A stretch of DNA of 64,000 nucleotides from Elusimicrobiota bacterium (GTDB lineage: Bacteria > Elusimicrobiota > Endomicrobiia > Endomicrobiales > Endomicrobiaceae), in contig JAFXOV010000003.1 in NCBI GenBank assembly GCA_017528425.1, positions 25,174-89,173 of the forward strand, read 5' to 3'. Both the position numbers and the translations under genes were made by a program. How positions within the stretch are numbered: the stretch's first letter is position 1; each line of letters starts with the position of its first letter. The notes below the pieces were generated by a model. That model had not been told where the DNA came from and made no database searches. It worked only from the letters and a program-made list of their open reading frames with translations. Of this stretch, positions 1 through 64,000 are shown in pieces.

Positions 1-1574
1 GTAACTTCTTCTTCTTCCGTATATGTTACTTCTTCGGTATCTTCGTATGTTTCTTCTTCTTCATACGTGTATTCATACGTATATTTGTTACCGTTTTCAT
101 CCACATCTGTTGCCGTGGCTGTTTTTGTTACCGTTCTTGTCTTTTGTACCGTCACGGTCTTTGTTTTCTCTACGGTTACTGTTCTGGTTACCGTTTTTGT
201 TACCGTCTTTGCTCCGGTTATTTCTTTCATATCTTCTATACTTAATTTTTCAGACCTACCTTCTTTTACCTGTTCTTGTAAGCCCTCACTTGCACTTAAA
301 ACCCTTATTTTTCCATCTTTCCCTTCTGCTTTATAACTTACTCCTACTTCCTGTCCGTCTATATCTCTTCCTTCCTTTCCGCTTAATATCGCTTTTAATA
401 CTTGTACACTATACTCTACCTTATCTCCGTTCCTTACATTAGGATCACTTATCGTGAAGTTTCCGTTCTCTAACTTACTTACCGTTATATAATGATCACC
501 GTTTACCCATACTATAGCACTCTCTCCGGGCATTAAACCTTCCGCAAAAGAATCCATATCAACTGCATATCCCAATGTCTCCTGTCCGAACTGTTCCGAT
601 ACACTTTGAATGGTTAACATACTCGTCATTAATTGCGTCTCACCTGCATTTATTAAATCCTTGTTATTCTTAACAAATAAACCGGTAGATATTTCTACCA
701 ATAGCGCTTGTAATCCCAACACACCTTTACTTGTCACATTTAAAACTTCTTTCAACGCAGATACTGCACAGTTAATTATACTTCCTCCCTGTGCTAAGAA
801 ATTTGCTAGTAATCCTATTACTTCTTCCTTTTCTTTTTCTGTTTTGCCTGCCAAGACGTCTTCTAATCCTTTAGTAACATCTTCTTTACTTACTCCGCTC
901 TGTTTTGATAATTCACTTATTATTCTGTTATATTCCTGATTAACATCCAATTGCTCTTTGTTTTCTCCCTCTATTCCTTTTATGTCCGCTTTTTCTTCAT
1001 CTTCTTTTTTATTTATTGTTTCTTCTTTTATTTCTTCCTCTGCATTTTTTTCTGCTTTTACTTCCTGTCTTTCTGTTTCACCTATCTTCTCTATCTTTCC
1101 TATCTTCTTCTTTTCAGTTTCTCCTTTTTCAAACGATTTTTTTCTGTTTACAAGAGCTTGATAATATACAATATCACTTTGGCCAGCATATCCTAATACT
1201 TGTTCTTTTTCTGCATTATATACAGCTACTACTTTATTCTTTTTCTTATCCTTCACTACTCCGGCTTGTTCGTCTATCTCTATTATGCTATCAACTTCTT
1301 CTTCACTCATGTTTCCTATTCTGTTCATCGTATTCACACCTTCACCGCTTCCTGTCCTCATTGCTTCTTCCGATGTCGTCAAACCAATTTCACTCGTATC
1401 CGTCTTCCCTGTTTTTATAACCTGTTCATTTTTTTCTTTATTATCTTTTGCTCGTCTGTCACTTTTAGCATATACCGGTAAATTAGCTATACTTAAAATA
1501 AAACATAGAACCACAAATAAACTTATGGCTTTATTAAATAAAATCATCATCTTATTTTTTAATTTTGTATTCAA
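1..1574 (-). CDS. Secreted protein with a C39-like (papain-fold) cysteine peptidase domain. Partial: the 3' end runs off the window start.
   Basis: Manual minus-strand translation is open from 1574/1550 down to base 1, so it is absent from the ORF track. N-terminus MMILFNKAISLFVVLCFILSIANLPVYA looks like a signal peptide. The ordered motifs are LAQGGSIINCAVSAL (Cys codon 768-770), GDHYITV (His codon 492-494), then ISDPN. An in-frame TTG at 1574-1572 lies 6 nt after GAGGTG, while the ATG at 1550 has no SD. The plus-strand L/F-rich ORFs here are antisense artefacts. Confidence 0.75.
   Translation of the reverse strand, partial: MNTKLKNKMMILFNKAISLFVVLCFILSIANLPVYAKSDRRAKDNKEKNEQVIKTGKTDTSEIGLTTSEEAMRTGSGEGVNTMNRIGNMSEEEVDSIIEIDEQAGVVKDKKKNKVVAVYNAEKEQVLGYAGQSDIVYYQALVNRKKSFEKGETEKKKIGKIEKIGETERQEVKAEKNAEEEIKEETINKKEDEEKADIKGIEGENKEQLDVNQEYNRIISELSKQSGVSKEDVTKGLEDVLAGKTEKEKEEVIGLLANFLAQGGSIINCAVSALKEVLNVTSKGVLGLQALLVEISTGLFVKNNKDLINAGETQLMTSMLTIQSVSEQFGQETLGYAVDMDSFAEGLMPGESAIVWVNGDHYITVSKLENGNFTISDPNVRNGDKVEYSVQVLKAILSGKEGRDIDGQEVGVSYKAEGKDGKIRVLSASEGLQEQVKEGRSEKLSIEDMKEITGAKTVTKTVTRTVTVEKTKTVTVQKTRTVTKTATATDVDENGNKYTYEYTYEEEETYEDTEEVTYTEEEEV
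105..215 (-). repeat. In-frame short tandem coding repeats (KTVT/RTVT units) in the C-terminal part of the C39-like protein
   Basis: Repeated gttaccgtt/ggtaac-type units on the plus strand. They translate as KTVTKTVTRTVTVEKTKTVTVQKTRTVTKTATA, followed by the acidic stretch YTYEYTYEEEETYEDTEEVTYTEEEEV. Confidence 0.7.
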
Positions 1575-1697
1575 GAGATTCACCTCTGATTTTTTATAAA
1601 TAAAAAGAAGAGTACCTAATGTAGTATATATATATTATATAGGAATTCATAATAAAAGACTTGTTAAATTTTTGTGAAAAATTTATATTGAAAAAGA

Positions 1698-3494
1698 TTA
1701 AATATCTAATTGTTTAAGGACATCAAAAGTTTTGTTATAAAACTCTCTTAAATTTGTTTCATTATTTGAAGAATTTTGAGAATATAATACGATAGAACAA
1801 TCGTCTATAATTTCTTCTATTTGTTTTATCAAATCAGCATTAACAGACTTTTGTTCCAACTCTTTTCTTATTTTGTAAGCTGTCAAACCATCCGCAGACT
1901 GTCCCAAAACCGATGCAAAATATTCCAATAATCCTTTGTACATGTATTCATAAAATTCGGTTGCAACTTTTGTTTTCTTTGCCTTTTGGAAATATTTTTT
2001 TGATTTTTTGTATGCTTTTTTATTTTTTAATTTCTGTTGGTCTTTATTTATGTATTCAATATACTTAATAATCAATCTTGCCAAAATATATAAAAGTAAT
2101 AACGAACCTAAAATTATCCACAATACAGGCTTCTTTATAAACTCATAAATTTTAATAAAAACAGATATGTCTATGTTCGGTTGAACTTGACCTGTGATAT
2201 CCTTATCCCCATGAAAATCTTTATTATTTTCCACAATACCATTTGCAATATCAGAACTTTTTTTAACTGATAAATCTTCCAATACATTAACTTTTATACT
2301 TTTTGCAGGCAAATTTTTTACTTGTTTCATCTGTATATCAAAATATTTTTGAGAAAGGATTTTTATTTCTCCCTCACCTGAACTTAAAGGCATTATTAAA
2401 GTTGTAAATTCTTTTCCCGTTTCTTTATCACCTTGCTTTATTATTTTTTCGGATGTCTCATATTTCTTTAAATTATCGGAAAGCATAATTTCCGGTTCTT
2501 GAATTGTTCTAATATTACCGTCCCCGGATATTGTTATTTTTAAATCAAACGGTTCATTTTCTTTTTTATCTTTTTTATCTACGGTTGCAGACATTTTAAA
2601 ATTACCGACCATACCGATATTTTGAGGAACTTTTGAAACTTTTATATTTATTTCGTCGGTTACCAATTCAACGTTTTTACTTCTTCTGAAAAAACTGGCA
2701 AAAAAATCATCGTAGTTCTTGGAAAAATCTTCTATAGATACCATTAATGTTGATTTATCTATTTTTATGTTACCTTCTTGTTGAGGATACAGTTCGGTTG
2801 AAACTTCGGTAACGACATAATCTCTGCCGTTAATTTGTGTCCTGTAATTATTTTGTGTCGTATTACCGGTAAAAAAGCCGATAAAGCTCGGTCCCTGATA
2901 AGAAGGATTAGACAATAAATTAATCGATGTATAAAAAGAAAAAGTATATATTATTTTTTCATTGATATACGCTGTTTTTTTATTAACTTTTGCTTCAACA
3001 AAAACAGCCTTTGATGTATCAAAATTATAAACTTGCGAAGATTGTTTCTGTTGCGGTATTTGGGTATTTTGAACAGATACGGAACTTACCGTTTGCGCCG
3101 GTGAAACAGTTATTTTTATAGGATCTGTTTCATATGTTTGGCCGTCATAATCAAGTTTAAAAGAAGGAATTTCATATTCACCTTCTTTTTTAGGGCTTAA
3201 TGTGTATATATAACTTACGGTATTTGTTACCTGCCCGTTAATAATAGACATACTTTTGGACTGCGAAGAACCGTAAGTATTGAAATCTTTTAATGTCGGC
3301 GCAGAAAAATAAGGTAAACTTTTTGAATCGCCTGTTATTGAAATTGTAAGCTGCAAAGTTTCATTTAACGCAACAGATGTTTTGTTCACCGAAGAATACA
3401 TTTCAATTTTATTTGCATATACAAATGCTGTTGAAATAAAACAAATTGTTAAAGCATAAAATAACTGTCTGAATCTTTTCATAATTTTTACCAT
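1698..3494 (-). CDS. batD: BatD-like protein (oxygen-tolerance family); last gene of the Bat operon
   Basis: 598 aa with an N-terminal signal peptide, a long beta-rich extracytoplasmic region, one late TM helix (VLWIILGSLLLLYILARLI) and a helical cytoplasmic tail. It sits after the TPR BatC-like gene. Its start overlaps the upstream stop (ATGGTAA). Confidence 0.7.
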   Translation of the reverse strand: MVKIMKRFRQLFYALTICFISTAFVYANKIEMYSSVNKTSVALNETLQLTISITGDSKSLPYFSAPTLKDFNTYGSSQSKSMSIINGQVTNTVSYIYTLSPKKEGEYEIPSFKLDYDGQTYETDPIKITVSPAQTVSSVSVQNTQIPQQKQSSQVYNFDTSKAVFVEAKVNKKTAYINEKIIYTFSFYTSINLLSNPSYQGPSFIGFFTGNTTQNNYRTQINGRDYVVTEVSTELYPQQEGNIKIDKSTLMVSIEDFSKNYDDFFASFFRRSKNVELVTDEINIKVSKVPQNIGMVGNFKMSATVDKKDKKENEPFDLKITISGDGNIRTIQEPEIMLSDNLKKYETSEKIIKQGDKETGKEFTTLIMPLSSGEGEIKILSQKYFDIQMKQVKNLPAKSIKVNVLEDLSVKKSSDIANGIVENNKDFHGDKDITGQVQPNIDISVFIKIYEFIKKPVLWIILGSLLLLYILARLIIKYIEYINKDQQKLKNKKAYKKSKKYFQKAKKTKVATEFYEYMYKGLLEYFASVLGQSADGLTAYKIRKELEQKSVNADLIKQIEEIIDDCSIVLYSQNSSNNETNLREFYNKTFDVLKQLDI

Positions 3495-4339
3495 GTTTTC
3501 CCGCTTCTTCCTATTTTCCGAACAGCTTTACCACCATCTTTAGCATTATCAAGATTTTGCTTATCTTGTTTATCAAAATAATCTAAAAGATGTTGATTGG
3601 GATTCTGTTTCTGATTATTTTGTTTATCGTCTTTATCCTGTTGTTTGCTGTCGTCCTGTTTATCTTGATCTTTTTGTTTATCTTGTTGATTATTATCTTT
3701 ATCATTCTGATTATTTTTATCTTTGTCTTGATTATCTTTGTCCTTTTTATCCTGATTATCTTTTTTATCTTGTTGATTATCTTTATTTTCATTGTTTTGA
3801 TTCTGTTTATCTTTATCGTTATTGTCTTTATTATCTTGATTATCTTTGTTTTGATTATCTTGTTGTTTATTATCTTTATTTTTATCGTTTTTATTATCTT
3901 TATTATTATCTTTATTTTGTTGTTGTTCCTGTTGCAAAAACTCTATATTTTGTTTTGCTGCCATATCAGAACTATCCAATTTTAAACATTCTTTATAGTA
4001 ATTTAAAGCCGAATCTTTATCTTGTTTCCTGTATGCGGTATTTCCCATATTATATAATGTCGCACTTCTCAAATTAATGTCCTTCGTATTATTTAAAACA
4101 GTTTTATAATTTTCCATTGCTTTATCGTACTCGCCTTTTCTGTAATAAGCATTTGCCAAATTATAATTAATCATAGCATCTTCACTATTACTCTCTTTTG
4201 CTTTTTCGTAATATTCTATTGCTTTATCAAAATTATTTTTTTGATATTGTTTATTCCCCTTAACCATATTTTCATTTGCATAAGAAAATACAGAAAACAA
4301 AAACATTATAAAAATTGAGCTTAATATTTTTTTCATCAT
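3488..4339 (-). CDS. batC: BatC-like TPR-repeat protein with a long D/N/K/Q low-complexity tail
   Basis: Signal peptide, then about 3 TPR units (AIEYYEKA.., LANAYYRKGEYDKAMENY.., MGNTAYRKQDKDSALNYYKECL), then about 115 aa of KDN/QDK low complexity. Operon position follows two VWA genes. Confidence 0.7.
   Translation of the reverse strand: MMKKILSSIFIMFLFSVFSYANENMVKGNKQYQKNNFDKAIEYYEKAKESNSEDAMINYNLANAYYRKGEYDKAMENYKTVLNNTKDINLRSATLYNMGNTAYRKQDKDSALNYYKECLKLDSSDMAAKQNIEFLQQEQQQNKDNNKDNKNDKNKDNKQQDNQNKDNQDNKDNNDKDKQNQNNENKDNQQDKKDNQDKKDKDNQDKDKNNQNDKDNNQQDKQKDQDKQDDSKQQDKDDKQNNQKQNPNQHLLDYFDKQDKQNLDNAKDGGKAVRKIGRSGKTW
3593..3934 (-). repeat. Low-complexity coding repeat (Asp/Asn/Lys/Gln-rich) inside batC
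   Basis: aa 136-249 read QQEQQQNKDNNKDNKNDKNKDNKQQDNQNKDNQDNKDN... The DNA consists of degenerate ttatctttat / ttgtt units. Confidence 0.8.
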
Positions 4340-4343
4340 TCTC

Positions 4344-5348
4344 TTATATTCTTCCGTCCTTACGTTTTTTCGTTGTCGGCATAAACAAATATATTAACAA
4401 AAACAGCAATGCCACAGCCAAAGGATAATAAAATCTGTCTTCCAAATTATTAAAAATATTTGCCGTTCCTTCAATTTTATCGAGTTTGTTCAATCTGTCA
4501 ATAAGACTGCTTAAAGACGGATTTTGATTCATATTATAATATCTTCCGCCGGTAGCTAATGCTATTTGTTCCAAGGTAGAAGAATCAAGCTTTGTCACAA
4601 CCGTCTTGCCTTTTTCATCTTTCAAATATTCTTTAAATTGTCCGTTTTCATATGTAGGGATAGGCTCACCTTTTTCCGTTCCTATACCCACACAAAATAT
4701 TTTTGTTTGACTTTCTTTTGCAAGTTCTAATGCTTGTTTCAAATCCCCGTCAAAACTTTCACCGTCGGTAATAACAACAAGAGCTTTTGCATTTGAAGGA
4801 ACTTTTTTCAAGCTCTCACAAGCCAACTCTATCGGTGCTGCAATATTTGTCCCGTAAAAAGGAACAGCATCCGTATCAAGCAAAGATAAAAACATTTCAA
4901 AAGCTTTTATATCCGATGTTAACGGGCACTGCCAATAAGCCTGACCTGCAAAAGCAATCAAACCTATTCTCTGTCCTTTTAATTTTTCGGACAAATCTTT
5001 AAAAACAATTTTTGCTCTTGTAATTCTGTCAGGTTTTAAATCTTGTGCCAACATACTTTTTGATACATCTATGGCAACAACTATATCACTCGATAAAGAT
5101 TTCGCTTCAACTTGTTTTAATCCCCATTTAGGTCTTGCAAGAGCAACAACTATAAAGAACAATGCCAAAATAAAAGCCGTATTTTTTATAAACACTTTTA
5201 AGAAGTCTACATTCAGTAAATTTTTCCATAAACAAGAGTTCGTAAAATCATTTATTCTCTTTTTGGACAACTTAAAAGAAATCAAAAATATTATTAATAC
5301 GCCCAAAACAACTGTTAAAAATAATAAATTATTTACATTTTCAAACAT
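4344..5348 (-). CDS. batB: VWA-domain membrane protein, BatB-like
   Basis: 334 aa. N-terminal TM helices, a MIDAS motif DIVVAIDVSKSM, later ITDGES, and a C-terminal TM helix. Paired with a second VWA gene. Confidence 0.8.
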   Translation of the reverse strand: MFENVNNLLFLTVVLGVLIIFLISFKLSKKRINDFTNSCLWKNLLNVDFLKVFIKNTAFILALFFIVVALARPKWGLKQVEAKSLSSDIVVAIDVSKSMLAQDLKPDRITRAKIVFKDLSEKLKGQRIGLIAFAGQAYWQCPLTSDIKAFEMFLSLLDTDAVPFYGTNIAAPIELACESLKKVPSNAKALVVITDGESFDGDLKQALELAKESQTKIFCVGIGTEKGEPIPTYENGQFKEYLKDEKGKTVVTKLDSSTLEQIALATGGRYYNMNQNPSLSSLIDRLNKLDKIEGTANIFNNLEDRFYYPLAVALLFLLIYLFMPTTKKRKDGRI

Positions 5349-5350
5349 TA

Positions 5351-6337
5351 TTACGGCAACCTTTTCAAAATTGTAATTTTAAATAAAAATCCTAATATTA
5401 AAATCCAAAAGCCGGGAAACAAAAATTTCATAAATTGTTCATTATAATTTACCGATTTCGTATGCTCTATTGTAGTTTTTTCAAGATCGTCTATACTTGA
5501 AAACGCTTTATATAAATCTTTTGATGTTTGTGCGGAAAAATATTCCCCGTCGGTTTTTGCTGCAATTTCTTTCAACAAATTCTCATCTAAATCGTTTCCT
5601 TGAGCTTGAACCTTTCTTTTCCCCCAAAACAAATCGTCTATCTCATAATAATCTCTTTCACTTCCGACTCCTACCGTATAAACTTTTATACCGTTATCTT
5701 TTGCAAGCTGTGCTGCCGTCATAGGGCTGATTTCTCCCCTGTTATTTGCTCCGTCGGTAAGCAAAACAACAATCTTACTTTTACTGTCAACTTTTGAAAG
5801 CCTGTTAACTGCCGTTGCAAGTGCATCTCCTATTGCTGTTCCGTCGGCTTTTGTTATTTGTGTATTTATTAAATCAATAAAATTCACCAACGCATCTTTG
5901 TCTAATGTCAATGGACATTGTGTAAATGCTATCGAGCTGAAAACTACAATTCCCATCCTGTCATTTACTCTTTTTAGAACAAATTCTTTTGCCCTGTTTT
6001 TTGCATTTTGTATTCTTGAAACATTAACTGTAGGATCTATAGCTTCCATACTTGTAGATGTATCCATAACAAGCATTATATCTATACCGTTTGCTTGAAA
6101 AGTTTCATATTTAGACGAACTTTGAGGTCTTGCAAGAGCACAAATAACAAGACATATTCCCAATAATATCAATATGTCGGGAATTATCAATAATTTTGTT
6201 CTAAGACCTTTTTTATTACCGAAAAAGGATAATGAAGAAAATTTCAATAATCGCTTGGAATAATATTTTTTCTTAAAAAAGAAAAATATTAAAATTAAAG
6301 GAATTAAAGATAATAAATAAACATATAAAAATCTCAT
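5351..6337 (-). CDS. batA: VWA-domain membrane protein, BatA-like
   Basis: 328 aa. Two N-terminal TM helices, a MIDAS motif IDIMLVMDTSTSM, LLTDGANN, and a C-terminal TM helix. Confidence 0.8.
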   Translation of the reverse strand: MRFLYVYLLSLIPLILIFFFFKKKYYSKRLLKFSSLSFFGNKKGLRTKLLIIPDILILLGICLVICALARPQSSSKYETFQANGIDIMLVMDTSTSMEAIDPTVNVSRIQNAKNRAKEFVLKRVNDRMGIVVFSSIAFTQCPLTLDKDALVNFIDLINTQITKADGTAIGDALATAVNRLSKVDSKSKIVVLLTDGANNRGEISPMTAAQLAKDNGIKVYTVGVGSERDYYEIDDLFWGKRKVQAQGNDLDENLLKEIAAKTDGEYFSAQTSKDLYKAFSSIDDLEKTTIEHTKSVNYNEQFMKFLFPGFWILILGFLFKITILKRLP

Positions 6338-7209
6338 AGTTTTTCTATAAAACCTTTTGCTGTTTCAAAATCTTTTTCTATTTCTTCCGATGACGGTATA
6401 AGTTTTGCAAATTTAACGAAATCACAATTAATCAAATAATTTTTTAATTCTCTGTTGTGTTCCGGTGCAATTTTATTTTTCAACATAGAATAAAACTCTG
6501 TTGTTGTTTTTTCCATTCCGTCAACGGAATAAGTTCTTGATATGTAAAATCTGATAATATCCGATAATCTATCGTAATATTCTTTTACATGACCTTTCTC
6601 TATTAAACTAAGAGTCTGTAATTCATCCAATTGTTTTAATGCATATTCTTTCGGAGGAATAGATTGTATTATTTCTTCCGGTGTGGGTTTTCTGTTTTTC
6701 TTTTTAATATACCTGTAAATGAAGTATATTGCCAAGCTTAAAATTATTAATGCTATCAAAAACGGTAAATACCATAATAAGCCATGATGAAATTTAATGA
6801 TACCTTTTATATCTAAAATATCCGTCGGCGGATTTTTAGGATCCAACACACTTTTTACTTCTATAGGCAATGCATTTGTTTTTACGAATTTTTTTTGATC
6901 AACATAAGTGTAAGGAATCTCAACCGATAAAAGTTCTGTCTTCCCTGCTTTATAAACGGATAAAACCAAATCTACACTACCGTCTTGTGTCGGTTGAACA
7001 TTTAGAAGTTCAAAATCTCCGAAATTTGCTTCGGCAAGTTTTTCTTTATCCAAAGAATCAACGGTTAACCCTTCGGCTTTTATATTAAGAACAACTTTAT
7101 CACCGACTGTTATATCATTTTGCGGTGATAAAGTTTGTTCAAATGCATATAATCCGACAACTGATACAAATAATATTACAACTGCTAATGCTTTTTTATA
7201 TAAAAACAT
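6334..7209 (-). CDS. Membrane protein of the Bat operon (DUF4381-like position and architecture, tentative)
   Basis: 291 aa. Signal/TM N-terminus, an extracytoplasmic beta-rich segment, a central TM helix (LWYLPFLIALIILSLAIYFIY) and a helical C-terminal domain. It overlaps batA by 4 nt. It occupies the slot between DUF58 and batA that such proteins hold in known MoxR-VWA operons. Confidence 0.6.
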   Translation of the reverse strand: MFLYKKALAVVILFVSVVGLYAFEQTLSPQNDITVGDKVVLNIKAEGLTVDSLDKEKLAEANFGDFELLNVQPTQDGSVDLVLSVYKAGKTELLSVEIPYTYVDQKKFVKTNALPIEVKSVLDPKNPPTDILDIKGIIKFHHGLLWYLPFLIALIILSLAIYFIYRYIKKKNRKPTPEEIIQSIPPKEYALKQLDELQTLSLIEKGHVKEYYDRLSDIIRFYISRTYSVDGMEKTTTEFYSMLKNKIAPEHNRELKNYLINCDFVKFAKLIPSSEEIEKDFETAKGFIEKL

Positions 7210-7250
7210 TTGTTCTTGCTCGCAAGAAACAAACTGAAAGATTGTTTTCC

Positions 7251-9893
7251 TTATTTGCTTTCCTGTTTGTTCGCATCTTCTTCAATCTTTTTCAATTCTT
7301 CTTTTAATGCTTTTTCTTTTTCCGCCTGTGCAGCTTTTATTTTTTCCTGCTCGATTTTTGCTTCTGTTTTTGCTTTATCGTTTGCATGCTTTTCCGCTAA
7401 TTTTACTTTTTCTATTTCGGCATTTGCATGAGCTCTTGCTTTATTATTTGCTTCCTTTTCCGCCGCTTTTATTTTTGCTTCTTCGGCTTTAAACTCATTC
7501 GATGCCTTTGCTATTGCTTCTTTTTCTATGGCCTTAATTCTTTCTTCTTCCTTTTGTGATGCCAACTTTCTTTCAGCTTTTATTTTTTCCGTTATTTCTT
7601 TTTCCGCTTCTTTCTTTGCTGCTTCTATTCTTTTTGCTTCTTCTTTTGCCGCTAATTTTTCAGCTGCTTTTTTCTCTGCTTGGAGTTTTTTTGCTGCCGC
7701 CTTTTCTTCGGCTTCAAGTTTCTTTAATTCCTCTTTTGATAAACCTTCTCTTGCTGCCATTTCAGCTTTCAATTTCTCTTCTTCGGCTCTTATCTGTTCC
7801 GCCGTTTTTGCTTGTGAAGCTTCGAACATAGCTGCCTGTTCTTTTTCGGCTTTTATCTGATCTTTCATTTTATTTTCTGCATCTTTAACAGCGTCTTTAA
7901 TTTTCTTTGCATCTTCTTTGGCTGCTTGTTTATCTGCTGCTTTTTTCTCTGCCATAAGTCTTTTTGTCTCTGCTTTTGCTGCATCTTCTTTTTGTTTTTG
8001 TATTGTTTTTAATTTTTCAATCTCTGCATTTGCTTGAGCTTTTGCTTTATCATTTTCTGTTTTTTCTGCTACCTTTATTTTTTCAATCTCGGCTTTTGCT
8101 TGAGCTTTTGCTTTCTCGTTTGCTTGTCTTTCTGCTGTTTTTACTTTTTCTTGAGCAATTTTTGCCTCAGCTTTTGCTTTGTCTTTTGCTTGTTTTTCTA
8201 TAGCCTTTTCTTTTTCTTTTGCAGCTTTTTCGGCAGCTTTAACTTTTTCTTTTTCTTCTTTTGCCTTTGCAGCTTGTTCTGCTTTTATTTTCTTTTCTTG
8301 TTCTTTTAACTCTTTTGCTTTTGCAGCCTGTTCAGCCTTTAGCTTTTCTTTTTCGGTTTTTGCTTTTTCTTTTGCTTCCTTTTCGGCTGCTTTAGCTTTC
8401 TCTTTTGCAGTCTTCGCATCTTCTTTAACAGCCTGTTCAGTACTTGCAGCTTCTTCTTTTATCTCGTTTTCTTTCTCGGCTATCTCGTTTTTGATATTCT
8501 CTTCTTCCGTCTTTACTGCAGTTTCTATTTTTTCTTTTTCCGCACTTACTTGTTCTTTTACATCATTTTCTTTCTTTTCTGCATCTTCTTTTATTGCTTG
8601 CTCATTTTTAACAATTTCATCTTTGGTTTCTTTTATTTCTTCTTTAACATTTGCTTCGGTTGCTTCGGCATTATCTTTTATATCTGCAACTACGACACCC
8701 GAAGATGTTTTTACCTCGGTTGAAACATCCGACTTATCTTTTTTCAATGATTTTATAGGTTCCAAAGATGCATCCATGCCGATTGTTTCACCGAAAGCAT
8801 CACTGTTTAATTCTTTTAATTTCGTTGCAGCCAACTCATGTCCTTGATCTGCTGCCATTTTAAACCATTTTTTTGCTTCATTTAAATCTTGTTTTACACC
8901 CTGACCTTCAGCATACATAAATCCTATCATATATTGTGCATCCGGATCTTTCTTTAATCTGTTATATTCCAGATAATAATCCATAGCTTCTTTATAATCT
9001 TTTTCTACTTCATATCCGTTATAATACATTTCTCCCAACATATAAATGGCATCGTCATTACCGTTAACCATTGCTCTTCTGAAATATTCCAAAGATGCAA
9101 CCAAATCTATTTTTCCGGTTTCACCTTTATAGTAAATAAGTCCTAATGAATATTCGGCGTCGGCATTTCCCTGATTTGCCGCTTCATCATACCATTTTAA
9201 TGCTGCTTTATAATTTTCCCTGTCATAATAATAATTACCTAACTCGTTTTCTGCCTTCGCATATCCTTGGTTAGCTGATTCTTTATAATATTGCAAAGCT
9301 TTTTCTTCATTTTTAGGAGTTCCCTGTCCCTTTCTATACATTTCGGCTAAACAAAACTGAGCTCTTTTATCTCCCTGTTCTGCCGCTTTCAAATACCATT
9401 TATATGCTTTTTCATAATCTTTTTGTACCAATCTTCCGTTATAATACAAATCTCCGAGATAATATTGTGCTTCATAAAATCCGTATGCTGCGGATTCTTC
9501 ATAATATTTCAAAGCTTTTTCGTCGTCTTTGGTTGTAGCTCTTGCATTTTCATACATTTCACCGAGATAAAACTTTGCTTCTCCCACACCTTGCTCCGAT
9601 GCTTTTTGATACCATTTAAAAGCTTCTTTATCACTTTGATGAACATTGCCCGAACCGCTGGCACATAAACCTGCTAATTCATATTGTGCCTGAGCATGTC
9701 CCTGTTGAGCGGCTTTTTTAAACCACTCATATGCTTGAACATAATTTTGTCCTACTCCTTCGCCGTGAAGATATTGCATTCCTATCTCATACTGCGAACT
9801 GGCATTCTTTTCGTTTTCGTTAACAACCGCTGCCATAACATAAGTAACACCGGACAAAAGTGCAACCATAATCAAACTGACCAATTTTTTCAT
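7251..9893 (-). CDS. Secreted Sel1-like-repeat protein fused to a ~475-aa Lys/Glu/Ala-rich coiled-coil tail
   Basis: 880 aa. Signal peptide MKKLVSLIMVALLSGVTYVMA. About 9 Sel1 units carry the signature G.GV.Q[ND]Y..A..W[FY].KAA.QG (aa ~33-360). From aa ~405 to the end the sequence is AEKEAKEKAKxE-type repeats. Confidence 0.85.
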   Translation of the reverse strand: MKKLVSLIMVALLSGVTYVMAAVVNENEKNASSQYEIGMQYLHGEGVGQNYVQAYEWFKKAAQQGHAQAQYELAGLCASGSGNVHQSDKEAFKWYQKASEQGVGEAKFYLGEMYENARATTKDDEKALKYYEESAAYGFYEAQYYLGDLYYNGRLVQKDYEKAYKWYLKAAEQGDKRAQFCLAEMYRKGQGTPKNEEKALQYYKESANQGYAKAENELGNYYYDRENYKAALKWYDEAANQGNADAEYSLGLIYYKGETGKIDLVASLEYFRRAMVNGNDDAIYMLGEMYYNGYEVEKDYKEAMDYYLEYNRLKKDPDAQYMIGFMYAEGQGVKQDLNEAKKWFKMAADQGHELAATKLKELNSDAFGETIGMDASLEPIKSLKKDKSDVSTEVKTSSGVVVADIKDNAEATEANVKEEIKETKDEIVKNEQAIKEDAEKKENDVKEQVSAEKEKIETAVKTEEENIKNEIAEKENEIKEEAASTEQAVKEDAKTAKEKAKAAEKEAKEKAKTEKEKLKAEQAAKAKELKEQEKKIKAEQAAKAKEEKEKVKAAEKAAKEKEKAIEKQAKDKAKAEAKIAQEKVKTAERQANEKAKAQAKAEIEKIKVAEKTENDKAKAQANAEIEKLKTIQKQKEDAAKAETKRLMAEKKAADKQAAKEDAKKIKDAVKDAENKMKDQIKAEKEQAAMFEASQAKTAEQIRAEEEKLKAEMAAREGLSKEELKKLEAEEKAAAKKLQAEKKAAEKLAAKEEAKRIEAAKKEAEKEITEKIKAERKLASQKEEERIKAIEKEAIAKASNEFKAEEAKIKAAEKEANNKARAHANAEIEKVKLAEKHANDKAKTEAKIEQEKIKAAQAEKEKALKEELKKIEEDANKQESK
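7254..8681 (-). repeat. Degenerate in-frame tandem/dispersed coding repeats (~60 nt units) encoding the KEA coiled-coil
   Basis: Near-identical units include ttttcaatctctgcatttgcttgagcttttgctttatc (about 8018-8055), tttttcaatctcggcttttgcttgagcttttgctttctc (about 8080-8118) and a related copy at about 7400-7440. The peptide repeats are A[EK]K.ANDKAKAQA.AEIEK.K. Confidence 0.75.
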
Positions 9894-9916
9894 ACTTCCT
9901 CCAAAAATATATTATT

Positions 9917-10804
9917 TTAATAATGTTTTAATGCTTTTTCTTGTCTATATTTAAAAAACTTTATTAATTCCGATATATAGGGTTTATCCGTATATATATT
10001 CATTACGTCTGTTTTTGCCGCTTTAAATGTTTCATCCAAATAATTTTCGTGTAATCTTAAATTTTTATAATATTCATTTCTAACATCTTTAGACGAAAAA
10101 TCTATATCCGTAAACAATCCGGTTTCTGCATCTTGTATCCCGAAAATCCCCTTTTCCGGAATATTTTGTTCTTTGGGATCCGAAATTTTTATACAAACCA
10201 AATCATGTTTTTTCGCGGTAACTTTTAACATTCTATCAAAATTCTCATCATAGAAATCAGATATTAAGAAAATTAAAGCTTTTCTTTTACAAAGTCTGTT
10301 CAAAGACTTCAACGCATTTTCAATACTCGTTTTATCGTTTTGCGGTTTATAACTCAAAATTATATCTATTAGTCGCAAAATATGTTTTTTGTTTTTTTTA
10401 GGTTTTATGTACTGCTCAACCTCGTCCGTAAAAGTCAAAAGACCTGCTCTGTCACTGTTTTTAAGTGCCGAAAAAGCAAGCACAGCAGTAAGCTCCGCAA
10501 TCAAATCGTTTTTTGTAACAGTTTTGCTTCCAAACTGTCCCGAAGCACTTAAATCAACAACAAACATTACTGTCTGTTCCCTTTCTTCGTCATATTTTTT
10601 TATGTAAGGTTTATTTCTTCTGGCTGTAACATTCCAAGAAATTCTTCTTACATCATCACCGGGAACATATTCTCTTACTTCACTGAATTCCAAACCCTGA
10701 CCTTTAAAAACACTATGGTATTTCCCCGAGAAAACATCATCAACAAGTTTTTTTGATCTGAGTTCTATTTTTTTTATTTTTGATAATATTTCTGATTTTA
10801 ACAA
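9917..10804 (-). CDS. DUF58 family protein (VWA-like partner of MoxR)
   Basis: 295 aa. The hallmark stretch EFSEVREYVPGDDVRRISWNVTAR is followed by VMFVVDLSASG. It lies directly downstream of the MoxR ATPase. Confidence 0.85.
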   Translation of the reverse strand: MLKSEILSKIKKIELRSKKLVDDVFSGKYHSVFKGQGLEFSEVREYVPGDDVRRISWNVTARRNKPYIKKYDEEREQTVMFVVDLSASGQFGSKTVTKNDLIAELTAVLAFSALKNSDRAGLLTFTDEVEQYIKPKKNKKHILRLIDIILSYKPQNDKTSIENALKSLNRLCKRKALIFLISDFYDENFDRMLKVTAKKHDLVCIKISDPKEQNIPEKGIFGIQDAETGLFTDIDFSSKDVRNEYYKNLRLHENYLDETFKAAKTDVMNIYTDKPYISELIKFFKYRQEKALKHY

Positions 10805-10856
10805 TCTTATTATCCTTAATTTAATTACTCTTCAGCCACTATCGTCATCTATAATT

Positions 10857-11852
10857 TTACGGTACTTCAACACCGTCAAAAATTTGTTTTATTATATCAT
10901 CACTCGTCAATTCCTGTGCATCCGCATCATAAGTTGTAAGAACTCTGTGCCTTAAAACATCCGGACCTATATCTTTAATATCTTCCGGCGTTACAAATCC
11001 TCTTCCTTTTAAAAATGCCAGAGCTTTTCCTGCTCTGTTCAAATTAATCGTAGCTCTTGGAGATGCTCCGAAAGCTATAAGATTTTTTAAATTTTCAAGA
11101 CCGTATTTTTCCGGTTTTCTTGTTGCAATAACAATATCGACTATATAATTTTTTACTTTCTCATCAACATATATTTCATCAACAGCCTGCTTTGCTTCCT
11201 CTAAATCTTTTAATGTTATAACCTGATTTACTTCTATCTTTTTTCTTGTGGAATATCTGTCTAAAATTGCTCTTTCTTCCTGTTCTGTCGGATAATCCAA
11301 CTTTAACTTAAGCATAAATCTGTCAACTTGAGCTTCCGCCAACGGATATGTTCCTTCCTGTTCTATAGGGTTTTGTGTTGCCAAAACCAAAAAAGGATTC
11401 GGTAACGGATATGTTACATCTCCTATTGTAACTTGTTTTTCCTGCATAGCTTCCAAAAAGGCACTTTGAACTTTTGCCGGTGCTCTGTTAATTTCGTCTG
11501 CCAATATAAAATTTGAAAAAACAGGGCCTTTTTTTACATTAAAATCTCCCTGTTTTGAATCGTATATAAGAGTTCCCGTTAAATCAGAAGGTAATAAATC
11601 CGGAGTAAATTGTATTCTTTTAAAATCTCCCGATACCGCCTTTGCCATTGTATTTACAGCTAAAGTCTTTGCCAGCCCCGGAACACCTTCCAACAAAATA
11701 TGTCCGTCGGATAGCAAGCCTACCAACATTCTTTCAAGAATATAGGTTTGTCCGACAATAACTTTTGACACTTCACTTAAAAGTCCCATTATGGACAAAG
11801 ATTGCTGTTTTACCTTCTCGTTTAAACTTTTAATATCAATACTTTCTGCCAT
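10857..11852 (-). CDS. moxR: MoxR-family AAA+ ATPase
   Basis: 331 aa. Walker A LLEGVPGLAKT, Walker B/sensor ILADEINRAPAKVQSAFLEAMQE, and VLATQNP. There is a strong SD (GAGAGGTGGAG) upstream. Confidence 0.92.
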   Translation of the reverse strand: MAESIDIKSLNEKVKQQSLSIMGLLSEVSKVIVGQTYILERMLVGLLSDGHILLEGVPGLAKTLAVNTMAKAVSGDFKRIQFTPDLLPSDLTGTLIYDSKQGDFNVKKGPVFSNFILADEINRAPAKVQSAFLEAMQEKQVTIGDVTYPLPNPFLVLATQNPIEQEGTYPLAEAQVDRFMLKLKLDYPTEQEERAILDRYSTRKKIEVNQVITLKDLEEAKQAVDEIYVDEKVKNYIVDIVIATRKPEKYGLENLKNLIAFGASPRATINLNRAGKALAFLKGRGFVTPEDIKDIGPDVLRHRVLTTYDADAQELTSDDIIKQIFDGVEVP

Positions 11853-11914
11853 TTTAACTCTCCACCTCTCTATATTGCATATTAATTAAAATTTTAAAGC
11901 ATCGATGACTATAT

Positions 11915-12208
11915 TTATCCGGCCAATATTTCAAGAACTTTTTTTACAGGCATATTCATACTTATACCAAGTTCTTGAGCTTTTGCCGTAATAGCAACAA
12001 CATTCGAATTAAGAATATCTTCTATCGTTTTTACTCCCGTAACGATACAAGCAACATCATTTCTCTTTTGAGCCGTATTTATATTCAAATAACCGCACAT
12101 AATATAACCTTTTTTACCGGTAATAACCAACAATTTAGTCTCATCACACAAATCTAATTCTATGCCCTTAAAAACCGTATTCTTTACTTTTATTTCTTTC
12201 GTTACCAT
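11915..12208 (-). CDS. DUF1805 (YunC-like) small protein
   Basis: 97 aa. The pattern KGYIMCGYLNI...VACIVTGVKTIEDIL...V..IT.KAQELGI matches my recollection of the YunC/DUF1805 family. Confidence 0.6.
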   Translation of the reverse strand: MVTKEIKVKNTVFKGIELDLCDETKLLVITGKKGYIMCGYLNINTAQKRNDVACIVTGVKTIEDILNSNVVAITAKAQELGISMNMPVKKVLEILAG

Positions 12209-12287
12209 CTAAATTTTCCTTAATATATTTTTTAGACTATCCCATTACTTACTTTGTTACTTTTTTATATTTTATTACAAAACAATT

Positions 12288-14489
12288 TTACACTGTCCAC
12301 GACAAAACATTAAAATTCTTAACCGGTTTAGGTAAAATAACCGAAGATTGGTACGGCCATCTTTCAACTTCCATACTATCCTTATCTACACTAACCGTAA
12401 ATTCCATATTGTTATAATCTTTAGGAAATTCCAAAATTTCCAAAGGAATTTTCAGTTCTATTATCGAATTAAATTTTATATTATCTATCGGCAATTCCTT
12501 CTTTTCTTTTCTGCCTTCATAATAAACATCAAATCCCGTCACATTATGTTCTATATCAAATTTAAAAGAAACTTTAGTTTTTGCAGGTTCTAAAAAGTTA
12601 ATATTGAAACTAAAATTTTCTATTTCTTTAGACTTTTGTTCGATGTTTAGTTCTAATGCCAAATATATATTTCCCAAATCAAAACCGAAATTAAACGATT
12701 TTATCGTACTGGCAACCTGATGCATCGAACCGCCGGTTTGACCTACTATATACAAACCAGCTCTTTTCCATTCGAAGAAATTTGTGATTTCTCCGTCTAT
12801 AACAGGAGTTATCAAAGACGTCGGCATTATAAAATTACCGCTACGACTATTTGACATGTGTTGCTGACCTTTAATAGCTTTATGCAAATAGTCAGGGATT
12901 TTTTCGTTTAATAAAGAATATATTGCCATTAAATGTTTTCTAAACAATAAATCAAACATTCCGTCATTACCGGAAGAATGATCGTCTCCATACCACCAGT
13001 TCCAGTCTGACCCTTCCGCGGCATACAAAATTTTCCATACTTGTTTTTCCAAGTCGCTACCTGCAAACTCAGGATGATTTTTTGTATATTCAACTATAAA
13101 GTCCCTTGTTTGTCCTACATATTGCCAAGAAGTATTATCTTCGTTGTGCCCAATCCATATACCGAAATTTCCGTTTATCCAAGAGCCTGCCATCAAATGT
13201 GTCAGAGTATCTCTGGGCGGAAATCTGTTTAAATAATCAGTTATGGTTACTGTTTCAATTTCATTATCGCTGTTCAATGCGGCGTACAGTTTAGACAAGA
13301 AATCTCTACCGTCGTTTCTATAATATTCCCAACAATTTTCCCCGTCGAGTATTACGGAAACCAACGGATGTTCATATTCCTCCGAAGCATAATTACCTAT
13401 ATTTTTTATTTTAGTCACAAAATCTCTCACGGCATCATCTGGATTCCATTTAGAATAAACAAATCCTATAGAATCAGATAAACCATGATCTCTGAAAATA
13501 ATGTTTGTATGTTTACCGTCAACCGTCACATTGTAAGGTCTGAACAAACTTCTTCTGTTTTCACAAGCTCTTCCGGAACTTCCGCTCAATATTGCTTCAT
13601 CGGTTGCTATCCATCTTATTCCGTTATCGGATACTATTTTTACAACTTCATCACAAACAGATCCTTCGGAAGGCCACATTCCCGTAGGCTTTCTTCCGAA
13701 TAGTTTTTCATAATATTCAATAGCTGATTGAACTTGCCATACGGCATCTTCTCTGTGAGAAAATCTTTTTTTAGGCAAAACAATGTTAGGTGTTGCATCC
13801 AAAGCATTGTTTGTATCGCATAACAAAGGAAGTATAGGATGATAAAAAGGTGTTACGGAAACTTCTATTTGTCCCTTATCCTGTAATTCTTTATGTTTAG
13901 AAACTATTTTTCCGCAAATCTCAAGTTGTTTTTCTATCAATTTATGTTTTTCATCTTCGGTAAAATCTCTTCCTTTCACATACAAATAGTTAATATATTC
14001 GTCTTGTTGCCTCCAATAAGGATCAAACCAAGATAAATTAAACCACACTTGCAAATCTCTTATATCTTCATTTTTAAAGTAATTCAATATTCTTCTAACG
14101 TCAGCTTCACTGGTTTGTTTTCCTCTTTTTTCCAATAACTGATAATATCTGTTATACGGAAAAACCATAGTTTCCCAGTTTGCCATGAAAAAATTCATAA
14201 GAATAAAAACTTTTTCATCGTCGGACAATTCCAAAACCGGCTTCAATGTTAAATCTAAAAATTTATCTTTAGCTATACCTTTGGAATATTCGTCAAGTTG
14301 AACCAACAAAGACGGAACCAAATTAATATTTGCTTTTACTCTCGGATAATCTTCTAAAATCGCAACCATATCGTAATAATCTTTGGTTGCGTGAAGTCTT
14401 ACCCACGGTAATTCGTAAGTATTATTTAACGGATTCTTATATATCGGCTGATGTTGATGCCATAAAAAAGCTAAATATACTTTCTTCAT
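12288..14489 (-). CDS. Glycoside hydrolase family 57 protein (alpha-amylase / 4-alpha-glucanotransferase-like, long form)
   Basis: 733 aa. The N-terminus LAFLWHQHQPIYKN...WVRLHATKDYYDM is typical of GH57. Further motifs are SVTPFYHPILPLL and GMWPSEGSV. Confidence 0.85.
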   Translation of the reverse strand: MKKVYLAFLWHQHQPIYKNPLNNTYELPWVRLHATKDYYDMVAILEDYPRVKANINLVPSLLVQLDEYSKGIAKDKFLDLTLKPVLELSDDEKVFILMNFFMANWETMVFPYNRYYQLLEKRGKQTSEADVRRILNYFKNEDIRDLQVWFNLSWFDPYWRQQDEYINYLYVKGRDFTEDEKHKLIEKQLEICGKIVSKHKELQDKGQIEVSVTPFYHPILPLLCDTNNALDATPNIVLPKKRFSHREDAVWQVQSAIEYYEKLFGRKPTGMWPSEGSVCDEVVKIVSDNGIRWIATDEAILSGSSGRACENRRSLFRPYNVTVDGKHTNIIFRDHGLSDSIGFVYSKWNPDDAVRDFVTKIKNIGNYASEEYEHPLVSVILDGENCWEYYRNDGRDFLSKLYAALNSDNEIETVTITDYLNRFPPRDTLTHLMAGSWINGNFGIWIGHNEDNTSWQYVGQTRDFIVEYTKNHPEFAGSDLEKQVWKILYAAEGSDWNWWYGDDHSSGNDGMFDLLFRKHLMAIYSLLNEKIPDYLHKAIKGQQHMSNSRSGNFIMPTSLITPVIDGEITNFFEWKRAGLYIVGQTGGSMHQVASTIKSFNFGFDLGNIYLALELNIEQKSKEIENFSFNINFLEPAKTKVSFKFDIEHNVTGFDVYYEGRKEKKELPIDNIKFNSIIELKIPLEILEFPKDYNNMEFTVSVDKDSMEVERWPYQSSVILPKPVKNFNVLSWTV

Positions 14490-14509
14490 TAAAAAACCCC
14501 AAAACCAGT

Positions 14510-15163
14510 TTAATTTGCTTTTTCTTCTGTCTGTTCTGCTTGTTCTGTCTGTTCTGTTTGATCGGCTTTTAATCTTTGAGGATATTTCGTTAACAATTCT
14601 CCATATACCTCTTTAGCTTCATCTTGCTTTCCGGCTAATTCGTACAATCTTGCTAAATTTTCCATCACAGAAGGAACTAAATAGTTATCTGGATATTTTG
14701 CCAAGAAATCTTTTGAAAGGGTAATCGCTTGTTCCACATTATTGTTATCATCATACAAAGAAATCAATAAAGGATATCCTATAGGTCTTACGGAAACCGG
14801 TACCGCTCTTTCTATATAAAATTTCAACAAAGCTTCAGCCTCTTCATATTTTTTGTCGAACAACAAATTACTTGCTTTAATTATAATCGCCCTAAATGCC
14901 GCGGGTGTATTACGATATGTTATAATAATATCGTTTATTAAAGAGAGTCCTTGTTCTAAATTTCCGGAAGCAATTATTTTTGTAGCCGTATCCAATTTGT
15001 CGGATGCGGCAGCTCTTACCATTTGTATTCTTACACAAACAAAAGTTATTATCAAAGCTACCACTATTACACTTATGATAGTACCAAAAAAAGGATTTTT
15101 ATTTCTTTTAATCCAATTAATAACATCAACAATTGCCGAATTTTCCTGTTTTTCCATTTCCAT
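14510..15163 (-). CDS. Membrane-anchored TPR-like protein (YfgM-like architecture)
   Basis: 217 aa. A short cytoplasmic N-terminus, one TM helix (FFGTIISVIVVALIITFVCV), a helical TPR-like periplasmic domain (..KYPDNYLVPSVMENLARLYELAGKQDEAKEVY..) and a (QTE)n tail. Confidence 0.55.
   Translation of the reverse strand: MEMEKQENSAIVDVINWIKRNKNPFFGTIISVIVVALIITFVCVRIQMVRAAASDKLDTATKIIASGNLEQGLSLINDIIITYRNTPAAFRAIIIKASNLLFDKKYEEAEALLKFYIERAVPVSVRPIGYPLLISLYDDNNNVEQAITLSKDFLAKYPDNYLVPSVMENLARLYELAGKQDEAKEVYGELLTKYPQRLKADQTEQTEQAEQTEEKAN
14525..14560 (-). repeat. Four tandem 9-nt units (ttctgtctg / ttctgcttg / ttctgtctg / ttctgtttg) encoding (QTE/QAE)n at the C-terminus of the TPR-like protein
   Basis: Counted directly in the sequence. 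The units are in frame (multiples of 3) and translate as ..ADQTEQTEQAEQTEEKAN. Confidence 0.85.
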
Positions 15164-15166
15164 TTT

Positions 15167-15820
15167 TTATCCTCTGTTTTTTGAAGCAACAATATCGTAA
15201 GAATTTTGTTGCATAATATTAAAATATTCCAAATCCAAACCGGATTGTTTTAAAGTATTTTCTATTTTTGTTTTATCCATCAAGTTTTCAGGTTCATGAG
15301 AATCTGTATTTAAAATAAGTTTTGCTCCGCACTCCAATGCCAAAGATGCAACTTCTTTGTTTGTTGCATTATGTCCGCATCTTGTAGTAATTTCCAAACA
15401 AACATTATTCTCTTTTGCAAGCATAACATCTTCTTTTGTTATATGTCCCGGGTGAGCAAGAATGTCTATTCCCGCTTGAACGGCATAATGGTTTGTTGTA
15501 GGTGGTACTGTTTCCGCAACGGTTTCACCATGAACCACAATAATTTGCGCTCCCAAACTTTTACATTTGTCTGCCATATCTTTTATAAGTTTCGGAGGAA
15601 CATAAGTTATTTCCACACCGGGAAGAACCTGAAGATCATATTGTTCCTGCAAAATTGCAGCAACTTTTATTATTCTCGGTATAACATAATCGTAAGTCGA
15701 ATAGTCAACATGGTCGGTCAAAGCAATAGTTTTATATCCTTTAAACTTTGCTCTGTATACCAACTCACTTGGCAACAAAACTCCATCAGAAAATAATGTG
15801 TGCGTATGTAAATCTATCAT
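15167..15820 (-). CDS. PHP-domain metal-dependent phosphoesterase (histidinol-phosphatase-like)
   Basis: 217 aa. N-terminal MIDLHTHTLFSDG, with later conserved His/Asp residues (LTDHVDY, VVHGE, LAHPGH, NTDSH). Confidence 0.75.
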   Translation of the reverse strand: MIDLHTHTLFSDGVLLPSELVYRAKFKGYKTIALTDHVDYSTYDYVIPRIIKVAAILQEQYDLQVLPGVEITYVPPKLIKDMADKCKSLGAQIIVVHGETVAETVPPTTNHYAVQAGIDILAHPGHITKEDVMLAKENNVCLEITTRCGHNATNKEVASLALECGAKLILNTDSHEPENLMDKTKIENTLKQSGLDLEYFNIMQQNSYDIVASKNRG

Positions 15821-15844
15821 AACTGAAATATTATATCATTTTTA

Positions 15845-16594
15845 TTAATTTTTTATAACTGTTCCGTTAAGTTTTTTTATACCGCTTACACCATCAACAA
15901 TTAAAACTTCTTTAACACCTTTTTCCACCGCTTGTTTACAACTGTTTATTTTCGGTATCATTCCGCCTGTAATAACTTCCGTTTTTATAAGATTATCAAC
16001 TTCATTTATTTTTATTTCCTGTATAGTTTTTTTATCTTTATCGAGAACACCGGCAACATCGGTTAAAAAAATAAGTTTTGCAGCTTTAAAAGATATAGCA
16101 ATATTTGTTGCCAACGTATCGGCATTTATGTTTAATGCACGTGTATCTTCCGCCATACCTACCGAAGAAATAACCGGGAAAAATCCGCCGTTTATTAATG
16201 TTTCTATCAAATTTATATTTATTTTTACCGGTTCACCTACAAAGCCCAACTCTTTTTTCACGTCGCAAACGGCAATTGCACCGTCTCTTGCCGATATTCC
16301 AACCGCTTTAACACCGCAACTTATAAGTTCTGCCGTTAACATTTTGTTTACTTTTCCGCTTAAAGCCATTTCCACGGCTTCCAACGTTTGTTCATCGGTA
16401 TATCTTAAACCGTTTACAAATTTAGACTCTATGTTTAATCTTGAAAGCAAATTATTTATTTCCGGCCCACCGCCGTGAACAAGAACTATTTTTTGCGTTT
16501 TGGAAATTTCCGCCAACTCTTTTATAAATTTTTTCTGAGCATCCTTGTTTTTTGTTAAACTTCCGCCGAACTTGATTACCGTAATATCGTTCAT
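15845..16594 (-). CDS. argB: Acetylglutamate kinase
   Basis: 249 aa. Motifs are VIKFGGS, VLVHGGGPEIN, GLRYTDEQTLEAVEMALSGKVNK and NINADTLA. Confidence 0.85.
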   Translation of the reverse strand: MNDITVIKFGGSLTKNKDAQKKFIKELAEISKTQKIVLVHGGGPEINNLLSRLNIESKFVNGLRYTDEQTLEAVEMALSGKVNKMLTAELISCGVKAVGISARDGAIAVCDVKKELGFVGEPVKININLIETLINGGFFPVISSVGMAEDTRALNINADTLATNIAISFKAAKLIFLTDVAGVLDKDKKTIQEIKINEVDNLIKTEVITGGMIPKINSCKQAVEKGVKEVLIVDGVSGIKKLNGTVIKN

Positions 16595-16612
16595 CTAATC
16601 CCCCAAAAAAGG

Positions 16613-17584
16613 TTATTGCTTATCCGTATTATATTGCTTAATTATTTTTCTATATCTTACAATTTCATAAATTTCGTCTACATTTGCCGAAATTTTTATA
16701 ATTTTACCATCGTCTGTATTCGTATTTCTCACATAAAATCCCGTCAACATCTTTGCTAAAGTTCCGTTATTATTTTGTGCTACGGAAAATTGAGGACTTA
16801 TTTTCAATCCGGCTTTGTTCGTAGCAGCAAAATCTTCCTTACTCATATTTGAACAATCATATTTTAAATTATGAACAACTGTCAGTTCTCCCGTATATAT
16901 TATTTTTATTATCATGTATTTATTGTTAACTTTGCTTAAAGCAACTACTTTTGCTTTTTCGTTACCTTCGCTTCTAAAATAATTTTTTTGAAAAAACTGT
17001 AATCTTTCGATATACGGATTCATCGTTTCCGACATTAAAGCCAACACTTTATATTTACTGCCTTTTTTATTTAGTTCCTCGGAACGATCCGAAGCACCGT
17101 ATTGTATAAAATCAAGTCCGGTATCACTTTCCAAAAATCTCTCGTTGTCCGCTTCCAACAAAGATTCGAACTCATTCAATAAATTTTCCGTCTCTTTTTT
17201 TATTTCTGTAGCTTCTTTTAATATTTTTTGAATGGAATTGTCTGTCGTTACATCCGGCCAATCAATCATATACTTTTTTGCTTTATATTCTATTTCTTTT
17301 GCTTTAATCTGATTTTCTATTTCTATTCTTTTTATACCGTCTTCTTCCGAATCAAAAATTCTTTGTAATTTTCTAATGTCTTTTTTGTTTTGTTCTTCAA
17401 GAGCTTTAAGTTCATTTTCTTTTTCAAGAGCCTGTTCGTCTTCTGACAATTCTTCATCTTCTTTTACTCTTTCCGTTTTAAACTCTTTAGGTTCAAAATC
17501 TATAAACTCTTCCTGAAAGCCGTCATCCTCGCAAAAGCAAGGGACACTTAATAACATCATGATTATAAATAAAATAACTTTCAT
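16613..17584 (-). CDS. Hypothetical secreted protein (acidic coiled N-terminal half, beta-rich C-terminal half)
   Basis: 323 aa with a signal peptide MKVILFIIMMLLSVPCFC. I recognise no family motif. The coding assignment rests on length, strand consistency and tight spacing. Confidence 0.6.
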   Translation of the reverse strand: MKVILFIIMMLLSVPCFCEDDGFQEEFIDFEPKEFKTERVKEDEELSEDEQALEKENELKALEEQNKKDIRKLQRIFDSEEDGIKRIEIENQIKAKEIEYKAKKYMIDWPDVTTDNSIQKILKEATEIKKETENLLNEFESLLEADNERFLESDTGLDFIQYGASDRSEELNKKGSKYKVLALMSETMNPYIERLQFFQKNYFRSEGNEKAKVVALSKVNNKYMIIKIIYTGELTVVHNLKYDCSNMSKEDFAATNKAGLKISPQFSVAQNNNGTLAKMLTGFYVRNTNTDDGKIIKISANVDEIYEIVRYRKIIKQYNTDKQ

Positions 17585-17596
17585 AAAATTATCCCC

Positions 17597-18361
17597 TTAT
17601 ATAAGATCTGCAATCGTTACTTTAAAATCATCTTCTCTTGTTTTCAAGCTGCTATATTTGCAAGAAGATTTAAAATCACATAAACTGCATTTATCCGTAT
17701 TAGGATCAAACTCGTTATTATTAATTTTTTCAGCGACCTGTAAAGATAAATTCAATGCACTCTTTATTTGTTCTTCGTTTCTGGCAGTATAAATTTTTTT
17801 GTTATGGGACAAAAAATATATTGCTATTCTGTCGGGAATAAACCCGAGTGCAACTTTGCATGCATAACAATACAAACTTAATTGCAAATCATTATCTACT
17901 TTTTCCTGTTCCCATATAACTCTATGAGTTTTATAATCCACCAACTCTCTTGTTCCGTCCTCATATTCGTCAATTCTGTCGATTATTCCTATAAAAGAAT
18001 ATTTTCCTATTTCGGATTTAAAATTGTGTTCGGTAGATATTTTTTTAGGAGGATATTTCCCGTACGTTTCCCAAAAATTTTTTAAAACATCTACTGCTCT
18101 CAAATAAGCAACGTATGCTTCCTGATGATTTTCATACCCGCTGCTTTCCCAACAGGTATTTAAACTGTCTAAAAGAGCTTCGTAAGAATAAACTCCGTTT
18201 TTATAAAAACAGTCCAATGTTTTGTGAACCGAGTTTCCGAAAGAAATATCTCCGTTTAAAGGAATATATTTATTTTCCAAATATATCAATTTATATTTGT
18301 GCGGACAGAATAAATATGTATTTATTCTCGAATAACTGATTTTAAAAGAATTATCTCTCAC
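17597..18361 (-). CDS. PD-(D/E)XK nuclease with a Cas4/AddB-type 4-Cys cluster (stand-alone)
   Basis: 254 aa. N-terminal Cys in YLFCPHKY, nuclease motifs GIIDRID and ELVDYKT, and C-terminal CSLCDFKSSC (C-x2-C-x5-C). Confidence 0.75.
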   Translation of the reverse strand: MRDNSFKISYSRINTYLFCPHKYKLIYLENKYIPLNGDISFGNSVHKTLDCFYKNGVYSYEALLDSLNTCWESSGYENHQEAYVAYLRAVDVLKNFWETYGKYPPKKISTEHNFKSEIGKYSFIGIIDRIDEYEDGTRELVDYKTHRVIWEQEKVDNDLQLSLYCYACKVALGFIPDRIAIYFLSHNKKIYTARNEEQIKSALNLSLQVAEKINNNEFDPNTDKCSLCDFKSSCKYSSLKTREDDFKVTIADLI

Positions 18362-18363
18362 TG

Positions 18364-18930
18364 TTATATCATCCTGTAAAAAGCAACTACGGTATCACCG
18401 TACTTTTCTGTTCTGTAATTGTTTAATCCTGCAACATCTCCTACCGGTTCTTTCATATGCCTTTGAGAAATAACTATTCCGTTTTCTTTAAGCATAGAAA
18501 ATAAAACAACATTTTTCAGTGTGGGATATGTTAAAGCCAATGCTTTTTTGTCTCCGTCTTTATAAGGCGGTCCCATAAAAATAATATCGTATTTGTTTTG
18601 AAATTTCGGAAACCCTTTTACTACGTCACATTTTACTATGTCGGCTTTATCTTCAAAACCGAGCATTTTTAAATTGTATTTTACAAGAGCTATCGATTTA
18701 TCGCTGATTTCGGCAAAAACAACCCTCTTTGCACCTCTGGAAAGAGCTTCTATACCTACAGAACCTACCCCCGCATACAAATCAAGAAACAAACTGTCCG
18801 GTAATATAGGTGTAATAATATCAAACACGGACTTTTTCATCATACCGAGCATCGGTCTTATGGAAAAATCCTCTTTAGGTAACGTTTTTAGTTGCCTTCC
18901 CCTTGCTGTTCCAGCTATAACTTTTAACAT
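18364..18930 (-). CDS. rsmD: 16S rRNA (guanine966-N2)-methyltransferase
   Basis: 188 aa. SAM motif DLYAGVGSVGIEALSRGA and the catalytic MGPPY. Confidence 0.85.
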   Translation of the reverse strand: MLKVIAGTARGRQLKTLPKEDFSIRPMLGMMKKSVFDIITPILPDSLFLDLYAGVGSVGIEALSRGAKRVVFAEISDKSIALVKYNLKMLGFEDKADIVKCDVVKGFPKFQNKYDIIFMGPPYKDGDKKALALTYPTLKNVVLFSMLKENGIVISQRHMKEPVGDVAGLNNYRTEKYGDTVVAFYRMI

Positions 18931-19002
18931 AATAAAATCCTAATAGTTTATTGTTAATATTTTACTATTTTTATATTAAAGATTAAAGGTTTAAAAAGGC
19001 AA

Positions 19003-19716
19003 TTATTTTTGTTTCGGAAACTTCGCAAAAAAGAGTCCCAACTCAAACAAAAGATACGTAGGAATAAACAACAAAATTTGAGAAACAACGTCGGGCGGAG
19101 TAAGAATTGCCGCAAGGAAAAGAAGTATTACTACAACATAAGGCCTTTTATTTTTTAAACTTTCCAATGATATTATATCGAATCTTACCAAAAAGTATAT
19201 TGCTATAGGAAATTGGAACATTAAACCGAATGCCAACATAAGCCAACCGGAAAGAACTACAAAGTTGCTTATACCCAAAATAGGTTTAATTTGTTCGGTT
19301 GCAAAGCTCATAGAAAACTTCATTATCAACGGCAACACAAAACCAATACACATTGCCGCACCCAAAACAAAAAGGAAAGTTGAACAAAATACTGCCGTTT
19401 TTACAAATTTTTTTTCTTTATCGTATAATGCGGGAAGCAAAAATTGCCATATTTTATAAATTATATAGGGAAATCCTAAAACAAGAGCAAGCACAAAACC
19501 TATTTTCAAATTTAGAATAAAAACTTCCATCGGAGAGAAAAAATTCAATTGTGCATTATCAACAGGAAAGCTCCACTGTACCAACCAATCGATACAATAT
19601 GGAGCTAAAAAATAACCTATAGGAAATAAAACGACTAAACAAACAACTATTGAAATGATTGTTTTTCTTAGTTCGGATAAATGATAAGTTAAAGTTTCCT
19701 GATCTAAATCCGCCAT
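19003..19716 (-). CDS. tatC: Twin-arginine translocase subunit TatC
   Basis: 237 aa with six predicted TM segments. The N-terminus reads LTYHLSELRKTII and a FLAAILTPPDVVSQ motif is present. Confidence 0.9.
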   Translation of the reverse strand: MADLDQETLTYHLSELRKTIISIVVCLVVLFPIGYFLAPYCIDWLVQWSFPVDNAQLNFFSPMEVFILNLKIGFVLALVLGFPYIIYKIWQFLLPALYDKEKKFVKTAVFCSTFLFVLGAAMCIGFVLPLIMKFSMSFATEQIKPILGISNFVVLSGWLMLAFGLMFQFPIAIYFLVRFDIISLESLKNKRPYVVVILLFLAAILTPPDVVSQILLFIPTYLLFELGLFFAKFPKQK

Positions 19717-19721
19717 TTAAT

Positions 19722-19961
19722 TTACTTATCTGTTTTTTCTTCCGACTTTGTATCTGTAATTTGTTGCTTTTCCGAAGTTGTATCACCGGATTCCGCTTTT
19801 GCTATTTCATCGGACTCTTTTTTTAACATTTCTTTTGCTTTTTTATATTCGTGACCGGCTCTTGCTATCGCTTTTACCAATTCCGGAATCTTTTTTGCAC
19901 CGAAGAACAAAATTACTATTACTATAAGAATTACAACTATTTCAGAAAAACCTAAGCCCAT
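19722..19961 (-). CDS. tatA: Twin-arginine translocase subunit TatA/E
   Basis: 79 aa. The N-terminus MGLGFSEIVVILIVIVILFFGAKKIPEL is followed by an amphipathic helix. Confidence 0.85.
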   Translation of the reverse strand: MGLGFSEIVVILIVIVILFFGAKKIPELVKAIARAGHEYKKAKEMLKKESDEIAKAESGDTTSEKQQITDTKSEEKTDK

Positions 19962-19993
19962 AATTTTACCTCCAATAAAAACTTACACAAAAT

Positions 19994-21256
19994 TTATTTT
20001 ATTGTTGTAGGGTCTGCAATATATCCTTTAATTGCAGAGGCTGCAGCAACCGCCGGACTTGCCAAAAAGAGTTCGGATTTTGTATTTCCCATTCTTCCTA
20101 CAAAATTTCTGTTTGTAGTAGAAACACATTTTTCCCCGTTTGCAAGAATACCCATGTGCCCGCCCAAACACGGACCGCAAGTAGGTGCGGAAATTATTGC
20201 ACCTGCTTCTATGAATATTTTTAACAAACCTTCTTTTAATGCATCAGCATAAACTTGAGGAGTTGCAGGTATAATAATAGTTCTTACATTACTGTTAACT
20301 TTTTTACCTTTTAAAATTGCCGCGGCAACTCTTAAATCTTCAATTCTGCCGTTAGTACAAGAACCTATAACAACCTGATCTATATAAGTTTTTTTAACCG
20401 ATTTTGCGGCTTTTGCATTCTCGGGTAAAAACGGTAACGAAACCTGCGGATATATTTTAGAACAATCTATTTCTATAATATTTGCATATTTTGCATCTTT
20501 ATCGCTTTCATAAACTTTAAATTTTCTTAAAGCTCTTTTTGAAACATAATCCAATGTAATTTTGTCTACAGGGAAAATTCCGGATTTTCCGCCGGCTTCA
20601 ATAGCCATGTTAGCCATTGTAAGTCTGTCGGCCATTTTTAAATTTTTTACTGTTTCACCGGTAAATTCCATTGTCTGATATAATGCACCGTCAACACCGA
20701 TTTTTCCTATCGTGTAAAGAATCAAATCTTTACCGCTGACGAATTTGTTTAATTTTCCTTTATATACAAACTTTATTGATTGAGGAACTTTTAACCAAAC
20801 TTTACCTGTCGCAAGAGAAGCACCTACATCGGTTGAACCTACACCTGTTGAAAATGCACCTAAAGCTCCGTAAGTACAAGTATGAGAGTCTGCTCCGATG
20901 ACAATATCACCGGGAACAACTATTCCTTTTTCCGGAAGCAATGCGTGTTCTATACCAACATTACCGCCTTCATAATAATGTTTTATTTTTTCTTTTTTGG
21001 CAAATTCTCTGACAAACTTAACATTTTCTGCCGATTTAATATCTTTGTTAGGGGTAAAATGGTCCATAACCAAAGCTATTTTATTTTTATCAAAAACATG
21101 CTTTTTGCCCGTTTTTAAATATTCTTTTATTGCAAGAGGTGCGGTAACATCGTTAGATAACGATATATCAACTTTCGGTTCTATAAATTCGCCCGGAACA
21201 ACAGCTTTTTTACCGCAATGAGCTGCCAATATTTTTTCTGTTATTGTTTGACCCAT
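19994..21256 (-). CDS. leuC: 3-isopropylmalate (or homoaconitate-type) dehydratase large subunit, ~420-aa form
   Basis: Motifs [30 protein letters not shown] and GSCTNGR..DL. It lies directly after leuA with a 1-nt gap. Confidence 0.88.
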
Positions 21257-21257
21257 T

Positions 21258-22811
21258 TTATTTCTTTCCTCCGAATTGCATTATAACTATTTTGTTTACG
21301 GCATGAATGTAAGCATTTATACTTGCTTCAACAATATCGGTAGACATACCTTTACCGATATATTTAGCCCCGTTATATTTTACTTTAACATTTACTTCAC
21401 CTTGAGCATCTTCACCGCTTGAAATTGCTCTTAAAGTATAGTCTTCCAAATCTACGGTTATACCTGTAATTTTATCTATAGCTTTATATGCGGCATCTAC
21501 AGGTCCCGATCCGCAAGCTGCTTCTTGTATAATTTCTTTTTTATTTTTAATTGTTTTAACAAGTCTTATTGTCGCCGTAGGAATTACACCGACACCTGAA
21601 GTAACGTTTACATAATCTATGGTATAAACTTCTTTAACTCCGGATACGGACTGTTCCACCAATGAATTTATATCATCGTCAAACACACATTTTTTCTTAT
21701 CTGCCAAAAGTTTAAATTTTTCAAATAATTGTTCCATAACTTCAGGTTGCAATTTGTTGTATCCCAAATCTTTTAATCTCTTAAAGAAAGCATGTCTTCC
21801 GGAATGTTTTCCCAATACCAACAAACTTTCAGGAACTCCAACATCTTGCGGAGACATAATTTCGTAAGTTCTTTTATCTTTTAACATTCCGTCCTGGTGA
21901 ATACCTGACTCATGCGCAAAAGCATTTATACCGACAATAGCTTTGTTAGGTTGAACCGTAATTCCCGTTAAATTAGAAACCAACTTACTCGATTTATATA
22001 TTTCTTTTGTCTTGATATTATAATTTACAGGATAAAACATAGGTTTTGTTTTTATTGCCATTACAATTTCTTCTATTGCGGCATTACCTGCTCTTTCACC
22101 TATACCGTTAACCGTACATTCTATCTGTCTTGCACCGTTTTCTATTGCTGCCAAAGAATTTGCAACACCCAATCCCAAATCGTTATGACAATGAACACTT
22201 ATAACAGCCTTTTCTATATTTTTTACTCTTTGTTTAATTGTTGCGATTAAATTACCGAATTCCGAAGGAATTGCATAACCTACGGTATCGGGAATATTTA
22301 CTGTTGTTGCTCCTGTTGCAATAACTGCTTCTATTATTGAACACAAATAATCCACATCACTTCTGCTTGCATCTTCCGCGGAAAATTCCACATCGTCACA
22401 AAAACTTTTTGCAAGTTTTACGGCATTAACAGCCATATCGAAAACTTGTTGTCTTGTCTTTTGTAATTTCTTTTCTATATGCAAATCAGATGTTGCAATA
22501 AATGTATGAATCCTCGGTTTTTTTGAATATTTTATTGCATTCCAACAAGTTGTAATATCTTTTGTGTTTGCTCTGCAAAGTCCGCAAATTACAGGACCTT
22601 TAACCTGTTGTGCTATTGATTTTACGGAATCAAAATCTCCTTGACTCGATATAGGAAAACCTGCTTCTATAATATCCACATTCATAGCGGCAAGTTGTTG
22701 TGCAACCAATAACTTTTCCTGAAAAGTTAAACTTGCTCCCGGTGACTGTTCTCCGTCTCTTAATGTTGTATCAAAAAAAACTACTGTATCTTTTTTATTT
22801 TTCTTTGCCAT
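21258..22811 (-). CDS. leuA: 2-isopropylmalate synthase
   Basis: 517 aa. Motifs [35 protein letters not shown] and HESGIHQDG, plus a C-terminal LeuA dimerisation/regulatory domain. Confidence 0.92.
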
Positions 22812-22940
22812 TTTTATTTCCTCTAATTATTTATTTTTTTCAGCTCATCAATTTTTTGTTATACAAACAAATAAATAATCAGCTATTGTAATCGCCAATT
22901 TCCTAAAAAACCGATATGTAATATTTTTAATATAATTTTA

Positions 22941-23762
22941 TTAGTTTTCATTTTTATTTTCTTTTTTATTTTTAGATATTGCTTTTCTTATTTTATAACC
23001 TCTAACCAAAAGAACTATAAATCCGGAAAGTATATAGAGTAAAAATATTATAAAAATCGTGTTTTGCGGATATGTACAAATTAAAGCAACAAACACAACC
23101 GCCAAGAAAAATACCTGTATGGATTTCGGTCTTGTCCATTTAATATGTTTAAATGCTCCGTAAGGAACTGTAGATACCATCAAGAATGCCAAAACAACCA
23201 TTATTACAGGCATAGCATTAAAGAAAAACGGCATTTTCTTCATAAGTAAAGGAATAGTTTTAAAATTCAAAACTGTTCCGTCGAATATTTCATAACTTAA
23301 AACAAAAGATGCAATAAGGCCTGCCGACGCAGGTGTAGGAAGTCCCGAAAAAGTATCACTTTTGGCTTTGTTTTCATCGGGCGGTTCCATTGCTTTAACG
23401 TTAAACTTAGCAAGTCTTGTAGCACTTGCGACAACAAAAATAACAGCAATTGCAATTCCTACGTTTCCCATAGTATTTAATACTAATTGGTACATTAAAA
23501 CCGCCGGGGCAACACCGAACGATACCAAATCGCACAAAGAATCAAATTCCATACCGAACTTGCTCATTGTTTTGGTAAGTCTTGCAACTCTGCCGTCGCT
23601 CATATCAAAAGCGATTGCAAGTATTATAAACCATGCAGCCGCATTGAAATTTCCGTTTATTGCACATATAACCGAAATAAAACCGGAAGCCAAGTTACCG
23701 GCAGTAAACATACTCGGTAAAACATATAACCCTTTTCTTAAAGAAGGCATCTTTTTCTCCAT
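22941..23762 (-). CDS. pssA: CDP-diacylglycerol--serine O-phosphatidyltransferase
   Basis: 273 aa, polytopic. CDP-alcohol phosphatidyltransferase motif DMSDGRVARLTKTMSKFGMEFDSLCD. Confidence 0.88.
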   Translation of the reverse strand: MEKKMPSLRKGLYVLPSMFTAGNLASGFISVICAINGNFNAAAWFIILAIAFDMSDGRVARLTKTMSKFGMEFDSLCDLVSFGVAPAVLMYQLVLNTMGNVGIAIAVIFVVASATRLAKFNVKAMEPPDENKAKSDTFSGLPTPASAGLIASFVLSYEIFDGTVLNFKTIPLLMKKMPFFFNAMPVIMVVLAFLMVSTVPYGAFKHIKWTRPKSIQVFFLAVVFVALICTYPQNTIFIIFLLYILSGFIVLLVRGYKIRKAISKNKKENKNEN

Positions 23763-23784
23763 TATAAAAAATCGCTCTGCAATT

Positions 23785-24390
23785 TTATTTTATTATTGCA
23801 AATATACTAAGCCCGGATGTTACTTTATCCCCTACTTTTACTCTTACATCGTAACCTGCAGGCATAATCAAATCCACCTGGGAACTGAACTTAATAACAC
23901 CGATTTTATCACCTTGCTTTACAACATCACCGGGTTTTACCCAAGCAACACATCTTCTTGCAAGAATACCGGCAATTTGTTTTACTATATAAGTTCCGTT
24001 CTCATTTTCTATTGTAATAACATTTTGTTCGTTTTCTATATATGCTTCAGGTAAATGTGCTTTCAAAAATTTGCCCGGTTTATGTTCAACCGATTTTACC
24101 GTTCCGGAAATAGGAGATCTTTGTAAATGAACATTAGCAACAGACATAAAAACTCTAACTTCTGTTTGCCCGTTTTCCCCTTCTATAACATTCATTACCG
24201 TTCCGTTACATGGTGACAAAATAAATTTTTCATCTGCATTTATAGTTAAGTTGGGATCTCTAAAAAACATTAAACAACCTACTGCCATAAGATAACAAAT
24301 GATGGCTAACGGCGGAAAAACAAAATGAAAAATAATACCTACTATAAAAAATCCTAAAATAAAAGGATACCCTTCTTTAACTATTTTCAT
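23785..24390 (-). CDS. psd: Phosphatidylserine decarboxylase, short (Asd-type) form
   Basis: 201 aa with an N-terminal TM region. Motifs are SPCNGTV, VHLQRSPISG and a C-terminal IKFSSQVDL processing-site region. It is adjacent to pssA. Confidence 0.8.
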   Translation of the reverse strand: MKIVKEGYPFILGFFIVGIIFHFVFPPLAIICYLMAVGCLMFFRDPNLTINADEKFILSPCNGTVMNVIEGENGQTEVRVFMSVANVHLQRSPISGTVKSVEHKPGKFLKAHLPEAYIENEQNVITIENENGTYIVKQIAGILARRCVAWVKPGDVVKQGDKIGVIKFSSQVDLIMPAGYDVRVKVGDKVTSGLSIFAIIK

Positions 24391-24462
24391 AAATTATTCT
24401 CCTTAAAAGCAACAAAATACTAATTGGTTATTTTATCAAATTGACCAACAATATTCAAACTT

Positions 24463-25257
24463 TTAAGCCTTTTTTATTTGTGATGCTTTGAAAGTCTTTA
24501 TATTGTTCTCCGAAAGTTCAACATTAAAAGTTTCTTTTATACAATCAACAGAAACGATTTTCCCCTTTCCGTTGGGAGTGATTACCGTTTCCCCGACTTT
24601 CGGATGTTTGTTTTTAAAACAAACATAATTATCGTATTCGTAAGCCAAACAACACATCAATCTCCCGCAAAGTCCGGAAAGTTTTGAAGTGTTTAAAGAT
24701 AAATCCTGATCTTTTGCCATATCTATCGTTACCGACGAAAAATCTTTTAAAAATATTTGGCAACACAACTGTTTACCGCAAACTCCCACTCCGCCTACAA
24801 TTTTAGACTCGTCTCTAACACCGATTTGAACCATCTGTATTCTTGTTTTTAATACATGAGCCAAATCTTTTATAAGTTCTCTGAAATCAACTCTGGTTTC
24901 AGATGTGTAATAAATAAAAAGTTTTGTTCTGTCGAAAGTATATTGAACACATGTCAATTTCATATCGAGTTTATGTTCCTGGACTTTTTTTGAAACAGTT
25001 ATTCTTGCCTGTGCATTTTTGTTTTCATTGTTAACAAGTCTTTTCAAATCATTTTCGGTTGCTATTCTTAAAATTTTACCGATATACATATCCTTTGCAG
25101 GTTGTATATTTTTTTCTTTTTCGCAAACTACACCGAATTCTGTTCCGTGCTCTGTTTCAAGTATAACTTTATCGTTTAAATTTACAGTATATTTACCCGT
25201 TTGAGCATAAACTTTATCTTTAATTCTTCTGACTATTACTCCCACTACCATTGGCAT
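24463..25257 (-). CDS. ricT: PSP1-domain protein (YaaT/RicT-like)
   Basis: 264 aa with the Cys-rich PSP1 C-terminal signature LSGLCGRLMCCLAYE. The tmk-holB-yaaT gene order is conserved. Confidence 0.8.
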   Translation of the reverse strand: MPMVVGVIVRRIKDKVYAQTGKYTVNLNDKVILETEHGTEFGVVCEKEKNIQPAKDMYIGKILRIATENDLKRLVNNENKNAQARITVSKKVQEHKLDMKLTCVQYTFDRTKLFIYYTSETRVDFRELIKDLAHVLKTRIQMVQIGVRDESKIVGGVGVCGKQLCCQIFLKDFSSVTIDMAKDQDLSLNTSKLSGLCGRLMCCLAYEYDNYVCFKNKHPKVGETVITPNGKGKIVSVDCIKETFNVELSENNIKTFKASQIKKA

Positions 25258-26222
25258 AACTTTATATCTCCGTTTATTTTAGAATTTATATATAAAAACA
25301 AATTGTCCAACACATTTGTAGGGTTGGCATTTCGTTCTAAATATTTTTTACTTTCAGACAATTGCTCAATAATATTAGCATACTTTCCGGGATTTTGTCT
25401 AAAAAATTTTGTTGCACTTTCCGTAAGAATTGTAACCGCTTCAATTGCACTATCTCTATCTTTGGCAACAGACTTACTTTTTATAAGAATATCCGCAACC
25501 GCCAATTTCTTGCTTGTTAATTCACTCCACAAAGTAGAATATTCGTTTTGTGTATTTAACATCAACGTTTCCGCCTTTTCTATGGAACCGTCAGCCATTT
25601 CGGCAATATTATCTGCTTTATCCTGCGACAAGAAATGTTTTTCCTGCAAATATTTTGACACTTCTTCTGTTCGTAAAGGTTGAAAGAAAACAGTTTGAAC
25701 TCTGGATACAATAGTAACGGGAATCGTTTCTTTATGTTTTGCTATCAATATAATTATCGTATTGTCAGGCGGTTCTTCCAAAGTTTTTAACAAACAGTTA
25801 AAAGCTTCTATTGTCATCTTTTCTGCGGGCTCTATAATAAAGAACTTCCATTTTCCGTCGGTTGCTTTAATATAAACTTTGTCCTGCATATATCTTATAA
25901 GTCTTATACCAAGCTTGGTTTTTCCCTTTTCACTTTCTTTTTCGGCAATTTCGTCTTGTTTTTCGAAATTTATTATATGTAAATCGGGAAATGTTCCTTT
26001 ATCTATATGTTCGCATGATAAACAATGGTTGCACGGACCGGCATCCGTTTTAGTATAATCGTTAATCATACAATTTAACGTTTTTGCAAACTCTATTGCA
26101 GTTAACATTTTACCGGTTCCTTCTTCACCCATAAAAATATAAGCATGCGGAATCTTATTGTTTTTTATTTGTTCGGAAAGGATTTTCTTTGCTCTGTCTT
26201 GTGCTATTATTTTTTCAAACAT
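25245..26222 (-). CDS. holB: DNA polymerase III delta-prime subunit
   Basis: 325 aa. Motifs HAYIFMGEEGTGK, a zinc module CNHCLSCEHI, and LLKTLEEPP. Confidence 0.85.
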   Translation of the reverse strand: MFEKIIAQDRAKKILSEQIKNNKIPHAYIFMGEEGTGKMLTAIEFAKTLNCMINDYTKTDAGPCNHCLSCEHIDKGTFPDLHIINFEKQDEIAEKESEKGKTKLGIRLIRYMQDKVYIKATDGKWKFFIIEPAEKMTIEAFNCLLKTLEEPPDNTIIILIAKHKETIPVTIVSRVQTVFFQPLRTEEVSKYLQEKHFLSQDKADNIAEMADGSIEKAETLMLNTQNEYSTLWSELTSKKLAVADILIKSKSVAKDRDSAIEAVTILTESATKFFRQNPGKYANIIEQLSESKKYLERNANPTNVLDNLFLYINSKINGDIKLCQW

Positions 26223-26874
26223 ATATTTTTTTCTTCTTAAAAAATTTATCTATTTCTTTATTTATTTCTTTTTGAGTTTTTTCTATTATTTCACTGGTCT
26301 TAACTTTCTTTATTCTGTTAGGATACTTTTTTGCAAGTTCAATAAACCCTTTTCTTACATTGTTATGAAATTTTAAACTTTCTCTTTCGATTCTGTCCCC
26401 GCCGGTAAGTTTTCCTTTATTAACCGTTTTTGCTTTTTTTATGCCTTTATTCGGATTTATATCCAAATATATGGTTAAATCGGGTTTTAAGCCGGATGTA
26501 GCAATATTATTTAATTTTTTTATTATCTCTTTATCTATTCCCCTTGCATAACCCTGATAAGCAAGTGTGGAATCGGTAAACCTGTCACAAATAACGATAT
26601 TACCTTTTTCCAAATTCGGCTTTATTATATCTTTCAAATGTTGTGCTCTTGATGCTTCATACAACATAAGTTCGCAATAAGGATCAACAACAAAATCCGG
26701 ATTAAGCAAAATATTTCTTACTTGCTCGGCAACAACACTTCCTCCGGGTTCTCTTGTTAAAACAACAGTTAACCCTTTAGATTCCAAATATTTTTTTAAC
26801 AGTTCGGATTGTGTCGTTTTACCGCACCCTTCACAACCTTCTATGGTAATAAAAACAGCTTTTTTATGTTTCAT
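26215..26874 (-). CDS. tmk: Thymidylate kinase
   Basis: 219 aa. P-loop ITIEGCEGCGKTTQ, then TREPGG and DRF..S..AYQG. Confidence 0.92.
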   Translation of the reverse strand: MKHKKAVFITIEGCEGCGKTTQSELLKKYLESKGLTVVLTREPGGSVVAEQVRNILLNPDFVVDPYCELMLYEASRAQHLKDIIKPNLEKGNIVICDRFTDSTLAYQGYARGIDKEIIKKLNNIATSGLKPDLTIYLDINPNKGIKKAKTVNKGKLTGGDRIERESLKFHNNVRKGFIELAKKYPNRIKKVKTSEIIEKTQKEINKEIDKFFKKKKIYV

Positions 26875-26944
26875 ATATCTTAAAATTCTATAAAAAAATG
26901 CTATATAGTGTCAAAGTAAATTGTTTTCTTATAATTATTTTGTA

Positions 26945-26973
26945 TTGTCTAATATTTTTAAACTTGCTATAAT
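26945..26973 (+). promoter_or_regulatory. Candidate sigma-70 promoter (TTGTCT-N17-TGcTATAAT, extended -10) for the zinc-ribbon/rnpB/dcw block
   Basis: -35 TTGTCT at 26945-26950, a 17-nt spacer ending in TGc, and -10 TATAAT at 26968-26973. A GGAG SD lies 6 nt before the ATG at 27006. This is sequence pattern only. Confidence 0.4.
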
Positions 26974-27005
26974 TAATCAATCTTATAGTTCATATTGGAG
27001 ATACA

Positions 27006-27731
27006 ATGGAAAATTTAAAAGAAACTTTAGAGCTTTTATATCAATTACAAGAAAAAGACGTAAAAATTTTTGAATTAAAAGAAAACCTTACTAAATTGCC
27101 GAATCTTATAGACGAAAAACAGAAAAAAATTGCCGATGTGAAAGCAAGTTTTGAAAATAAAAAAGCGGAATATGTAAGACTAAATTCTTTGAAAAAAGAA
27201 AAAGAAGCTTTGCTTGCAACAAAAGAAGCTTCGATAGCAAAACATACTTCCGATTTGAATACAATTAAAGCAAACGATATGTATAAAAATTGTTTACTTG
27301 AAATAGAAAAAGCAAAGGCGGACAAAAGTGTTGTAGAAGACGAAATCCTTCAACTTATGGAAGACATTGATAAAGAAATAGTAAATTTAAAGAAATATGA
27401 AGAAGAAACAAAAGTAAAAGAAGCTGAAATTAATAAAGAAATTGCCGATGCAAAGCAAACAATAGAAAAAGCTAAAGAAAATATTGAAACTATACAAAAA
27501 GAAAGAGACGAATTTTCTAAAACAATAGATAAGAACATTTTGTCACAATATGAAAGAATAAGAGAAAGCAGAAACGGACAGGGAATAGCAACAATCGACG
27601 GTGAAAGTTGCAGCGGTTGCAATATGGTTTTAAGACCGCAGTTAATAGTTCAAGCTACAAAATGTAAAGAATTAGTATATTGTGATAACTGTTCCCGAAT
27701 ATTATTTAATAAAAAAGGTATTCAAGAATAA
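27006..27731 (+). CDS. Coiled-coil protein with a C-terminal C4 zinc ribbon (COG1579/DUF164-like)
   Basis: 241 aa. A long heptad-rich region is followed by CSGCNMVLRPQ...YCDNCSRIL. Confidence 0.75.
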   Translation: MENLKETLELLYQLQEKDVKIFELKENLTKLPNLIDEKQKKIADVKASFENKKAEYVRLNSLKKEKEALLATKEASIAKHTSDLNTIKANDMYKNCLLEIEKAKADKSVVEDEILQLMEDIDKEIVNLKKYEEETKVKEAEINKEIADAKQTIEKAKENIETIQKERDEFSKTIDKNILSQYERIRESRNGQGIATIDGESCSGCNMVLRPQLIVQATKCKELVYCDNCSRILFNKKGIQE

Positions 27732-27732
27732 C

Positions 27733-28066
27733 ATAGCAGACGGTTCGTGGTCGCTTTACACTTGTTGTAAAGAGGAAAGTCCGAACTTTACTCTCCTTCG
27801 GGAGAAAAACGGTAGCGGGCAACTCCCGCAGTCCGCAAGGATAGAGGTGCGAGCAGAGACGATTTTTCCTGAAAAGGAAAAATGTTCCTTGAAAAAGGAA
27901 TAGCTCTTACTATAACCAAGGTAAGAGGTGAAACGGCTAAATCCTTACCGGAAAGCAAGATAGCAGTTATTATCGCTTGACCATATAGAGCAATTTATAT
28001 GGCAGAGAAATGACCACAATGTTTACTTGTAAACATACAGAATTCGGTGTATAGCCGTCTGTTTTG
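27733..28066 (+). ncRNA. rnpB: RNase P RNA (bacterial, probably type A)
   Basis: Universal P4 elements GAGGAAAGTCCG (27771-27782) and ACAGAATTCGGTGTATAG (28038-28055). Conserved GGTAAGAGGTGAAACGG, GCAAGATAGCAG and AGAAATGACCAC blocks. A terminal P1 helix pairs GCAGACGG (27736-27743) with CCGTCTGT (28055-28062). Confidence 0.88.
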
Positions 28067-28092
28067 TTATTCTTTAAATAAACACTCCAAAA

Positions 28093-28977
28093 ATGGATAA
28101 AAACTTTTATCATCTGCCGGTTATGGTAAACGAAATAGATCAGTATCTCATAACTAAAGATACGGGATTTTATGTCGATTGCACTTTTGGAGGCGGAGGA
28201 CACAGTTTGTTTGTCCTCAACAAATACAAAAACATTAAAATTATTGCTTTTGACCAAGATACCGATTCTCTAAAAAGATTTAACGAAAATTCCGATTTAC
28301 AAAAATTTAAAGACAGAATTATTTTTTGTCACGATAATTTCAGAAACATTAAAGAAAATTTACAAAAATTGAATATAGAAAAAGTTAACGGATTACTTGC
28401 GGATTTGGGTGTATCGTCAAAACAGCTTGACGATAAAACAAGAGGTTTTTCTTTTAATTCCGATGATTTTCTCGATATGAGAATGAACAAAGAACAAGAT
28501 TTAACAGCTTATGATGTTGTAAACACTTTCAGCAAAGATAAATTGCAGGACATTTTTTTTAAATACGGCGAAGAAAGTTTTTCAAAACAAATTGCGCAAA
28601 AAATAGTCGAAGAAAGATTAAAGGGTAACATAAAAACCTGTAACCAATTAAAAGATATAATTTGTAAAGTTAAATGGTCTAAAGGTAAAATTAATCCGGC
28701 AACACAAATCTTTCAAGCTTTAAGAATTTTTGTAAACGATGAACTTGGAAGTCTGCAAGATTTGTTAAACAGTATTTCAGATGTTTTAGATATCGGAGCA
28801 AGAGCGGCATTTTTAACTTATCACTCTTTGGAAGACAGGCTTGTTAAACAATCTTTTAAAGAAGACGAAAACTTAAAAATAATAAACAAAAAAGTTATAA
28901 CTGCCTGTGAAGAAGAAATAAAAACAAATCCGAGAAGCAGAAGTGCAAAATTAAGAGTAGCGGAAAAAATATTATGA
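28093..28977 (+). CDS. rsmH: 16S rRNA (cytosine1402-N4)-methyltransferase
   Basis: 294 aa. Motifs HLPVMVNEI and DCTFGGGGHS, with a DLGVSS..LD motif. Confidence 0.92.
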   Translation: MDKNFYHLPVMVNEIDQYLITKDTGFYVDCTFGGGGHSLFVLNKYKNIKIIAFDQDTDSLKRFNENSDLQKFKDRIIFCHDNFRNIKENLQKLNIEKVNGLLADLGVSSKQLDDKTRGFSFNSDDFLDMRMNKEQDLTAYDVVNTFSKDKLQDIFFKYGEESFSKQIAQKIVEERLKGNIKTCNQLKDIICKVKWSKGKINPATQIFQALRIFVNDELGSLQDLLNSISDVLDIGARAAFLTYHSLEDRLVKQSFKEDENLKIINKKVITACEEEIKTNPRSRSAKLRVAEKIL

Positions 28978-29264
28978 ACGGAACACAATTAAAAAAACTG
29001 TTTATACTTACGTTAGTTTGTTTCATTTGTTATTTTATTGTCATCGGACAAATGAATAATAAATTGGTAAGCTTAAGAATAAAGATTACCGATCTTAAAG
29101 AAAATTACGATATATTGGAAAACAAATCCAATGCCATGAAAGCAGAAATAAAAGCATTGCTTTCCATAAAAAATCTTGAAAAAATTGCCAAAGAAAAAAA
29201 TTTTAATAAACCGACAAAAGAACAAAAAATAATAATACAAAATGATAAAGATAAAGAAGAGTAA
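28974..29264 (+). CDS. ftsL: FtsL-like cell-division protein
   Basis: 96 aa. One TM helix followed by a coiled coil. It lies between rsmH and ftsI with 4-nt and 23-nt overlaps. Confidence 0.6.
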   Translation: MNGTQLKKLFILTLVCFICYFIVIGQMNNKLVSLRIKITDLKENYDILENKSNAMKAEIKALLSIKNLEKIAKEKNFNKPTKEQKIIIQNDKDKEE

Positions 29265-31158
29265 ACAAAAACCACCATTTTTTAGCTTTGCAACATTAAA
29301 GAAATATTTAAATGCAAATCCGTTTTCTTCTTCGGCAAGACAAAAAATTATTATAGGTTTTTTGTTCTTCTTTTTTGCCTTAATAATAATAAAGCTTATT
29401 AACTTACAGGTATTTCAACATTCCGATCAAGATCAATTTGTAAACAGTATGGCATATAAGGAAAGCGAAGAACTTCAACAAAGGGGTTTTATTTTCGACA
29501 GAAATAAAGATACTTTGGCAATGAGTGTAAAAACCTACACTATATCTCTCGATGCAAAAATGATGCCGGATATCAAAGCAATAGAAGATTTGTTGTCAAG
29601 ACACGACATTTATTTAAACCCGTCCCATTATAAATCGATAGAAGCAAAAAAAAGATATATTCCCATAAAAAATAATATTTCCGAACTTACAATACTTGAA
29701 ATAAAACAAGATATTGCAACGGAAAGAAAGAAAATAAAAGAAAGAATACGGCAATTAAAAAAAGACAAAAAACTTTATAAAAAAGACAAAGAAAAACAAG
29801 AACAGTGTATTGCCGAACTTAACAGTATAAAAGAAGATAAATTTGTTTGTATAAAAATAGAAAGCAAATATAAACGAGTTTATCCGGAAAAAGAACTTGC
29901 CGCACATGTTATAGGAAAAGTAAATTCCGAAAATGTAGGAACAAACGGAATAGAAAAAGCTTGTGAAGAACAGCTTAACGGTGAAAACATAAAAAGATCA
30001 AAAATGGTAATCAACAATTACAAAAGTGTGTATATGGACTCTTTAGACGATGAAAACATAGAACAATCCAACAACGTGACTTTAACTATAGACAGAAAAC
30101 TTCAATTTATTGCCGAAGACGAACTTGAAAAAGGTTTAATAAGAACAAAATCAAAAAGAGGCGTTGCAATAATACAAAATCCGCATAACGGAGAAATTCT
30201 TGCAATGGCATCTCTTCCTACTTACAATCCCGAAGAGAAAGTAGGAAAGCAGGAATATTTAAGAAATAATGCAATAAGCATGACCGCAGAACCGGGCTCT
30301 ACTTTTAAAATCGTTATACTGTCTACAGTGCTTGATAGAGGTATTTTCAAGTTAACCGATAAAGTTTATTGCGAAAACGGAAACTTTAAAATTTTCGGTG
30401 CAACAATACACGATCACGACAAACAAAAAACTATCACCGTTCAACAAATATTGGAACAATCTTCAAATGTCGGCACATCCAAACTTGCATTAAAAACAGA
30501 TAACGAAGTCTTTTATAAATACATTTTAGATTTCGGTTTCAATTCCCGCACGGGAATAGAATTAACCGGAGAAGAAAAAGGTATTGTTTCTCCCGTAAAA
30601 AAATGGAGTAAAATAAGTCCTTGTTCTTTATCGTTCGGACAGGAATTATTTGTTACTCCGTTACAAACAATAGGCGCATATTCAACCATAGCCAACGGCG
30701 GAACACTTTTAAAACCTAAAATAATAAAATCTATTGCAGATAAAGAGTGTCCGGAAAAAGAAGTGGTAAGAAGAAATGTAATAAGTGAAGATACCGCTTA
30801 TAAAGTAAAGCAAGCATTGGCCGGTGTCGTAAAAGACGGAACAGGCAAATCTGCTCGTGTTCCCGGATATACGGTAGGCGGAAAAACGGGAACCGCACAA
30901 AAATTTGATCAACAACTGAGAAAATATTCAAAGAAAAATTATTTGGCATCATTCTGCGGAATGTTGCCGGCAATGGACCCGGAAATAGTAATTCTTGTCG
31001 TGTATGATGAACCTTACGGAGACGAATATTATGCATCTACGGTTGCTGCTCCCGTGTTTTCAAAAATAGCACAAAGAGCAGCTGAATATCTTAATATAAA
31101 ACCGGATAAGCCCGAAGAGTTAGTCGAGAAAAAAACAAAAAAAGGAACAAAAAAATGA
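29242..31158 (+). CDS. ftsI: Penicillin-binding protein (FtsI/PBP3-class transpeptidase)
   Basis: 638 aa. N-terminal TM helix, and the motifs STFK (GSTFKIV), SSN (QSSNVG) and KTGT. Confidence 0.88.
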   Translation: MIKIKKSKQKPPFFSFATLKKYLNANPFSSSARQKIIIGFLFFFFALIIIKLINLQVFQHSDQDQFVNSMAYKESEELQQRGFIFDRNKDTLAMSVKTYTISLDAKMMPDIKAIEDLLSRHDIYLNPSHYKSIEAKKRYIPIKNNISELTILEIKQDIATERKKIKERIRQLKKDKKLYKKDKEKQEQCIAELNSIKEDKFVCIKIESKYKRVYPEKELAAHVIGKVNSENVGTNGIEKACEEQLNGENIKRSKMVINNYKSVYMDSLDDENIEQSNNVTLTIDRKLQFIAEDELEKGLIRTKSKRGVAIIQNPHNGEILAMASLPTYNPEEKVGKQEYLRNNAISMTAEPGSTFKIVILSTVLDRGIFKLTDKVYCENGNFKIFGATIHDHDKQKTITVQQILEQSSNVGTSKLALKTDNEVFYKYILDFGFNSRTGIELTGEEKGIVSPVKKWSKISPCSLSFGQELFVTPLQTIGAYSTIANGGTLLKPKIIKSIADKECPEKEVVRRNVISEDTAYKVKQALAGVVKDGTGKSARVPGYTVGGKTGTAQKFDQQLRKYSKKNYLASFCGMLPAMDPEIVILVVYDEPYGDEYYASTVAAPVFSKIAQRAAEYLNIKPDKPEELVEKKTKKGTKK

Positions 31159-32642
31159 ACTTAAAAAATTTAATCGACACAATAAAAGTTAAAGAGATTT
31201 TCGGAAATACGGATATAGATATAACAGGATTATCTTACGATTCCAGAAAAATTTCGCAAGGGAATATATTTTTTGCAATGAAAGGTGCTCATACCGACGG
31301 AACAGAATTTGCAAAACAAGCAATTGAAAAAGGTGCGGTATGTGTTGTTTCCGAAACAAAAATAAACGATTGTAATTGCACAAACATAATTGTTGATGAT
31401 ATTTTAGACACGATGGCAAAAATCAGTGCAAAGTTTTACGACTATCCCGATAAAAAGTTAACCGTTATCGGTGTTACGGGAACTAACGGCAAAACATCCA
31501 TAACATATATGACCGAATCAATATTCAAAAAACTAAATACAGATATAGGTGTAATAGGAACCATCAGTTACAGATATGGAGATGTTGTTATCGATGCCCC
31601 CAATACTACCCCCCAATCTTTAGATTTGTATAAGATGATGGCGGAAATGGTAAAACGAAACATAAAATATTTAATAATGGAAGTTTCTTCTCATTCTCTC
31701 GTATTGGGCAGGGTTTCCGGTATAGAATTCGATGTGGCTGTTTTCACAAATTTAACGCAAGATCATCTCGATTTTCATAAAAGCATGGATAACTATTTTA
31801 ATGCAAAAAAAATGCTGTTTTCTTCGTTATCAACTAATTTAAAAAACAATAAAAAGTTTGCTATAATTAACTCTGACGATTTTTACGGTAAAAAACTTTT
31901 GGAAGATACCGATATTACGGCAACAAAAGTTTCTTATTCGACTTGTTCAAAATACGGAAATTTGTATTGTTTTGCAAAAGATGTTTCGTTAAACAGCGAA
32001 TATAGTTCTTTTAATTTGGAATCTGCTTTCGGTAATGCACAAATAAAAACAAATCATGTCGGTATGCATAACATATACAACATTCTTGCGGTATTCGGCA
32101 TTTGTATGGCAATAGGGCTTGATTTCAATAAAGTTGTCGAATGTTTAAAAAACATATCCGGTGCTCCCGGAAGACTCGAAAGAGTAAACGGCAGCAAAGA
32201 TTTTTCGGTTATAGTTGATTATGCGCATACGGACGATGCTTTAAAAAATGTATTATCCGCAATAAAGAGTTTAAATCCGGCAAAAATTATTACGGTATTC
32301 GGATGCGGCGGTAACAGAGATAAAACTAAAAGACCGAAAATGGCAAAAGTTGCCTGCAGCATGAGCGATTTTGTTTTTATTACTTCCGATAACCCCAGAG
32401 AAGAAAATCCCGTAGAAATAGTTGAAGATGTTGAAGCCGGAGCAAAAGAAATAAACAAAACAAATTATAAAGTTGTCGTTGACAGAAAAGAAGCAATAAA
32501 AGAAGCAATTATCAGTGCAAACAAAAACGATGTAGTTTTAATAGCAGGCAAAGGACACGAAAATTATCAAATAATAGGAAGAACAAAAATTCATTTTGAC
32601 GACAGAGAAACAGCTTCGGAAATATTAAAAAATTTCAGGTAA
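31155..32642 (+). CDS. murE: UDP-MurNAc-L-Ala-D-Glu--2,6-diaminopimelate ligase
   Basis: 495 aa. GVTGTNGKTS, and the DAP-specific DNPR motif within TSDNPREE. Confidence 0.92.
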   Translation: MNLKNLIDTIKVKEIFGNTDIDITGLSYDSRKISQGNIFFAMKGAHTDGTEFAKQAIEKGAVCVVSETKINDCNCTNIIVDDILDTMAKISAKFYDYPDKKLTVIGVTGTNGKTSITYMTESIFKKLNTDIGVIGTISYRYGDVVIDAPNTTPQSLDLYKMMAEMVKRNIKYLIMEVSSHSLVLGRVSGIEFDVAVFTNLTQDHLDFHKSMDNYFNAKKMLFSSLSTNLKNNKKFAIINSDDFYGKKLLEDTDITATKVSYSTCSKYGNLYCFAKDVSLNSEYSSFNLESAFGNAQIKTNHVGMHNIYNILAVFGICMAIGLDFNKVVECLKNISGAPGRLERVNGSKDFSVIVDYAHTDDALKNVLSAIKSLNPAKIITVFGCGGNRDKTKRPKMAKVACSMSDFVFITSDNPREENPVEIVEDVEAGAKEINKTNYKVVVDRKEAIKEAIISANKNDVVLIAGKGHENYQIIGRTKIHFDDRETASEILKNFR

Positions 32643-32648
32643 TATAAA

Positions 32649-34055
32649 ATGGAAAATTTTTATTTAATGGACTTAATAAATGCGGTAAACGGTTCTTTTG
32701 TATTGGGTAATCCCCACTTACCTATAGGAGAAGTAGGAATAGATACAAGAACAATAAAACAAGATTCTTTGTTTTTTGCAATAAAAGGTAAAAGTTTAGA
32801 CGGACACGATTATATAAGAGAAGCTATAGAAAAAAAAGTTTCGGCAATCGTATATTCAAGAGACGATATAAATTTTGAAAATTTGTTCCCTACATTACCG
32901 TCATTGGTGAAAGTTCAAGACACATCCGTTGCTTTGGAACAATTAGCCAAAGCATACAGAAAAAGGTTTAATCTTTTACAATGTGTTGCAATTACCGGCT
33001 CAAACGGTAAAACAACAACAAAAGAAATGTTGGCATCCATATTCAGGCAAAAAGGTAAAACTTTATCCAACCAGGGAAACTTTAATAACAGAATAGGTGT
33101 TCCTTTAACGGTGTTTAATCTTACCAGCGATACCGAATATGCTGCAATCGAAATAGGAACGTCAGAATTCGGAGAAATAAAAGCTTTAACCGATATCATA
33201 GCTCCACATTGCGGAATAATAACAAATATCGGCAGTTCTCATTTGGAATTTTTTAAAACTCCGGAAAACGTTTTAAAAGAAAAAAGAACTTTAATAGACG
33301 GTATAGACGATGACGGTTTTATAGTATTGAACAATGAAAACCCGTATTTAAAATCAATAATTCCGCAAGCAACAAAAAAAGTTATTACTTTCGGTTTATA
33401 TAACGGAGCTGATGTTTATGCCAAAAACATAAAGTTATGGTTAGACAAACCTCTTTTTGACATGTATATCGACGGAGAAAAAGAAACAATAGAACTTCCG
33501 ATAAAAGGTAAATTTAATATTTTCAATGCTTTGGGAGCAGCCGCAGTTGCATACGGGTTGGGTTTTTCTCTTCAAGAAATAAAAGAAGGGCTTGCAACTT
33601 GCACTCCGCCGAAAATGAGAATGCAACCTTACACGTTGGGTAACGGCGCTGTTATGGTAAACGATGCTTACAATGCAAACCCTACATCAATGCAAACATC
33701 AATAAAAAGTCTTTCACAATCTTATCCGAACAGAGAAGTAATTTTAGTTTTGGGAGATATGTTGGAATTAGGTGAAAAAACAGCAGATTATCATGCAGAA
33801 CTCGGTAAGTACATAAACACTTTACCAAACATTAAATCAGTTTATTTGTTTGGAGATTTGGTTAATCATTTAAAGAGAGAACTTACCGACAAGCAATCAA
33901 AATATTTTATATCAAAAACTATTCTTTGCGAAGAAATAATGGAAGATATAAAAGAAAATTCATTGGTATTCATAAAAGGTTCAAGAGGTATGAAACTTGA
34001 TGAAATTTACAACGAGATAATTACGGCAGATAAAATTAAAAGGGGTATAAAATAA
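32649..34055 (+). CDS. murF: UDP-MurNAc-tripeptide--D-Ala-D-Ala ligase
   Basis: 468 aa. ITGSNGKTTT and NDAYNANP. Confidence 0.9.
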   Translation: MENFYLMDLINAVNGSFVLGNPHLPIGEVGIDTRTIKQDSLFFAIKGKSLDGHDYIREAIEKKVSAIVYSRDDINFENLFPTLPSLVKVQDTSVALEQLAKAYRKRFNLLQCVAITGSNGKTTTKEMLASIFRQKGKTLSNQGNFNNRIGVPLTVFNLTSDTEYAAIEIGTSEFGEIKALTDIIAPHCGIITNIGSSHLEFFKTPENVLKEKRTLIDGIDDDGFIVLNNENPYLKSIIPQATKKVITFGLYNGADVYAKNIKLWLDKPLFDMYIDGEKETIELPIKGKFNIFNALGAAAVAYGLGFSLQEIKEGLATCTPPKMRMQPYTLGNGAVMVNDAYNANPTSMQTSIKSLSQSYPNREVILVLGDMLELGEKTADYHAELGKYINTLPNIKSVYLFGDLVNHLKRELTDKQSKYFISKTILCEEIMEDIKENSLVFIKGSRGMKLDEIYNEIITADKIKRGIK

Positions 34056-34056
34056 T

Positions 34057-35130
34057 ATGTTCTACCATATTTTTTACACATTACTAAACATAAACCTTTT
34101 CCAATACATCACGTTTAGAGCAGGTGGTGCAATTTTAACAAGTTTAATAATAACATTTCTAATTGCTCCCGCAATTATAAGAAACTTAAAAAAATATAAA
34201 ATCGGTCAGGTAGTAAGAAGCGATGGACCGAAAACTCATCAAATAAAAGCCGGAACAACAACGATGGGCGGAATAATAATTTTGTTATCCTTACTTGTAT
34301 CGACAGTTTTATGGGCAAGATTAGATAACCATTTTATTTTATGGTTAATAGCAGCAACAATATATTTCGGTATGATAGGCTTTTTCGACGATTATTTAAA
34401 GTTGGTAAAGAAAAATCCTAAAGGTTTGTCCGCAAAGAAAAAATTATTGTTTCAATCTGTTTTCGCCATAGGTGTAATAGCATACTTATATTTTTATCCG
34501 ACAAACGAACAGTTTGCAACTTCATTAAATATTCCATACTTAAAAACAACTTTCGTAGAATTATCTTTCTTATATTTTGTATTAATATTTCTTGTTATCG
34601 TCGGAAGTTCAAACGCGGTAAACTTAACTGACGGGCTCGACGGACTTGCAACCGGTAATATTATAATTGCAGCGGTAACACTTGCAATATTTTCTTATCT
34701 TATAGGGCATTCGCATATAAGTTCTTACTTGAAAGTTTCTTATGTAGCAGGTGCCGGTGAAATTTCGGTATTTTTGATGGCATTATTCGGTTCCGGACTC
34801 GGCTTTTTATGGTACAACTCATACCCTGCAGAAATCTTTATGGGTGATACCGGGAGCTTATGCCTTGGCGGTCTTTTAGGATTGACAGCTGTATTTATTA
34901 AACAAGAACTTATTCTTTTTATATTAGGAGGAATATTTGTAGCAGAAGCATTATCGGTCATGATACAGGTTTCCGTTTTCAAGAGAACACAAAAAAGAGT
35001 TTTTAGAATGGCACCTTTACATCACCACTTTGAGTTGGGCGGTCTTGCCGAAACAAAAGTAACGATAAGATTTTGGATAATAGGAATTGTCCTTGCTATT
35101 ATATCAATAGCTTCTCTCAAATTGAGATAA
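34057..35130 (+). CDS. mraY: Phospho-MurNAc-pentapeptide translocase
   Basis: 357 aa, polytopic. Motifs NAVNLTDGLDGLA, MGDTGSL and APLHHHFE. Confidence 0.95.
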   Translation: MFYHIFYTLLNINLFQYITFRAGGAILTSLIITFLIAPAIIRNLKKYKIGQVVRSDGPKTHQIKAGTTTMGGIIILLSLLVSTVLWARLDNHFILWLIAATIYFGMIGFFDDYLKLVKKNPKGLSAKKKLLFQSVFAIGVIAYLYFYPTNEQFATSLNIPYLKTTFVELSFLYFVLIFLVIVGSSNAVNLTDGLDGLATGNIIIAAVTLAIFSYLIGHSHISSYLKVSYVAGAGEISVFLMALFGSGLGFLWYNSYPAEIFMGDTGSLCLGGLLGLTAVFIKQELILFILGGIFVAEALSVMIQVSVFKRTQKRVFRMAPLHHHFELGGLAETKVTIRFWIIGIVLAIISIASLKLR

Positions 35131-35133
35131 AAA

Positions 35134-36468
35134 ATGGCAAAAAACAACGGCATCAAAATAACAGTGTTAGGTTTGGGAAAGTCCGGAATTGCATGTGCAA
35201 ACTTGGCAATATCAAAAGGTTATACTGTTTTTGCAAGTGACAGCGGCAAAGTAAGAACTCACAAACAAATGAAATTAAACAAGAAAGTTGAAGTTGAGTT
35301 CGGTAAACATTCTTTAAAAGTTCTTGAAAGTGACATAATAGTAAAAAGCCCGGGATTACCTAACGAGCTTGAAATTCTTAAACAGGCAAGAAAACAAGAA
35401 ATACCCGTTTTAAGCGAACTCGATTTTGCATTAAACTTCGCAAAACCTAAAAAAATAATTGCAGTTACGGGAACTAACGGTAAAACTACCACAACAACCT
35501 TAATTTACGAAATAATCAAAAAAGGATACAAAAACACATTTGTTGCAGGAAATATAGGGTTTCCGATATCAGAAGTTGTAACAAAACTAAACTCAAAATC
35601 TGTTTTGGTTTTGGAACTGTCTTCTTATCAACTTGAAGATTCCCCTCTTTTTAGGCCGAATATAAGTGTCAGCATGAACATTACTCCCGACCACTTAAAA
35701 CATCATCACACAATGGCAAACTATGTAAAAGCTAAAGCAAACGTGTTTATAAATCAAAATAAACAAGATTTTGCAATATACAACTATGAAGACAAATATT
35801 TAAAAAAATCCATTCTAAAAACAAAAGCGGTAAAGTTTGAATTTAATAACAACAAAACTAAAAACTGTATTTGTTTTAAAGACGGAACAATTTATTTAAA
35901 GAAAAATAACAAAACCGTAAAACTTAATCCTAAAATAAATATTCCGGGAAAACATAACATAGATAACATACTTGCTTCCGTTGCTGCAAGTTTTCTTGCA
36001 GGCACAAAAAAATCCGTAATTGAAAAAGTTATATCCGGATTTAAAGGTGTGGAACACAGGATAGAATTTGTAAAAGAAATAAACGGTGTAAAATATTATA
36101 ACGATTCTAAAGGAACAAATGTCGATTCCACAAAAGTTGCACTTGAATCGTTCGACAAAAATATTCAACTTATACTCGGCGGGCAAGATAAAGGAAGCCC
36201 GTATAAACCTATTGTTAATCTAATAAAGAAAAAAGTAAAAAATATATTTTTAATCGGTGAAGCAGCAGATATAATAAAAAAACAACTTAAAGGTTCCGCA
36301 CCTATGGTAGATTGTAAAACTTTATCGAACGCAATAAAAAAAATATATTCGGTAGCACAGAAAGGTGACATTGTTTTATTTTCCCCCGCATGTGCATCGT
36401 TCGACCAATTTAACGATTTTGAACATAGAGGCAGAGAATTTAAAAAATTTGTTTTAGCTATAAAATAA
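35134..36468 (+). CDS. murD: UDP-MurNAc-L-Ala--D-Glu ligase
   Basis: 444 aa. An N-terminal Rossmann fold (LGLGKSG), VTGTNGKTTT, and YNDSKGTN. Confidence 0.9.
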   Translation: MAKNNGIKITVLGLGKSGIACANLAISKGYTVFASDSGKVRTHKQMKLNKKVEVEFGKHSLKVLESDIIVKSPGLPNELEILKQARKQEIPVLSELDFALNFAKPKKIIAVTGTNGKTTTTTLIYEIIKKGYKNTFVAGNIGFPISEVVTKLNSKSVLVLELSSYQLEDSPLFRPNISVSMNITPDHLKHHHTMANYVKAKANVFINQNKQDFAIYNYEDKYLKKSILKTKAVKFEFNNNKTKNCICFKDGTIYLKKNNKTVKLNPKINIPGKHNIDNILASVAASFLAGTKKSVIEKVISGFKGVEHRIEFVKEINGVKYYNDSKGTNVDSTKVALESFDKNIQLILGGQDKGSPYKPIVNLIKKKVKNIFLIGEAADIIKKQLKGSAPMVDCKTLSNAIKKIYSVAQKGDIVLFSPACASFDQFNDFEHRGREFKKFVLAIK

Positions 36469-36469
36469 A

Positions 36470-37645
36470 ATGACTAACTTCTTTTTTAATAACAAAATCA
36501 TAAACGGATTAAAGAAAAATAAAGATGCGAGATTTCTTTCATATTGGACTTCTGGCCTGATTGTTATAGGTGTTTTAGCCGTTGCGTCATGCAGTGCCAT
36601 GGTAAGCATAAATTCTCCGTTCGACTGTATTTCAAAACATCTTATGAATATAGGTTTAGGGTTCGGTCTTTTTATTATTGCTTCTTTTTTTGATTACACA
36701 AAATACAGAAAATTTTCTTTTTTCCTTTTTATATTAACAACGGTATTATTGTTATCCACTATTTTTTTCAGAGAAATAAACGGTGCTCACAGATGGATAA
36801 ATCTCGGATTTTTTAATTTTCAACCGTCGGAAATGGCAAAACTTGTAATGATAATACTAATGTCGGACTTTCTTACCAGACACAAACATCATATAAACAC
36901 TTGGAACGCAAACGTTTTTCCGTGCGTATATTTAGGTGTATTTTGTTTTATTATTTTTATTATGCAAAGTGATTTAGGAACGGCTTTCTTACTTTTTGCT
37001 ATATGGTCATCACTTTTGATTGTAGCCAAAATAGATGTAAAACGAATGCTTTTAATTGTTTTAGCTTGTGTATTGGCTTTAGCTGTAGCAATAGCAATAA
37101 AACCTTACAGAAGAAAAAGAGTGTTAACTTATATCAAACCTGTCATTCAATATGTTATGAAAACAAATACTGCGGAAACTCCGCAATCAAAGGCAGAAAA
37201 AATTAAAAATTCCGATTCATATAATTCCGATATAGCTTTTGCAGCCTTCGGATCCGGCGGTTTAACAGGCAAAGGTGCGGGCAAGAGCGATACAAAATTG
37301 AGATACTTACCTGAAAAACATACCGACTATATTTTTCCTATTATAGGCGAAGAGCACGGCCTTATAGGAACATTACTTACCGTCTTTCTTTTTATTATGT
37401 TCACAAAAACGGCTCTGAATATTAACAGTAAATGTAAAGATGAGTTTGGGAAATATTTATCTTTAGGAATAATTTTAACCATAACCGGACAAGCTATCAT
37501 CAATATGGGTATGACTACAGGCATTTTACCGTCTAAGGGAATACCTCTGCCTTTTATTTCTTACGGAGGTTCGGCAATGCTTATAAATTGTTATATGGTA
37601 GGAATACTCGTTAATATTGCAAGGAGCAACAGCAGATTATTATGA
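36470..37645 (+). CDS. ftsW: SEDS-family peptidoglycan polymerase FtsW
   Basis: 391 aa, polytopic. Motifs FQPSEMAKL, HTDYIFPIIGEE and SKGIPLPFISYGGS. Confidence 0.88.
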   Translation: MTNFFFNNKIINGLKKNKDARFLSYWTSGLIVIGVLAVASCSAMVSINSPFDCISKHLMNIGLGFGLFIIASFFDYTKYRKFSFFLFILTTVLLLSTIFFREINGAHRWINLGFFNFQPSEMAKLVMIILMSDFLTRHKHHINTWNANVFPCVYLGVFCFIIFIMQSDLGTAFLLFAIWSSLLIVAKIDVKRMLLIVLACVLALAVAIAIKPYRRKRVLTYIKPVIQYVMKTNTAETPQSKAEKIKNSDSYNSDIAFAAFGSGGLTGKGAGKSDTKLRYLPEKHTDYIFPIIGEEHGLIGTLLTVFLFIMFTKTALNINSKCKDEFGKYLSLGIILTITGQAIINMGMTTGILPSKGIPLPFISYGGSAMLINCYMVGILVNIARSNSRLL

Positions 37646-38733
37646 AAAATATACTTATTGCAGTCAGTGGTACAGGCGGACACGTTTATCCCGGAATAGC
37701 ACTCGCTTATGAATTGAAACAAGCAGGATATCATCCTGTTTTTATAGTGAACAATAATAAGAACGGTGTATCATTACAAATTGTGAGCAATTCCGGTTAC
37801 GATTATGAACTGTTGGATTTTAAAGCTCCTCCGAGAAAAATATCGCTGGATTTATTTTTGTTCCCGTTCAAACTTATTAAAACATTGTTTGCGGCAAAAA
37901 AAATATTGAACAAGTTTTCGCCCGTGGCAGCGGTAGGGATGGGCGCATACTTATCCTTCCCTATATTACTTATAGCAAAAATAAAAAAGATACCTACACT
38001 TATTCACGAACAAAATTCCATTCCGGGACTCGCAAACAAATTATTATCTAAGATAGTTACAAAAGTTGCCGTAAGTTTTCAAGGATCCGAAAAATATTTC
38101 AACAAAAAGAAAACAATATTTACTTCTAACCCGATAAGAAAAGACATTTTTAATATTTCAAGAACTGAAGCGGCAAACAAATTAAATCTTGATGCCGATA
38201 TTTTCACAATTTTTATTTTCGGCGGAAGTTTAGGCGCAACAAAGCTGAACAATATTATGTTCAATGTTAACGAATATTTATTTAATCGACATAAAGGTAA
38301 AATACAATTTATACATATTACGGGAAACAACGATTTCGAATCATTAGATAACAAATACAAAAAACTTAATACAAAAAAGTTTATAACAAAATATATGAAC
38401 GATATAGGAAATGCTTATGCCTGCAGCGATTTGTTGGTTTGCAGAGCAGGAGCGGGAACGGTAAAAGAAGTAGAAAATTACAATTTGCCGGCACTGTTTA
38501 TACCTTTCCCTTATGCTACCGACAATCATCAATACTTCAATGCAAAATCGGTAGAAATACCGAATTTCAGAATTGTTATAGAAGAAAAAAATATTACCGA
38601 ACAAGAAATAATAAAATTTATCGAACAATACATATCTAATGTCATAGATGTTACCAGAGTAGTTACTCCGGAATATTTCCCTCAGGAAATATTGGCTAAA
38701 GAGGTTATAAAATTAGCAAATGAAAAAATATAA
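37642..38733 (+). CDS. murG: UDP-GlcNAc--lipid I GlcNAc transferase
   Basis: 363 aa. N-terminal GTGGHVYPGIALA and C-terminal CRAGAGTV.E. Confidence 0.9.
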   Translation: MKNILIAVSGTGGHVYPGIALAYELKQAGYHPVFIVNNNKNGVSLQIVSNSGYDYELLDFKAPPRKISLDLFLFPFKLIKTLFAAKKILNKFSPVAAVGMGAYLSFPILLIAKIKKIPTLIHEQNSIPGLANKLLSKIVTKVAVSFQGSEKYFNKKKTIFTSNPIRKDIFNISRTEAANKLNLDADIFTIFIFGGSLGATKLNNIMFNVNEYLFNRHKGKIQFIHITGNNDFESLDNKYKKLNTKKFITKYMNDIGNAYACSDLLVCRAGAGTVKEVENYNLPALFIPFPYATDNHQYFNAKSVEIPNFRIVIEEKNITEQEIIKFIEQYISNVIDVTRVVTPEYFPQEILAKEVIKLANEKI

Positions 38734-39469
38734 TATTTTAATATCAAACGACGACGGAATAAACGGACCGGGCTTAAAACCTTTGATGAAAGAGTTATCT
38801 TCTTTCGCAAATATTTATGTTATTGTTCCAAAACACGAAATGTCGGGAACAAGCCATTCGATACATTTGAAGAAATGGTTAAAACTCGAAAAAAACAAAA
38901 ATAATATTTATATTCTTGTAGGCGGAACACCTGCAGACTGTGTAAAATATGCGCTATATTCTTTTTTTAAGGATAAAATAGATTTGGTTGTAGCCGGAAT
39001 AAATACGTGTGCGAACCTTGCACAAGACGTTGTTTATTCTGGAACGGTTGCTGCCGCAAGAGAAGGGGCATATTTGGGAATACCGTCAATGTCTGTTTCG
39101 GCAAGCGACGAACAAAACCCTTGTTATGAACAAACAGCCAAAGCTGCTTTAAAAATAGCAAAAACAGTATTAAAGAAAGAAAAGAAGGGGGGCAGACCTG
39201 CATTATGTTTAAATATTAATATTCCCCCCAATTATAAGGGAATAAAGGTTGTTCCTTTGGGAATAAGATGCTACGATGAAAGTGTTATAGAAAAGAAAAC
39301 AAAAAAAGGAACATACTTTAAACTTGCCGGAAGATTCATTTCCGGTAAAAAGAATAAAAAGTCTGATATTGATGCCATAGAACAGGGATACATATCGGTT
39401 ACTCCGTTGGAACTCGACCAAACCGGTTTTTCAAAAATCAAAACCTACAAAATTTTAGAAAGAATTTAA
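38720..39469 (+). CDS. surE: 5'/3'-nucleotidase SurE
   Basis: 249 aa. Motifs ILISNDDGINGPGL, GTPADCV and SGTVAAAREG. Confidence 0.88.
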   Translation: MKKYNILISNDDGINGPGLKPLMKELSSFANIYVIVPKHEMSGTSHSIHLKKWLKLEKNKNNIYILVGGTPADCVKYALYSFFKDKIDLVVAGINTCANLAQDVVYSGTVAAAREGAYLGIPSMSVSASDEQNPCYEQTAKAALKIAKTVLKKEKKGGRPALCLNINIPPNYKGIKVVPLGIRCYDESVIEKKTKKGTYFKLAGRFISGKKNKKSDIDAIEQGYISVTPLELDQTGFSKIKTYKILERI

Positions 39470-40185
39470 AAAGTAGCTCTCGCTAACGTTACCACTATAC
39501 ACTTACTTTTTAAATTTTTTAGTACTTTTGCGCATTGATTCGCAGTGCTACACGTCGTTGCAATATCATCAATCAAAAGAATTCTCTTATTCTTTATCGT
39601 ATCCACATACTTTTTATTTATCTTAAATATATCTTCCAAATTTTCTTTTCTCTGTCCTTTTCTAAGGTTAAATTGCGGTTTAGTATATTTTGTTCTAATC
39701 AAAGCATTACACATCGATTTATTGATAATTTTTGCAACATTTTCCGCCAACAATTCCGCTTGATTGTATCCCCTTCTCCACTTTTTAAACCAATGCATCG
39801 GAACAGGAACGACAACATCTATATCTTTATCGATACTCTCTTTTACTATAAATTTTGCAAGTTCCGCAGCCAAATCTTTTGCCAAAAATTGTTTTCTCGA
39901 ATATTTTAAATTCTTTATCAACTTTTTCATTTGAGTCGAATAAGTGTAAGGTGCTTTTAAAACTTCAAAATAAATATCTTTGTTGCTTTTACAATCCGAA
40001 CAGGTTGCTCCCCCGTCGGGTAACGGCAACGAACATTTATGACAAATCAATCCTTCCAATTTAGGAATGTTTTCCAAACAATTATTACAAATGTTTTGTT
40101 CCGAAGAAAACGGCAGCGTTTTCCCGCACAATGAACACGTTCTCGGGAACAAGATTGATGTAATAAAATTTAAAATTTTTTTCAT
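39466..40185 (-). CDS. comF: ComF-family protein (zinc-finger N-terminus plus phosphoribosyltransferase domain)
   Basis: 239 aa. Four CxxC pairs at the N-terminus and the PRT motif ILLIDDIATTCST. Its stop overlaps the surE stop inside TTTAAA. Confidence 0.8.
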   Translation of the reverse strand: MKKILNFITSILFPRTCSLCGKTLPFSSEQNICNNCLENIPKLEGLICHKCSLPLPDGGATCSDCKSNKDIYFEVLKAPYTYSTQMKKLIKNLKYSRKQFLAKDLAAELAKFIVKESIDKDIDVVVPVPMHWFKKWRRGYNQAELLAENVAKIINKSMCNALIRTKYTKPQFNLRKGQRKENLEDIFKINKKYVDTIKNKRILLIDDIATTCSTANQCAKVLKNLKSKCIVVTLARATF

Positions 40186-40186
40186 T

Positions 40187-43100
40187 TTAGAATTGTATCG
40201 TCAACTTACTTGAAAGTTCTATATTTGTATAATTTTGTTCGGGAACATAAGTGTATAAATATCTTGAAAAACTCGTTCCTAACGCAAATCTGAAGTTCTT
40301 GGATATTTCGTAATCTCCCGCCAATTTAAACCCGAAATTTTGATAGTTTGCAGCTTCTACATCTACCGCAGAACTTTGAGTATTGTAAAACACATTGGAT
40401 TCAAACAATAATCTGTTTTTCAACGGTATATTTCCTATCAAAGGAAGTTTTATGCCAGTCGGGAACAACAAATCCGAAGTTGCTTGACCGTTAACTGCGT
40501 TAGAGAAAACTTGTGATGCAAGATTACCTTCAGAATTTTTGGACCAATTTTGAGAATTGTCGTATCTCAAACTGAATCTCCACTGCTTAACATTTGTAGC
40601 AATCTGAACAGCCCAATTGGTTATCTGACCTTCCTGTTTTAAAACATTTTCTTCCTTATCGTATTCCTGATTTTTTGTAACATCCGCGGATAAAAACAAA
40701 TCATACTTTTTGATAACTTTTAACTTATAATCTCCGCCGAACATAATGCTGTCACCGTACGAAACACCTGCAACCGTAGTAGTTTTCTTATTGTATTTTA
40801 AATTAAGTTGTGTATCGCTCATCCAACTTTGTCCGAACAATTTTTCAAATCTGCTCATACCGATAAGGATATCCGGCCAAGTTTTTGTATAAGAATCCTT
40901 TGTGGTTCCGGTATTATACGATTCTTCTTCTCCGTCGGTAAATGTAAAGCTCATGGTCATTGTTTTTATCGGCATAAGTTTACCTTTAAAATCGAACGCT
41001 TCAAACGGATTATATCTTCCTATAATTCTTCTATCGTCTCTTTTTAATACCGTTTTAACAGTATAAGATGACGTTGAATATACCGGCTGTATTTCTTTTA
41101 AAAGGTTATCTCTTATCCATAATTTATTGGTGGCAATACCTACGGAAGAAAAGCCTTTTTCCACATTGGTATAAGAATCGGAATCCTGCATTCTGTAAGA
41201 CGTAGTGAAGGTTAAACTTCTTAAATATTTGCTGTTAAAGATATCTCTTGCCTGAAGATTCCATGTAAATTCCGTTGTCCCGACTCTGTCTATTGCCTTT
41301 TTTTCTCCAGGATAAACTTTATTTACAGATGCACTGCTATAAGTTAAATCATAAGTTTCCACGGTATTCAAACTGTAAATAATATTCGGTTGAAACCATT
41401 TTGCGACTTTAAAATTCAAACTTGCACCGATATCCTGATTTAAAGATTTATCATAAAAAATTTCTTCGTTTTCAAAATATTCTTTATTTTTTTCATTAAC
41501 TCTTGTAATAACGTAAGCAGGAGAAAATATAACTTTATCATAGAAAGAGAACGGTGCTTTAAGGCCCCAAGTTTCGGTTTTTTCCAACGTTAAGAAATCT
41601 TCCACTTCCATATATTTTCTCATTGTATCCAAATCTAAGAAAGCATTAGTATCTTCTATTTTTTCCGTCGGATAAATTTTGTATGCGGAATTACTTATTC
41701 TGTAATCTCCCACAAGACTTGTAGGTAAGAAATCAAAATCTATCGGATTTAAATAAACCATGTTAGCGGAAATAGTTTCTTTATCTTCAAGTCGTTCTAT
41801 ATTTTCCGTGTCTTTAATGAACCTGTTATATTCCAATGTGAATTTAGGTAAATCCGTTCCCGCGGATAAAACGGTATTAACATTTCCGCTATACGAAATA
41901 ACTTTACCTTCATCCAAAACAGAAACTTGGTCGGATGTATTTTGTAATGCAAGAGGTGTAACGGTTTTTGTTTTTGTTAACGATGCATTAATCGGTAAAA
42001 CTTGTGTTCCTGCTATTTCGATACCTTTAAATTCAAGGTCTGCATAATCTTCCAATAATTCTCTGTCGTAAGTTCCAGGTGCGAAAGTTTCAAAATCTTT
42101 ATCTATTCCCTTCCTATGCAAATTAACATTTAAAGCACCAATTGCTCCCCTGCCTGCCCAGTTTATACTAAAATCTGTTTTCCAGGCATTACCGTCTTTA
42201 CTTTTTGCATCTGTAACATGAATTTCGTTCACCCAAATTTCACCTGTGTCTGCTCCGTTTGTTTTTACACCGGTTTCAATGAACGCAACTTTTTGCAGAC
42301 TCGGTTCACCTTTCGGTATGATTGTAGCTCTCGGATCAACAGCAACCCATTCCGTTGTTGCTCCATACCCTTTCTGTTTAATTTCCAAGACGTTCCATTT
42401 TCCTTTCATATCATCAGTTATCGGAATAGAATATTCGAAATAATTGTTTTCGTCTCCACCGACTCTCATTATGAAATTACTTTCTTCCGGACTTACCGCG
42501 GTAGTACTTGCAATATACAAGAAGAATTTAAACTTTTCATAATTTGATAAATCAAATCCGGAACTATAAGTTGTTCTCGCAAAAAATTCGTCGCCGCCTG
42601 TACTCGAATCGTAACTTATGGCTAATGCTTGTTCATCTCTTTTAGAGTCACTGTCTATATCGTACAAATCTCTATAATATGAGTTCGTTAAAAGGGAAAC
42701 ATATTGCGGGTTATCTCTTCCTATAGAAAATATTTCACTGGTGCTAAAAGAATCACTTTGTTCTTTAGTCCACTTATTTCCGACAACGGCAATTTTACCT
42801 ATCGTCATTTTACCTTTATCATAAAAACCAGATACTCTGTTAACAGTTAATCTTGTAACTCTTATGTTTTTCCACTTTTCTTTGTCGGCATCGGATGTAA
42901 TATCCAACGGAATTTGTATTCTTTGCCAACCGGTTTTTGTAATATCGGCATACTCTTCCAAATTAAAGTTTGTAAGATTTACATCAGCCAAATCCAAACG
43001 ATTGTTACCGTTTAAATCTTCAGTATCGAGTCTGCCGTTATTTGCACCGATTTTAGATATTCCGTAAGCGGCAGTTTTGTTTGTAAAATCTCTACCTATA

Positions 43101-45736
43101 TCTTCCCAGGGACTTATTATTCCGTCTCCGTTTTTATCTTCTGTATCCAAAACATAGTTCTGATCGGAATCTTCATTCATTGCAGAAGCTAAATCAAGAC
43201 GAACATTTACCTGTGCAAAGTTTGCTTTTATCCAAATTTCCAAATACAACTTTTTTGAAAAATCGTAACCTGCCACAGATACGACTTGACCTATAGAGGC
43301 ATAATCACAAACAGACATATCATAATTTATATCCATAACCTGCTGTTTTTCGCCCGATATAATTTCCAAATTTTTGTCTATATCTTTTTTTTCTATATCG
43401 TAGTTTCTCCAAGTTATTGCATTCGTATCATATTCTGCATATATACCGTTAGGTGTTGATGCATAAAACCAATTATCGTCTATCAAAGAAAAACTGTCAT
43501 CCTGTTTTGCACTTTCCATAGATTCTATTATTGCTTTACCTGTAGTGTTTTGAATATATTTACTCATAGCATATTCCGCATTTGCGGATATGCTTAAGCT
43601 ATCCGTTATTTTTACATTTTTTACTTTTGCATCAACTTCACCTACAAGCGTACTTGACGGAGCGGAATATATATCCGGAAGTTTTGTATCTTCTGCGGCA
43701 AACTCATAAATAAAACTTCCTCCCAAAGAAATATTATCCGTAAAATCATATTGAGATCTCACTCCTACAAGAGTCGAGCCTGACGATGCTCCTCCCAACG
43801 GAGAATAATCGTAAGAAACATCTATAACGGTATCGTTGTTAATATATTCATCTTTTAAAATCGTCAATATACCGACATCGTAATCCAGCATATAGTCTTC
43901 ATTTATCTTCAAAGTTTTACCGTTTGCAACAACTTTTTCCGACATAGGAACAATACCTGTTCTTAAATTAAAAATTTTAATTTTATACTCGTATTGAACA
44001 ACAAAGTTGTATTTATGTGTATTTGATGTATATAAATCATCGTGTAACGGTTTACCTGTTATAGGTTGCAAATTGAATACACCGTTATCAAAATCTACGA
44101 TAATATTTGAATCATATCCGTCTATATTCGGAAATTTCGGAACATGTTTTCCTCCTTCTATGGAAGAAGGAATCGTATCATTTAAATCTCTGACTTCCAA
44201 TATAAAATTATCTCTGCCGTTATATTTTGTAATTTGATAGTTGCCTATGCTGTAAAAAGTATGCACTTCCGTAGATAGAGCATCGGTATTATCCGTATCC
44301 TTAATTACTTGAGGATTTCCCCCTGTTGAATCCGACAACCAAGTGCCATCCGTATATTGGTAATCGATAGCAACAACATACTGATTAGATAAAGTATTTT
44401 TAAATGTAATTATACCGGTAGTATAATCTATGGTATAGTCCGTTCCTGCCGTAAGTTTAATAAAATTACCTTTATATACTTTGGACAAATCTTTCATATA
44501 ATGCAATTCCGTATCGTCTCTTATTACGACATAATCACTGATGGTAGTTTTTATTTTATCCAAATACACTTTTGCGGAATCATTTTTTATTTTTTTAGAA
44601 GGATCACTGATAATGGAATAATATTTATATTTTATATACGAAGTATCGGATATAATTTTTTTCTCCATTTTACTGCTTCCTTTAAACTGTTTGCTTTCGG
44701 AATAACCCTTTGTTTTAGAGAAAAAGAATTTCGTTTTTAATCCCTTATATTGAGTATCAACTTTAGCACCGAACAATTCTTTTGAATATCCCGAAAATTC
44801 GGTACTCGGCAAATCAACATTAATATCACCGAAAGCGGCTTCTCTTACAAATTCGTTTCCTTTTCCCTTATAAAGAATATAAATATCTTTTTTATCTTCT
44901 TGTGTATCATCGAAATCAACATTTAATTCAAGCCTGTCTCCGACAGTACCTTTTATTTTCATTTGCAATTCTTGTTCCATGGAAAAGTCCGAAGAATTTG
45001 ATCTTTTACCGGACTCTTCATTATCATAAATCGTTCCGGAATAATTTACGCCTATCATTTTTCTTCCGGATAACAACAACTTAGAATCAAAAGGTAATTT
45101 ATCCATCATTTTTTTTGCAAAAGATTTTGCCTTATCGTCTTCTTTTTGTTTTTCTTCCGTTTCTTGTTTTCCTTTATTCTCTTCTTTTTTTGAAACAGGC
45201 TCAACAGTTGCCGTTGTTGTTGATTGATTAACATCGGCTGCCGTATCGGTAGATTTATTAAGATTTAATTTGTCTAAAACTTTTTCTCCTGCAATACCCA
45301 TTGCTGTTGTTGTAGGCAAATTCAAATCATAATTTGCTGTATTTTGCGGCTTTTCAACAATTGCACCCGAAGAATAATATGTCCCCAAATCGTTTTCATC
45401 CGGAATAACGGTCATCGAAGAAACAACAATATCTTTATTTTCTTTTACTTCCTTGTATTTTAAAGGTTTGGTAATATCAATAGCTTGTGTATTACTTGAA
45501 ACATTTACTGTATCCGTAGATATGTTTACTTGTGCCGTATCCGTAGAAACACTTATTGTGTCTGTAGATATATTTACTTGTGATGTATTTGTGGAAATAT
45601 TTACCGTGTCGGTAGAAGTTACAATTTGAGAATTTGTATTATCCGTTGCGGTTTCACTGCTTACGGAAACAACATCTTCCGCAAACATGTATACCGAACA
45701 AAACAGAAAAATAATTATCAAAAATATTTTTTTCAT
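40187..45736 (-). CDS. Giant (1849 aa) predicted outer-membrane beta-barrel protein, tentatively SprA/Sov-like
   Basis: Signal peptide MKKIFLIIIFLFCSVYMFA. S/T-rich 8-aa repeats and a K/E linker. Alternating beta-strand patterns run throughout, with an OMP-type C-terminus ..IELSSKLTIQF. The block aa 255-375 (EQELQMKIKGTVGDRLELNVDFDD...ILYKG...FGDINVDLP...ELFGAKVDTQYKGL...FFFSKTKG) parallels the SprA N-terminal pattern as I remember it. Confidence 0.85.
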   Translation of the reverse strand: MKKIFLIIIFLFCSVYMFAEDVVSVSSETATDNTNSQIVTSTDTVNISTNTSQVNISTDTISVSTDTAQVNISTDTVNVSSNTQAIDITKPLKYKEVKENKDIVVSSMTVIPDENDLGTYYSSGAIVEKPQNTANYDLNLPTTTAMGIAGEKVLDKLNLNKSTDTAADVNQSTTTATVEPVSKKEENKGKQETEEKQKEDDKAKSFAKKMMDKLPFDSKLLLSGRKMIGVNYSGTIYDNEESGKRSNSSDFSMEQELQMKIKGTVGDRLELNVDFDDTQEDKKDIYILYKGKGNEFVREAAFGDINVDLPSTEFSGYSKELFGAKVDTQYKGLKTKFFFSKTKGYSESKQFKGSSKMEKKIISDTSYIKYKYYSIISDPSKKIKNDSAKVYLDKIKTTISDYVVIRDDTELHYMKDLSKVYKGNFIKLTAGTDYTIDYTTGIITFKNTLSNQYVVAIDYQYTDGTWLSDSTGGNPQVIKDTDNTDALSTEVHTFYSIGNYQITKYNGRDNFILEVRDLNDTIPSSIEGGKHVPKFPNIDGYDSNIIVDFDNGVFNLQPITGKPLHDDLYTSNTHKYNFVVQYEYKIKIFNLRTGIVPMSEKVVANGKTLKINEDYMLDYDVGILTILKDEYINNDTVIDVSYDYSPLGGASSGSTLVGVRSQYDFTDNISLGGSFIYEFAAEDTKLPDIYSAPSSTLVGEVDAKVKNVKITDSLSISANAEYAMSKYIQNTTGKAIIESMESAKQDDSFSLIDDNWFYASTPNGIYAEYDTNAITWRNYDIEKKDIDKNLEIISGEKQQVMDINYDMSVCDYASIGQVVSVAGYDFSKKLYLEIWIKANFAQVNVRLDLASAMNEDSDQNYVLDTEDKNGDGIISPWEDIGRDFTNKTAAYGISKIGANNGRLDTEDLNGNNRLDLADVNLTNFNLEEYADITKTGWQRIQIPLDITSDADKEKWKNIRVTRLTVNRVSGFYDKGKMTIGKIAVVGNKWTKEQSDSFSTSEIFSIGRDNPQYVSLLTNSYYRDLYDIDSDSKRDEQALAISYDSSTGGDEFFARTTYSSGFDLSNYEKFKFFLYIASTTAVSPEESNFIMRVGGDENNYFEYSIPITDDMKGKWNVLEIKQKGYGATTEWVAVDPRATIIPKGEPSLQKVAFIETGVKTNGADTGEIWVNEIHVTDAKSKDGNAWKTDFSINWAGRGAIGALNVNLHRKGIDKDFETFAPGTYDRELLEDYADLEFKGIEIAGTQVLPINASLTKTKTVTPLALQNTSDQVSVLDEGKVISYSGNVNTVLSAGTDLPKFTLEYNRFIKDTENIERLEDKETISANMVYLNPIDFDFLPTSLVGDYRISNSAYKIYPTEKIEDTNAFLDLDTMRKYMEVEDFLTLEKTETWGLKAPFSFYDKVIFSPAYVITRVNEKNKEYFENEEIFYDKSLNQDIGASLNFKVAKWFQPNIIYSLNTVETYDLTYSSASVNKVYPGEKKAIDRVGTTEFTWNLQARDIFNSKYLRSLTFTTSYRMQDSDSYTNVEKGFSSVGIATNKLWIRDNLLKEIQPVYSTSSYTVKTVLKRDDRRIIGRYNPFEAFDFKGKLMPIKTMTMSFTFTDGEEESYNTGTTKDSYTKTWPDILIGMSRFEKLFGQSWMSDTQLNLKYNKKTTTVAGVSYGDSIMFGGDYKLKVIKKYDLFLSADVTKNQEYDKEENVLKQEGQITNWAVQIATNVKQWRFSLRYDNSQNWSKNSEGNLASQVFSNAVNGQATSDLLFPTGIKLPLIGNIPLKNRLLFESNVFYNTQSSAVDVEAANYQNFGFKLAGDYEISKNFRFALGTSFSRYLYTYVPEQNYTNIELSSKLTIQF
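45482..45631 (-). repeat. Tandem ~21-27 nt coding repeats (STDTxxVNI units) at the N-terminus of the giant OMP
   Basis: The peptide reads TSTDTVNISTNTSQVNISTDTISVSTDTAQVNISTDTVNVSSNTQ. The DNA shows repeated gtagatat(a/g)tttac / ccgtagaaac units. Confidence 0.8.
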
Positions 45737-45742
45737 TATTAA

Positions 45743-47359
45743 CTATTGAGCCAAAACTTTTGCATTTTTGTATTTTATATCTTTTTCATTTACAAACCAC
45801 TGATAAAAATTCCATCCTATACCTGCCGGAGCAAGTTCTACATTATTAAACCTTTTATGAACACAAACAAGGTTTTCCGGATAATATAAAAATATGCACG
45901 GCGGATCTTCTCTCATAATGTCTTGAATTTTATGGTAACATCTGATTCTTTCTTCTTTATCAAATGTTGTCCTTGCTTTTACCAACAAATCATCAACTTC
46001 GTTATTTTTGTAAGACATAAAATTGTATTGCCCTAACCCGCATTGCGAAGAATGCCACAAGGAAAACTGGTCGGGATCAATTGCAGTATTCCACCCTAAA
46101 ATAAGAGCATCAAAATTCTTTTTGTTCACATATTGGTTTAAGAATGTGCTCCATTCCAAAATTCTTATATTAACCGTAAGACCTATTTTTTTCAATTGTT
46201 CCTGTATGATTTGAGCCGTTAACTCTCTTGATTTGTTACCTTGATTGGTAATTATGTTTATTTCAAAATCTTTATTATTATAAAGTAATTTATCGTCCGG
46301 AGATTTGCTGAAACCTATAGAGAGCAAAAGTTCCAAAGCTTTTTCGGGATTATACTCATAAGGTTCTACTTCTTTATATGCCCAAGACTGCGGCGGAAAT
46401 ATTCCCCATGCGGTTTTTGCCATATCGGATAATACTCCCTTTATGATATCTTTTTTATCTATTGCATAAGATACTGCTTGTCTGAACTTGATATTATTGT
46501 AAGGTTCTTTTTCCAAATTAAATCCTAAAAAAGTGAACCCGAAAGACGGATAACGATACTTATCATAATTTTTGAAGAAAGAATCATACGCATTCCATTG
46601 ATCCGGAGTTAAAGAAAGTTCATCGATAGTTTCTGTTCTTAACTCCAAAAATTGAACCGATTGGTCCGGTATTACTCTAAACAAACAAACTTTTATTTTT
46701 GGAACACCTTCATAATAATTGGGATTAGCTTCCAAAACTATTTTTTGGTCTGTCACCCACTTTTTGAAAATATATGGCCCCGTACCTACCGGTTTTCTGT
46801 TATATTCGGACGTATTTATATCTTCATTTCTGAAAATATGTTCCGGAATTATACCTATACACCAACTTTCAAGTATCGGAGCAAAAGGTTGTTCGTAAGT
46901 GACAATAAAAGAATAATCATCTAACACTTCGAAATTCTTTACCATCAAATAGTCGGAAGAAAAAGGTGTTCTTGTATTCGGATCTGTCAATTTATCAAAC
47001 GTAAATTTAACATCTTTAACGGTAAACGGTTCCCCGTCGTGCCAAAATATATTTTTCTTTAAGTTAAACTTTATCTGTAATCCGTCTTGTGACACCTGAT
47101 AACTTTCCGCCAAATCGCAAACCAAATTTAAATCTTTATCGTATTTCAACAGTCCGTTATATATGTAAGAATTAACCGACGAGGATGCAGAATCCGAAGC
47201 TAAAACCGGATTCAAGAATATTGCATCCCCTATAGAAGACACAACATACATATCTTTTGAGACTGTATTATCGGTATAGTCGGTCAATTTATTTTCGTTA
47301 TTACAAGATAACAGCAAGACCGAGAAAAACAATAAAAAAATAAATTTTTTTAACTTCAT
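45743..47359 (-). CDS. Family-5 (peptide/nickel, OppA/DppA-type) solute-binding lipoprotein with no cognate permease or ATPase nearby
   Basis: 538 aa. Lipobox LLLSC at aa 15-19. The length and motifs (FNLKKNIFWHDGEPFTVKDVKFTF, ANPNYYEG) are typical of SBP_bac_5. It ends 6 nt upstream of the giant OMP gene. Confidence 0.85.
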   Translation of the reverse strand: MKLKKFIFLLFFSVLLLSCNNENKLTDYTDNTVSKDMYVVSSIGDAIFLNPVLASDSASSSVNSYIYNGLLKYDKDLNLVCDLAESYQVSQDGLQIKFNLKKNIFWHDGEPFTVKDVKFTFDKLTDPNTRTPFSSDYLMVKNFEVLDDYSFIVTYEQPFAPILESWCIGIIPEHIFRNEDINTSEYNRKPVGTGPYIFKKWVTDQKIVLEANPNYYEGVPKIKVCLFRVIPDQSVQFLELRTETIDELSLTPDQWNAYDSFFKNYDKYRYPSFGFTFLGFNLEKEPYNNIKFRQAVSYAIDKKDIIKGVLSDMAKTAWGIFPPQSWAYKEVEPYEYNPEKALELLLSIGFSKSPDDKLLYNNKDFEINIITNQGNKSRELTAQIIQEQLKKIGLTVNIRILEWSTFLNQYVNKKNFDALILGWNTAIDPDQFSLWHSSQCGLGQYNFMSYKNNEVDDLLVKARTTFDKEERIRCYHKIQDIMREDPPCIFLYYPENLVCVHKRFNNVELAPAGIGWNFYQWFVNEKDIKYKNAKVLAQ

Positions 47360-47365
47360 TATATT

Positions 47366-47722
47366 TTATAACTTGCTCCATTTTTGTTTTCCTTCTCTTA
47401 ACATGTTGGCACTTACCCCATCTTTTTTCAAGTGAGGATTATATTCACCACCCATATCATGCATCGCGGCTTTCCAATTTTTACTTGAATAAACGGAATT
47501 GTTATACTGTTTTATTCCGGGCAAATTATTGAACCAATTTTTAAATTTCGTCCAACCCGCTTTCACCGATGTTGTAAATCTTACAACTGCCGGTTTATGC
47601 ATAAATTTATCGTATGCTCTTTCTATTTTTTGAGTAACAGATAATTCTTCCGCATAAATTTTATTAGTTCCGACAATACAAAACAAACTGCACAATACAA
47701 AAAACAACACAAGTTTTTTCAT
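47366..47722 (-). CDS. Small secreted hypothetical protein (Lys/Trp-rich)
   Basis: 118 aa with a signal peptide MKKLVLFFVLCSLFCIVGTNKIYA. It sits tightly (6 and 13 nt gaps) between operon neighbours. Confidence 0.55.
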   Translation of the reverse strand: MKKLVLFFVLCSLFCIVGTNKIYAEELSVTQKIERAYDKFMHKPAVVRFTTSVKAGWTKFKNWFNNLPGIKQYNNSVYSSKNWKAAMHDMGGEYNPHLKKDGVSANMLREGKQKWSKL

Positions 47723-47735
47723 TTTATTCCCCCTT

Positions 47736-49811
47736 TTATACTCTTTCTAAATTTTTTTTAAAATCTTTATCTACAACAAAATTATACTTCTCTGCTTTTT
47801 CAACATCTTTTTTTGCTAAATCATATTTATTTAACAAATACCACACAGCTGATCTTTTAAAATAATACTCCCCGTTATCTCTATTTAGTGTAGTAGCCAT
47901 CGTATAACACATTAATGCTTTCTCATAATACTCTTCCAACGCAAAAACATTTCCCAACAAAAAATAACTAAAACTGTCGAAATAATCAAAATTAGAAACT
48001 AACAAATTTTGTACATCATCATATCTTTCATTTTCAAAAAAATATGCTGCTAATTTGTTAAGTATATCTGTTTTGTTATCTGCATTTTGCAGCCCTTCAA
48101 ATGCAGTCTTTTCAAAATTTACAAAATCCTTATTTTTCTCATATATCGTCATCAACTGAATATAATATGTTTCTTCAAAAGGATTCAATGTCACAGCTTG
48201 TTTCATGTTTTCTATTGCTTTATAGATATTGTTTTCTTTATAATAGAGCTGTGCCAATGTGGCAAAAAAATATCCCGGAACAAAAAAACTTGCTTTTTCT
48301 TTTTTCTTCTCCATAAAAGATAATGCTTTTTGCGTTTTACCTTCAATATCCAATATGATACCAATGTTATTTATTGCGGCTATATAGTTAACATTTGTAT
48401 ACGGAATACAAGAATAATATTTTTTTGCCTGCAAATATTCTTTTTGTTCTTGTTTTAACTGTCCAAGCCGAAAAACGGTATATGCATTAATTTTATTTAA
48501 CGAATAACTCTTTTCTATATCTTTTTCGGCTAAATTAAACTTACCTTGGTTTTTATATATAATACCTCTCAACAAATAAGCCTCGGATGCACTATCCGGA
48601 GCATAATTTACGGCTTCCGTTATTAATTTTTCGTTATCCGACCACAATATACTTCTTTGATAAGTTAAATATACAAAACTTGACCCTATAACAAATAAAG
48701 CAAAACAAACGATTATTTTTAAAATTTTGTTTCTCTTATACATACTAAACAACAATTCAGCAACCATAAAAGACAAACCTATATACGGAATATAAGTATA
48801 TCTGTCTGCTACCGGAGCAATTCCGGTAGACAAAATACCGCTTGAAGGCAATAATGTTATTAAAAAGAAAAAGAAACCAAAAAATATTTTTTTGTTTATT
48901 TTCAAACTCAATGTAACAAAAAGAATCAACAAATATAATATCGTTGCCGAAAAAAATATAAAAGCCGGAGTAAGTGTATTATGATTATAAAAATTAGGAT
49001 ACAGACACGATAAATTTATAGGCAAGAAAAATTTGTATATATAAAATAAGCAATAAAAATGAGCATCGAAGAAATTCATACATCTTACAAAAATTGTAGT
49101 AATTGCTTTTTCCTGCTCGGAATAATGTCCGGAAACAGCAACATACGAAAAAATAAGCATTATGACAAAAAACGGTATATATTTTCTCAAAAAAGTTGTC
49201 GTAACTTTGAGCTTGTTATTATAAAAATCAACCAACATAAGAATTATCGGTAAAGTTACTGCCGTAGGTTTAGACAAGCAAGAGAAAATAAAAAGAATTA
49301 TCGATAAATAATATAAATTTTTCCCTTTTTTTATTTCATAAGATTTTATATAGACAAGAAGAGACGATAAGAAAAAGAACGAAAACAAAGTATCTTTTCT
49401 TGCCGTAACCCAAGCTACAGGTTCGACATGAACCGGATGCAATGCAAAAACAAATGCGGTAAAAAATCCCACAAAGAAAGATTTCGACAGTAGTTTTATT
49501 ATATAAAACACCAACAACGTATTCAGCAAATGTAAAATAATATTATCCACATGATATAAATACGGATCTATTTTGCAAATCGAATATTCTATTGCATAAG
49601 ACAGTATAACCATAGGGTTATATAAGCCATATTGATAAGAAGAAAATATACGCTTTATGTTATCCAAAGATAAGCTTCTAATATCCTGATTATTCACAAC
49701 CATAGCGGTATCATCGAGATTTATAAAGCCGGATGTAATCGATGGATAAAAAGATAATATCACAATATACGACAAAAATATTAAGAATAATATTTGATAT
49801 TTTTTTATCAT
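47736..49811 (-). CDS. Polytopic GT-C-like (PMT/TMTC/DUF1736-like) membrane protein with C-terminal TPR repeats
   Basis: 691 aa. About 10-11 TM helices. The first-loop acidic motif GFINLDDTAMVVNN is followed by YNPMVILSYAIEY...YHVDNIILHLLN. The C-terminal ~300 aa are TPR-like. Confidence 0.7.
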   Translation of the reverse strand: MIKKYQILFLIFLSYIVILSFYPSITSGFINLDDTAMVVNNQDIRSLSLDNIKRIFSSYQYGLYNPMVILSYAIEYSICKIDPYLYHVDNIILHLLNTLLVFYIIKLLSKSFFVGFFTAFVFALHPVHVEPVAWVTARKDTLFSFFFLSSLLVYIKSYEIKKGKNLYYLSIILFIFSCLSKPTAVTLPIILMLVDFYNNKLKVTTTFLRKYIPFFVIMLIFSYVAVSGHYSEQEKAITTIFVRCMNFFDAHFYCLFYIYKFFLPINLSCLYPNFYNHNTLTPAFIFFSATILYLLILFVTLSLKINKKIFFGFFFFLITLLPSSGILSTGIAPVADRYTYIPYIGLSFMVAELLFSMYKRNKILKIIVCFALFVIGSSFVYLTYQRSILWSDNEKLITEAVNYAPDSASEAYLLRGIIYKNQGKFNLAEKDIEKSYSLNKINAYTVFRLGQLKQEQKEYLQAKKYYSCIPYTNVNYIAAINNIGIILDIEGKTQKALSFMEKKKEKASFFVPGYFFATLAQLYYKENNIYKAIENMKQAVTLNPFEETYYIQLMTIYEKNKDFVNFEKTAFEGLQNADNKTDILNKLAAYFFENERYDDVQNLLVSNFDYFDSFSYFLLGNVFALEEYYEKALMCYTMATTLNRDNGEYYFKRSAVWYLLNKYDLAKKDVEKAEKYNFVVDKDFKKNLERV

Positions 49812-49824
49812 AGCTTAATATTAT

Positions 49825-49854
49825 ATTTTACTAATTTTAGGCTTATTCTTGCAA
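49825..49854 (-). promoter_or_regulatory. Candidate promoter TTGCAA-N18-TAAAAT for the GT-C/giant-OMP operon
   Basis: -35 at 49849-49854 and -10 at 49825-49830 on the minus strand. Only 13 nt separate the -10 from the ATG at 49811 and there is no SD, so the transcript would be near-leaderless. This is pattern only. Confidence 0.3.
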
Positions 49855-49893
49855 AAAAAAGAGATATATTATATTTATATAATATATCTCTTT
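49853..49893 (-). terminator. Rho-independent terminator after lpxI
   Basis: A perfect 16-bp inverted repeat, AAAGAGATATATTATA (49858-49873) and TATAATATATCTCTTT (49878-49893), with a 4-nt loop. On the minus strand it is followed by T8 (49853-49860). Confidence 0.6.
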
Positions 49894-49921
49894 AACTCCA
49901 AAATATTGAAAAAAATTCAAA

Positions 49922-50722
49922 CTACATTGCAATAATCGTAACACCCGCTTGTTTTGCTTTTAATATTACATCTTCTTTATCCAATATCAAAGTGGAACCT
50001 GCTTCTATTATCATTGCTCTTATTTTATTGTTCTTTAAAGTATCTATTGTTCTTGTTCCTATTACGGGAACATCAAATCTGAAATCCTGGTTCGGTTTTG
50101 CAACTTTTACGACTATTGCATTTTCCCCGCCCAAAGAATACGCTCTTTTTATACATTCATCGGTTCCTTCTATAGATTCTACCGCCAACACGGATTTGTC
50201 TTTAACAACCACCGTTTGACCGATATCAAGTCCCGCAATAGCTTTTGCCATTTTAAAACCGAATTGCGCATCTTTATCTTCATCGGAATTTAATTTTTTA
50301 CCGACGATAACACCCTTTTGCGCAAGCAAATGCTGCAAATATATGTGCGAAGGTAAAAATTTTATACCGTCTTTTTCGAATTCTTTCACTACAGCTCCTA
50401 AAATTGTATCTGTTTTTTTGTTCACTAACGATGTCATTATTTTAAGAGCTCTTAAATCCATGGTTATTGCAGAATAAATTTTTGCATGTTTAACCTGTCC
50501 TACCATTATGGCAGTATCTACGTTTCTGCTTTTAAAAGCATCTATAATTTTTTGAATTTTGCCGACGGAAAGCCATACTGTTTCATCACAAAATTTTTCA
50601 ATATCTTTATCGGCTTCTTCTTTTAAAGCAACGGTAATAACCTTGTCTCCCTGTTTTTTTATTTCTTGAGCGACAAGAAAAGGAAATCTTCCGTTACCTG
50701 CAATCATTCCTATATTTTTCAT
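49922..50722 (-). CDS. lpxI: UDP-2,3-diacylglucosamine pyrophosphatase LpxI (DUF1009)
   Basis: 266 aa. The N-terminus IGMIAGNGRFPFLVAQEIKKQG and the motif D.GQTVVV.....AVE..EGTD are characteristic of LpxI. It follows lpxA. Confidence 0.8.
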   Translation of the reverse strand: MKNIGMIAGNGRFPFLVAQEIKKQGDKVITVALKEEADKDIEKFCDETVWLSVGKIQKIIDAFKSRNVDTAIMVGQVKHAKIYSAITMDLRALKIMTSLVNKKTDTILGAVVKEFEKDGIKFLPSHIYLQHLLAQKGVIVGKKLNSDEDKDAQFGFKMAKAIAGLDIGQTVVVKDKSVLAVESIEGTDECIKRAYSLGGENAIVVKVAKPNQDFRFDVPVIGTRTIDTLKNNKIRAMIIEAGSTLILDKEDVILKAKQAGVTIIAM

Positions 50723-50724
50723 AA

Positions 50725-51495
50725 TTATTTAGGTCTGCAAATTCCTCTTTGAGATTTCTTAATAAAATCTATTATATCTCGAACATAAAGTGAATTGCCT
50801 AATTCTTCCTCTATTTTTGCTACGGCATCATTTAACGTCAAATGAGATGCAAACAAGATTTTGTAAGCATGTTTTATATTTTCTATTTCAGCAATAGGTA
50901 CTCTTTTTCTCTTAAGACCTACCAAATTTAAACCGAACAATGTTGCTCTGTCTCCTTGTGCCTGCATGTAAGGAATTATATCCATACTTACCATTGATCC
51001 GCCACCGGTAACAACATTTTTACCGATTTTAACAAACTGATGAACTGCGGTAAGTCCACCCATAACAACTCCGTCACCGACTTCAACGTGTCCTGCAATT
51101 GCACAACAGTTTGCAATTATACAATTATCTCCCAAAATACAATCGTGAGCAACATGTGCACATGTCATAATAAGACAATTTTTACCGACAACCGTTTGTC
51201 CGCTTGCACTTGTTCCTCTGTTAATTGTTGCAAACTCTCTAACGGTTGTTCCGTCACCTATTATTGCAATTGTTTTTTCTCCGGCATATTTTAAATCTTG
51301 AGGAGGTGCACCTATTGATGCATGAGAAAATATTCTACAATTTTGGCCTATCTTTGCACATTCTATAGTTGCATGAGCACAGATAACCGTTCCGTCACCG
51401 ATTGTAACATTTTCTCCTATTACAACATAAGGACCTATTTCTACATTTTGTCCGATTACTGCAGATTTATCTATTATTGCTGTGCTATGTATCAT
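50725..51495 (-). CDS. lpxA: UDP-GlcNAc acyltransferase
   Basis: 256 aa. N-terminal MIHSTAIID.SA, hexapeptide repeats, and a C-terminal helical domain. Confidence 0.92.
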   Translation of the reverse strand: MIHSTAIIDKSAVIGQNVEIGPYVVIGENVTIGDGTVICAHATIECAKIGQNCRIFSHASIGAPPQDLKYAGEKTIAIIGDGTTVREFATINRGTSASGQTVVGKNCLIMTCAHVAHDCILGDNCIIANCCAIAGHVEVGDGVVMGGLTAVHQFVKIGKNVVTGGGSMVSMDIIPYMQAQGDRATLFGLNLVGLKRKRVPIAEIENIKHAYKILFASHLTLNDAVAKIEEELGNSLYVRDIIDFIKKSQRGICRPK

Positions 51496-51496
51496 A

Positions 51497-52846
51497 TTAT
51501 TTCTCCCTATCTACTATAATAAACATAAATTCTGCTTCTGCTACAAGTTTACCTTCAACAAAAGCTTCTCCTCTTACTTTACCTTTTCTTCCGCTGTCTC
51601 TTATAACCTCAACCTTTAATTCCAACATATCGCCGGGAATAACGGTTTTTCTGAATTTAACTTTATCTATTCCCATAAAATATGCTAAACAATTTCTTAG
51701 TGTCGGTCTTGATAAAAACATAACACAAGATGTTTGTGCCATAGCTTCAACAATTAAAACTCCCGGCATAATAGGTTGTCCCGGAAAATGACCTTGAAAG
51801 AAAGGTTCATTACCGCTTACACATTTATAACCTGTTGCCTTTTTATCTCCCGCACCGAACAATTTAACTCTATCTATCATTAAAATCGGAAATCTGTGAG
51901 GGATAATTTGTTGAATTTCAGCACAATTATAAACTTTTACTTCTTCCTCGGAAACATTCGTCTCTTTTTTCTCTTCTGCAACTTTCACTTTTGTTTCTCC
52001 TTTATCTATAACAGCTTTAGAAACAAACTCTTTTACAAAGCTGACATTACTTTTGTGTCCCGGCTTTTCCGCAACAAGTCTTGCTCTTATCGGTTTACCT
52101 GCCAAAGAAATATCACCGATTAAATCCAATATTTTATGCCTTACAAATTCATTATCAAATCTTAACGGTTCTTTATTGTATATTCCGTTAGGACCTATAA
52201 CTATTGCATTATCCAAGCTTCCGCCTTTTGCAAGGCCGTTCGACTGCAAAGCTTCAATCTCAAAATCGAAACAAAATGTTCTTGCAGGTGCAATATCGTT
52301 AAGATAAGATTCTTTCGTTATTTCAAATGTTGCTTGTTGATTTGATAAGAAAGGATGATCGTAACCTATTGTACAATCTATTTCCAATTTGTCACTGGGA
52401 TATGCAACAATTTTTGTGTTACCCGATATAAATGTAACAGGTTCTTTTATTGTATAAAATTCTTTTTCTGCATCCAGTTCTTTTATACCCGACTCCAATA
52501 TTTTCTGTGCAATAACTTTTGCACTTCCGTCCATGATGGGAGGTTCGTTATTATCTATTTCTATTATTAAATTATCTACTCCCAAAGCAAAACATGCAGA
52601 CAAAATATGTTCTATGGTATGAATTTGAACATCTCCGGACTGAATGGTTGTTCCTCTTATAGCAACACCGCTGGACAAGCTGTTCCAATCTGCTTTTATG
52701 TCGGGTTTGTTCGGTAAATCTACTCTAACAAAATGTATGCCCGTATTTTTTTCTGCAGGTTTAAATACCATTTTACTTTTGTTTCCGGTATGTAAACCTA
52801 CTCCCTCGATAGTGAATTCTTTTTCAATAGTAGTTTGTTTTATCAT
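51497..52846 (-). CDS. lpxC/fabZ: Bifunctional UDP-3-O-acyl-GlcNAc deacetylase / 3-hydroxyacyl-ACP dehydratase (LpxC-FabZ fusion)
   Basis: 449 aa. The LpxC N-terminal part has QTTI..EF...GVGLHTG and HKILDLIGD. The FabZ C-terminal part has LPHRFPILMIDRV and GHFPGQPIMPGVLIVEAMAQ. Confidence 0.92.
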   Translation of the reverse strand: MIKQTTIEKEFTIEGVGLHTGNKSKMVFKPAEKNTGIHFVRVDLPNKPDIKADWNSLSSGVAIRGTTIQSGDVQIHTIEHILSACFALGVDNLIIEIDNNEPPIMDGSAKVIAQKILESGIKELDAEKEFYTIKEPVTFISGNTKIVAYPSDKLEIDCTIGYDHPFLSNQQATFEITKESYLNDIAPARTFCFDFEIEALQSNGLAKGGSLDNAIVIGPNGIYNKEPLRFDNEFVRHKILDLIGDISLAGKPIRARLVAEKPGHKSNVSFVKEFVSKAVIDKGETKVKVAEEKKETNVSEEEVKVYNCAEIQQIIPHRFPILMIDRVKLFGAGDKKATGYKCVSGNEPFFQGHFPGQPIMPGVLIVEAMAQTSCVMFLSRPTLRNCLAYFMGIDKVKFRKTVIPGDMLELKVEVIRDSGRKGKVRGEAFVEGKLVAEAEFMFIIVDREK

Positions 52847-52848
52847 GA

Positions 52849-53871
52849 CTATTCCTCTATATTTAACTTTTTTGATATTTTTCTGATTTTTGAAAACAAT
52901 TCCGGTAACTTCTTTATCAAAGCTAAAGATTCCAAATGTTTTCTGAGCGGTTGTATAGGATAACCGGAAACTATTTGATTATTTTCCAAATTTCCGCTTA
53001 TACCGCTTTTTGCACCGACCATTACATTATCTCCGACGGTTATATGTCCTACAATGCCAACCTGACCGCCGAGAGTAACTCTGTTACCTATTTTCGTAGA
53101 ACCTGCAATACCTACCTGAGATACTATTATGGTATTTTCTCCGACTTGAACATTATGTGCAATCATTACCAAATTATCTATTTTCGTATTATTTCCTATG
53201 GAAGTTTTTCCTATTGCAGCTCTGTCGATTGTGGTATTGGATCCTATTTCGACATTGTTTCCTAATTCAACATGACCTATTTGCGGAATTTTTTCTCCGG
53301 TAGCGGCAAAACCAAAACCGTCTCCGCCGAGAACGACTCCCGGATGAATTATACAATTGTCACCTATTATTGTTTTTTCTCTTATAGTAACATTAGGATA
53401 GATTAAACAATTTTTACCGATAACAACATCACTTCCTACGAAAGTGTTAGCCAATATTTTTGTATTGTCACCAATCTTTGTATTTTCTTCAACAACTACA
53501 TTATGTCCGATAGTAATATCTTTACCCAAAACAACATTTGGTTCTATTGTTGCTTTTGGACTTATTCCCGGTTTTATTTTATCTAATCTTTGTTTATCTA
53601 TTATCACCAACATCTTTGAAAAAGCAAGTTGCGGATCTTTTACAACTATAAGATTTTTATCTTTATACTCTTCAACATTTATATCTTCACCGACGAATAT
53701 TGCACTTGCCTTAGTGTCTTTCAAAAAATGTGTATATTTTTTATTACCTAAAAAAGAAATTTGTCCGCTTACGGCATCCTGAATTGCGCCGACACCGACA
53801 ACTACAAAATCTTCCTGCCCTATAAGTTTTCCGTTAACAATACCAGCAATTTCTTTTAAAGTTAAATTCAT
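52849..53871 (-). CDS. lpxD: UDP-3-O-acylglucosamine N-acyltransferase
   Basis: 340 aa. N-terminal LKEIA..V.G.L.G, then extended hexapeptide repeats. Confidence 0.92.
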
Positions 53872-53885
53872 TTTGTCCTCTTATA

Positions 53886-56800
53886 TTAAAAAACATTTCC
53901 TATAGTAAAATAGAATTGTTGTAAATCTTCGCCTCTTTTATGATTCAAACCGTATCCCCAATCAAGTCTCAACGGGAATACCGGCGTTGCAAATCTTATA
54001 CCGAAACCGAAACCGGATTTTAAATAATATGAGTTTGTATCGTCATTATCCGTTCCAAAAGAGAAATTAACATGATTTATATCTTTCCAAGTTCCTCCGA
54101 TATCGTAGAAGAACGCACCTTGCAATATTGTTCTCTTGTTTTCTTGAACGATAGGGAACTTATATTCAACATTTGCTACAGCCATTACTTTACCGCCGTT
54201 ATAAGGACCTACTTCCGTTCTGTATTTATAACCTCTTATTGTGTCTGCTCCGCCGACATAATATTTTTCATACAAAGGAACATCCGAAGAGTCTCCGTAA
54301 CTTTCTATCCAACCCGTATTAATATTTATCGACAAAACAAATTTCCAGAATGTAGGGAAGAACCATGTTCCCCTGACTGAATTTCTTACATAATTAACAT
54401 TACCGCCTAACGGTCCGCCGGCAACACTTATTCCGTAAGAATATCTGACTCCCTTTGATGCATCATAAATATAATCCCTTGTATCATAAACTATTTGAGC
54501 TCTGACACTTGATGTTCTGTCTTTTGCCAAATCGGGATCGTTCATAATGTCTTCTTTAAGTTCGTCATCGTCTATATCAAAAATTCTGACATGTTCGTAA
54601 GTATAACCGAACAACAACGCTATTTTATCTGCCACTCTCGGACTTATTGATACCGAGCCTCCGAGTCTTCCTTCCCTGTAAGCATCACTTGTATTATGAT
54701 AATCTCTTAATCTTTCTATGTTATATACCGACAATCCTAAACTCATGGCTTTTCCCAAGAACCAAGGTTCAGTCCAATCCAATTCATAATTTTGTCTTCT
54801 TGCACCGAACTCCCACAACAAATTCAATTTCTGTGCTCTTCCGAACAAATTCATATGTTGTAACTGAATTGAACCTACAAACTTATCTACGGAAGAATAA
54901 CCCGCACCGGCAGTTATCATACCGGGCTTACCTTCAGTTATGGAAAAAGCCAAATTCATAATATCAGGTTGCCCCGTAGGGGAAATATTCGGTTCTGCCC
55001 CGTCAATAAAGCCTAAATTATAAATTTTTTCCATACTCCTTCTTACTTTACCGGAAGAGAAAACATCGCCCGGTCTAAGTAAGATTTCCCTTCTTATGGT
55101 ATTATCTTTCGTGTGTGTTAAACCATCTATGTAAAGATCACCGACATAAACAATATTGTTTTCCTGAATGTTAAAATCAACATTAACAACATTATCTATT
55201 ATCTTTTTCGTTTGAAGTTTGGCCATTTTGTTTTCTAATTTGGTCTTTTTCTTTTCAAGCTTTTTAATTTCTTCATATTTAAGACCTTGTTCTTCACTTT
55301 CGTTACCGTCTATTTCTATTTGCATTTCAGACATATCACCGGCACCAAGATCTGTTAATTGTTGTTTAACTTCATCCAATTTTGTCTGTAATTTTTCTTC
55401 TTTCTTGTTCTGTTTTTCTAATTTCTTTTCCTGTTTTTTTACTTTCTTTTCCTCTTTGGCAACAAGTTTTTCTTTGTTTTTTTCTTCTTTTGCCAACTTC
55501 TTTTCTAGCTTAACTTTTTTCTTTTCGAGCTTTTTTGCCTGTTTTTCGGTAAGAACAAAAATTTCGCCATCTTCTATTTTCTGATTAACTTCATCTATAT
55601 CATTTTGTACAATTTGCTCTTTGCTTTTTTGTTCCGTAACTTTTCTTTCTCTCTTTTCCAATTCTTTATGTGCTTTTGCCAATTTCTTTTCTAATTTAGC
55701 TCTTTTCTTTTCAAGTTTTGCAACATATTTTTCTTCTTTATATTCTCTATATTCCAAATTCTGGTCTACAACAGCTATTTTATCTTTTATACTTTGCTCT
55801 TTAGCATTTTGGTTTAAAACTTCGTTTTCTCTGTTTCTTGTTTTATATTTTGTTCTTTCAAGTTTTCTGTTTAATTTTTTAATTTTTTTATTAGCGGCAG
55901 TTCTGTTTACTTTTGTTTCTATTTGCTCGTCAATAGTATCAATATCATCTTGTATTACAATTTCTTTTTCCGTTTTTTTGGAGCCGAGTTCTTCCTGCAT
56001 TAAGTTATCGGTACTTTTTGAAAAATCCGGTTCGATATAAGAATGTAAATAACCTCTGTTTGAATAATCATCATAAACTTTATTTAAAAGTTCAAGTATC
56101 TTTTCTTGATTGAATATTTCATTTCTTTTTATTGTGGAATGTTTTGATAATTCCTTGGATGATATTACCGAATTACCTTCAAAGCCTATATCTCCCATTT
56201 TATATCTCACACCCTCATTTACTCTTAAAGTAATAAACATCTTGGTTCTTGCTTCATTGTATGTTATTTCGGGTTCATCAACCGAAAAGTCCATAAAACC
56301 GCGATTAACATAAAATCTCTTTATTGAAGCCATATCGCTTTTCAAAGTTTCTTCTTTGAAAACTTTTTTCTTTTTTGTTTTAGCTAACTTTTTAATTTTT
56401 TTGTTTTTAAAACTTCTTACACCTTCAACAAACAAATCTCCCACCAAAACTTTATTGTTTTCGGTAATAAGGAAAGTTATCGTCATTGTATTGGTATCTT
56501 CATCGGTGGTAGGATACACTTCCATTTGGCAATCGGCATATCCTTTGTCTTTATATAAAGTAATAATTTTTCTTTTTGATTCTTCAAGGTCAATAAAATT
56601 ATAGAAATCTTTTTCTTTTAAGGTAAGTTCCCCTTTCAACTTGTTTTCGGAAAATTGTTTATTGCCTTTAAAAACTATTCTCTTAATATATGGTTTTTCC
56701 ACTACAGTAAACTTAACTATTTTATTTTCTTTATCTACGGAAATTTCAGCATTATCAAAATATCCCAGTCCTAAAACAGTTCTTAAATCTTCTCTCGCTA

Positions 56801-56981
56801 TGGATGTAGCATACACCTTACCCTTTTTCAATTGAATTTCGGAACGGACTGTTTTCGGTTTTACATTTTGCAATCCATCGAAAACAACATCTTTTATTCT
56901 AAAAATAGTATCATCATCCGCAAAAACAAAAGGTGCACAAAAAATTACAGCCAATATAGACATTAAAACTTTTTTAATCAT
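53886..56981 (-). CDS. bamA: Outer-membrane protein assembly factor BamA with a ~275-aa coiled-coil insertion in POTRA4
   Basis: 1031 aa. Signal peptide, then five POTRA-like units and a C-terminal Omp85 barrel (..YVGGADTIRGY.., terminal FYFTIGNVF). aa 321-595 are K/E-rich and interrupt the fourth POTRA between YLHSYIEPDF and VNVDFNIQENN. Confidence 0.88.
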   Translation of the reverse strand: MIKKVLMSILAVIFCAPFVFADDDTIFRIKDVVFDGLQNVKPKTVRSEIQLKKGKVYATSIAREDLRTVLGLGYFDNAEISVDKENKIVKFTVVEKPYIKRIVFKGNKQFSENKLKGELTLKEKDFYNFIDLEESKRKIITLYKDKGYADCQMEVYPTTDEDTNTMTITFLITENNKVLVGDLFVEGVRSFKNKKIKKLAKTKKKKVFKEETLKSDMASIKRFYVNRGFMDFSVDEPEITYNEARTKMFITLRVNEGVRYKMGDIGFEGNSVISSKELSKHSTIKRNEIFNQEKILELLNKVYDDYSNRGYLHSYIEPDFSKSTDNLMQEELGSKKTEKEIVIQDDIDTIDEQIETKVNRTAANKKIKKLNRKLERTKYKTRNRENEVLNQNAKEQSIKDKIAVVDQNLEYREYKEEKYVAKLEKKRAKLEKKLAKAHKELEKRERKVTEQKSKEQIVQNDIDEVNQKIEDGEIFVLTEKQAKKLEKKKVKLEKKLAKEEKNKEKLVAKEEKKVKKQEKKLEKQNKKEEKLQTKLDEVKQQLTDLGAGDMSEMQIEIDGNESEEQGLKYEEIKKLEKKKTKLENKMAKLQTKKIIDNVVNVDFNIQENNIVYVGDLYIDGLTHTKDNTIRREILLRPGDVFSSGKVRRSMEKIYNLGFIDGAEPNISPTGQPDIMNLAFSITEGKPGMITAGAGYSSVDKFVGSIQLQHMNLFGRAQKLNLLWEFGARRQNYELDWTEPWFLGKAMSLGLSVYNIERLRDYHNTSDAYREGRLGGSVSISPRVADKIALLFGYTYEHVRIFDIDDDELKEDIMNDPDLAKDRTSSVRAQIVYDTRDYIYDASKGVRYSYGISVAGGPLGGNVNYVRNSVRGTWFFPTFWKFVLSININTGWIESYGDSSDVPLYEKYYVGGADTIRGYKYRTEVGPYNGGKVMAVANVEYKFPIVQENKRTILQGAFFYDIGGTWKDINHVNFSFGTDNDDTNSYYLKSGFGFGIRFATPVFPLRLDWGYGLNHKRGEDLQQFYFTIGNVF
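55197..56021 (-). repeat. Lys/Glu-rich coiled-coil insertion with three copies of an (A/I)KKLEKKK(V/T)KLE(K/N)K(L/M)AK unit
   Basis: Peptide copies are AKLEKKRAKLEKKLAKAHKELEK (aa ~421-443), AKKLEKKKVKLEKKLAKEEK (aa ~482-501) and IKKLEKKKTKLENKMAKL (aa ~572-589). DDIDTIDEQIE and NDIDEVNQKIE are also paired. Confidence 0.8.
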
Positions 56982-57124
56982 GATTAAAATCCTATTAAAA
57001 TCAATATATAGATATTCTATTAATTTTATTAAAAAATAACTAAATAATCAATAAAGATTATCCTTATAAAATTACATATATTTGTTAGACAAAACAGGAT
57101 ACATAAAAGTTTCAAAAATAAAAC

Positions 57125-57158
57125 AAAAAAAGGGAGATGATTTTTATAATCATCTCCC
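57125..57158 (-). terminator. Rho-independent terminator after rpoD
   Basis: A perfect 11-bp stem, GGGAGATGATT (57132-57142) and AATCATCTCCC (57148-57158), with a 5-nt loop. On the minus strand it is followed by T7 (57125-57131). Confidence 0.7.
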
Positions 57159-57178
57159 CTTAAATATTATCCGTAAAA

Positions 57179-58921
57179 TTAGCTTAAATATTCCTTTAAC
57201 GACTTACATTTGCTCGGATGTCTGAGCTTTCTTATAGCTTTTGCTTCGATTTGTCTTACTCTTTCCCTTGTAACACCGAACTTTTTACCTACTTCTTCAA
57301 GAGTGGAAGGATAACCTATTCCTATACCGTATCTTAATCTTATTATTTCGGATTCTCTCGGTGTTAAAGTATTCAGAACTTTTTCCAATTCCAACTGTAA
57401 TCTGTACTGATATGTTTTAGTTACGGGATTCGGACTGTTTTGATCTTCTATAAAATCTTCCAACTTAGAATCCTCTTCCTCTCCTACAGGTGTAGCAAGA
57501 GATACAGGTTCCTGCATCATTTTCAAAATCTTTCTTACTCTGTCGGTAGACATTTTCAAGAATTTACTGTACTCTTCTATTAACGGTTCTCTACCCTGTT
57601 CCTGTTGGAATTTTTTCTTTAATTTCGTTAATTTTGAAATTAATTCTTTCATATGAACAGGAATTCTTATTGTTCTTGCCTGATCTGCGATTGCTCTGTT
57701 AATGGATTGTCTTATCCACCATGTGGCATAAGTTGAAAATTTAAAACCTCTTTTCCATTCGAACTTTTCAACAGCTTTTGACAAACCTAAATTTCCTTCC
57801 TGTATCAAGTCTGAAAGCTCCAAATTGCTTATTCCGACATGTTTTTTTGCTATGGAAACAACCAATCTGAAATTTGCTTCTATCAATTTCATTTTATCTC
57901 TGTGAATTAACTCTTCCAAATCTCTTATTTTTCTGTCTGTTTCTATCAACTCTTTCGGAGTTATGGAAATTCCTTCTTTAATATGCGTTTGTTTTGAAAC
58001 CAAACTTTGAATATGTTCGATATTTTCCGCCATATTCACTGCTACAAGTCCGCCTGTCATTTTTTTGAAATTTGCAGCGGTTATTTTTCCGGAAACATAC
58101 TGTCTGTACAATGTCTGTAACTTTGATACAGGCATCTTATACTTTCTTTCCATTCTTTCGAGTTCGGAATTTATTTCGTTCAATTTGTTTGCGGTTGTCT
58201 TTATTTTATTTATAAGTCTTTTTATCTTATCCTGATTAAGGTTAAGACCTACTATCAAAGAAATTATTTCTGCTCTTATTGCTTGTCTTTTGGTTTCAAG
58301 TTTTAATTTTTCTTTTTGTGACAAACCCCTTTGTTTTGCTTTCAAATCTATCTTTGCAATATTTTTTTCAAGCTGTCCTATCCTTTGAACGGTTTGTTTA
58401 ACTTTTATTCTCATATTTCTAAGCTGAGTAGTAGATTTTCTTCCTCTTGGCATAAGCTCTTTAGGAGTCATTTCTTCCTGTTCTATCAATGTATCCCAGC
58501 TTTTTATTTCTTTAATTATTAAAGGAGATTCCAAAACTATATGTGTAAGTTTTTTCTCGTTCTCTTTTACATTTTTTGCAAGTTCAACTTCAACATTTCT
58601 TTCAAGCAAAGGAACTTTTGCCATTTCCGTAAGATACATTCTTACGGGATTAATTTCTTCATCTTCATTGCTTTTTACGACAATATCTGCGGTTTCAGGC
58701 GTATTTTTCTCTTTTTTCGAAGATGTATTTGTTGTTACCGTAACGGAAGAACTTTTATCTACCATCTTTATGCCCAACTCCGCAAGTCTAATATAAAAAT
58801 TATCAAGTTTATCAGGACTTACATCTTTTTCAGATAATTTTTCATTTATCTGATCGTAAGTGATATACCCTTGTTTTTTACCCATTGATACTAAATCTTT
58901 AAACATTTCTTTTCTAGCCAT
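57179..58921 (-). CDS. rpoD: Primary sigma factor (sigma-70)
   Basis: 580 aa. Region 2 has [31 protein letters not shown]. Region 4 has [30 protein letters not shown]. Confidence 0.95.
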
Positions 58922-60705
58922 TACTTTTTCCCCGAACCCTTAATTTGAGATGTTAGCTGAAGATATCTTTTTATTTTATCCTTATCGGATGCAATTTTAC
59001 CTTCAGTCATCAGCAATACTTCTTTTTCAAGTAACTTTCTTTCTTTTTTCAACTTTTCCAATTCTATATCTCTACACAAAATATTAAAAGTTTCGTAGAG
59101 CTCTATAGAACTTTCATCTTTTCTATTGCCGTCTTCGGCCGCTGTTTGTTCATTTACAATTGCTATTTTAGAGAACCACTGTTCTTGCTTTTTATCGTTT
59201 ATTTTAGACAAGATTTGCGGTATTGAGATATTCTCATTCTCTAACAGCATATTGTATATAGTAATACAATTACTATCACTGAAAAAATCTTTTTTTACTT
59301 TCTTTATATATTGTCTGTTACTTATATCCAACAAAAATCTTAATAACTTTTCTTCCAAAGATGTTTTTTGTTTGAAATCGTTTTTCTCTACAAACTTATC
59401 TTCCTGTATATTCGTCTTGAAAACGGTTTTTCTTTTAAACTCCTGCCAAATAACATCTTCTTCAATATTTAATTTTTGTGCAATGAATTTAACATATTCT
59501 CTTTGCACAATTACATTTTTATTCTTTTCAACAAAATCCAATAATACGGATACCGCTTTTGCTTTGTTTTGTGCCGTACTAATATCTATTTGCGATAAAA
59601 CTCTGTCTACAACAAACTCTATTGCCGTTTTAGAATTGGAATTTACCAAACTAAAAAATTTATCTTTCCCGTTTGCCAACAAATATTCGTCGGGATCTAC
59701 CCCTTCGGGCAAACTGGAAGTTTTTACCGCCATATTGTTTTCGGCACAAATTTCCAACGCTCTTTGTGTCGCAGTTCTTCCGGCATCGTCGGGATCGAAC
59801 AATAATGTAACATTATCGGCATACCTGTTTATCAGTTTTGCCTGTTGCGTTGTAAATGCGGTTCCCAACGGAGCAACCGCGCCCGAAACTCCGTACTGTT
59901 GAGAAAGAACAACATCCATATATCCTTCAACTACAAATATAGACTTCTCTTTCCTTAATTCCGGCAAGGTTTGATAAAGCCCGTACAAATTAGACGACTT
60001 TGAATACACAATTGTTTCGGGTGTATTCAAATATTTTGCTTTACTGTCGGCTAACGTTCTTCCGCCAAATGCAACAACCCTGCCTTGTATATCCAATATA
60101 GGAAATACAAGTCTCTCGGACATATATTCAAAAACACTTCCAAAATCGGTTTTGGTAAAAAGTCCGGCTTTTGAAAGTATGTCATAAGCATAGCCCTTTT
60201 TTTTCGCAGATTCAAGGAGTTTTCCTTTCGGAGCATAACCTATCATAAATTTTTCGATAGTTGCGTCGGTCATTCCTCTTTGTTTAACATAGTCTCTTGC
60301 AAAAGATGCAGCCTTTGTTTCCAAAAGACACCTGTTATAAAACTTTGCAGTCATTTCCAACAATTCGAAAATTTTTGTTTTTTCGGACACGGAATACTTT
60401 TCGTTAAAAGTTTCCTGTATTGTTATTCCGCTTTTTTCCGCAAGTTTTTTTACACTTTCTATCCACGAAATATTTTCAATGAGCATAACAAACTTAAAAA
60501 CATCACCGGCTACTCCGCAACCGAAACACCTGAAAATTCCTTTTTCAGGACTAACGATAAACGATGGTGTCTTTTCCGTATGAAAAGGACAACAACATTT
60601 AAAATTTCTTCCGGCCTTTTTTAAGTCGGGAACATAATCTCCTATTACAGAAACAATATCGGAGGCCGTTCTTATTTGTTCTATTACTTGATCCGGTATA
60701 GCCAT
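58921..60705 (-). CDS. dnaG: DNA primase
   Basis: 594 aa. Zinc finger [13 protein letters not shown]...CFGCG and TOPRIM motifs VVEGYMDV and LLFDPDDAG. It overlaps rpoD by 1 nt (TAATG). Confidence 0.93.
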
Positions 60706-61661
60706 TATCTTCTAAATCTTCTAAATCCCGAGCATTCTATAAATTCTAACTGACCATACTTCTTTTCCAATCCGTCAAGCATCAAATTAATACCGAGATT
60801 ATCCGACGAAATATGGCCTGCCACTATGGCATTTATTTTATATTTACCCATTTCTTTATAATGCTTTTCACTGAAATGCATACCTACAATTGTCCCTACG
60901 CCTGCATTTGCAAGTTTTTCTATCATTTCTACAGGACCTTCGGTTCCGCCGGTCATATCTACAAAAACTTTACCGCACTTTGAATCTTTACTTCCGCACA
61001 ATATTGACGGACCGTTTCCGAATGTTTTTGCATATTTATATTCGGGAATGTCTTTTAAAAAGTCCATTATATCTTTCAAATATCTCGGTTTTAACTTATC
61101 TATGTTAGTTTGCAAATATTTTACTACATGATTATCGGCAACAGTGTGTGCAGTCATCATAGGAATATTTAAAAGTTTTGCGGCATCATATACTCTTTGA
61201 TGATTGCTTCCCGCAACACTTCTTCCTACCTCGTCTGCTCGTGAACATATAAGTTTTTCGGAAACATTTATGGGAACACCCTGCACTTCATTTATTTCCG
61301 CCTGCATACCTATAACCTGATAAAAAGTAGAAAATGCTTTTCCTTTCGGATGATGTCCTAAAACGACATCTATTTTCTTACCGGAAAGTCTTAACTGGTT
61401 AGCAATTAAAAGTTCCGGAGCTTCAATATCTATGCCGACCATAACGGTTTTTATTTCTTCTTCACCGGTTCCGAAAATTATTCTTGAATCGGCATATGGA
61501 TTCGTTAACAAATCGACATCAAATTCTTCTTTTGTTTGTTTATCGGAATTTTTATATTTTTCGTTTATTTCTTTTAATCTTGTGGTAACTTCATCTTTGC
61601 CGCGAGGATCATTTTCTATTCCTGCCTGTACAAAAAACTCATACATTTGCCTTAAATTCAT
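60705..61661 (-). CDS. Nif3-family dinuclear-metal-centre protein
   Basis: Motifs VVLGHHP, MMTAHTVADN and VAGHISSD. I place the start at ATG 61661 (MNLRQMYEF..) because AGAGAGG lies 6 nt upstream. The longer ORF start at 61703 would overlap the rpsU terminator hairpin. Confidence 0.8.
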   Translation of the reverse strand: MNLRQMYEFFVQAGIENDPRGKDEVTTRLKEINEKYKNSDKQTKEEFDVDLLTNPYADSRIIFGTGEEEIKTVMVGIDIEAPELLIANQLRLSGKKIDVVLGHHPKGKAFSTFYQVIGMQAEINEVQGVPINVSEKLICSRADEVGRSVAGSNHQRVYDAAKLLNIPMMTAHTVADNHVVKYLQTNIDKLKPRYLKDIMDFLKDIPEYKYAKTFGNGPSILCGSKDSKCGKVFVDMTGGTEGPVEMIEKLANAGVGTIVGMHFSEKHYKEMGKYKINAIVAGHISSDNLGINLMLDGLEKKYGQLEFIECSGFRRFRR

Positions 61662-61687
61662 AATAAACCTCTCTTTAACAAAAATGT

Positions 61688-61726
61688 AAACAAAAGGGGA
61701 CATTCACGATACTGCCGAATATCCCC
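61688..61726 (-). terminator. Rho-independent terminator after rpsU (internal to the rpsU / nif3-dnaG-rpoD arrangement)
   Basis: On the minus strand, GGGGATATTC (61717-61726) pairs with GAATGTCCCC (61696-61705). That is a 10-bp stem with one G-U and an 11-nt loop, followed by TTTTGTTT. Confidence 0.6.
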
Positions 61727-61764
61727 CTTTTTAATAAAAATTCAATAAACTTATCAACTATTGA

Positions 61765-61971
61765 TTATCTTGACCAATTGTTGTCCTTCATCATTTTGCG
61801 ACGAATTTTTCTTCTAGCTTCAGCAAGTTTTTCTTTTTTTATAACACTAGGAGATTTATAAAATTCTCTTTTTTTAATCTCTTGCATTATTCCGTTTCTT
61901 TCGCATTCTCTTTTGAATCTTCTGATAGCTTCTTCTATTGATTCGCCATCTCTTACTTTAACACTGACCAT
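61765..61971 (-). CDS. rpsU: 30S ribosomal protein S21
   Basis: 68 aa starting MVSVKVRDGESIEEAIRRFKRECERNG, with an SD AAGGTGGTG upstream. The 109-aa ORF in the track is an N-terminal over-extension into the hit gene. Confidence 0.9.
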   Translation of the reverse strand: MVSVKVRDGESIEEAIRRFKRECERNGIMQEIKKREFYKSPSVIKKEKLAEARRKIRRKMMKDNNWSR

Positions 61972-62009
61972 TGATTTTTTACACCACCTTTTTTTCCGTC
62001 TTAAATATT

Positions 62010-62351
62010 CTAACCCGGAGGCCAACCGAAAGTTCTGCCGCCAAGCAAATGATAATGAATATGAGCAACTGTTTGCCCGCCGTCTACTCCGCAATTATTT
62101 ACAAGTCTGTAACCGTCAACCAAATTGTTTTCTTTAGCCAACTTGCTTGCAACAAGTTGTATGTGGCCCAACAATTCAATATCTTCACCTGAAACATCGT
62201 CAAGACTTTTAATATGTTTCTTAGGAATAATCAAAATATGAACAGGAGCCTGAGGATTTATATCACCGAAAGCTAAAACTTTATCATCTTCATAAACTTT
62301 ATTGGTAGGTATTTCACCTGCTATAATTTTACAAAAGAGACAATCTGCCAT
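62010..62351 (-). CDS. Histidine-triad (HIT/HinT-like) nucleotide-binding protein
   Basis: 113 aa. Motifs CLFCKII.GEIP and the triad HIHYHLLGG. Confidence 0.88.
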   Translation of the reverse strand: MADCLFCKIIAGEIPTNKVYEDDKVLAFGDINPQAPVHILIIPKKHIKSLDDVSGEDIELLGHIQLVASKLAKENNLVDGYRLVNNCGVDGGQTVAHIHYHLLGGRTFGWPPG

Positions 62352-62389
62352 AAATACCTCAAAAACATATAATAATAACTAACTGAATA

Positions 62390-62418
62390 ATTATATATTT
62401 TTTTTACTAAAAACTCAA
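62390..62418 (-). promoter_or_regulatory. Candidate sigma-70 promoter TTGAGT-N17-TATAAT upstream of hit-rpsU
   Basis: -35 at 62413-62418, a 17-nt spacer, and -10 at 62390-62395 on the minus strand. A GAGGT SD lies 4-5 nt before the ATG at 62351. Confidence 0.4.
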
Positions 62419-62433
62419 TAATTTTTTATATAC

Positions 62434-62470
62434 ATAAAAAAAGAAACAATTTTATAAAAAAATGTTTCTT
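62434..62470 (-). terminator. Possible terminator after tRNA-Gln
   Basis: An 8-bp stem, AAGAAACA (62441-62448) and TGTTTCTT (62463-62470), with a long A/T loop. On the minus strand it is followed by TTTTT. The stem is weak. Confidence 0.4.
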
Positions 62471-62486
62471 TTCATTCATATAGAAA

Positions 62487-62557
62487 CTCCGAGACCAGGA
62501 TTCGAACCTAGACGAAGGGATCCAAATTCCCTTGTGCTACCATTACACTATCTCGGA
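62487..62557 (-). tRNA. tRNA-Gln (anticodon UUG), 71 nt, CCA not encoded
   Basis: Hand-folded cloverleaf. Acceptor TCCGAGA/TCTCGGA plus discriminator G; D arm GTGT-AATGGTA-GCAC; anticodon arm AGGGA-ATTTGGA-TCCCT; T arm CTAGG-TTCGAAT-CCTGG. Confidence 0.9.
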
Positions 62558-62563
62558 ATTAAA

Positions 62564-62848
62564 TTATATTGTTTGGTTTTCTGTTGCCGGTGCTTCCGCT
62601 AATTTCTTTTCATAAGCATCCAAAACAACTTTTTCCAACTCACTTCTAAACTCGTTTGTTATAGGATGAGCTATATCTTTGAAAGTTCCATCGTTCTTTT
62701 TTCTTGAAGGCATACAAACCATCAAACCTTTTTCACCTTTAACAATTCTCAAATTGTGAACAACAAATACACTATCGAAAGTAATCGCTGCATAGGCTTT
62801 TAATTTTTCTTCTGCTTTTGGGAAAATTCTAACTTCTGTTATTTTCAT
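62564..62848 (-). CDS. spoVG: SpoVG-family nucleic-acid-binding protein
   Basis: 94 aa. MKITEVRIFP......KAYAAITFD..FVVHNLRIV.G.KGLMVCMPSRK..DG.FKDIAHPI. Confidence 0.92.
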   Translation of the reverse strand: MKITEVRIFPKAEEKLKAYAAITFDSVFVVHNLRIVKGEKGLMVCMPSRKKNDGTFKDIAHPITNEFRSELEKVVLDAYEKKLAEAPATENQTI

Positions 62849-62860
62849 AAACGCCTCCGT

Positions 62861-63721
62861 TTATTTTTGCCTTTCGATTTCGAACGAGCTCGCAAGCCAC
62901 ACATTCCAGGAGTATTTTTTTAATTCATTTAAAATAAAATCTATATTTCCTTTATCTTGAACTAAACCAAAAACAGTAGCCCCGGAACCCGACATCAAAC
63001 TCGCACAGCCTAAATTTTCAAGAACTTTCCTAATTTGTTTTATTTCTTGATATTCATCAAATATAAAATCTTCAAACCTATTAAAAAAAAGAACTTTTGC
63101 TTCTTCAAAACCCAACCCTCTTTCAAGAGTTCCAATAATCTTACTAATTTTACGTGGGTTTGTCAATGGGAATTTTACCTTGGAATATGCATACGGAGTT
63201 GATACTCCGAAATTCGGTTTTACCAACACAAAATCGTAATTTAAATTTGTATTTATCTTCTCGACAACATCACCTATACCGGAAATTTTTGCAGTTCCCC
63301 CCGTCATAAAAAAAGGAACATCCGCACCTAGAGTTGCACCCAATAACTCCAAATTTTTTATATCATCATTTATTTTCCATATCTTATTTAAAGCAACAAT
63401 TGTTGCCGCAGCATCGGATGAACCGCCACCCAAACCTGCGCCCATCGGAATATTTTTTGTAAGTTTTATTTTTACTCCGGTTGTTATGTTGTATTTTTCT
63501 TTAACCTTTTTCGCTGCTTTATAAACAAGATTTTTTTTACTATCAAACAAATCAGCATTATCACAAACAAGTTCTATCTTATCTTCTTGAAGTTCGGTAA
63601 ACTCCAAAATATCAAACAAAGAAACAGTGTGCATAACGGATTCTATATTGTGATATCCGTCGGGCCTTTTATTTATGATTTCAAGATATAGGTTAATCTT
63701 GGCCGGAGCTTTCACTATCAT
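62861..63721 (-). CDS. ispE: 4-diphosphocytidyl-2-C-methyl-D-erythritol kinase
   Basis: 286 aa. APAKINLYLEI and the GHMP kinase motif PMGAGLGGGSSDAAA. Confidence 0.9.
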   Translation of the reverse strand: MIVKAPAKINLYLEIINKRPDGYHNIESVMHTVSLFDILEFTELQEDKIELVCDNADLFDSKKNLVYKAAKKVKEKYNITTGVKIKLTKNIPMGAGLGGGSSDAAATIVALNKIWKINDDIKNLELLGATLGADVPFFMTGGTAKISGIGDVVEKINTNLNYDFVLVKPNFGVSTPYAYSKVKFPLTNPRKISKIIGTLERGLGFEEAKVLFFNRFEDFIFDEYQEIKQIRKVLENLGCASLMSGSGATVFGLVQDKGNIDFILNELKKYSWNVWLASSFEIERQK

Positions 63722-64000
63722 TTTTTGCTTGCCTTAACAATTTTTGTATTTCAGGAGCTGACAATATCGACGATTTATTTAAATTACATACAGCCTTAAA
63801 TCTTGTTTGTTCCGCTTCGAAGGTTACACTTGAAGGAATTTTCGATATATCATTATATTTTTTGTATGAGCCTAATTTCAAAACAAAACTTTTTTCTTTT
63901 GAAAATTCTTTAAACATTCCTGTTTTAGAATCGATTTTGAATATGTACCCGTCATCACTTTTATAAATAACTTCATTGCCTTTTTGCGATTTCGTCGATG
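63693..64000 (-). CDS. Hypothetical protein, C-terminal part only (the 5' end lies beyond the window)
   Basis: The frame stays open from the window edge (..STKSQKGNEVIYKSDDGYIFKIDSKTGMFKEF..) through the 74-aa ORF in the track. It overlaps ispE by 29 nt. I recognise no motif. Confidence 0.5.
   Translation of the reverse strand, partial: STKSQKGNEVIYKSDDGYIFKIDSKTGMFKEFSKEKSFVLKLGSYKKYNDISKIPSSVTFEAEQTRFKAVCNLNKSSILSAPEIQKLLRQAKNDSESSGQD

Follow-up and report, generated by a model that had tools for sequence, protein, structure and literature searches.

Positions 1698-11852 of the window (the whole 64,000-nucleotide stretch of DNA analysed) are occupied by a Bat-type MoxR/VWA envelope operon of eight genes. 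Its source is a MAG from the rumen, an uncultured member of the Elusimicrobiota in the genus Ca. Ruminimicrobiellum (Endomicrobiaceae), and the operon belongs to a paralogous lineage, type A, that arose inside Endomicrobiaceae, is confined to the ruminant clade of genera and lacks BatE. The operon itself is not a new kind of system; its extra gene, which encodes an exported Sel1 protein that we call Sel1X, is a lineage-specific accessory. The role that we infer as most likely for Sel1X is that of an adaptor or scaffold, and we consider it probable that this type A Bat operon carries in Sel1X a periplasmic subunit of that kind, peculiar to its lineage, for the Bat complex.

The eight genes of the operon

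The ORF listing places eight co-directional ORFs on the (-) strand across 1698-11852, and their coordinates agree exactly with the gene order and tight junctions of the original prediction. The junctions moxR/DUF58, DUF58/Sel1X and Sel1X/mini-BatD are gaps of 52, 23 and 41 nt by coordinates; mini-BatD overlaps BatA by 4 nt, BatA/BatB and BatB/BatC are separated by 2 and 4 nt, and BatC overlaps BatD by 7 nt. In a promoter and terminator scan of the locus there was no signal above shuffle expectation and none bracketing the Sel1 gene, and intergenic folds in the operon were not significant. In Leptospira the bat genes stand in tandem, and the cluster nevertheless has internal promoters (PMC3557215).

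The predicted assignments (moxR, DUF58, X, DUF4381-like, batA, batB, batC, batD) were borne out by Pfam and NCBIfam profiles, motifs, hhalign and the gene order in Bacteroides finegoldii. MoxR (10857-11852, 331 aa) is a cytoplasmic AAA+ ATPase with Pfam matches to AAA_3 (2.9e-64; 215 bits, cut-off 27) and AAA_lid_2 (2e-19), a Walker A motif (GVPGLAKT at residue 56), a Walker B motif (FILADE at residue 115) and no hydrophobic segment. It is the sole AAA_3 gene in the genome, and the operon is the sole MoxR/DUF58 system there. The DUF58 protein (9917-10804) starts with TTG and has 295 aa. It is a VWA-like adaptor of the cytoplasm, matches DUF58 (3.7e-70; 236 bits, cut-off 23.4) and VWA_2 (3.2e-15) in Pfam, carries a MIDAS motif (DLSAS at residue 84) and has no transmembrane segment; the alignment to its orthologues covers residues 1-295.

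BatA (5351-6337, 328 aa) and BatB (4344-5348, 334 aa) share one architecture, two N-terminal and one C-terminal TM helices (2+1) around a VWA domain with a DxSxS motif. BatA matches VWA (1.8e-22, 80.8 bits) and, under the cut-off, BatA_N (3e-4, 21.6 against 25.9 bits) in Pfam, as well as BatA_Lepto in NCBIfam (4.5e-59, under the equivalog cut-off); its MIDAS motif is DTSTS at residue 92 and its helices are predicted at 3-21, 49-67 and 306-324. For BatB the corresponding values are VWA 7.7e-18 (65.7 bits), BatB_Lepto 1e-41 (under the equivalog cut-off), DVSKS at residue 94, and helices predicted at 7-25, 52-70 and 306-324. BatD (1698-3494, 598 aa) matches its Pfam profile in three stretches (3.6e-38, 130 bits); behind its signal peptide lie three BatD beta domains, which a TM helix (458-476) connects to a helical tail in the cytoplasm.

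The gene between Sel1X and BatA (6334-7209) encodes a 291-aa LB_053/DUF4381-type bitopic membrane protein, which profile comparison identifies as a truncated BatD paralogue and which we refer to as mini-BatD. After the signal peptide it has a single BatD-like beta domain, joined by a TM helix (143-161) to a helical domain on the cytoplasmic side. Taken alone, mini-BatD matches DUF4381 at 8e-4 (Pfam, 20 bits against a 27-bit cut-off) and the LB_053 family at 2.4e-15 (NCBIfam, 56 bits, under the cut-off of 200), and among 35 orthologues 10 match DUF4381 and 9 match BatD. This assignment, the weakest in the locus, is rescued by family-level profile evidence: in an hhalign profile-profile comparison, the mini-BatD family aligns with BatD residues ~297-598 (probability 99.7%, E 3e-26), and the C-terminal half of BatD is homologous to the LB_053-type protein. 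The Bacteroides counterpart is named ‘BatD family protein’ by PGAP.

BatC (3488-4339, 283 aa) matches TPR_1 in Pfam (3.5e-19, 68 bits) and BatC_Lepto in NCBIfam (5.8e-18, under the equivalog cut-off). Its signal peptide is followed by three TPRs and a D/N/K/Q spacer (aa 136-250, 3590-3934; composition N25 D24 Q23 K22), and a conserved LLDYFDKQDK...GKTW motif lies at the C-terminus. This plan, including the terminal Trp, recurs in every other BatC protein and BatB-BatC fusion that was examined, and in Bacteroides finegoldii. Thus, the long charged tail singled out in the original prediction is present, but it is a general feature of BatC rather than a peculiarity of this locus. The spacer ranges from 70 to 1,400 aa in length, and type B BatC proteins reach 1,443-1,542 aa.

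Relatives and lineages of the operon

The window operon has the order of the Bacteroides Bat operon (prototype B. fragilis BatI) from moxR to BatD. The annotated Bacteroides finegoldii locus reads AAA, DUF58, ‘BatD family’, VWA, VWA, TPR, BatD, TPR; the Bacteroides MoxR is 58% identical to that of the window, and the Bacteroides BatC has the same plan, with a charged spacer of Q/D/N/K and ...DW at the C-terminus. There are two differences. First, the Bacteroides operon ends with BatE (TPR+SH3), whereas in the window the gene beyond BatD, 114 nt away, is a C39-like peptidase and not a TPR + SH3 protein. Second, the Bacteroides DUF58 and third genes overlap by 1 nt, whereas in the window the gene for the 880-aa Sel1X lies between them. 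The domain set and order are also those of the spirochaete clusters (Leptospira batA, batB, batC or its fusion, batD and LB_053-family genes; Borrelia bb0170-bb0176, PMC5700661), which, like the window, have no separate BatE, a gene that is not universal in spirochaetes. The description of the operon as complete therefore holds for the spirochaete form but not for the Bacteroides form. The Leptospira NCBIfam models LB_053, BatA, BatB and BatC are the best matches of the window proteins, and since all scores fall under the equivalog cut-offs, the window proteins are distant relatives and not members of the Leptospira subfamilies. The published descriptions of the spirochaete clusters that were consulted, including PMC5700661 and PMC3557215, mention no Sel1 domain.

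Within the phylum the Bat operon is almost universal: of the 151 Elusimicrobiota genomes, 134 have a DUF58 orthologue (E <= 1e-40). The ancestral type shares 38-55% identity with the window protein, and orthologues at 78-96% identity are restricted to four Endomicrobiaceae genera. In an IQ-TREE phylogeny of MoxR and DUF58, type A is sister to the type B operon of the family (UFboot 99), inside the order. Type B has the seven core genes in the window's order (MoxR 64-69% and DUF58 46-55% identity) and ends with BatE but never has a Sel1 gene; the window's type A operon shows the reverse. Type A alone survives in this genome, which has lost type B.

This distribution bears on the classical explanation, in which the operon is a defence for aerotolerance or against oxidative stress and Sel1X modulates that function. 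In its favour are the Bat name, the phenotype first described in Bacteroides fragilis (Tang et al. 1999, cited by PMC5700661) and the strictly anaerobic life of the host organism (PMC11257099). However, the operon occurs nearly throughout a phylum of very different oxygen relations, no redox domain was found in any of the eight proteins with Pfam or NCBIfam, and Leptospira biflexa with all bat genes deleted has no oxidative-stress phenotype (PMC3557215). We regard this explanation as very unlikely.

The slot between DUF58 and mini-BatD

Sel1X occupies the DUF58/mini-BatD slot in 11 of the 13 genomes of the genus, and in the other 2 the contig ends at DUF58. The same slot holds Sel1X in two further Ruminimicrobiellum MAGs from another collection and in Ca. 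Praeruminimicrobium. In Proruminimicrobium and RUG240, which also have type A operons, Sel1X is absent from the operon and has no orthologue elsewhere in the genome, and the DUF58 and membrane genes lie 1-17 nt apart; Sel1X is dispensable for a type A operon. No Sel1 gene was found in 13 type B loci sampled in Endomicrobiaceae or in the operons of 40 other Elusimicrobiota loci across the phylum, and Sel1X is not in the Bdellovibrionota loci examined nor in the Bacteroides locus. As originally predicted, then, the Sel1 gene is an addition to the canonical operon, as the Bacteroides overlap, the 40 other loci and the short spacing in the sister genera all indicate. The scan does not mark it as a separate unit, and it is not missing from all related loci: no promoter or terminator signal brackets it, and it is kept in two genera.

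Other genes have entered the operon at or near this point. Six of the 40 other loci, spread over five families, have in this slot a membrane-anchored protein with TPRs and a SurA-like chaperone domain; its profile matches HP0175 (7.5e-8) and Cbf2 (4e-6). In a distantly related Elusimicrobiota MAG, the gene for another Sel1 protein lies between those for mini-BatD and BatA, a recruitment independent of that of Sel1X. In one genome a selfish DUF559 endonuclease gene sits at the DUF58/mini-BatD junction, and because it was accepted there, the slot may simply tolerate insertions.

If the slot is merely permissive, Sel1X could be a passenger that uses the operon's transcription and works independently of Bat, for example as a secreted or surface protein for a rumen ciliate host or for other cell contact. 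We give this explanation a small but appreciable chance. Many bacterial Sel1 proteins mediate contact with the host or with other cells, and the dispensability of Sel1X in the sister genera and the acceptance of an unrelated DUF559 gene are as a passenger would predict; Ruminimicrobiellum is, in addition, a suspected ciliate associate (PMC11257099). Other recruitments argue otherwise: the second, independent Sel1 recruitment is into a Bat operon too, and the TPR/chaperone-like protein fills the same slot in other families. Moreover, Praeruminimicrobium, from anaerobic digesters, has Sel1X and the rumen genome RUG240 does not; therefore, its presence does not track host association.

The differing content of the slot by lineage would also suit a role for Sel1X as a client of the Bat machine and not a subunit, with the MoxR/VWA complex assembling, anchoring or remodelling it in the envelope and other lineages having other clients. 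PMC9976466 and PMC13036017 describe MoxR ATPases that work with VWA partners, and such systems typically serve one dedicated target encoded nearby, such as cNOR for NorQD and Frd for RavA-ViaA. Most Bat operons, however, have no Sel1 gene, and the core system must therefore function without Sel1X; computation, moreover, does not separate the two roles of client and adaptor. It also counts against a client that Sel1 solenoids typically act as binders rather than substrates, and we consider this role highly improbable.

Sel1X and its probable place in the Bat complex

Sel1X (7251-9893, 880 aa) begins at an ATG preceded by a strong GGAGG Shine-Dalgarno sequence at 5 nt, and comprises a cleavable signal peptide (aa 1-21), a solenoid (aa 30-365, 8799-9806), a disordered linker (aa 366-404) and a helical tail (aa 405-880, 7254-8681). 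Pfam finds Sel1 in 7 stretches (4.1e-63, 208 bits against a cut-off of 30.7), and AF2 models the solenoid as nine helix pairs and a capping helix, with pLDDT >90 over aa 30-365. The best solved match is 6ok3 (6e-63 in a PDB phmmer search, 3e-21 in Foldseek), and Foldseek returned Sel1 proteins exclusively. The genome has just one other Sel1 protein, of 208 aa, and Sel1X is thus not a member of an expanded family. An exported nine-repeat solenoid is likewise found in the periplasmic Sel1 adaptors and their relatives (MotX, AlgK, ExoR, MerG; solved structures 6ok3, 4bwr, LpnE, LceB, HcpC). These proteins are ~30% identical to Sel1X, none of their matches extends over the tail (those in the PDB lie within residues 27-365), and no MoxR/VWA system appears in their names or entry titles.

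The tail is K/E/A-rich (aa 376-880: K24 E21 A20, with 1 Pro and 2 Gly). TRF detects 66-nt (22-aa) tandem repeats x3.5 at 8029-8262, and AF2 predicts helices at 405-491, 533-716 and 720-879. Hydrophobicity along the tail is periodic, with the strongest peaks at 3.66 and 2.2 residues (power 101; 99th percentile of shuffles, 77), and because these are harmonics of 11, the period is 11 residues; a canonical heptad coiled coil was rejected, there being no peak at 3.5 residues. Of the predicted ‘Sel1/coiled-coil secreted’ protein, the Sel1 repeats and the signal peptide are upheld, but for the coiled coil a long helix with a period of 11 residues is the better description. Only four species have the tail, and a fifth has part of it; the 475-residue KEA form is a recent expansion in the four. 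Tail length varies from 30 to 560 aa.

The two parts of the protein evolve at different rates. Orthologues have canonical signal peptides and 45-80% identity in the solenoid, and purifying selection on the Sel1 domain is strong (dN/dS 0.043-0.10, against 0.042 for DUF58); for the tail, dN/dS is 0.225. The fast-evolving, long, repetitive tail is typical of surface proteins, and the nearest solved relatives include the host-interaction proteins LpnE and LceB of Legionella and HcpC of Helicobacter; both points favour the passenger explanation. Retention of the position over two genera, under such selection on the solenoid, weighs against it, as does a C-terminus that AF2 models as all helix, in which no outer-membrane anchor or beta-sandwich secretion domain was seen.

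An adaptor or scaffold role for Sel1X can be set in a scheme drawn in every step from topology and from analogy to other MoxR/VWA pairs. MoxR and DUF58 would form a cytoplasmic AAA+/VWA-adaptor pair, as NorQ/NorD and RavA/ViaA do. BatD and mini-BatD, both bitopic, would present beta-sandwich domains to the periplasm, and the MoxR-DUF58 motor would probably take hold of them by their related cytoplasmic helical tails. BatA and BatB would face the periplasm with their MIDAS-bearing VWA domains, the exposure reported for the BatA homologue BB0173 of Borrelia (PMC5700661). BatC, with its TPRs, charged spacer and C-terminal ...W peptide, and Sel1X would be exported helical-repeat proteins. The Sel1X solenoid would bind a partner or a client, and the tail, variable in length, may be a spacer that the protein can do without, acquired recently by one subclade.

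A bolder form of this scheme, which we think unlikely to be right as a whole, would make the DUF58/mini-BatD junction a dedicated ‘adaptor slot’ filled by lineage, with Sel1X here and the TPR + SurA-like module in at least five other families. The Bat complex would then be a MoxR-powered machine for periplasmic protein handling or assembly, with Sel1X as its lineage-specific client-binding arm. The charged spacer of BatC might act like a ruler, and its C-terminal ...W peptide could dock on a periplasmic MIDAS site.

Gene order, junctions and transcription signals

All long ORFs in 1-15200 lie on the minus strand, and the ORF listing places eight of them between 1698 and 11852 in the order moxR, DUF58, Sel1X (880 aa; 7251-9893), mini-BatD (a membrane protein of the LB_053/DUF4381 type; 291 aa, 6334-7209), batA, batB, batC and batD. 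The tight junctions of the original prediction are confirmed by the ORF coordinates: gaps of 2-52 nt separate moxR from DUF58 (52 nt), DUF58 from the Sel1 gene (23 nt), the Sel1 gene from the mini-BatD gene (41 nt), batA from batB (2 nt) and batB from batC (4 nt), and overlaps join the mini-BatD gene to batA (4 nt) and batC to batD (7 nt). In Pfam and NCBIfam scans, AAA_3/MoxR, DUF58, Sel1, VWA (twice), TPR and BatD all scored far above cut-off; mini-BatD is weak as a single sequence, with both DUF4381 (E 8e-4) and the LB_053 family (2.4e-15) below cut-off. The Walker A and B motifs of MoxR and the DxSxS MIDAS motifs of DUF58, BatA and BatB are intact. Together with the reference gene orders, these results bear out the predicted eight-gene order and family assignments.

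The operon is of a known kind, spread over many phyla and nearly universal in Elusimicrobiota. Borrelia bb0170-bb0176 has the same domain set (PMC5700661), and the Bacteroides finegoldii record lists AAA ATPase, DUF58, ‘BatD family protein’, VWA, VWA, TPR, BatD and TPR. In B. finegoldii, however, DUF58 overlaps the third gene by 1 nt, at the point where the window has the Sel1 gene. Indeed, reference and sister operons without a gene in this slot show that the Sel1 gene is an extra one, as had been proposed. Deletion of bat genes in Leptospira gave no oxidative-stress phenotype, and the aerotolerance role from which the operon takes its name was not reproduced there (PMC3557215).

The Leptospira bat cluster has internal promoters (PMC3557215). 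In the window, consensus scans, whose evidence, like that of folding, is weak at a GC content of 31%, returned 47 promoter-like sites (47.9 expected) and 3 terminator-like sites (4.6 expected), none of which flanks the Sel1 gene; no promoter/terminator pair thus sets this gene apart from its neighbors. A small hairpin ahead of the mini-BatD start is not significant (z = -1.6), and Rfam gave no match in 1-16000. The Sel1 gene is preceded by a GGAGG Shine-Dalgarno sequence.

Operon types and distribution of the Sel1 gene

A DUF58 orthologue is present in 134 of 151 Elusimicrobiota genomes (E ≤ 1e-40), and these orthologues fall into two types. Type A, with 78-96% identity to the window's protein, occurs only in four genera of the family Endomicrobiaceae, which make up the ‘ruminant clade’ of Mies and colleagues (PMC11257099): the window's own rumen genus Ruminimicrobiellum, which they described from MAGs, Praeruminimicrobium, Proruminimicrobium and the rumen MAG RUG240. 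Orthologues outside these four genera have 38-55% identity and represent the widespread type B. Both types are present in several genomes of the three type A genera other than Ruminimicrobiellum; the window's genome has just a single gene each for DUF58 and AAA_3. If type A had been acquired from outside the phylum, it would not be expected to group with the family's own type B, but this is its sister (UFboot 99) in a maximum-likelihood tree of MoxR and DUF58, in which type A lies within the order on a long stem. We therefore reject acquisition and consider type A an old paralogue that arose within the family.

The last gene of type B encodes BatE (TPR and SH3_3 domains), and type A ends without it. 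We considered and rejected Sel1X as a substitute for the missing BatE: type A operons without Sel1X lack BatE too. In RUG240, the type A operon begins at DUF58, and the upstream gene (12041-13054 of locus L027) encodes a PP-loop ATPase (ATP_bind_3, 2.6e-49) rather than MoxR, which must be encoded elsewhere or lost.

The Sel1 gene is confined to part of type A. Of 13 Ruminimicrobiellum genomes, 11 have it between DUF58 and the membrane gene (the contig stops at DUF58 in the other two), and the two complete Praeruminimicrobium loci have it in this slot as well; the predicted arrangement is shared by these two genera. In three Proruminimicrobium genomes and in RUG240, the type A operon has 1-17 nt between DUF58 and the membrane gene. 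Nor did we find a Sel1X orthologue elsewhere in the Proruminimicrobium and RUG240 genomes, in which the best hits are generic Sel1 matches (E 5.5e-30 and 4.5e-16), compared to ≤1e-94 for full-length orthologues. No Sel1 gene lies within the operon in any of 13 type B loci of the family, 40 further loci across the phylum or about 20 Bdellovibrionota loci. The window's genome encodes only one other Sel1 protein. Two operon trees disagree on the branching within type A; whichever of them, or the published species order, is taken, the Sel1 gene must have been gained once and lost at least once, or gained twice. The gene does not track host association, since it is present in a digester genus and absent from a rumen genome. 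For the Sel1 domain, dN/dS is 0.043-0.10 (DUF58, same genome pair: 0.042), which indicates strong purifying selection. The insertion is a genuine variant of the operon, under selection, restricted by lineage and dispensable.

The slot between DUF58 and mini-BatD has other occupants. In 6 of the 40 phylum-wide loci, from five families, it holds a membrane-anchored protein of roughly 310 aa that combines a TPR region at the N terminus with a SurA-like chaperone N-domain (profile matches to HP0175, 7.5e-8, and Cbf2, 4e-6; Pfam SurA_N_3, 27.7 bits). In another Elusimicrobiota genome, it holds a DUF559 gene (L062:3896-4369; Vsr-like endonuclease, 1.2e-39). A Bat operon has independently recruited a Sel1 protein in a distant Elusimicrobiota MAG, which groups with another family: this protein, unrelated and 539 aa long, is encoded between mini-BatD and BatA (L016:7894-9513), and a DUF3990 gene (L016:3425-3919) separates moxR from DUF58 at this locus.

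Anatomy of Sel1X, mini-BatD and BatC

Sel1X consists of a compact repeat domain and a long tail. In an AF2 model from an 11-sequence alignment, residues 30-365 form nine helix pairs and a cap (pLDDT >90), followed by a disordered linker (366-404) and long helices at 405-491, 533-716 and 720-879. Foldseek and phmmer matched only Sel1 proteins (6ok3, 4bwr, LceB, LpnE, SEL1L, HcpC, AlgK and MotX), in fold searches through the Sel1 domain alone; the tail gave no matches. The protein had been described as a secreted Sel1/coiled-coil protein. The Sel1 part holds, from Pfam and AF2, and export is predicted: orthologues have short canonical cleavable signal peptides with an AxA-like site, which makes it unlikely that the N-terminal hydrophobic stretch is a membrane anchor. 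The coiled coil does not hold. Residues 376-880 contain a single proline and are rich in K (24%), E (21%) and A (20%). The hydrophobic periodicities of the tail are 3.66 and 2.2 residues (harmonics of 11; >99th percentile of shuffles) with no 3.5-residue signal; the tail is therefore an 11-residue-periodic amphipathic helix and not a heptad coiled coil. It includes 66-nt (22-aa) tandem repeats (8029-8262), is full length in only four species (proteins of 870-921 aa) and about 150 residues long in a fifth, and has a dN/dS of about 0.2; the remaining orthologues stop 30-80 residues past the Sel1 domain. Thus, the tail is a recent, dispensable add-on. Two plus-strand ORFs, antisense to the BatC spacer (3590-3985; 131 aa) and to the Sel1X tail (8179-8847; 222 aa), are I/L/F- or S/A/F-rich; they are by-products of low-complexity coding repeats, not genes.

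The third-slot membrane protein is related to BatD. Among 35 mini-BatD orthologues, 10 match DUF4381 and 9 match BatD, and in profile-profile comparison the family aligns to BatD residues about 297-598 (probability 99.7%, E 3e-26), which take in the final beta domain, the TM helix and the helical domain in the cytoplasm. This homology is visible only between profiles; pairwise BLASTP of mini-BatD with BatD is not significant. PGAP already calls the Bacteroides counterpart a ‘BatD family protein’. These alignments indicate that the LB_053/DUF4381-type protein is a truncated BatD.

The long charged tail of BatC, singled out in the original prediction, proved to be ordinary. The other Elusimicrobiota BatCs and BatB-BatC fusions that we examined all carry three TPRs and, besides a signal peptide or a fusion joint, a spacer of K/Q/D/N/E type that is about 40 to about 1,400 residues long, a range that includes the window's (about 115 aa). 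Every BatC and fusion examined (L016-L081; L127:14069-14791) ends in Trp, mostly as ...DW, and most of these proteins have a conserved amphipathic motif (MSKEDAxRLL or LLDYFDxQDK) 25-35 residues upstream of it; BatC of B. finegoldii is built alike, with ...EKDW as its last residues. This conserved C-terminal peptide could be a docking peptide. The BatCs of the ancestral, type B operons in Praeruminimicrobium and Proruminimicrobium reach 1,443-1,542 aa (L029:3522-8045, L030:3728-8059, L031:3470-8098), with about 1,300-1,400 K/E/Q/N-rich residues after the three TPRs, and still keep the end VLNFYGDMDK...RDW. In many Elusimicrobiota families (L062-L081), BatB and BatC are fused into one protein of 537-590 aa (870 aa in one locus); such a fusion has also been reported for Leptospira biflexa.

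A possible arrangement of the machine, and flanking genes

Hydropathy places the products on both sides of the membrane. MoxR and DUF58 are soluble, BatC and Sel1X are predicted to be exported, and in BatA and BatB two N-terminal TM helices precede the VWA domain and a C-terminal one follows it; in BB0173, the Borrelia BatA homologue, this domain is reported to be exposed to the periplasm (PMC5700661). BatD and mini-BatD are both bitopic; since basic stretches follow their TM helix, their related helical tails are placed in the cytoplasm. MoxR ATPases are described as working via VWA partners, with the MIDAS site gripping the target (PMC9976466, PMC13036017). In the most economical model, for which we infer all contacts, a cytoplasmic MoxR-DUF58 motor would engage the tails of BatD and mini-BatD and so be coupled to an assembly in the periplasm that is made up of helical-repeat proteins and of VWA and beta-sandwich domains, with Sel1X as an accessory binding arm. 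Models of the complex are constrained by the truncated-BatD third gene, the terminal-Trp peptide of BatC after its variable spacer and the SurA-like TPR protein found in the slot elsewhere. As a conserved, strongly selected protein with a classical protein-binding fold encoded inside the operon, Sel1X offers a concrete bait for interaction mapping; its value is limited in that the organisms are uncultured and the accessory gene is dispensable in sister genera.

Past BatD, after a gap of 114 nt, the minus-strand gene at 3-1583 codes for a C39-like cysteine peptidase (Peptidase_C39, 1.2e-6). The protein is secreted and has a linker rich in K/E, followed by a TVTK-repeat/acidic tail; the orthologue from a second Ruminimicrobiellum species (L028) has at least 1,149 aa. 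Two genes directly precede the operon on this strand, at gaps of 62 and 79 nt, one for a DUF1805 protein (97 aa; 11915-12208) and one for a GH57-like protein of 733 aa (12288-14489), a neighborhood kept within Ruminimicrobiellum but not in sister genera.

Follow-up and report, generated by a model that had tools for sequence, protein, structure and literature searches.

A reading frame of 880 codons in a Bat operon is a genuine gene, under selection and accessory to a single lineage, and the evidence supports a two-module chimera in which a Sel1 solenoid is joined to a long helical region rich in Lys, Glu and Ala. The helix of this tail is built on an 11/3 (3.67) repeat, and not on a 7-residue one. 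We see about an even chance that the product is a Sec-exported accessory of the MoxR-DUF58-Bat envelope system in Ruminimicrobiellum, a genus of the Endomicrobiaceae within the Elusimicrobiota, consisting of a Sel1 adaptor and a hendecad hairpin rod. The features are collected in Table 1, numbered along the window, by which we mean the whole 64,000-nucleotide stretch of DNA that was analysed.

Table 1. Features of the Sel1-tail gene and its operon neighbours
Feature	Position	Strand	Basis
Whole gene, 880-aa Sel1 + K/E/A helical protein; stop 7251-7253	7251..9893	-	ORF list and translation
Shine-Dalgarno GGAGGA, 4 nt 5' of ATG; DUF58 stop 23 nt away from gene	9897..9902	-	Sequence reading
Signal peptide of Sec type (aa 1-21), made up of a KK n-region, a hydrophobic core and a VMA/A cleavage motif	9831..9893	-	Read from translation
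Nine Sel1-like repeats and capping helix, aa 30-368	8790..9806	-	Pfam, AF2, Foldseek, dN/dS
Flexible S/T/V-rich linker, aa 369-400	8694..8789	-	AF2 pLDDT 27-35, alignment
First helix, aa 401-491, hendecads of I/V-K-x-x-I/V/A type	8421..8693	-	AF2 pLDDT ~73; 11-residue rows
Variable K/E/A zone, aa 492-556	8226..8420	-	Interspecies indels; pLDDT 35-47
Predicted hairpin arm 1, aa 557-716	7746..8225	-	AF2; collinear in four species
Predicted hairpin tip, aa 717-719, including G717	7737..7745	-	Both AF2 models interrupt the helix here
Predicted hairpin arm 2, aa 720-880, conserved KQE(S/N)K at end	7254..7736	-	AF2 pLDDT ~90; dN/dS
Diverged tandem repeats, 66-nt (22 aa) and 33-nt (11 aa) periods	7972..8352		TRF, repeat spacings 33/66 nt
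54-nt (18 aa) repeat pair	8243-8352		TRF, repeat search
Distal diverged copy of 7903-8284 block, 63-70% identity	7297..7546		Repeat search
Upstream operon: MoxR AAA+ (10857-11852), DUF58 (9917-10804)	9917..11852	-	Pfam
Downstream operon: DUF4381-like/LB_053-like (6334-7209), BatA (5351-6337), BatB (4344-5348)	1698..7209	-	Pfam and NCBIfam
Downstream operon, continued: BatC (3488-4339), BatD (1698-3494)	1698..7209	-	Pfam and NCBIfam

Is this a real gene of the Bat operon?

Bat stands for Bacteroides aerotolerance, and operons of the Bat/MoxR-vWA kind occur widely across phyla, Bacteroidota, spirochaetes and Elusimicrobiota among them (PMC3557215). Here the operon is complete and runs in the order MoxR, DUF58, Sel1-tail gene, DUF4381-like, BatA, BatB, BatC and BatD, and the Pfam matches of these neighbours bear out the operon setting given in the preliminary description, which was made by eye. 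The Sel1-tail gene lies on the same strand as the genes around it, is separated from them by gaps of 23 and 41 nt, and has a strong Shine-Dalgarno sequence, but it is not among BatA-E: searches of Pfam and NCBIfam returned Sel1-type matches only, and no BatA, BatB/vWA, BatC-TPR, BatD or BatE model. A scan of the locus for promoters and terminators gave matches at chance level, and two antisense frames on the plus strand (7528-7860 and 8179-8847) were dismissed, as they only mirror the low-complexity coding sequence. By eye, the N-terminus MKKLVSLIMVALLSGVTYVMA/AVV is that of a Sec signal peptide, whose cleavage motif is kept in aligned orthologues; since there is no Cys, and hence no lipobox Cys, the protein is not a lipoprotein.

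Misassembly had been named in advance as one outcome that would undo the description, and it can be set aside. An identical gene is found on an ENA contig, an independent strain contig matches at 98.9% nucleotide identity with no gaps and no difference in length, and the longest exact repeat within the gene is 20 nt.

What is the Sel1 module?

The first half of the protein, earlier described as a Sel1 solenoid behind a signal peptide, is just that. The Sel1-like repeat profile PF08238 is matched in 7 stretches at E 4.1e-63 (208 bits, where the cut-off is 30.7), as expected of tandem helix-turn-helix repeats of 36-44 aa, and AF2 folds the module with pLDDT >90 into nine helix pairs and a capping helix, 19 helices in all, which both the model and Foldseek place among the right-handed alpha/alpha solenoids. 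Crystal structures of Sel1 proteins are recovered at E 2e-21 to 4e-14, with 6ok3 first (E 2e-21, TMt 0.60), followed by LceB 8sxq (8sxq_B, TMt 0.84) and c5321 4bwr, and including HcpC 1ouv. Among aligned orthologues the module has a dN/dS of 0.03-0.07.

A homologue search with the whole protein finds generic multi-domain Sel1 proteins only, and the protein's NCBIfam matches to MotX, ExoR, AlgK and MerG are all sub-threshold, none reaching the family cut-off. The periplasmic adaptors MotX, ExoR and AlgK likewise pair a signal peptide with an SLR solenoid, with which they hold partner proteins; unlike the Sel1-tail protein, however, these adaptors lack a long helical tail and lie outside Bat operons.

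How is the tail built?

A disordered, S/T/V-rich linker of about 35 aa and low AF2 confidence follows the solenoid at about aa 366-400, as had been proposed, and its length differs among species, being ~75-87 aa greater in two of them (G010 and G004). The tail beyond it (aa 401-880) holds 24.8% Lys, 22.1% Ala and 21.9% Glu, so that it is indeed rich in these residues but, at 69% for the three together, not composed 'almost exclusively' of them. Its net charge is +6, and in 480 residues there is no Pro and one Gly (G717). The duplicated block AEKxANDKAKAQAxAEIEKxK, which had been picked out by eye, is present in four copies.

The periodicity that had been called heptad-like is of another kind. 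The Fourier spectrum of the tail peaks at 3.67 (10.1 for ILVMF and 13.7 for K/R, against a shuffled 95% maximum of ~6.5), while power at 3.50, where the apolar residues of a canonical left-handed heptad coiled coil would register, is 0.1-1.0. Of the 7 tails examined in this way, 6 peak at 3.65-3.70 and the 71-aa tail of G009 peaks weakly at ~3.6; at 3.5 the orthologous tails likewise show nothing. The hendecad register is maintained regularly across ~480 aa, same-sign charges recur at i+11 (z 7.3), and the DNA periods of 33 and 66 nt, and of 132 nt in the orthologue L038, are multiples of 11 codons. Within the hendecad, positions a, e and h are 60-70% Ala plus ILV, Lys accounts for 70% of b and 48% of f, and Glu/Asp for 40% of d; the a/e/h core is not more conserved than the other positions (67% versus 61%, p = 0.36).

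At the DNA level, the near-identical units of ~60 nt reported earlier are not what Tandem Repeats Finder detects, which is units of 33/66 nt that are 62-83% alike: the 66-nt period at 7972-8262 has 75-83% matches and the 33-nt period 66%. These units support an origin of the tail by tandem duplication of 33/66-nt segments, and to that extent the earlier proposal stands. The duplications in this genome are old rather than recent, both because the copies are only 62-83% identical and because four species, at a dS of 0.6-0.9, share the last 316 aa in collinear form and keep them under purifying selection.

Does the tail fold back on itself?

In the full AF2 model, helices span residues 401-491, 522-716 and 720-879, and a model of the tail has a helix at 2-194; both runs place a helix-break-helix at 714-719, with arms that reach pLDDT 97 and lower values before about aa 560. 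Residues from about 557 to 879 are thus predicted to form one antiparallel two-helix hairpin of ~24 nm, with its turn at ~G717 and a pLDDT of ~90, in monomer models that draw on alignments of no more than 4-11 sequences. A fold-back can also be what AF2 predicts for helices that in reality make parallel oligomers. The indel-free zone begins at ~565, in agreement with the ~557 at which pairing should begin, judging by the length of arm 2, and the only small indels in the conserved zone fall just upstream of the hairpin tip. It counts against the hairpin that neither G010 nor G004 conserves G717. In the modelled geometry, the repeat blocks at 7297-7546 and 7903-8284 would face each other. The AF2 models suggest a folded hairpin of ~24 nm rather than a straight helix of 72 nm.

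Foldseek likens the shape of the tail model most closely to the long antiparallel hairpins of MCP 2ch7, of the SMC/Rad50/MukB arms and of the antifreeze protein Maxi (4ke2), all at non-significant E values (0.13-9), and these proteins are unrelated to the tail in sequence, location and function. Maxi, from flounder, is Ala-rich with an 11-residue repeat.

The tail might instead be an extended single alpha-helix of the ER/K kind, up to ~70 nm long, or a parallel homo-oligomeric hendecad fibre or stalk, and we judge this unlikely, if well worth keeping in mind. Charged residues abound, with their signs in balance; spacings that suit salt bridges within a helix are over-represented (E-to-K at i+3, z 5.4; K-to-E at i+4, z 2.5), and the apolar stripe has Lys along one flank (b, f) and Glu along its opposite flank (d), which could permit ion pairs between the helices of a parallel oligomer; one orthologue (L038) carries ~900 aa of repeats without a Gly or Pro break, and oligomers are beyond the reach of AF2 monomer runs. 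Yet only 52% of the residues are charged while 22% are Ala, E-to-K pairs stand at chance level at i+4 (z 0.8), and a periodic apolar seam is present, none of which is typical of classical single alpha-helices. The break at 714-719 appears in both AF2 runs between arms of very high confidence, and the conserved zone equals the paired region in length, and these points argue for the hairpin.

A periodicity of 11 residues, with a narrow Ala-rich apolar face adjoined by Lys, also brings to mind the 11-mer repeats of LEA group 3 proteins and apolipoproteins, and so a hydrophilic tail that is largely unfolded in solution and folds onto membranes or client proteins, as a periplasmic shield or membrane stabiliser against oxidative and other stresses. 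The loose constraint on length between species and the stress-associated operon, with its 'aerotolerance' label (PMC3557215), would suit this idea, which we nevertheless regard as improbable. Against Pfam, where HMMER's composition correction may mask weak similarity, the tail matches no family at E <= 10, LEA_4 (LEA group 3, PF02987) and the apolipoprotein families included. Lys is abundant along only one flank and Glu along the other, a pattern that class-A lipid-binding helices do not share, and the conservation of 316 aa in exact sequence and length is more than a shield that depends on composition alone would need.

Other searches add little: PDB sequences gave nothing significant, a tail-only homologue search gave 0 at E <= 1e-5 among 8000 candidates, and a profile search of 1.84 billion representatives returned 3 fragments while missing known orthologues. 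Because composition correction weakens them, the tail-only and profile searches are uninformative on whether such tails are absent elsewhere.

Where did the gene and its tail come from?

A Sel1 gene lies between the DUF58 and DUF4381-like genes in 12 genomes of the genus and in G024, and in none of 10 other genera of the order. Since DUF58 is followed directly by the DUF4381-like gene in those 10 genera, the Sel1 gene is an insertion into the Bat operon; it is therefore, as first proposed, an extra outside the described Bat set, and does not accompany the operon wherever it occurs, as canonical Bat proteins would. The best Sel1 matches in other Endomicrobiaceae genera lie outside Bat operons, and one distant Elusimicrobiota MAG (L016) has a different Sel1 gene in another operon slot. 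Tailless orthologues occupy the same operon position, and the tail was added after the insertion of the Sel1 gene, with a single origin in a subclade of Ruminimicrobiellum and later changes in length. In one branch it has become fixed and indel-free, and in another it has re-expanded with near-identical 44-aa units; in L038 these are 132-nt units with 95% matches in 7.7 copies.

Orthologous proteins accordingly have 505 aa (in G009), 870-921 aa or 1377 aa (in L038), and tails in close species run from about 135 to about 1000 aa, so the variation in length predicted between strains is seen between species, but not between the two strains at 98.9% identity. Residues 565-880 are almost indel-free in the four species, with a dN/dS of 0.08-0.29 (dS 0.56-0.91), compared with 0.23-0.39 for aa 366-564. 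Most differences between the strains fall in the variable zone, at aa 513-557, and 2 of the 24 differing codons lie within aa 565-880.

Could the tail be no more than low-complexity sequence without functional effect, which replication slippage has expanded and which a working Sel1 protein puts up with? The tailless orthologues in the same operon position and the near-identical units of L038 are what one would expect of such an expansion, and low-complexity tails are likewise present on BatC and on another protein (C63). The selection on the last 316 codons in four species, with almost no indels at a dS of 0.6-0.9, the scarcity of strain differences in that zone and the regular hendecad register over ~480 aa make it very unlikely.

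Sel1 proteins are common among host-associated bacteria, which lends some appeal to a surface or secreted stalk that displays a eukaryote-like Sel1 domain to a host, for example rumen ciliates, its operon place being incidental. Even so, although the genus may be ciliate-associated (PMC11257099), we find this the hardest reading to credit, as no beta-sandwich T9SS C-terminal domain, autotransporter or anchor is recognised in the tail, the Sel1 module sits at the cell-proximal N-terminal end, which is wrong for an anchorless stalk, and the operon position is strictly conserved.

What might the protein do?

Most likely, we infer, the protein serves the Bat complex in the periplasm, as an accessory that combines an adaptor with a rod. 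After Sec export, the Sel1 groove would dock on the periplasmic part of the DUF4381-like protein, BatD or BatC; the flexible linker, the ~90-residue helix and the variable K/E/A spacer would come next, and the hairpin rod would then provide a rigid arm or spacer about as long as the periplasm is wide, which may keep the Bat complex apart from a further layer of the envelope or form bundles with other rods of its kind. The rod could span the periplasm or be exposed at the surface, as the preliminary description had it. The range in tail length among close species argues against a precise ruler.

Two known systems offer partial parallels. EnvC and PcsB are exported proteins with a long intramolecular antiparallel coiled-coil hairpin in the periplasm, an arm by which they dock to a membrane complex (PMC7668044), but a PDB-sequence search finds no similarity to the tail, and EnvC has heptads, arms of ~60-85 residues and a LytM domain, whereas the Sel1-tail protein has predicted arms of ~160 residues, Ala-rich hendecads and Sel1 repeats. 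Domain II of TolA (of the gamma-proteobacterial type) is also a periplasmic, proline-free helical region rich in Lys, Ala and Glu, which links a transmembrane helix at the N-terminus, the partner of the TolQR motor, to globular domain III at the C-terminus (PMC12204202). The Sel1-tail protein differs from TolA in its cleavable signal peptide, its N-terminal Sel1 module and its free helical C-terminus.

What does it mean for Bat biology?

The wider significance is modest, because the gene is confined to a few uncultured rumen species, and because Sel1 domains, like charged helical tails, are common in themselves. Nevertheless, a selected, lineage-specific subunit that combines an interaction solenoid with a long rod offers a bait for Bat partners and for the geometry of the complex, and the tail is a case study in how a domain grows from 11-residue units. 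A bolder possibility, and a doubtful one, is that the hairpin acts as a strut of periplasmic length that connects the MoxR/vWA Bat complex of the inner membrane, via Sel1, with either the outer membrane or a lattice of like rods; at the far end of the rod we find no transmembrane segment, lipobox, peptidoglycan-binding or outer-membrane domain. Were the strut to prove true, the Bat system of these bacteria would be an envelope-spanning assembly, and the protein would furnish a first structural handle on Bat function.

Gene, signal peptide and operon setting

The DNA comes from a rumen Endomicrobiaceae MAG in the genus Ruminimicrobiellum (PMC11257099). Its Sel1 gene, with GGAGGA 4 nt upstream of the ATG, starts 23 nt after the DUF58 stop and ends 41 nt before the next gene. 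The N-terminus of the product, MKKLVSLIMVALLSGVTYVMA/AVV, reads as a putative Sec signal peptide with no lipobox cysteine. Nine Sel1 repeats had been described behind a signal peptide, and this is correct, as Pfam (E 4.1e-63, 7 stretches), AlphaFold2 (nine helix pairs plus a capping helix, pLDDT >90, 11-sequence alignment) and Foldseek matches to crystal structures (6ok3, E 2e-21, next LceB 8sxq and c5321 4bwr) all indicate. The protein is an SLR family member, and its Sel1 module resembles periplasmic adaptors; the NCBIfam matches to MotX, ExoR, AlgK and MerG stay below threshold. The short linker motif before the helix, kept across species even where the surrounding linker differs, may be a docking strand.

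Features discussed, with positions in the window unless another contig is named, and substitution rates
Feature	Position	Strand	Description	dN/dS	dS
Sel1 + K/E/A gene	7251-9893	minus	ORF of 880 aa
Sel1 module				0.03-0.07	0.69-1.23
S/T/V-rich linker	residues 366-400	minus	low confidence in model
Linker motif	8694-8730 (aa ~388-400)	minus	T-E/D-V-K/N-x-S-S-x-T/V...A-V/D-V/I-K/N-D-N
Linker + variable zone	aa 366-564			0.23-0.39	0.74-1.62
Conserved tail zone	aa 565-880			0.08-0.29	0.56-0.91
Distal repeat copy	7297-7546
Repeat block	7903-8284
BatC	3488-4339	minus	~140-aa N/K/D/Q low-complexity tail downstream of TPR domain
Gene after BatD	3-1583	minus	runs off window edge
C63 protein, same genome, outside window	C63:3526-8364	minus	exported, 1612 aa
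Orthologue L038	3501-7634 of Ga0265299_10000003		747-kb rumen contig
Orthologue L026	G001:C245:1-1686
Distant Sel1 protein	L016:7830-9449		539 aa, P/Q/K-rich central linker

The gene comes directly after DUF58 in 12 genomes (11 of the same genus, and G024 from a neighbouring one), with the DUF4381-like gene following wherever the contig extends. It is absent from this slot in ten further genera from the order, two of them close by DUF4381-like identity (57-58%), where DUF58 directly precedes the DUF4381-like gene; it is therefore an insertion into the canonical operon. The earlier view that it lies outside the described Bat system holds, and a canonical Bat protein is out, since the Pfam and NCBIfam matches are Sel1-type; TolA identity is likewise ruled out. 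In the distant Elusimicrobiota MAG Gx485_bin153, a different Sel1 gene sits one slot further on in another Bat operon, with the DUF4381-like gene on one side and BatA on the other, which suggests that Bat operons recruited Sel1 proteins more than once.

A hendecad tail

Residues 401-880 are rich in K (24.8%), A (22.1%) and E (21.9%), with a net charge of +6, one glycine, zero proline and four copies of the block AEKxANDKAKAQAxAEIEKxK. The periodicity had been taken for heptad-like, but over residues 481-880 the Fourier peak lies at 3.67 residues (power 10.1 for ILVMF and 13.7 for K/R, against a 95% shuffle maximum of ~6.5), with only 0.1-1.0 at 3.50. Written in rows of 11, the tail holds its register over long stretches, in six segments across 480 aa; column b is 70% Lys, f 48% Lys and d 40% Glu/Asp, all independent of the register fit, while the 60-70% Ala or Ile/Val/Leu at a/e/h is partly produced by that fit. 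Charges of the same sign also repeat at a spacing of i+11 (z 7.3). These data make the tail a hendecad (11/3) helix rather than a heptad coiled coil, and it is not a classical ER/K single helix either. Other long orthologous tails peak at 3.65-3.70, and the 71-aa tail of G009, a related genome, more weakly near 3.6.

The C63 protein, with five CarboxypepD_reg-like beta domains, ~960 aa of E/K/A/R repeats (11-aa unit EEAARLAKEEK, Fourier peak 3.64-3.65) and one further beta domain, gives this small genome a second giant charged helix of hendecad type. Closer by, BatC measures 229-283 aa among genomes with a complete gene, and the gene after BatD, with homologues in the same place in G006 and G012, encodes a signal peptide, an E/K-rich middle and a TVTKTVTRTVTV-type C-terminus, and matches Peptidase_C39 weakly (E 1.2e-6).

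Predicted structure of the tail

In the full-length AlphaFold2 model, helix 401-491 (pLDDT ~73) and a low-confidence stretch (485-547) precede helices 522-716 and 720-879 (pLDDT ~90). Modelled separately from four sequences, aa 520-880 gave helices 2-194 and 201-360 around a loop at 195-200 (aa 714-719), with mean pLDDT 87.4, pTM 0.51 and values up to 96-97 symmetrically in both arms, lower over the first ~40 residues. Foldseek returned no significant match for the tail (best E 0.13); its top shapes, none significant, are all long antiparallel helical hairpins (2ch7 chemoreceptor, SMC/Rad50/MukB arms and 4ke2, the Ala-rich flounder antifreeze Maxi with its 11-residue repeat). Two independent observations agree: because arm 2 has 160 residues, pairing is expected from ~aa 557, and the indel-free conserved zone starts at ~565; moreover, that zone's few small indels adjoin the predicted tip. 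The C-terminal part thus fits a predicted antiparallel hairpin of 160 residues per arm, computed at ~24 nm.

An extended single helix (72 nm if all 480 residues were straight) or a parallel oligomer is rather unlikely. The hairpin model has its caveats: the alignments are shallow, AlphaFold2 monomers can fold back helices which truly form parallel oligomers, G717 is missing in two of the four collinear species, and conservation at core positions of the tail is not significantly above that elsewhere in it.

Assembly, selection and tail growth

The gene is no artefact and is under selection. Three public contigs, possibly re-assemblies from one sample, encode the identical protein; one of them, a 116-kb ENA scaffold, was inspected and has the same neighbours. 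An assembly artefact in the repeats is out, since an independent metagenome contig (L035) aligns without a single gap over 2455 nt of the gene (98.9% identity, 27 mismatches); of the 24 codons that differ, only two lie within aa 565-880. The collinear forms of four species (880 aa here, 870 in G007, Ca. Ruminimicrobiellum bubulum, 921 in G010 and 912 in G004) are nearly indel-free from aa 565 to their C-termini.

The preliminary description saw near-identical, recent units of ~60 nt. They are in fact 66 nt (22 aa) and 33 nt (11 aa), 62-83% identical, the distal copy matches the repeat block at 63-70%, and the longest exact repeat within the gene is 20 nt; the duplications are thus old rather than recent. 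Growth by tandem duplication does stand, as does length variation between species; between strains, the single pair compared (n=2) showed none. In the Sel1-domain tree all K/E/A-tail bearers form one clade (support 100/99), whose sisters are 385-433 aa proteins with short non-repetitive tails, and lengths run from 505 aa (G009) through 870-921 aa in the collinear species to 1377 aa (L038). The L038 tail, with no Gly/Pro break before its last 10 residues, carries near-identical tandem units (94-95% matches), namely 7.7 copies of a 44-aa unit (132 nt, 95% matches) alongside units of 207 nt and 120 nt, and is either a recent re-expansion or possibly a mis-assembly of repeat number. In the G001 orthologue the reading frame changes past ~aa 340, and the end of the contig cuts off the K/E/A-coding stretch; either the gene is frameshifted or a pseudogene, or the assembly broke within the repeats.

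What might the protein do?

An LEA- or apolipoprotein-like shield or membrane binder is improbable, and LEA_4 is not detectable in the tail. Neutral low-complexity expansion is more doubtful still, as strict conservation within one branch speaks against it, and a surface or host-interaction stalk is the least probable. The wide length range in the tail clade also argues against a precise ruler. Bat systems have been proposed to form a membrane or periplasmic complex (PMC3557215), and we see about an even chance that the 880-aa protein is an exported adaptor-plus-rod accessory, in which the Sel1 groove would bind a periplasmic component of the Bat system, with the hendecad rod as arm or spacer. 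Its nearest functional analogue is EnvC with its periplasmic antiparallel coiled-coil arm (PMC7668044), to which it has no sequence relationship.

Follow-up and report, generated by a model that had tools for sequence, protein, structure and literature searches.

The secretion system known as type IX (T9SS) is confined to Bacteroidota or the FCB superphylum in reviews, and Elusimicrobiota were not credited with such a system in the literature searched. The closest described counterparts of the largest gene product considered here are the T9SS outer-membrane translocons SprA (Flavobacterium johnsoniae, 2403 aa) and Sov (Porphyromonas gingivalis; PDB 6H3I/6H3J). Those of its neighbours are the TMTC1-4 and PMT-type protein O-mannosyltransferases with tetratricopeptide repeats (TPR), the OppA/DppA-type family-5 binding lipoproteins, and the ComFC/ComF/GntX proteins. 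The locus lies in a 64,000-nt stretch of DNA (the window) from a rumen bacterium of the phylum Elusimicrobiota (Endomicrobiaceae, near Ca. Ruminimicrobiellum). ORF calling placed five minus-strand genes at 39466-49811 with intergenic gaps of 13, 6, 6, and 1 nt, as proposed in an initial annotation of the sequence, and all five were taken as real genes because they have many homologs. The features are as follows.

49851-49893, minus strand: intrinsic-terminator-like element after lpxI (hairpin in the sequence and RNA folding)
49825-49854, minus strand: promoter-like site ahead of the first gene, TTGCAA-18 nt-TAAAAT (consensus scan, 9/12 matches)
47736-49811, minus strand: GT-C/TPR gene, 691 aa (ORF call)
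47366-47722, minus strand: small secreted protein gene, 118 aa (ORF call)
45743-47359, minus strand: substrate-binding protein (SBP) lipoprotein gene, 538 aa (ORF call)
40187-45736, minus strand: sprA/sov homolog, 1849 aa (ORF call)
Residues 1 to ~20 of the SprA homolog: signal peptide
~45467-45664, minus strand, residues ~25-90: clade-specific Ser/Thr-rich repeat extension (N-terminal extension analysis)
45498-45616: 48-nt tandem repeat in the SprA homolog gene
Residues ~205-1849 of the SprA homolog: conserved SprA core
39466-40185, minus strand: comF, 239 aa (ORF call)

In the 110-nt gap between lpxI and the first gene, an AT-rich hairpin with 16 perfectly paired bp and a loop of 4 nt precedes a U-run. 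RNA folding of the gap gave -25.1 kcal/mol (z=-4.09), and none of 200 shuffled sequences was equally stable; the hairpin was missed by the terminator scan, which is G+C-biased. The TTGCAA-18-TAAAAT site is regarded as a candidate promoter only, since such sites are equally common in shuffled sequence. At the other end, comF and the convergent surE (38720-39469) share 4 nt, and both boundaries drawn in the initial annotation were recovered. A generic scan inside the block found no excess of promoter-like sites (55, against 56.6 in shuffles) or of terminator-like sites (7, against 6.3); no break in the five-gene block was visible. A clear Shine-Dalgarno sequence precedes only the 118-aa gene among the five. 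From this arrangement, the five genes are probably co-transcribed.

By profile comparison, the 1849-aa ORF is homologous to SprA/Sov over its full length but is approximately 25% shorter. A profile built from 24 sequences matched SprA (6h3i_A) in the PDB at E=2.5e-108, with profile positions 143-1766 aligned to chain residues 140-2376, and this bridging profile extends the homology over essentially the whole length. A profile restricted to Elusimicrobiota sequences matched SprA in three stretches (E=3e-35). The single sequence reached 131.4 bits (E=2.1e-38) against NCBIfam TIGR04189, which is under the 200-bit cut-off; a single-sequence phmmer search against the PDB gave no match, and a Pfam search at E<=0.01 returned no family, and thus no SprA_N (PF14349) domain, which is carried by the distant members of its 116 homologs. 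The signal peptide and the C-terminal aromatic residue (here Phe) are shared with SprA/Sov. The differences from these proteins are the length (about 550 aa shorter than SprA), scores under the curated SprA family cut-offs, the host phylum (Elusimicrobiota rather than the FCB group of the described T9SS), and the conserved neighbours, which in Elusimicrobiota are comF and lptFG. The giant outer-membrane barrel of the initial annotation was thus borne out, whereas its statement that the gene combination matched no described system was not, as this protein belongs with the T9SS translocon.

Other T9SS-type components are encoded beside sprA in relatives, a further likeness to the SprA/Sov systems. 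A PorV/PorQ-type barrel is encoded beside sprA in some 20 related loci, of which L006 and L007 belong to the same clade as the window; it scored 130.7 bits against NF033709 (cut-off 90), and its profile had PorV (6h3i_F, E=9.7e-17) as the sole significant PDB match. An M6 protease encoded near sprA in relatives carries a T9SS type A C-terminal domain (CTD; TIGR04183, 32.5 bits, cut-off 23). A CTD HMM built from the proteins of these relatives cross-matched a bona fide Por_Secre_tail protein and found 23 ORFs across the loci. In Endomicrobiellum, the PorV-like gene, sprA, and comF are packed with gaps of 6 and 9 nt, and in L006 and L007 the M6-CTD and PorV-like genes lie three genes upstream of the block. 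Neither a PorV-like nor a CTD-bearing gene was found within the 64-kb window, and PorL/M (GldL/M), PorK/N, and PorU/PorZ genes were not recognised among the annotated sprA-flanking clusters, which are a minority of the flanking clusters. The best reading of the 1849-aa gene is that it encodes the putative translocon of an export pathway of T9SS-like type that lies outside the FCB superphylum.

Synteny was compared over 81 Elusimicrobiota-type loci, with the downstream side scored in 67 and the upstream side in 63. A comF gene follows sprA on the same strand within 1.5 kb in 57/67 loci (median gap 11.5 nt), other genes taking its place in the remaining 10, and lptF/lptG lie upstream in 47/63 loci, 45 of them divergently. 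Across the phylum, the conserved arrangement is sprA-comF with lptFG divergent from it and genes for PorV-like proteins and CTD cargo in the vicinity. The upstream neighbours in the window's clade are bamA-lpxD-lpxC/fabZ-lpxA-lpxI. Three Elusimicrobiaceae loci (L058, L059, and L077) have two conserved genes downstream of sprA (clusters c51 and c33), for which inspection by eye suggested waaA-like and heptosyltransferase-like identities. The Endomicrobiellum endosymbionts L018, L020, and L035 have an intact sprA gene in their small genomes. In candidate division FCPU426, a ComF-like phosphoribosyltransferase (PRTase) gene also follows the SprA-like gene, a PMT_2 (ArnT-like) gene lies in the adjacent lptFG operon, and in genomes of this type no more than 10 kb separates the SprA-like gene from a GT-C (PMT_2), a ComF-like PRTase, and an orthologous SBP5 gene.

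The full five-gene block was found in one family-level subclade only, and was variable even there. Linkage of the GT-C, small, and SBP genes to sprA is confined to loci whose SprA identity is 57% or higher, and to the clade of Ruminimicrobiellum, Prae- and Proruminimicrobium. Within these genera the order GT-C/small/(rmuC)/SBP/sprA/comF is kept and both flanks differ between genera. An rmuC gene is inserted inside the block in sister genera (L004 and L006-L009), the GT-C gene is missing from the block of L023, and the small gene and SBP are missing from that of L024.

The four smaller proteins were of the types initially described. The 691-aa inner-membrane protein has a GT-C-fold part (residues 1 to ~400) and a C-terminal TPR domain (~400-691). 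Its Pfam matches were TPR families only, with no match to PMT, PMT_2, or DUF1736, and its profile had no match among PDB sequences at E<=10. The AlphaFold2 (AF2) model (pLDDT 83.6, pTM 0.88) was compared with the PDB using Foldseek, and the top 31 matches were all GT-C-fold membrane proteins (STT3, PglB, AglB, Pmt4, Pmt1/2, ArnT, DPY19, Emb, and AftA), with a probability of 1.00 for 29 of them and of 0.97 for two DPY19 matches, and with TMq of 0.32-0.53; rank 19 was the GT-C-like PIGU subunit of GPI transamidase. Residues D33-D34 in the first extracytoplasmic loop were invariant in 11 sequences of 35-54% identity. The 938 homologs are spread over many phyla, as are the large bacterial family of 'protein O-mannosyl-transferase/TPR' proteins, and some of them bear the name protein O-mannosyl-transferase or carry PF02366/PF13231. 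With the TMTC/PMT enzymes the protein has in common the GT-C fold, the first-loop DD, and the C-terminal TPR array; it differs from them in having no curated-model or sequence-level PDB match and in its clade-specific linkage to sprA. It is predicted from the model to be a TMTC/PMT-like GT-C glycosyltransferase. Orthologs in other Elusimicrobiota lie between thyX and a Na/H exchanger gene. Sequence comparison detected no similarity between the 691-aa protein and the FCPU426 GT-C, which is of a different subfamily.

The 118-aa protein is Sec-exported and all-helical, with the conserved alignment motif W..FK.WF.NLPGI.HYN.S.YS..NYKKEM. It matched no Pfam or NCBIfam model, its homologs form only 24 clusters in 1.84 billion representatives, and its AF2 model (pLDDT 80.9, pTM 0.43) gave no match in a fold search of the PDB. 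The 538-aa protein shares with OppA/DppA-type lipoproteins a full-length PF00496 (SBP_bac_5) match (1.4e-97, residues 79-440) and a lipobox (LLSC, residues 16-19), and the Opp4A, NikA, and DppA models, like every specific equivalog model, stayed under cut-off. Orthologs of 53-60% identity occur across Elusimicrobiota; those in L087 and L088 head M16-M16-SBP-oppBCDF operons, the ortholog in L083 also has oppBCDF nearby, and in FCPU426 the SBP encoded close to the SprA-like gene (45% identical) has its own oppBCDF. Unlike these relatives, the window's gene is detached from permease and ATPase genes, none of which for this SBP were found within the 64 kb, and it lies 6 nt upstream of sprA. The 239-aa protein combines an N-terminal double zinc ribbon (PF18912, 2.4e-11) and a PRTase-like domain (PF00156, 3.7e-05), as do ComFC/ComF/GntX, and scored 116 bits against GntX and 112 bits against TIGR00201, both under the NCBIfam cut-offs. 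The link between comF and sprA is positional. To our knowledge, a conserved ComF-type position directly behind a SprA-type gene has not been described for Bacteroidota T9SS loci.

These observations are probably best accommodated by a lineage-specific, probably co-transcribed mosaic operon, the core of which is the Elusimicrobiota sprA/sov gene of a type IX-like secretion pathway together with comF. By homology, the 1849-aa protein would sit in the outer membrane as a SprA-type barrel of very large size. Proteins exported by Sec and bearing a type A CTD, for example the M6 metalloprotease that relatives encode next to sprA, would travel through this barrel as cargo and then be handed to a PorV/PorQ-type barrel. 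With a polyprenyl-phosphate sugar as donor, the 691-aa enzyme may glycosylate proteins that are secreted or periplasmic; the 118-aa protein would be a periplasmic helical protein, and ComF a cytoplasmic PRTase-like protein. The 538-aa lipoprotein would be the conserved OppA-type peptide binder of the phylum, its gene having been parted from oppBCDF and placed before sprA in this clade. The three upstream genes are best read, from sequence and gene order, as ordinary genes apparently recruited in one lineage and not as dedicated parts of the pore.

The initial annotation had instead treated the five proteins as one trans-envelope machine, in which the GT-C protein would modify a substrate, the small protein and SBP would bind or chaperone it, and the barrel would export or anchor it. 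The gene structure, close packing, and protein types on which this proposal was built all held, and it gains from the tiny gaps with internal terminators not above chance, from the preserved order despite differing flanks, and from the FCPU426 neighbours; the kept order and these neighbours make some functional coupling of adjacent genes possible. The Ser/Thr-rich extension of SprA could also be an O-glycosylation target, as it occurs almost only in the clade with a GT-C gene upstream, although the correlation comes from a single clade and therefore counts as one evolutionary event. A single integrated machine is nevertheless unlikely, given that the synteny is clade-limited and missing in most Elusimicrobiota, that the 1849-aa protein is a SprA homolog, that GT-C and SBP orthologs occur elsewhere in unrelated, self-explanatory contexts, and that the phylum conserves sprA-comF/lptFG instead. 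The FCPU426 parallel is reduced by its GT-C being of another subfamily and its SBP having its own oppBCDF, and the clade's own blocks are interrupted by the unrelated rmuC or incomplete (L023 and L024).

The position of sprA amid LPS and outer-membrane genes in three arrangements (lptFG; bamA-lpx; waaA-/heptosyltransferase-like), the PMT_2 gene in the FCPU426 lptFG operon, and the intact gene in reduced endosymbiont genomes would also fit a homolog serving mainly as an outer-membrane/LPS biogenesis factor, that is, a housekeeping barrel for LPS export or surface anchoring. However, the only members of the SprA family that have been characterised are protein translocons, and sprA has genes for PorV-like partners and for cargo with a CTD beside it, which makes this role improbable. 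The Bacteroidota T9SS is itself linked to LPS, its cargo being anchored to A-LPS, and for this reason the LPS neighbours are also compatible with secretion. It is very improbable that the large barrel serves to take up DNA or process it across the outer membrane, as might be argued from the sprA-comF pair, which is tight, phylum-wide, and reaches FCPU426, and from the rmuC gene inside the block in the sister genera. In DNA uptake, proteins of the ComF family work on the cytoplasmic side, and the outer membrane is normally crossed by way of PilQ secretins; moreover, comF is replaced downstream of sprA in the 10 loci given above, and unrelated housekeeping genes are often conserved side by side.

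Beyond the mosaic operon with a type IX-like core, a wider proposal is put forward only tentatively. In Elusimicrobiota, and in at least FCPU426 besides, there may be a type IX-like export system that is streamlined and possibly ancestral. Its components would be SprA in compact form, a barrel of the PorV/PorQ type, and cargo tagged with a CTD; it would perhaps do without the PorKLMN motor/ring and be genetically tied to LPS export (lptFG). In the Ruminimicrobiellum clade, a co-transcribed TMTC-like GT-C enzyme might O-glycosylate the clade-specific Ser/Thr-rich SprA extension or the cargo. Retention of such a system in the reduced genomes of endosymbionts would suggest a near-essential function in the envelope.

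The five genes under study occupy one stretch of the minus strand, and the ORF calls and sequence features used below are as follows.

Features of the gene block (window positions)
49893 to 49851: AT-rich hairpin with a perfect 16-bp stem and a U-run behind it, in the 110-nt gap past lpxI
47736-49811, minus strand: GT-C/TPR protein, 691 aa (ORF call)
47366-47722, minus strand: small exported protein, 118 aa (ORF call)
45743-47359, minus strand: substrate-binding (SBP) lipoprotein, 538 aa (ORF call)
40187-45736, minus strand: SprA/Sov homolog, 1849 aa (ORF call)
45467-45664: Ser/Thr-rich 'VNISTDT' repeats directly past the SprA signal peptide
45498-45616: 48-nt tandem repeat, 2.5 copies, encoding Ser/Thr-rich repeats
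39466-40185, minus strand: ComF, 239 aa (ORF call)

Intergenic gaps within the block were 13, 6, 6, and 1 nt, and the convergent surE shared a 4-nt overlap with comF, the last ORF. Upstream on the same strand were rpoD, dnaG, bamA, lpxD, an lpxC-fabZ fusion, lpxA, and lpxI; the LpxC-FabZ fusion protein comprised 449 aa (51497-52846), and BamA was unusually long at 1031 aa, with five POTRA matches (53886-56981). The RNA of the 110-nt gap past lpxI had a folding z of -4.09, and a promoter consensus scan placed a TTGCAA-18-TAAAAT site after the hairpin. Promoter-like and terminator-like matches within the block were no more frequent in the consensus scan than in shuffled sequence, and neither backed nor split an operon. 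The initial annotation had described five tightly packed minus-strand genes, and this description was accurate, since the ORFs, gaps, and boundary elements were all seen and internal promoter or terminator matches did not rise above chance. Co-transcription of the five genes is plausible.

The rest of the window was core housekeeping DNA, including a Bat/MoxR operon, a GH57 enzyme, leuA/leuC, tatC, pssA/psd, holB, tmk, RNase P RNA, and a mraW-ftsI-mur-ftsW-murG cluster. The Bat/MoxR-type operon (1698-11852) encoded a MoxR AAA protein, a DUF58 protein, two VWA proteins, a TPR protein, and BatD, together with an 880-aa Sel1-repeat protein (7251-9893) and a 291-aa ORF without a family match (6334-7209); assignment of the ORFs at 3488-7209 as opp permeases was rejected, as these are Bat/VWA/TPR genes. 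The class A RNase P RNA (27735-28067) scored 101.4 bits, barely above the Rfam gathering threshold of 100, which marks the RNase P RNA of the host lineage as divergent. A 323-aa ORF without a Pfam match (16613-17584) was flanked by an amino-acid-kinase-family gene on one side and a PD-(D/E)XK nuclease gene on the other.

The 1849-aa protein was identified as a homolog of SprA/Sov, the outer-membrane translocon of the type IX system for protein secretion (T9SS). It aligned with NCBIfam TIGR04189 (T9SS translocon Sov/SprA) over four stretches with E=2.1e-38 and 131 bits, below the 200-bit cut-off, and a Pfam search returned no match. A single-sequence phmmer search of the PDB also found none, so a profile was required for this comparison; when built from 24 diverse homologs, the profile matched only Flavobacterium johnsoniae SprA (E=2.5e-108, chain residues 140-2376), and a profile restricted to Elusimicrobiota sequences still matched SprA (E=3e-35). 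Compared with SprA, the window homolog is shorter by approximately 550 residues, and an indel map against FCB-type SprA homologs contained many small indels and was uninformative. Homologs of the protein came from Elusimicrobiota, the best named being Ca. Ruminimicrobiellum ovillum and rumen Endomicrobiaceae MAGs (81-90% identity). The Endomicrobium proavitum ortholog (46% identity) already bears the automated label 'SprA N-terminal domain', and the homology itself was therefore not hidden. A barrel architecture and a transport function are predicted for the protein by this homology, and its topology is likewise predicted. In the window's clade the N-terminus is extended by approximately 200 aa that include the Ser/Thr-rich repeats, a possible O-glycosylation target; extensions of approximately 195-254 aa were found almost solely in the clade with the GT-C gene upstream. 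A 257-aa N-terminus at one locus outside the clade (L073) looks like an ORF-start artefact.

Synteny was assessed by tblastn and clustering of flanking ORFs at 80 loci (handles beginning with L) from one-genome-per-species contigs, and additionally in E. proavitum. The comF gene was directly downstream of sprA on the same strand at 57 of 67 loci, the median gap being 11.5 nt, and this adjacency spanned SprA identities from 85% to 28%. Upstream of sprA, lptF/lptG were present at 47 of 63 loci, 45 times in divergent orientation, and were absent from 16 loci that belonged chiefly to the window's own clade. Placement of the GT-C/TPR, 118-aa, and SBP genes ahead of sprA was confined to Ruminimicrobiellum, Praeruminimicrobium, Proruminimicrobium, and their near relatives (at least 57% SprA identity), where block order was constant although both flanks differed. 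Even there the content varied: rmuC, encoding a DNA recombination protein, was inserted after the 118-aa gene and before the SBP gene in L004, L006, L007, L008, and L009 (e.g., L006:7041-8324), the GT-C gene was missing from L023, and L024 lacked both the small and the SBP genes. The five genes, which the initial annotation had proposed as one trans-envelope machine, thus do not form a conserved syntenic unit beyond a single clade. At the loci with the insertion, rmuC and comF are two DNA-related genes in a supposed 'envelope' operon. The GT-C/TPR proteins of L003 and L024 were longer; fusion to the 118-aa protein was considered and rejected, the extra C-termini being unrelated K/E-rich repeats.

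The 691-aa protein consists of a 400-aa polytopic N-terminal half and a TPR C-terminal half. A sequence profile of the former returned nothing from the PDB at E<=10, and a fold search was therefore required; its AF2 model (pLDDT 83.6, pTM 0.88) had as its top 31 PDB fold matches exclusively GT-C-fold membrane proteins, one of which was the GT-C-like PIGU subunit of the GPI transamidase. Residues D33-D34 in the first loop were invariant, and the family extends over many phyla with more than 900 members, a number of which carry a protein O-mannosyltransferase annotation; the modeled fold suggests that the protein may be a glycosyltransferase. Orthologs with 42-44% identity in Endomicrobium-type genomes were located between thyX and a Na/H exchanger gene, far from sprA. 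The G+C content of the gene was 27.9%, compared with 32-34% in its neighbours, a clear difference that may stem from the codon content of membrane proteins or from a separate origin. The 538-aa lipoprotein is a family-5 SBP with orthologs 53-60% identical across the phylum, and in L087 and L088 such orthologs were found within M16-M16-SBP-oppB-oppC-oppD-oppF operons. The 118-aa protein is exported and all-helical, its family is limited to 24 clusters among 1.84 billion representatives, and a fold search with its model gave no meaningful match. ComF has the usual zinc ribbons and PRTase domain.

Many Elusimicrobiota shared a recurrent gene order consisting of a TPR lipoprotein, a PorV/PorQ-like protein, an M6 protease with a C-terminal sorting domain (CTD), divergent lptG-lptF, and sprA-comF. 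The PorV/PorQ-like neighbours passed NF033709 (130.7 bits, cut-off 90), and a profile of 19 such sequences had as its sole significant PDB match 6h3i_F, the PorV of the SprA complex (E=9.7e-17). The M6 protease of L006 passed TIGR04183, the T9SS type A sorting domain (32.5 bits, cut-off 23), and an HMM of the neighbours' CTDs also matched, in an FCB-type contig, a bona fide Por_Secre_tail protein. Within the 64-kb window, tblastn detected no match to the PorV-like, M6-CTD, or TPR-lipoprotein neighbours and the CTD HMM had none; in L006 and L007, both members of the window's clade with the same block, PorV-like and M6-CTD genes were located three genes upstream of it. The module of TPR lipoprotein, PorV/PorQ-like, and M6-CTD genes lay across lptFG from sprA in L017, L021, L026, L032, L034, L037 (3097-7071), L039, L049, and L052. 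Its lipoprotein, approximately 280 aa and without a family match, could be a PorW/SprE analogue, and several loci had before the module two more conserved genes that by eye resemble S-adenosylhomocysteinase (ahcY) and, less often, SAM synthetase (metK).

Related gene content was also present beyond Elusimicrobiota. In candidate division FCPU426 (L083:5908-26225) and a related genome (L082:6001-26429), a SprA-like gene of approximately 2100 aa with fn3 lay divergently to an lptG-lptF-PMT_2 operon. Behind the L083 gene came a ComF-like PRTase with 30% identity to the window's ComF and a CTP-transferase, and further downstream an SBP5 protein whose full-length identity to the window SBP was 45%, then a weak CTD protein and oppBCDF; SBP5 and oppBCDF were in the same position in L082, where the CTD HMM matched an fn3 protein immediately after the SprA-like gene. 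The same protein families near sprA thus recur in a second phylum. No sequence similarity was detected between the window GT-C/TPR protein and the FCPU426 PMT_2 protein, so the GT-C recurrence is at the level of fold class only. These loci keep alive a loose association of GT-C, ComF, and SBP5 families with sprA, and are explained equally well by a reshuffled old neighbourhood of lptFG, sprA-comF, and opp.

The large gene of the block probably encodes the translocon of a T9SS-like pathway in Elusimicrobiota, and the operon around it is probably a mosaic specific to the clade, its other members serving ordinary functions of their own. The integrated five-protein machine of the initial annotation is unlikely: synteny, which that annotation had itself named as a criterion, counts against it, and its supposed novelty resolves into known families assembled in one rumen/gut lineage. 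It is similarly improbable that the SprA-type barrel serves LPS or outer-membrane biogenesis, a role suggested by the persistent LPS-gene neighbourhoods of sprA and by its retention in reduced endosymbiont genomes. In L018:7838-15640 and L020:7844-15641, from MAGs of Ca. Endomicrobiellum, endosymbionts of termite flagellates in a genus with compact genomes of approximately 1.15 Mb, sprA was intact and the PorV/PorQ-like, sprA, and comF genes were separated by 6 and 9-10 nt, which hints that the system is near-essential. A role of the barrel in DNA uptake, to which comF and rmuC nearby are the sole pointers, is very improbable.

Reviews and primary papers in the searched literature confine T9SS to Bacteroidota or the FCB superphylum, and nothing relevant on T9SS, SprA, or gliding in Elusimicrobia/Endomicrobia was found there. 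What is new here is a subfamily of compact, sub-threshold SprA homologs that is conserved across Elusimicrobiota and lies outside the FCB group; the conserved genes next to it, comF and lptFG, and its PorV-like and CTD partners also set it apart. For the five-gene block itself, the value of the analysis is mostly corrective. If borne out on complete genomes, the T9SS-like reading would widen the known range of this system, the compact SprA homolog would offer a smaller natural variant for structural and mechanistic work, and PorKLMN-independent working of an SprA-PorV translocon would become a testable question.

Follow-up and report, generated by a model that had tools for sequence, protein, structure and literature searches.

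The window considered here, a stretch of 64,000 nucleotides from a rumen bacterium of the phylum Elusimicrobiota, contains at positions 40187..45736 of the minus strand an open reading frame that starts with ATG and encodes a protein of 1849 aa, exactly where the preliminary description had placed it. Based on the ORF, the TIGR04189 model, a family profile and Foldseek, the product is an SprA/Sov-family giant outer-membrane barrel of a compact Elusimicrobiota subfamily. All genes and protein features given below for the window lie on the same minus strand. The N-terminus of the protein, MKKIFLIIIFLFCSVYMFA|EDVV, reads from the translation as a typical Sec signal peptide (residues 1-19, MKKIFLIIIFLFCSVYMFA; 45680..45736), as had been stated. 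It is followed by a Ser/Thr-rich, low-complexity region (residues ~20-210; 45107..45679), in which the family consensus gives only 'x' until the LPYES motif at residue 214, with zero conserved columns in the family alignment over residues 20-213 and with a tandem repeat of a 48-bp unit at 45498-45616. Then comes the SprA_N-like conserved segment with the first barrel strands (residues 214-375; 44612..45097), delimited by its invariant columns, by the alignment with SprA 149-250 and by the long strands of the model, where the residues F302-G303-D304, P310, F314 and F322-G323 are invariant. Four more long strands (residues ~654-728) and the subsequent cap domains, assigned from DSSP, structural matches and the SprA alignment, are encoded at 42251..43780. 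The cap domains consist of beta-sandwiches, a CBM11-like domain (structural matches 1v0a and 6r3m) and two D-x-E-D-x-N-G Ca-binding-type motifs (residues ~863-910). The C-terminal barrel region (residues 1163-1849; 40190..42250) has ~28 long beta-strands by DSSP and ends in ...KLTIQF, the terminal aromatic residue noticed earlier being F1849, which is invariant across 31 homologues.

On the downstream side, a gene for a ComF/GntX-like phosphoribosyltransferase with a double zinc ribbon (39466..40185; Pfam DZR_2 and Pribosyltran, TIGR00201) starts 2 bp past the barrel gene, and a gene of this type is the next one downstream in 62 of 84 loci. On the upstream side, at a distance of 6 bp, lies the gene for an SBP_bac_5 periplasmic peptide/nickel-type solute-binding protein (45743..47359; Pfam, 327 bits). 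Its directly upstream position is specific to the window's clade, where the gene (cluster 20) adjoins the barrel gene in Ruminimicrobiellum and Proruminimicrobium loci; an SBP_bac_5 gene is also near the barrel gene in FCPU426-type loci (L006, L007). Next come a 118-aa secreted protein of unknown function (47366..47722; cluster 31), which has a signal-peptide-like N-terminus, zero family match and a position conserved in the window's clade, and a polytopic membrane protein with C-terminal TPR repeats (47736..49811; TPR Pfam matches, many hydrophobic segments). The N-terminal half of the latter is GT-C/PMT-like as judged by eye, and its equivalent place in L006 and L007 is taken by PMT/PMT_2 genes. 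Further upstream and on the same strand is a tightly packed outer-membrane/LPS biogenesis cluster identified with Pfam, namely bamA, lpxD, an lpxC-fabZ fusion, lpxA and lpxI (49922..56981), with no skp gene between bamA and lpxD. A promoter and terminator scan of 39000-57500 performed no better than on shuffles and is uninformative on operon structure. Consistent with what had been described before, no other T9SS gene was found among the scanned window ORFs of at least 100 aa, our local PorV-like and CTD HMMs have zero match in the 64-kb window, and the window is devoid of partner genes (PorV/Q, CTD cargo or motor).

The preliminary description left two possibilities, namely that the protein is a minimal translocon of the SprA type or that it represents a new family of giant barrels. 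Neither of the two models that it named recognises the single sequence at its threshold: Pfam SprA_N (PF14349) gives zero match at E<=1, and the equivalog model TIGR04189 gives 131.4 bits, below its cut-off of 200, with E=2.1e-38 over 4 stretches. Some other members of the family have a precomputed PF14349 match. The lone Pfam match of the window protein, DUF2460, is a chance one. Since phmmer with the single window protein against the PDB sequences also found nothing, detection in the PDB requires a profile. If the protein belonged to a giant-barrel family unrelated to SprA, with its N-terminal motif likeness arising by chance, the empty phmmer search and the missing SprA_N match would be expected. 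However, the 31-sequence family profile matches, in the PDB, SprA alone (6H3I_A/6H3J_A, E=3e-47), and does so colinearly across more than 1000 positions, with profile 146-422 corresponding to SprA 149-539 and profile 506-1309 to SprA 698-1746. Moreover, hhalign against a 2343-aa SprA_N-bearing protein gives a probability of 100% and E=5e-66, and the Foldseek match (E ~1e-43) is to SprA only. An unrelated family is thus refuted, its chance being close to nil, and the window protein is a true SprA/Sov homologue. The order of SprA_N motifs that the preliminary description gave for 44612-45094 (residues ~215-375) is real, because F. johnsoniae SprA 149-250 and this segment match column for column in an alignment that takes in the motifs Q..i.l.GkvG.k..vn.dyD, Y, G.i.l.L.sT and LFG.K.

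The structural evidence comes from AlphaFold (AF2) models of two overlapping fragments that jointly cover residues 205-1849, with pLDDT of 86.6 and 84.8. DSSP assigns nearly all of both models to beta structure, in line with the beta-strand periodicity reported before. Counted across the two overlapping fragment models, the long strands amount to 36-38, with 4-6 in residues 218-341, 4 in residues 654-728 and 28 in residues 1163-1849. For both fragments the top four Foldseek matches are the SprA chains 8GL8_A, 8GL6_A, 6H3I_A and 6H3J_A, with E from 5.5e-43 to 4e-32 and TMq of 0.59-0.62 for one fragment and E from 9.2e-45 to 1e-28 for the other (TMq over both fragments 0.44-0.62). These chains are the sole strong matches; the next-best non-SprA ones, at ~1e-5 to 1e-6, are weaker by at least 35 orders of magnitude. 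The predicted fold is therefore that of SprA, a very large single-chain barrel with capping inserts. Thus an SprA profile match, an SprA structure match and a barrel fold were all obtained, the lack of which the preliminary description would have held against its proposal. LptD chains are similar to the model only as generic barrels (Foldseek E ~3e-5 to 1e-3, TMq 0.13-0.16), and the window protein has zero match to LptD families in the Pfam and NCBIfam searches.

The known counterpart is the T9SS outer-membrane translocon, F. johnsoniae SprA (PDB 6H3I, 6H3J, 8GL6, 8GL8) or P. gingivalis Sov, to which the window protein is homologous over the whole conserved core. The two share the fold, and their barrel strands and cap inserts follow one another in the same order. 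Among their common motifs are the D-x-E-D-x-N loop of Ca-binding type, in which DTEDLNGN of the window protein is aligned with DVEDINRDN of SprA, and the SprA_N segment. By contrast, the window protein is ~550 residues shorter, which results from many small deletions and not from one lost domain. Its length is 77% of that of F. johnsoniae SprA (2403 aa in the PDB), close to the earlier statement that it is about 25% shorter; the TIGR04189 model has 2319 positions. Unlike SprA/Sov, it falls below the TIGR04189 cut-off and is missed by PF14349. Another difference concerns the N-terminus. In F. johnsoniae the conserved N-terminal extension of SprA binds an SkpA trimer and SprE, forming the Extended Translocon (PMC10994853), whereas the ~200 N-terminal residues of the window protein, which sit at the same place, are a variable Ser/Thr-rich linker. 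A conserved counterpart of the SkpA-binding region is absent from the consensus of the 31 homologues, and the SprA alignment starts only at SprA residue 149.

A search seeded with an alignment of 8 sequences found relatives in 187 species-level genomes, nearly all of them Elusimicrobiota, with family members of ~1700-1900 aa. The compact SprA subfamily is conserved across the phylum. In the relatives, the barrel gene belongs to a conserved island composed of a TPR lipoprotein (c12), a PorV/PorQ-family barrel, an M6 metalloprotease with a T9SS type A CTD, lptG and lptF in the opposite orientation, the SprA-like gene and the ComF-like gene. Its most conserved neighbours are lptF/lptG and the ComF-like gene rather than T9SS genes, a synteny by which the compact family differs from SprA/Sov. 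The lptF/lptG pair is divergently upstream in 57 of 69 loci, FCPU426-type loci included. At 18 loci or more, CTD cargo and PorV/PorQ genes are found together with the barrel gene in a single island.

The carrier barrels and the CTD cargo of a T9SS were thus found in the genomes of relatives and not in the window. The model PorV_fam NF033709 (cut-off 90) scores 131 and 139 bits at loci L045 and L055 and 89.1 bits at L090, and a PorV-like profile matches in the PDB PorV 6H3I_F alone (E=6e-12). For the cargo, TIGR04183 (cut-off 23) gives 32.5 bits for the M6 protein of L013, 26.1 at L006 and 29.0 for the GH81 protein of L090. PF18962 is precomputed on many M6 homologues, and our local CTD HMM matches 91 of 120 homologues; built from Elusimicrobiota sequences, it also recovers bona fide cargo beside FCB-type SprA. 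The HExxH motif is intact in the M6 metalloproteases. Within the window's own clade, one MAG has genes for an SprA-like protein 81% identical to the window protein (IKN42_05110) and for a PorQ-like protein (IKN42_05470), and further pairs from one genome are II816_02935 with II816_05175 and PHR82_05985 with PHR82_05955, the same-genome links being assigned by locus-tag prefix. The genomic association with PorV/PorQ-family barrels and type A CTD proteins is another likeness to SprA/Sov.

The arrangement of the PorQ-like gene directly upstream of a gene for a CTD-bearing protein resembles that of the T9SS attachment complexes PorQ-PorZ and PorV-PorU of P. gingivalis. The M6 protein downstream of the PorQ-like gene has a CTD that scores 44.6 bits against the PorZ CTD and 20.8 against TIGR04183, and the PorU and PorZ models match the M6 protein in their CTD regions only. 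Unlike in the P. gingivalis complexes, which have a PorZ beta-propeller or a PorU C25-type sortase as passenger, this place is taken in Elusimicrobiota by an M6 metalloprotease, for which LPS attachment chemistry is not known and whose CTD would presumably be retained.

It might be argued from the neighbourhood that the SprA fold has been repurposed for outer-membrane/LPS biogenesis, for example the export or insertion of LPS-linked material, or for a general large-pore channel, with the PorV-like and CTD genes being coincidental neighbours. The divergent lptF/lptG pair in its 57 loci, reaching FCPU426-type ones, the position of the window barrel gene in one strand-run with bamA, lpxD, lpxC/fabZ, lpxA, lpxI and the GT-C/TPR protein gene, and one FCB-type SprA that adjoins Mla-like lipid-transport genes fit this reading. 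However, the CTD cargo and PorV/PorQ genes recur in the same island and also co-occur with the barrel gene in the same MAGs, and LptD-type barrels match the model at the generic barrel level only (E ~1e-5, TMq 0.14-0.16). Gene order with respect to housekeeping genes (ComF-like, GAPDH, PGK) is conserved just as well, which shows that some of it merely reflects inheritance. We therefore regard a repurposed fold as improbable. The more specific idea of a replacement of LptD, prompted by the lptF/lptG synteny, was likewise downgraded, given the PorV/PorQ-like and CTD genes in the same island and the generic LptD similarity. What the conserved divergent lptF-lptG pairing and the position in the window behind bamA-lpxD-lpxC/fabZ-lpxA-lpxI do suggest is co-regulation of the barrel gene with LPS and outer-membrane biogenesis.

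We consider it likely that the barrel serves as translocon in a T9SS-like pathway that is reduced and occurs outside the FCB superphylum. The barrel is a Sec-exported protein with ~36 long beta-strands and cap domains, which resembles F. johnsoniae SprA in structure and is homologous to it; its relatives, including the MAG of the window's clade, encode PorV/PorQ-family barrels, and relatives also encode CTD-bearing secreted enzymes (M6, GH81), often in one island with the barrel gene. In such a pathway, Sec would carry the CTD-bearing cargo through the inner membrane, after which the cargo would enter the periplasmic mouth of the barrel. A PorV/PorQ-like carrier, docked at a presumed lateral opening of the barrel, would capture the CTD with its loops, and the cargo would then exit sideways onto the cell surface. 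The M6 protease would probably remain tethered to its PorQ-like partner, like PorZ on PorQ.

The system appears reduced: the SkpA-binding N-terminus is not conserved, and at the loci examined none of PorK/L/M/N (GldK/L/M/N) was seen in the 10 kb on either side of the barrel gene. By contrast with SprA/Sov, the host phylum is outside the FCB superphylum, and PorK/L/M/N are not known in it. Note that reviews restrict T9SS genes to Bacteroidota and a small number of other phyla of the FCB group (PMC11285876), and that we found nothing relevant in the literature on Elusimicrobia with T9SS, type IX or SprA. In the TXSScan survey, which covered two Elusimicrobia genomes, the profiles for GldK/L/M/N, PorU/V/Q and SprA/E/T found no T9SS in E. 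minutum Pei191 and TG1 Rs-D17 (PMC4793230, Table S3), and Elusimicrobia are listed among the genomes without any recognisable secretion system (PMC4793230).

Alternatively, the barrel could be part of a complete canonical T9SS, neither minimal nor mechanistically different, with PorK/L/M/N, PorU/Z, PorT and an SprE/PorW equivalent encoded elsewhere in the genomes and too divergent for the standard models. Since the barrel itself falls below the Pfam and NCBIfam thresholds and most PorQ-like proteins are annotated as 'hypothetical', other divergent components could have been missed too. The c12 TPR lipoprotein, which is conserved, is encoded next to the PorV-like gene and has one generic TPR match, is a candidate for a small partner of the SprE type. 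Against a complete system stand the empty TXSScan result for the two genomes, the lack of any such gene in the +/-10 kb around the barrel gene and the N-terminus without a conserved counterpart of the SkpA-binding region. We hold a complete canonical system to be clearly less probable than the reduced pathway.

The reduced pathway can be taken a step further, as a tentative suggestion: Elusimicrobiota and the neighbouring candidate phylum FCPU426 may have a motor-less proto-T9SS composed of a compact SprA, PorV/PorQ-type carriers, a small TPR lipoprotein and a few CTD-tagged enzymes, which would work without PorK/L/M/N and have a genetic link to the LPS exporter LptFG. F. johnsoniae requires the GldLM motor and SprE/SkpA for the release of substrates from SprA (PMC10994853), and therefore an SprA without a motor would need a different release mechanism. 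If the suggestion is true, it would mean that lateral release by SprA-PorV is older than the recruitment of the proton-driven motor and can run without it, and that secretion of the T9SS type was not invented by the FCB superphylum. With the motor truly absent, the Elusimicrobiota would provide a natural minimal system in which to test how substrates leave SprA, a step that in Flavobacterium depends on the motor and SprE/SkpA. More generally, a compact SprA homologue that occurs phylum-wide and is accompanied by CTD-tagged enzymes and PorV/PorQ-like carriers would add one more phylum to those with T9SS-type secretion. It would also explain what a very large 'hypothetical protein' does in Elusimicrobiota of the rumen, the termite gut and groundwater.

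Finally, we note that the SprA-like proteins of FCPU426 and allies (P0102, P0107; 2074-2142 aa) have the same divergent lptG-lptF arrangement as the compact family, likewise with PRTase/ComF-like and SBP_bac_5 genes nearby and with CTD-bearing proteins encoded adjacently. They differ in being longer, in carrying an fn3 insert and in that some reach PF14349, and their loci differ in having a PMT-type glycosyltransferase gene between lptFG and the barrel gene.

The gene at 40187-45736 (minus strand) is one ATG-initiated reading frame of 1849 aa in the ORF list of the window, and an identical protein is also encoded on a 164-kb metagenome scaffold. The sequence features noted in the preliminary description are found in it: translation starts with a typical Sec signal peptide (MKKIFLIIIFLFCSVYMFA, followed by ED), the C-terminus is ...KLTIQF, with the end F invariant in a 31-sequence alignment of the family, and the segment encoded by 44612-45094 (residues about 215-375) reads as it was quoted. 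The signal peptide gives way to roughly 190 residues of low complexity, rich in Ser and Thr and encoded in part by a 48-bp tandem repeat; the G+C content of the window is about 32%.

Two alternatives had been put forward for this protein, a minimal SprA-type translocon and a new giant-barrel family. As a single sequence, it has no match to Pfam SprA_N at E<=1 and no phmmer match in the PDB, while NCBIfam TIGR04189 (T9SS translocon Sov/SprA) matches it over four stretches, so that of the suggested profile checks the Pfam one is negative and the TIGR04189 one is positive by E-value (2.1e-38) and negative by the equivalog cut-off (131 versus 200 bits). A search of 5.8 billion proteins gives a coherent family of 1700-1900-aa proteins with identities from 90% down to about 27%, the members with organism names being from Endomicrobiaceae and Elusimicrobia, and, as weaker matches, 2000-2340-aa proteins with SprA_N. 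The profile of the 31 aligned sequences has F. johnsoniae SprA (6H3I_A/6H3J_A) as its sole match in the PDB, at E=3e-47, in colinear blocks (146-422 onto 149-539, and 506-1309 onto 698-1746), and the alignment contains the SprA_N motif order that had been proposed for the quoted segment, where the invariant residues F302-G303-D304, P310, F314 and F322-G323 are concentrated. A D-x-E-D-x-N loop is common to the family profile and SprA, and an hhalign comparison with a 2343-aa protein that carries SprA_N yields a probability of 100% (E=5e-66).

The predicted structure points the same way. With models made separately for residues 650-1849 and 205-1200, each from a 69-sequence alignment (mean pLDDT 86.6 and 84.8), four SprA chains rank first in the Foldseek search against the PDB for both fragments, with 8GL8_A at 5.5e-43, followed by 8GL6_A, 6H3I_A and 6H3J_A, for the C-terminal fragment (TMq 0.59-0.62) and 8GL6_A at 9.2e-45 for the N-terminal fragment (SprA TMq 0.44-0.52). 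The non-SprA matches, among which are LptD, SusC and TonB-dependent barrels at a generic level and a CBM11-like cap domain, have E of at least 8e-7 and at least 1e-5, respectively. About 36-38 long DSSP strands are counted over the two separately modelled fragments, which in these models is compatible with the 36 strands of SprA (PMC10994853). With the profile match and the Foldseek ranking, the SprA-type alternative is borne out, and we regard the homology of the window protein to SprA as settled.

By contrast with F. johnsoniae SprA, the window protein is roughly 550 residues shorter; the deficit is spread over all aligned blocks and does not come from the loss of a single domain. In the 31-sequence alignment no column is conserved over the first 200 or so residues, which hold no counterpart of SprA residues 1-148, the part to which SprE and the SkpA trimer bind in the Extended Translocon (PMC10994853).

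A scan with one genome per GTDB species gave 187 relatives, and the 80 that were kept are almost all from Elusimicrobiota, classes Endomicrobiia and Elusimicrobia, the closest being from Candidatus Ruminimicrobiellum ovillum (84%). The Elusimicrobiota-type gene is also present on contigs labelled Clostridia, Spirochaetes, Ignavibacteria, Duodenibacillus or Eggerthellaceae (L031, L047, L051, L053, L068, L082 and L089), probably mis-binned or mislabelled MAG content. Published accounts limit the T9SS to Bacteroidota and certain other FCB phyla (PMC11285876; PMC4793230), and our literature search yielded no relevant paper that links Elusimicrobia with T9SS, type IX secretion or SprA. Earlier automatic annotation includes a UniRef name of the E. 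proavitum protein that mentions the SprA N-terminal domain and one PGAP entry, 'PorV/PorQ family protein'. The Elusimicrobiota system as such appears undescribed in the literature searched; what is new is a subfamily of compact SprA proteins from a non-FCB phylum, accompanied by carriers and cargo and so far by no motor.

In the window the barrel gene lies inside a tight minus-strand run, in the order bamA (53886-56981, 1031 aa, five POTRA domains), lpxD, an lpxC-fabZ fusion (51497-52846, one protein of 449 aa), lpxA, lpxI, a polytopic TPR protein, a 118-aa secreted protein, an SBP_bac_5 binding protein, the barrel and, directly downstream, a ComF/GntX-like phosphoribosyltransferase (39466-40185). 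The lpxD gene directly follows bamA, with no skp in between, which is of note here since SkpA belongs to the Extended Translocon of Flavobacterium. As had been claimed, the window has no other T9SS gene, no T9SS family having matched any ORF scanned. The remainder is housekeeping, including rpoD, dnaG, tatC, a complete dcw cluster (mraW, ftsI, murE, murF, mraY, murD, ftsW, murG; 28093-38733, plus strand), a class A RNase P RNA (27735-28067, plus strand; 101.4, barely over the gathering score of 100) and tRNA-Gln(TTG) (62486-62558, minus strand). A Bat-like operon (1698-11852, minus strand) encodes a MoxR-type AAA ATPase (10857-11852), a 295-aa protein, an 880-aa Sel1/TPR-repeat protein, an LB_053-family protein, BatA- and BatB-like VWA proteins, a BatC-like TPR protein and a 598-aa protein with no family match. 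A Cas4-like PD-(D/E)XK nuclease (17597-18361, minus strand), which at 48.8 bits falls short of the TIGR00372 cut-off of 65, is the one match to a CRISPR-associated family among the scanned ORFs.

In distant relatives the called genes show lptF and lptG divergent upstream and a ComF-like gene downstream in E. proavitum, three more Elusimicrobiota contigs and FCPU426-type loci, an arrangement not found beside FCB-type SprA. When all ORFs of 89 loci and the window were clustered, 57 of the 69 loci having enough flank had LptF/G no more than 4 kb upstream, and the ComF-like gene was next downstream in 62 of 84 (gap usually a few bases, median 44 bp); the loci that depart from this pattern are those of the clade to which the window belongs and the FCB-type ones. 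The lptFG pairing and the bamA-lpx neighbourhood of the window may reflect co-regulation with LPS export; in P. gingivalis, T9SS cargo is anchored to anionic LPS. We know of no functional link of a competence-type phosphoribosyltransferase to an outer-membrane translocon, and some of the shared gene order has probably just been inherited, because the ComF-like, GAPDH and PGK genes are equally conserved neighbours.

The clustering also revealed three more conserved upstream genes, the typical order being lipoprotein, PorV-like, M6-CTD, lptG and lptF (both reversed), SprA-like, ComF-like. The lipoprotein (about 290 aa) contains one TPR motif, and the G-C of its lipobox is invariant. The PorV/PorQ-family barrel scores 50-57 bits against NF033709 (cut-off 90) in its commonest form, 89.1 bits in a 299-aa PorQ-like form, and 131 and 139 bits in the forms of loci L045 and L055; a profile of these proteins has PorV (6H3I_F) as its sole PDB match (E=6e-12). 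Only 1 of 64 PorQ-like homologues is annotated 'PorV/PorQ family protein', and the SprA-like proteins are named 'hypothetical'. The M6 metalloprotease has an intact HExxH and a C-terminal T9SS type A sorting domain ending ...G(V/I)Y(L/F)...K..K.A(V/I)IR, with 32.5 bits to TIGR04183 (cut-off 23) in L013, and many homologues carry precomputed PF18962. An HMM from the Elusimicrobiota CTDs matches Por_Secre_tail cargo beside FCB-type SprA and also CTD proteins beside the FCPU426-type barrel. In the sister genus (loci L013 and L014) the PorQ-like and M6-CTD genes are 6-7 kb from the SprA-like gene. NCBI locus-tag prefixes place both proteins in the same MAG for IKN42_05110 (SprA-like, 81% identical to the window protein) and IKN42_05470 (PorQ-like), as well as for II816_02935 with II816_05175 and PHR82_05985 with PHR82_05955. 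On L090 (1-1462 and 17462-21166), a 361-kb contig of a metagenome series whose samples are named in the style of the window's, a PorQ-like gene directly precedes an M6-CTD gene, and a GH81 enzyme has a C-terminus matching type A TIGR04183 at 29 bits and type B sorting-domain models weakly; further genes of the contig are for an 8373-aa protein without a Pfam match, a response regulator and a 302-aa protein of no assigned family.

Most likely, the window protein does SprA's job, that of a Sec-dependent outer-membrane translocon. Judging from the gene association, the CTD-tagged enzymes would exit the barrel complexed with PorV/PorQ-type carriers. For the M6 protease, whose CTD scores better with the PorZ CTD model than with the generic one and whose gene is paired with the PorQ-like gene, we infer from these two points a cargo that would stay tethered to its carrier. 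The system looks reduced, since the SkpA-binding N-terminus is lacking, no T9SS motor or ring genes are near any of the loci, and the TXSScan survey lists neither a T9SS nor any other kind of secretion system for the two Elusimicrobia genomes it covered, E. minutum Pei191 and TG1 Rs-D17 (PMC4793230, Table S3). That it is motor-less is a hypothesis, one that matters because in F. johnsoniae without the motor or SprE/SkpA the substrates remain trapped on SprA (PMC10994853).

Two further loci are noted. In E. proavitum (L001:16669-25313), the SprA-like/ComF pair is closely followed, on its downstream side, by two autotransporter genes of about 1110 aa (PF03797). At L008:16408-21321, an FCB-type SprA (2099 aa, PF14349) is preceded by a gene for a 2568-aa Por_Secre_tail cargo and directly followed by lipid-transport genes of MlaD-, MlaE- and ABC-ATPase-like type, so that here, too, SprA adjoins genes for outer-membrane lipid transport, the second such case.
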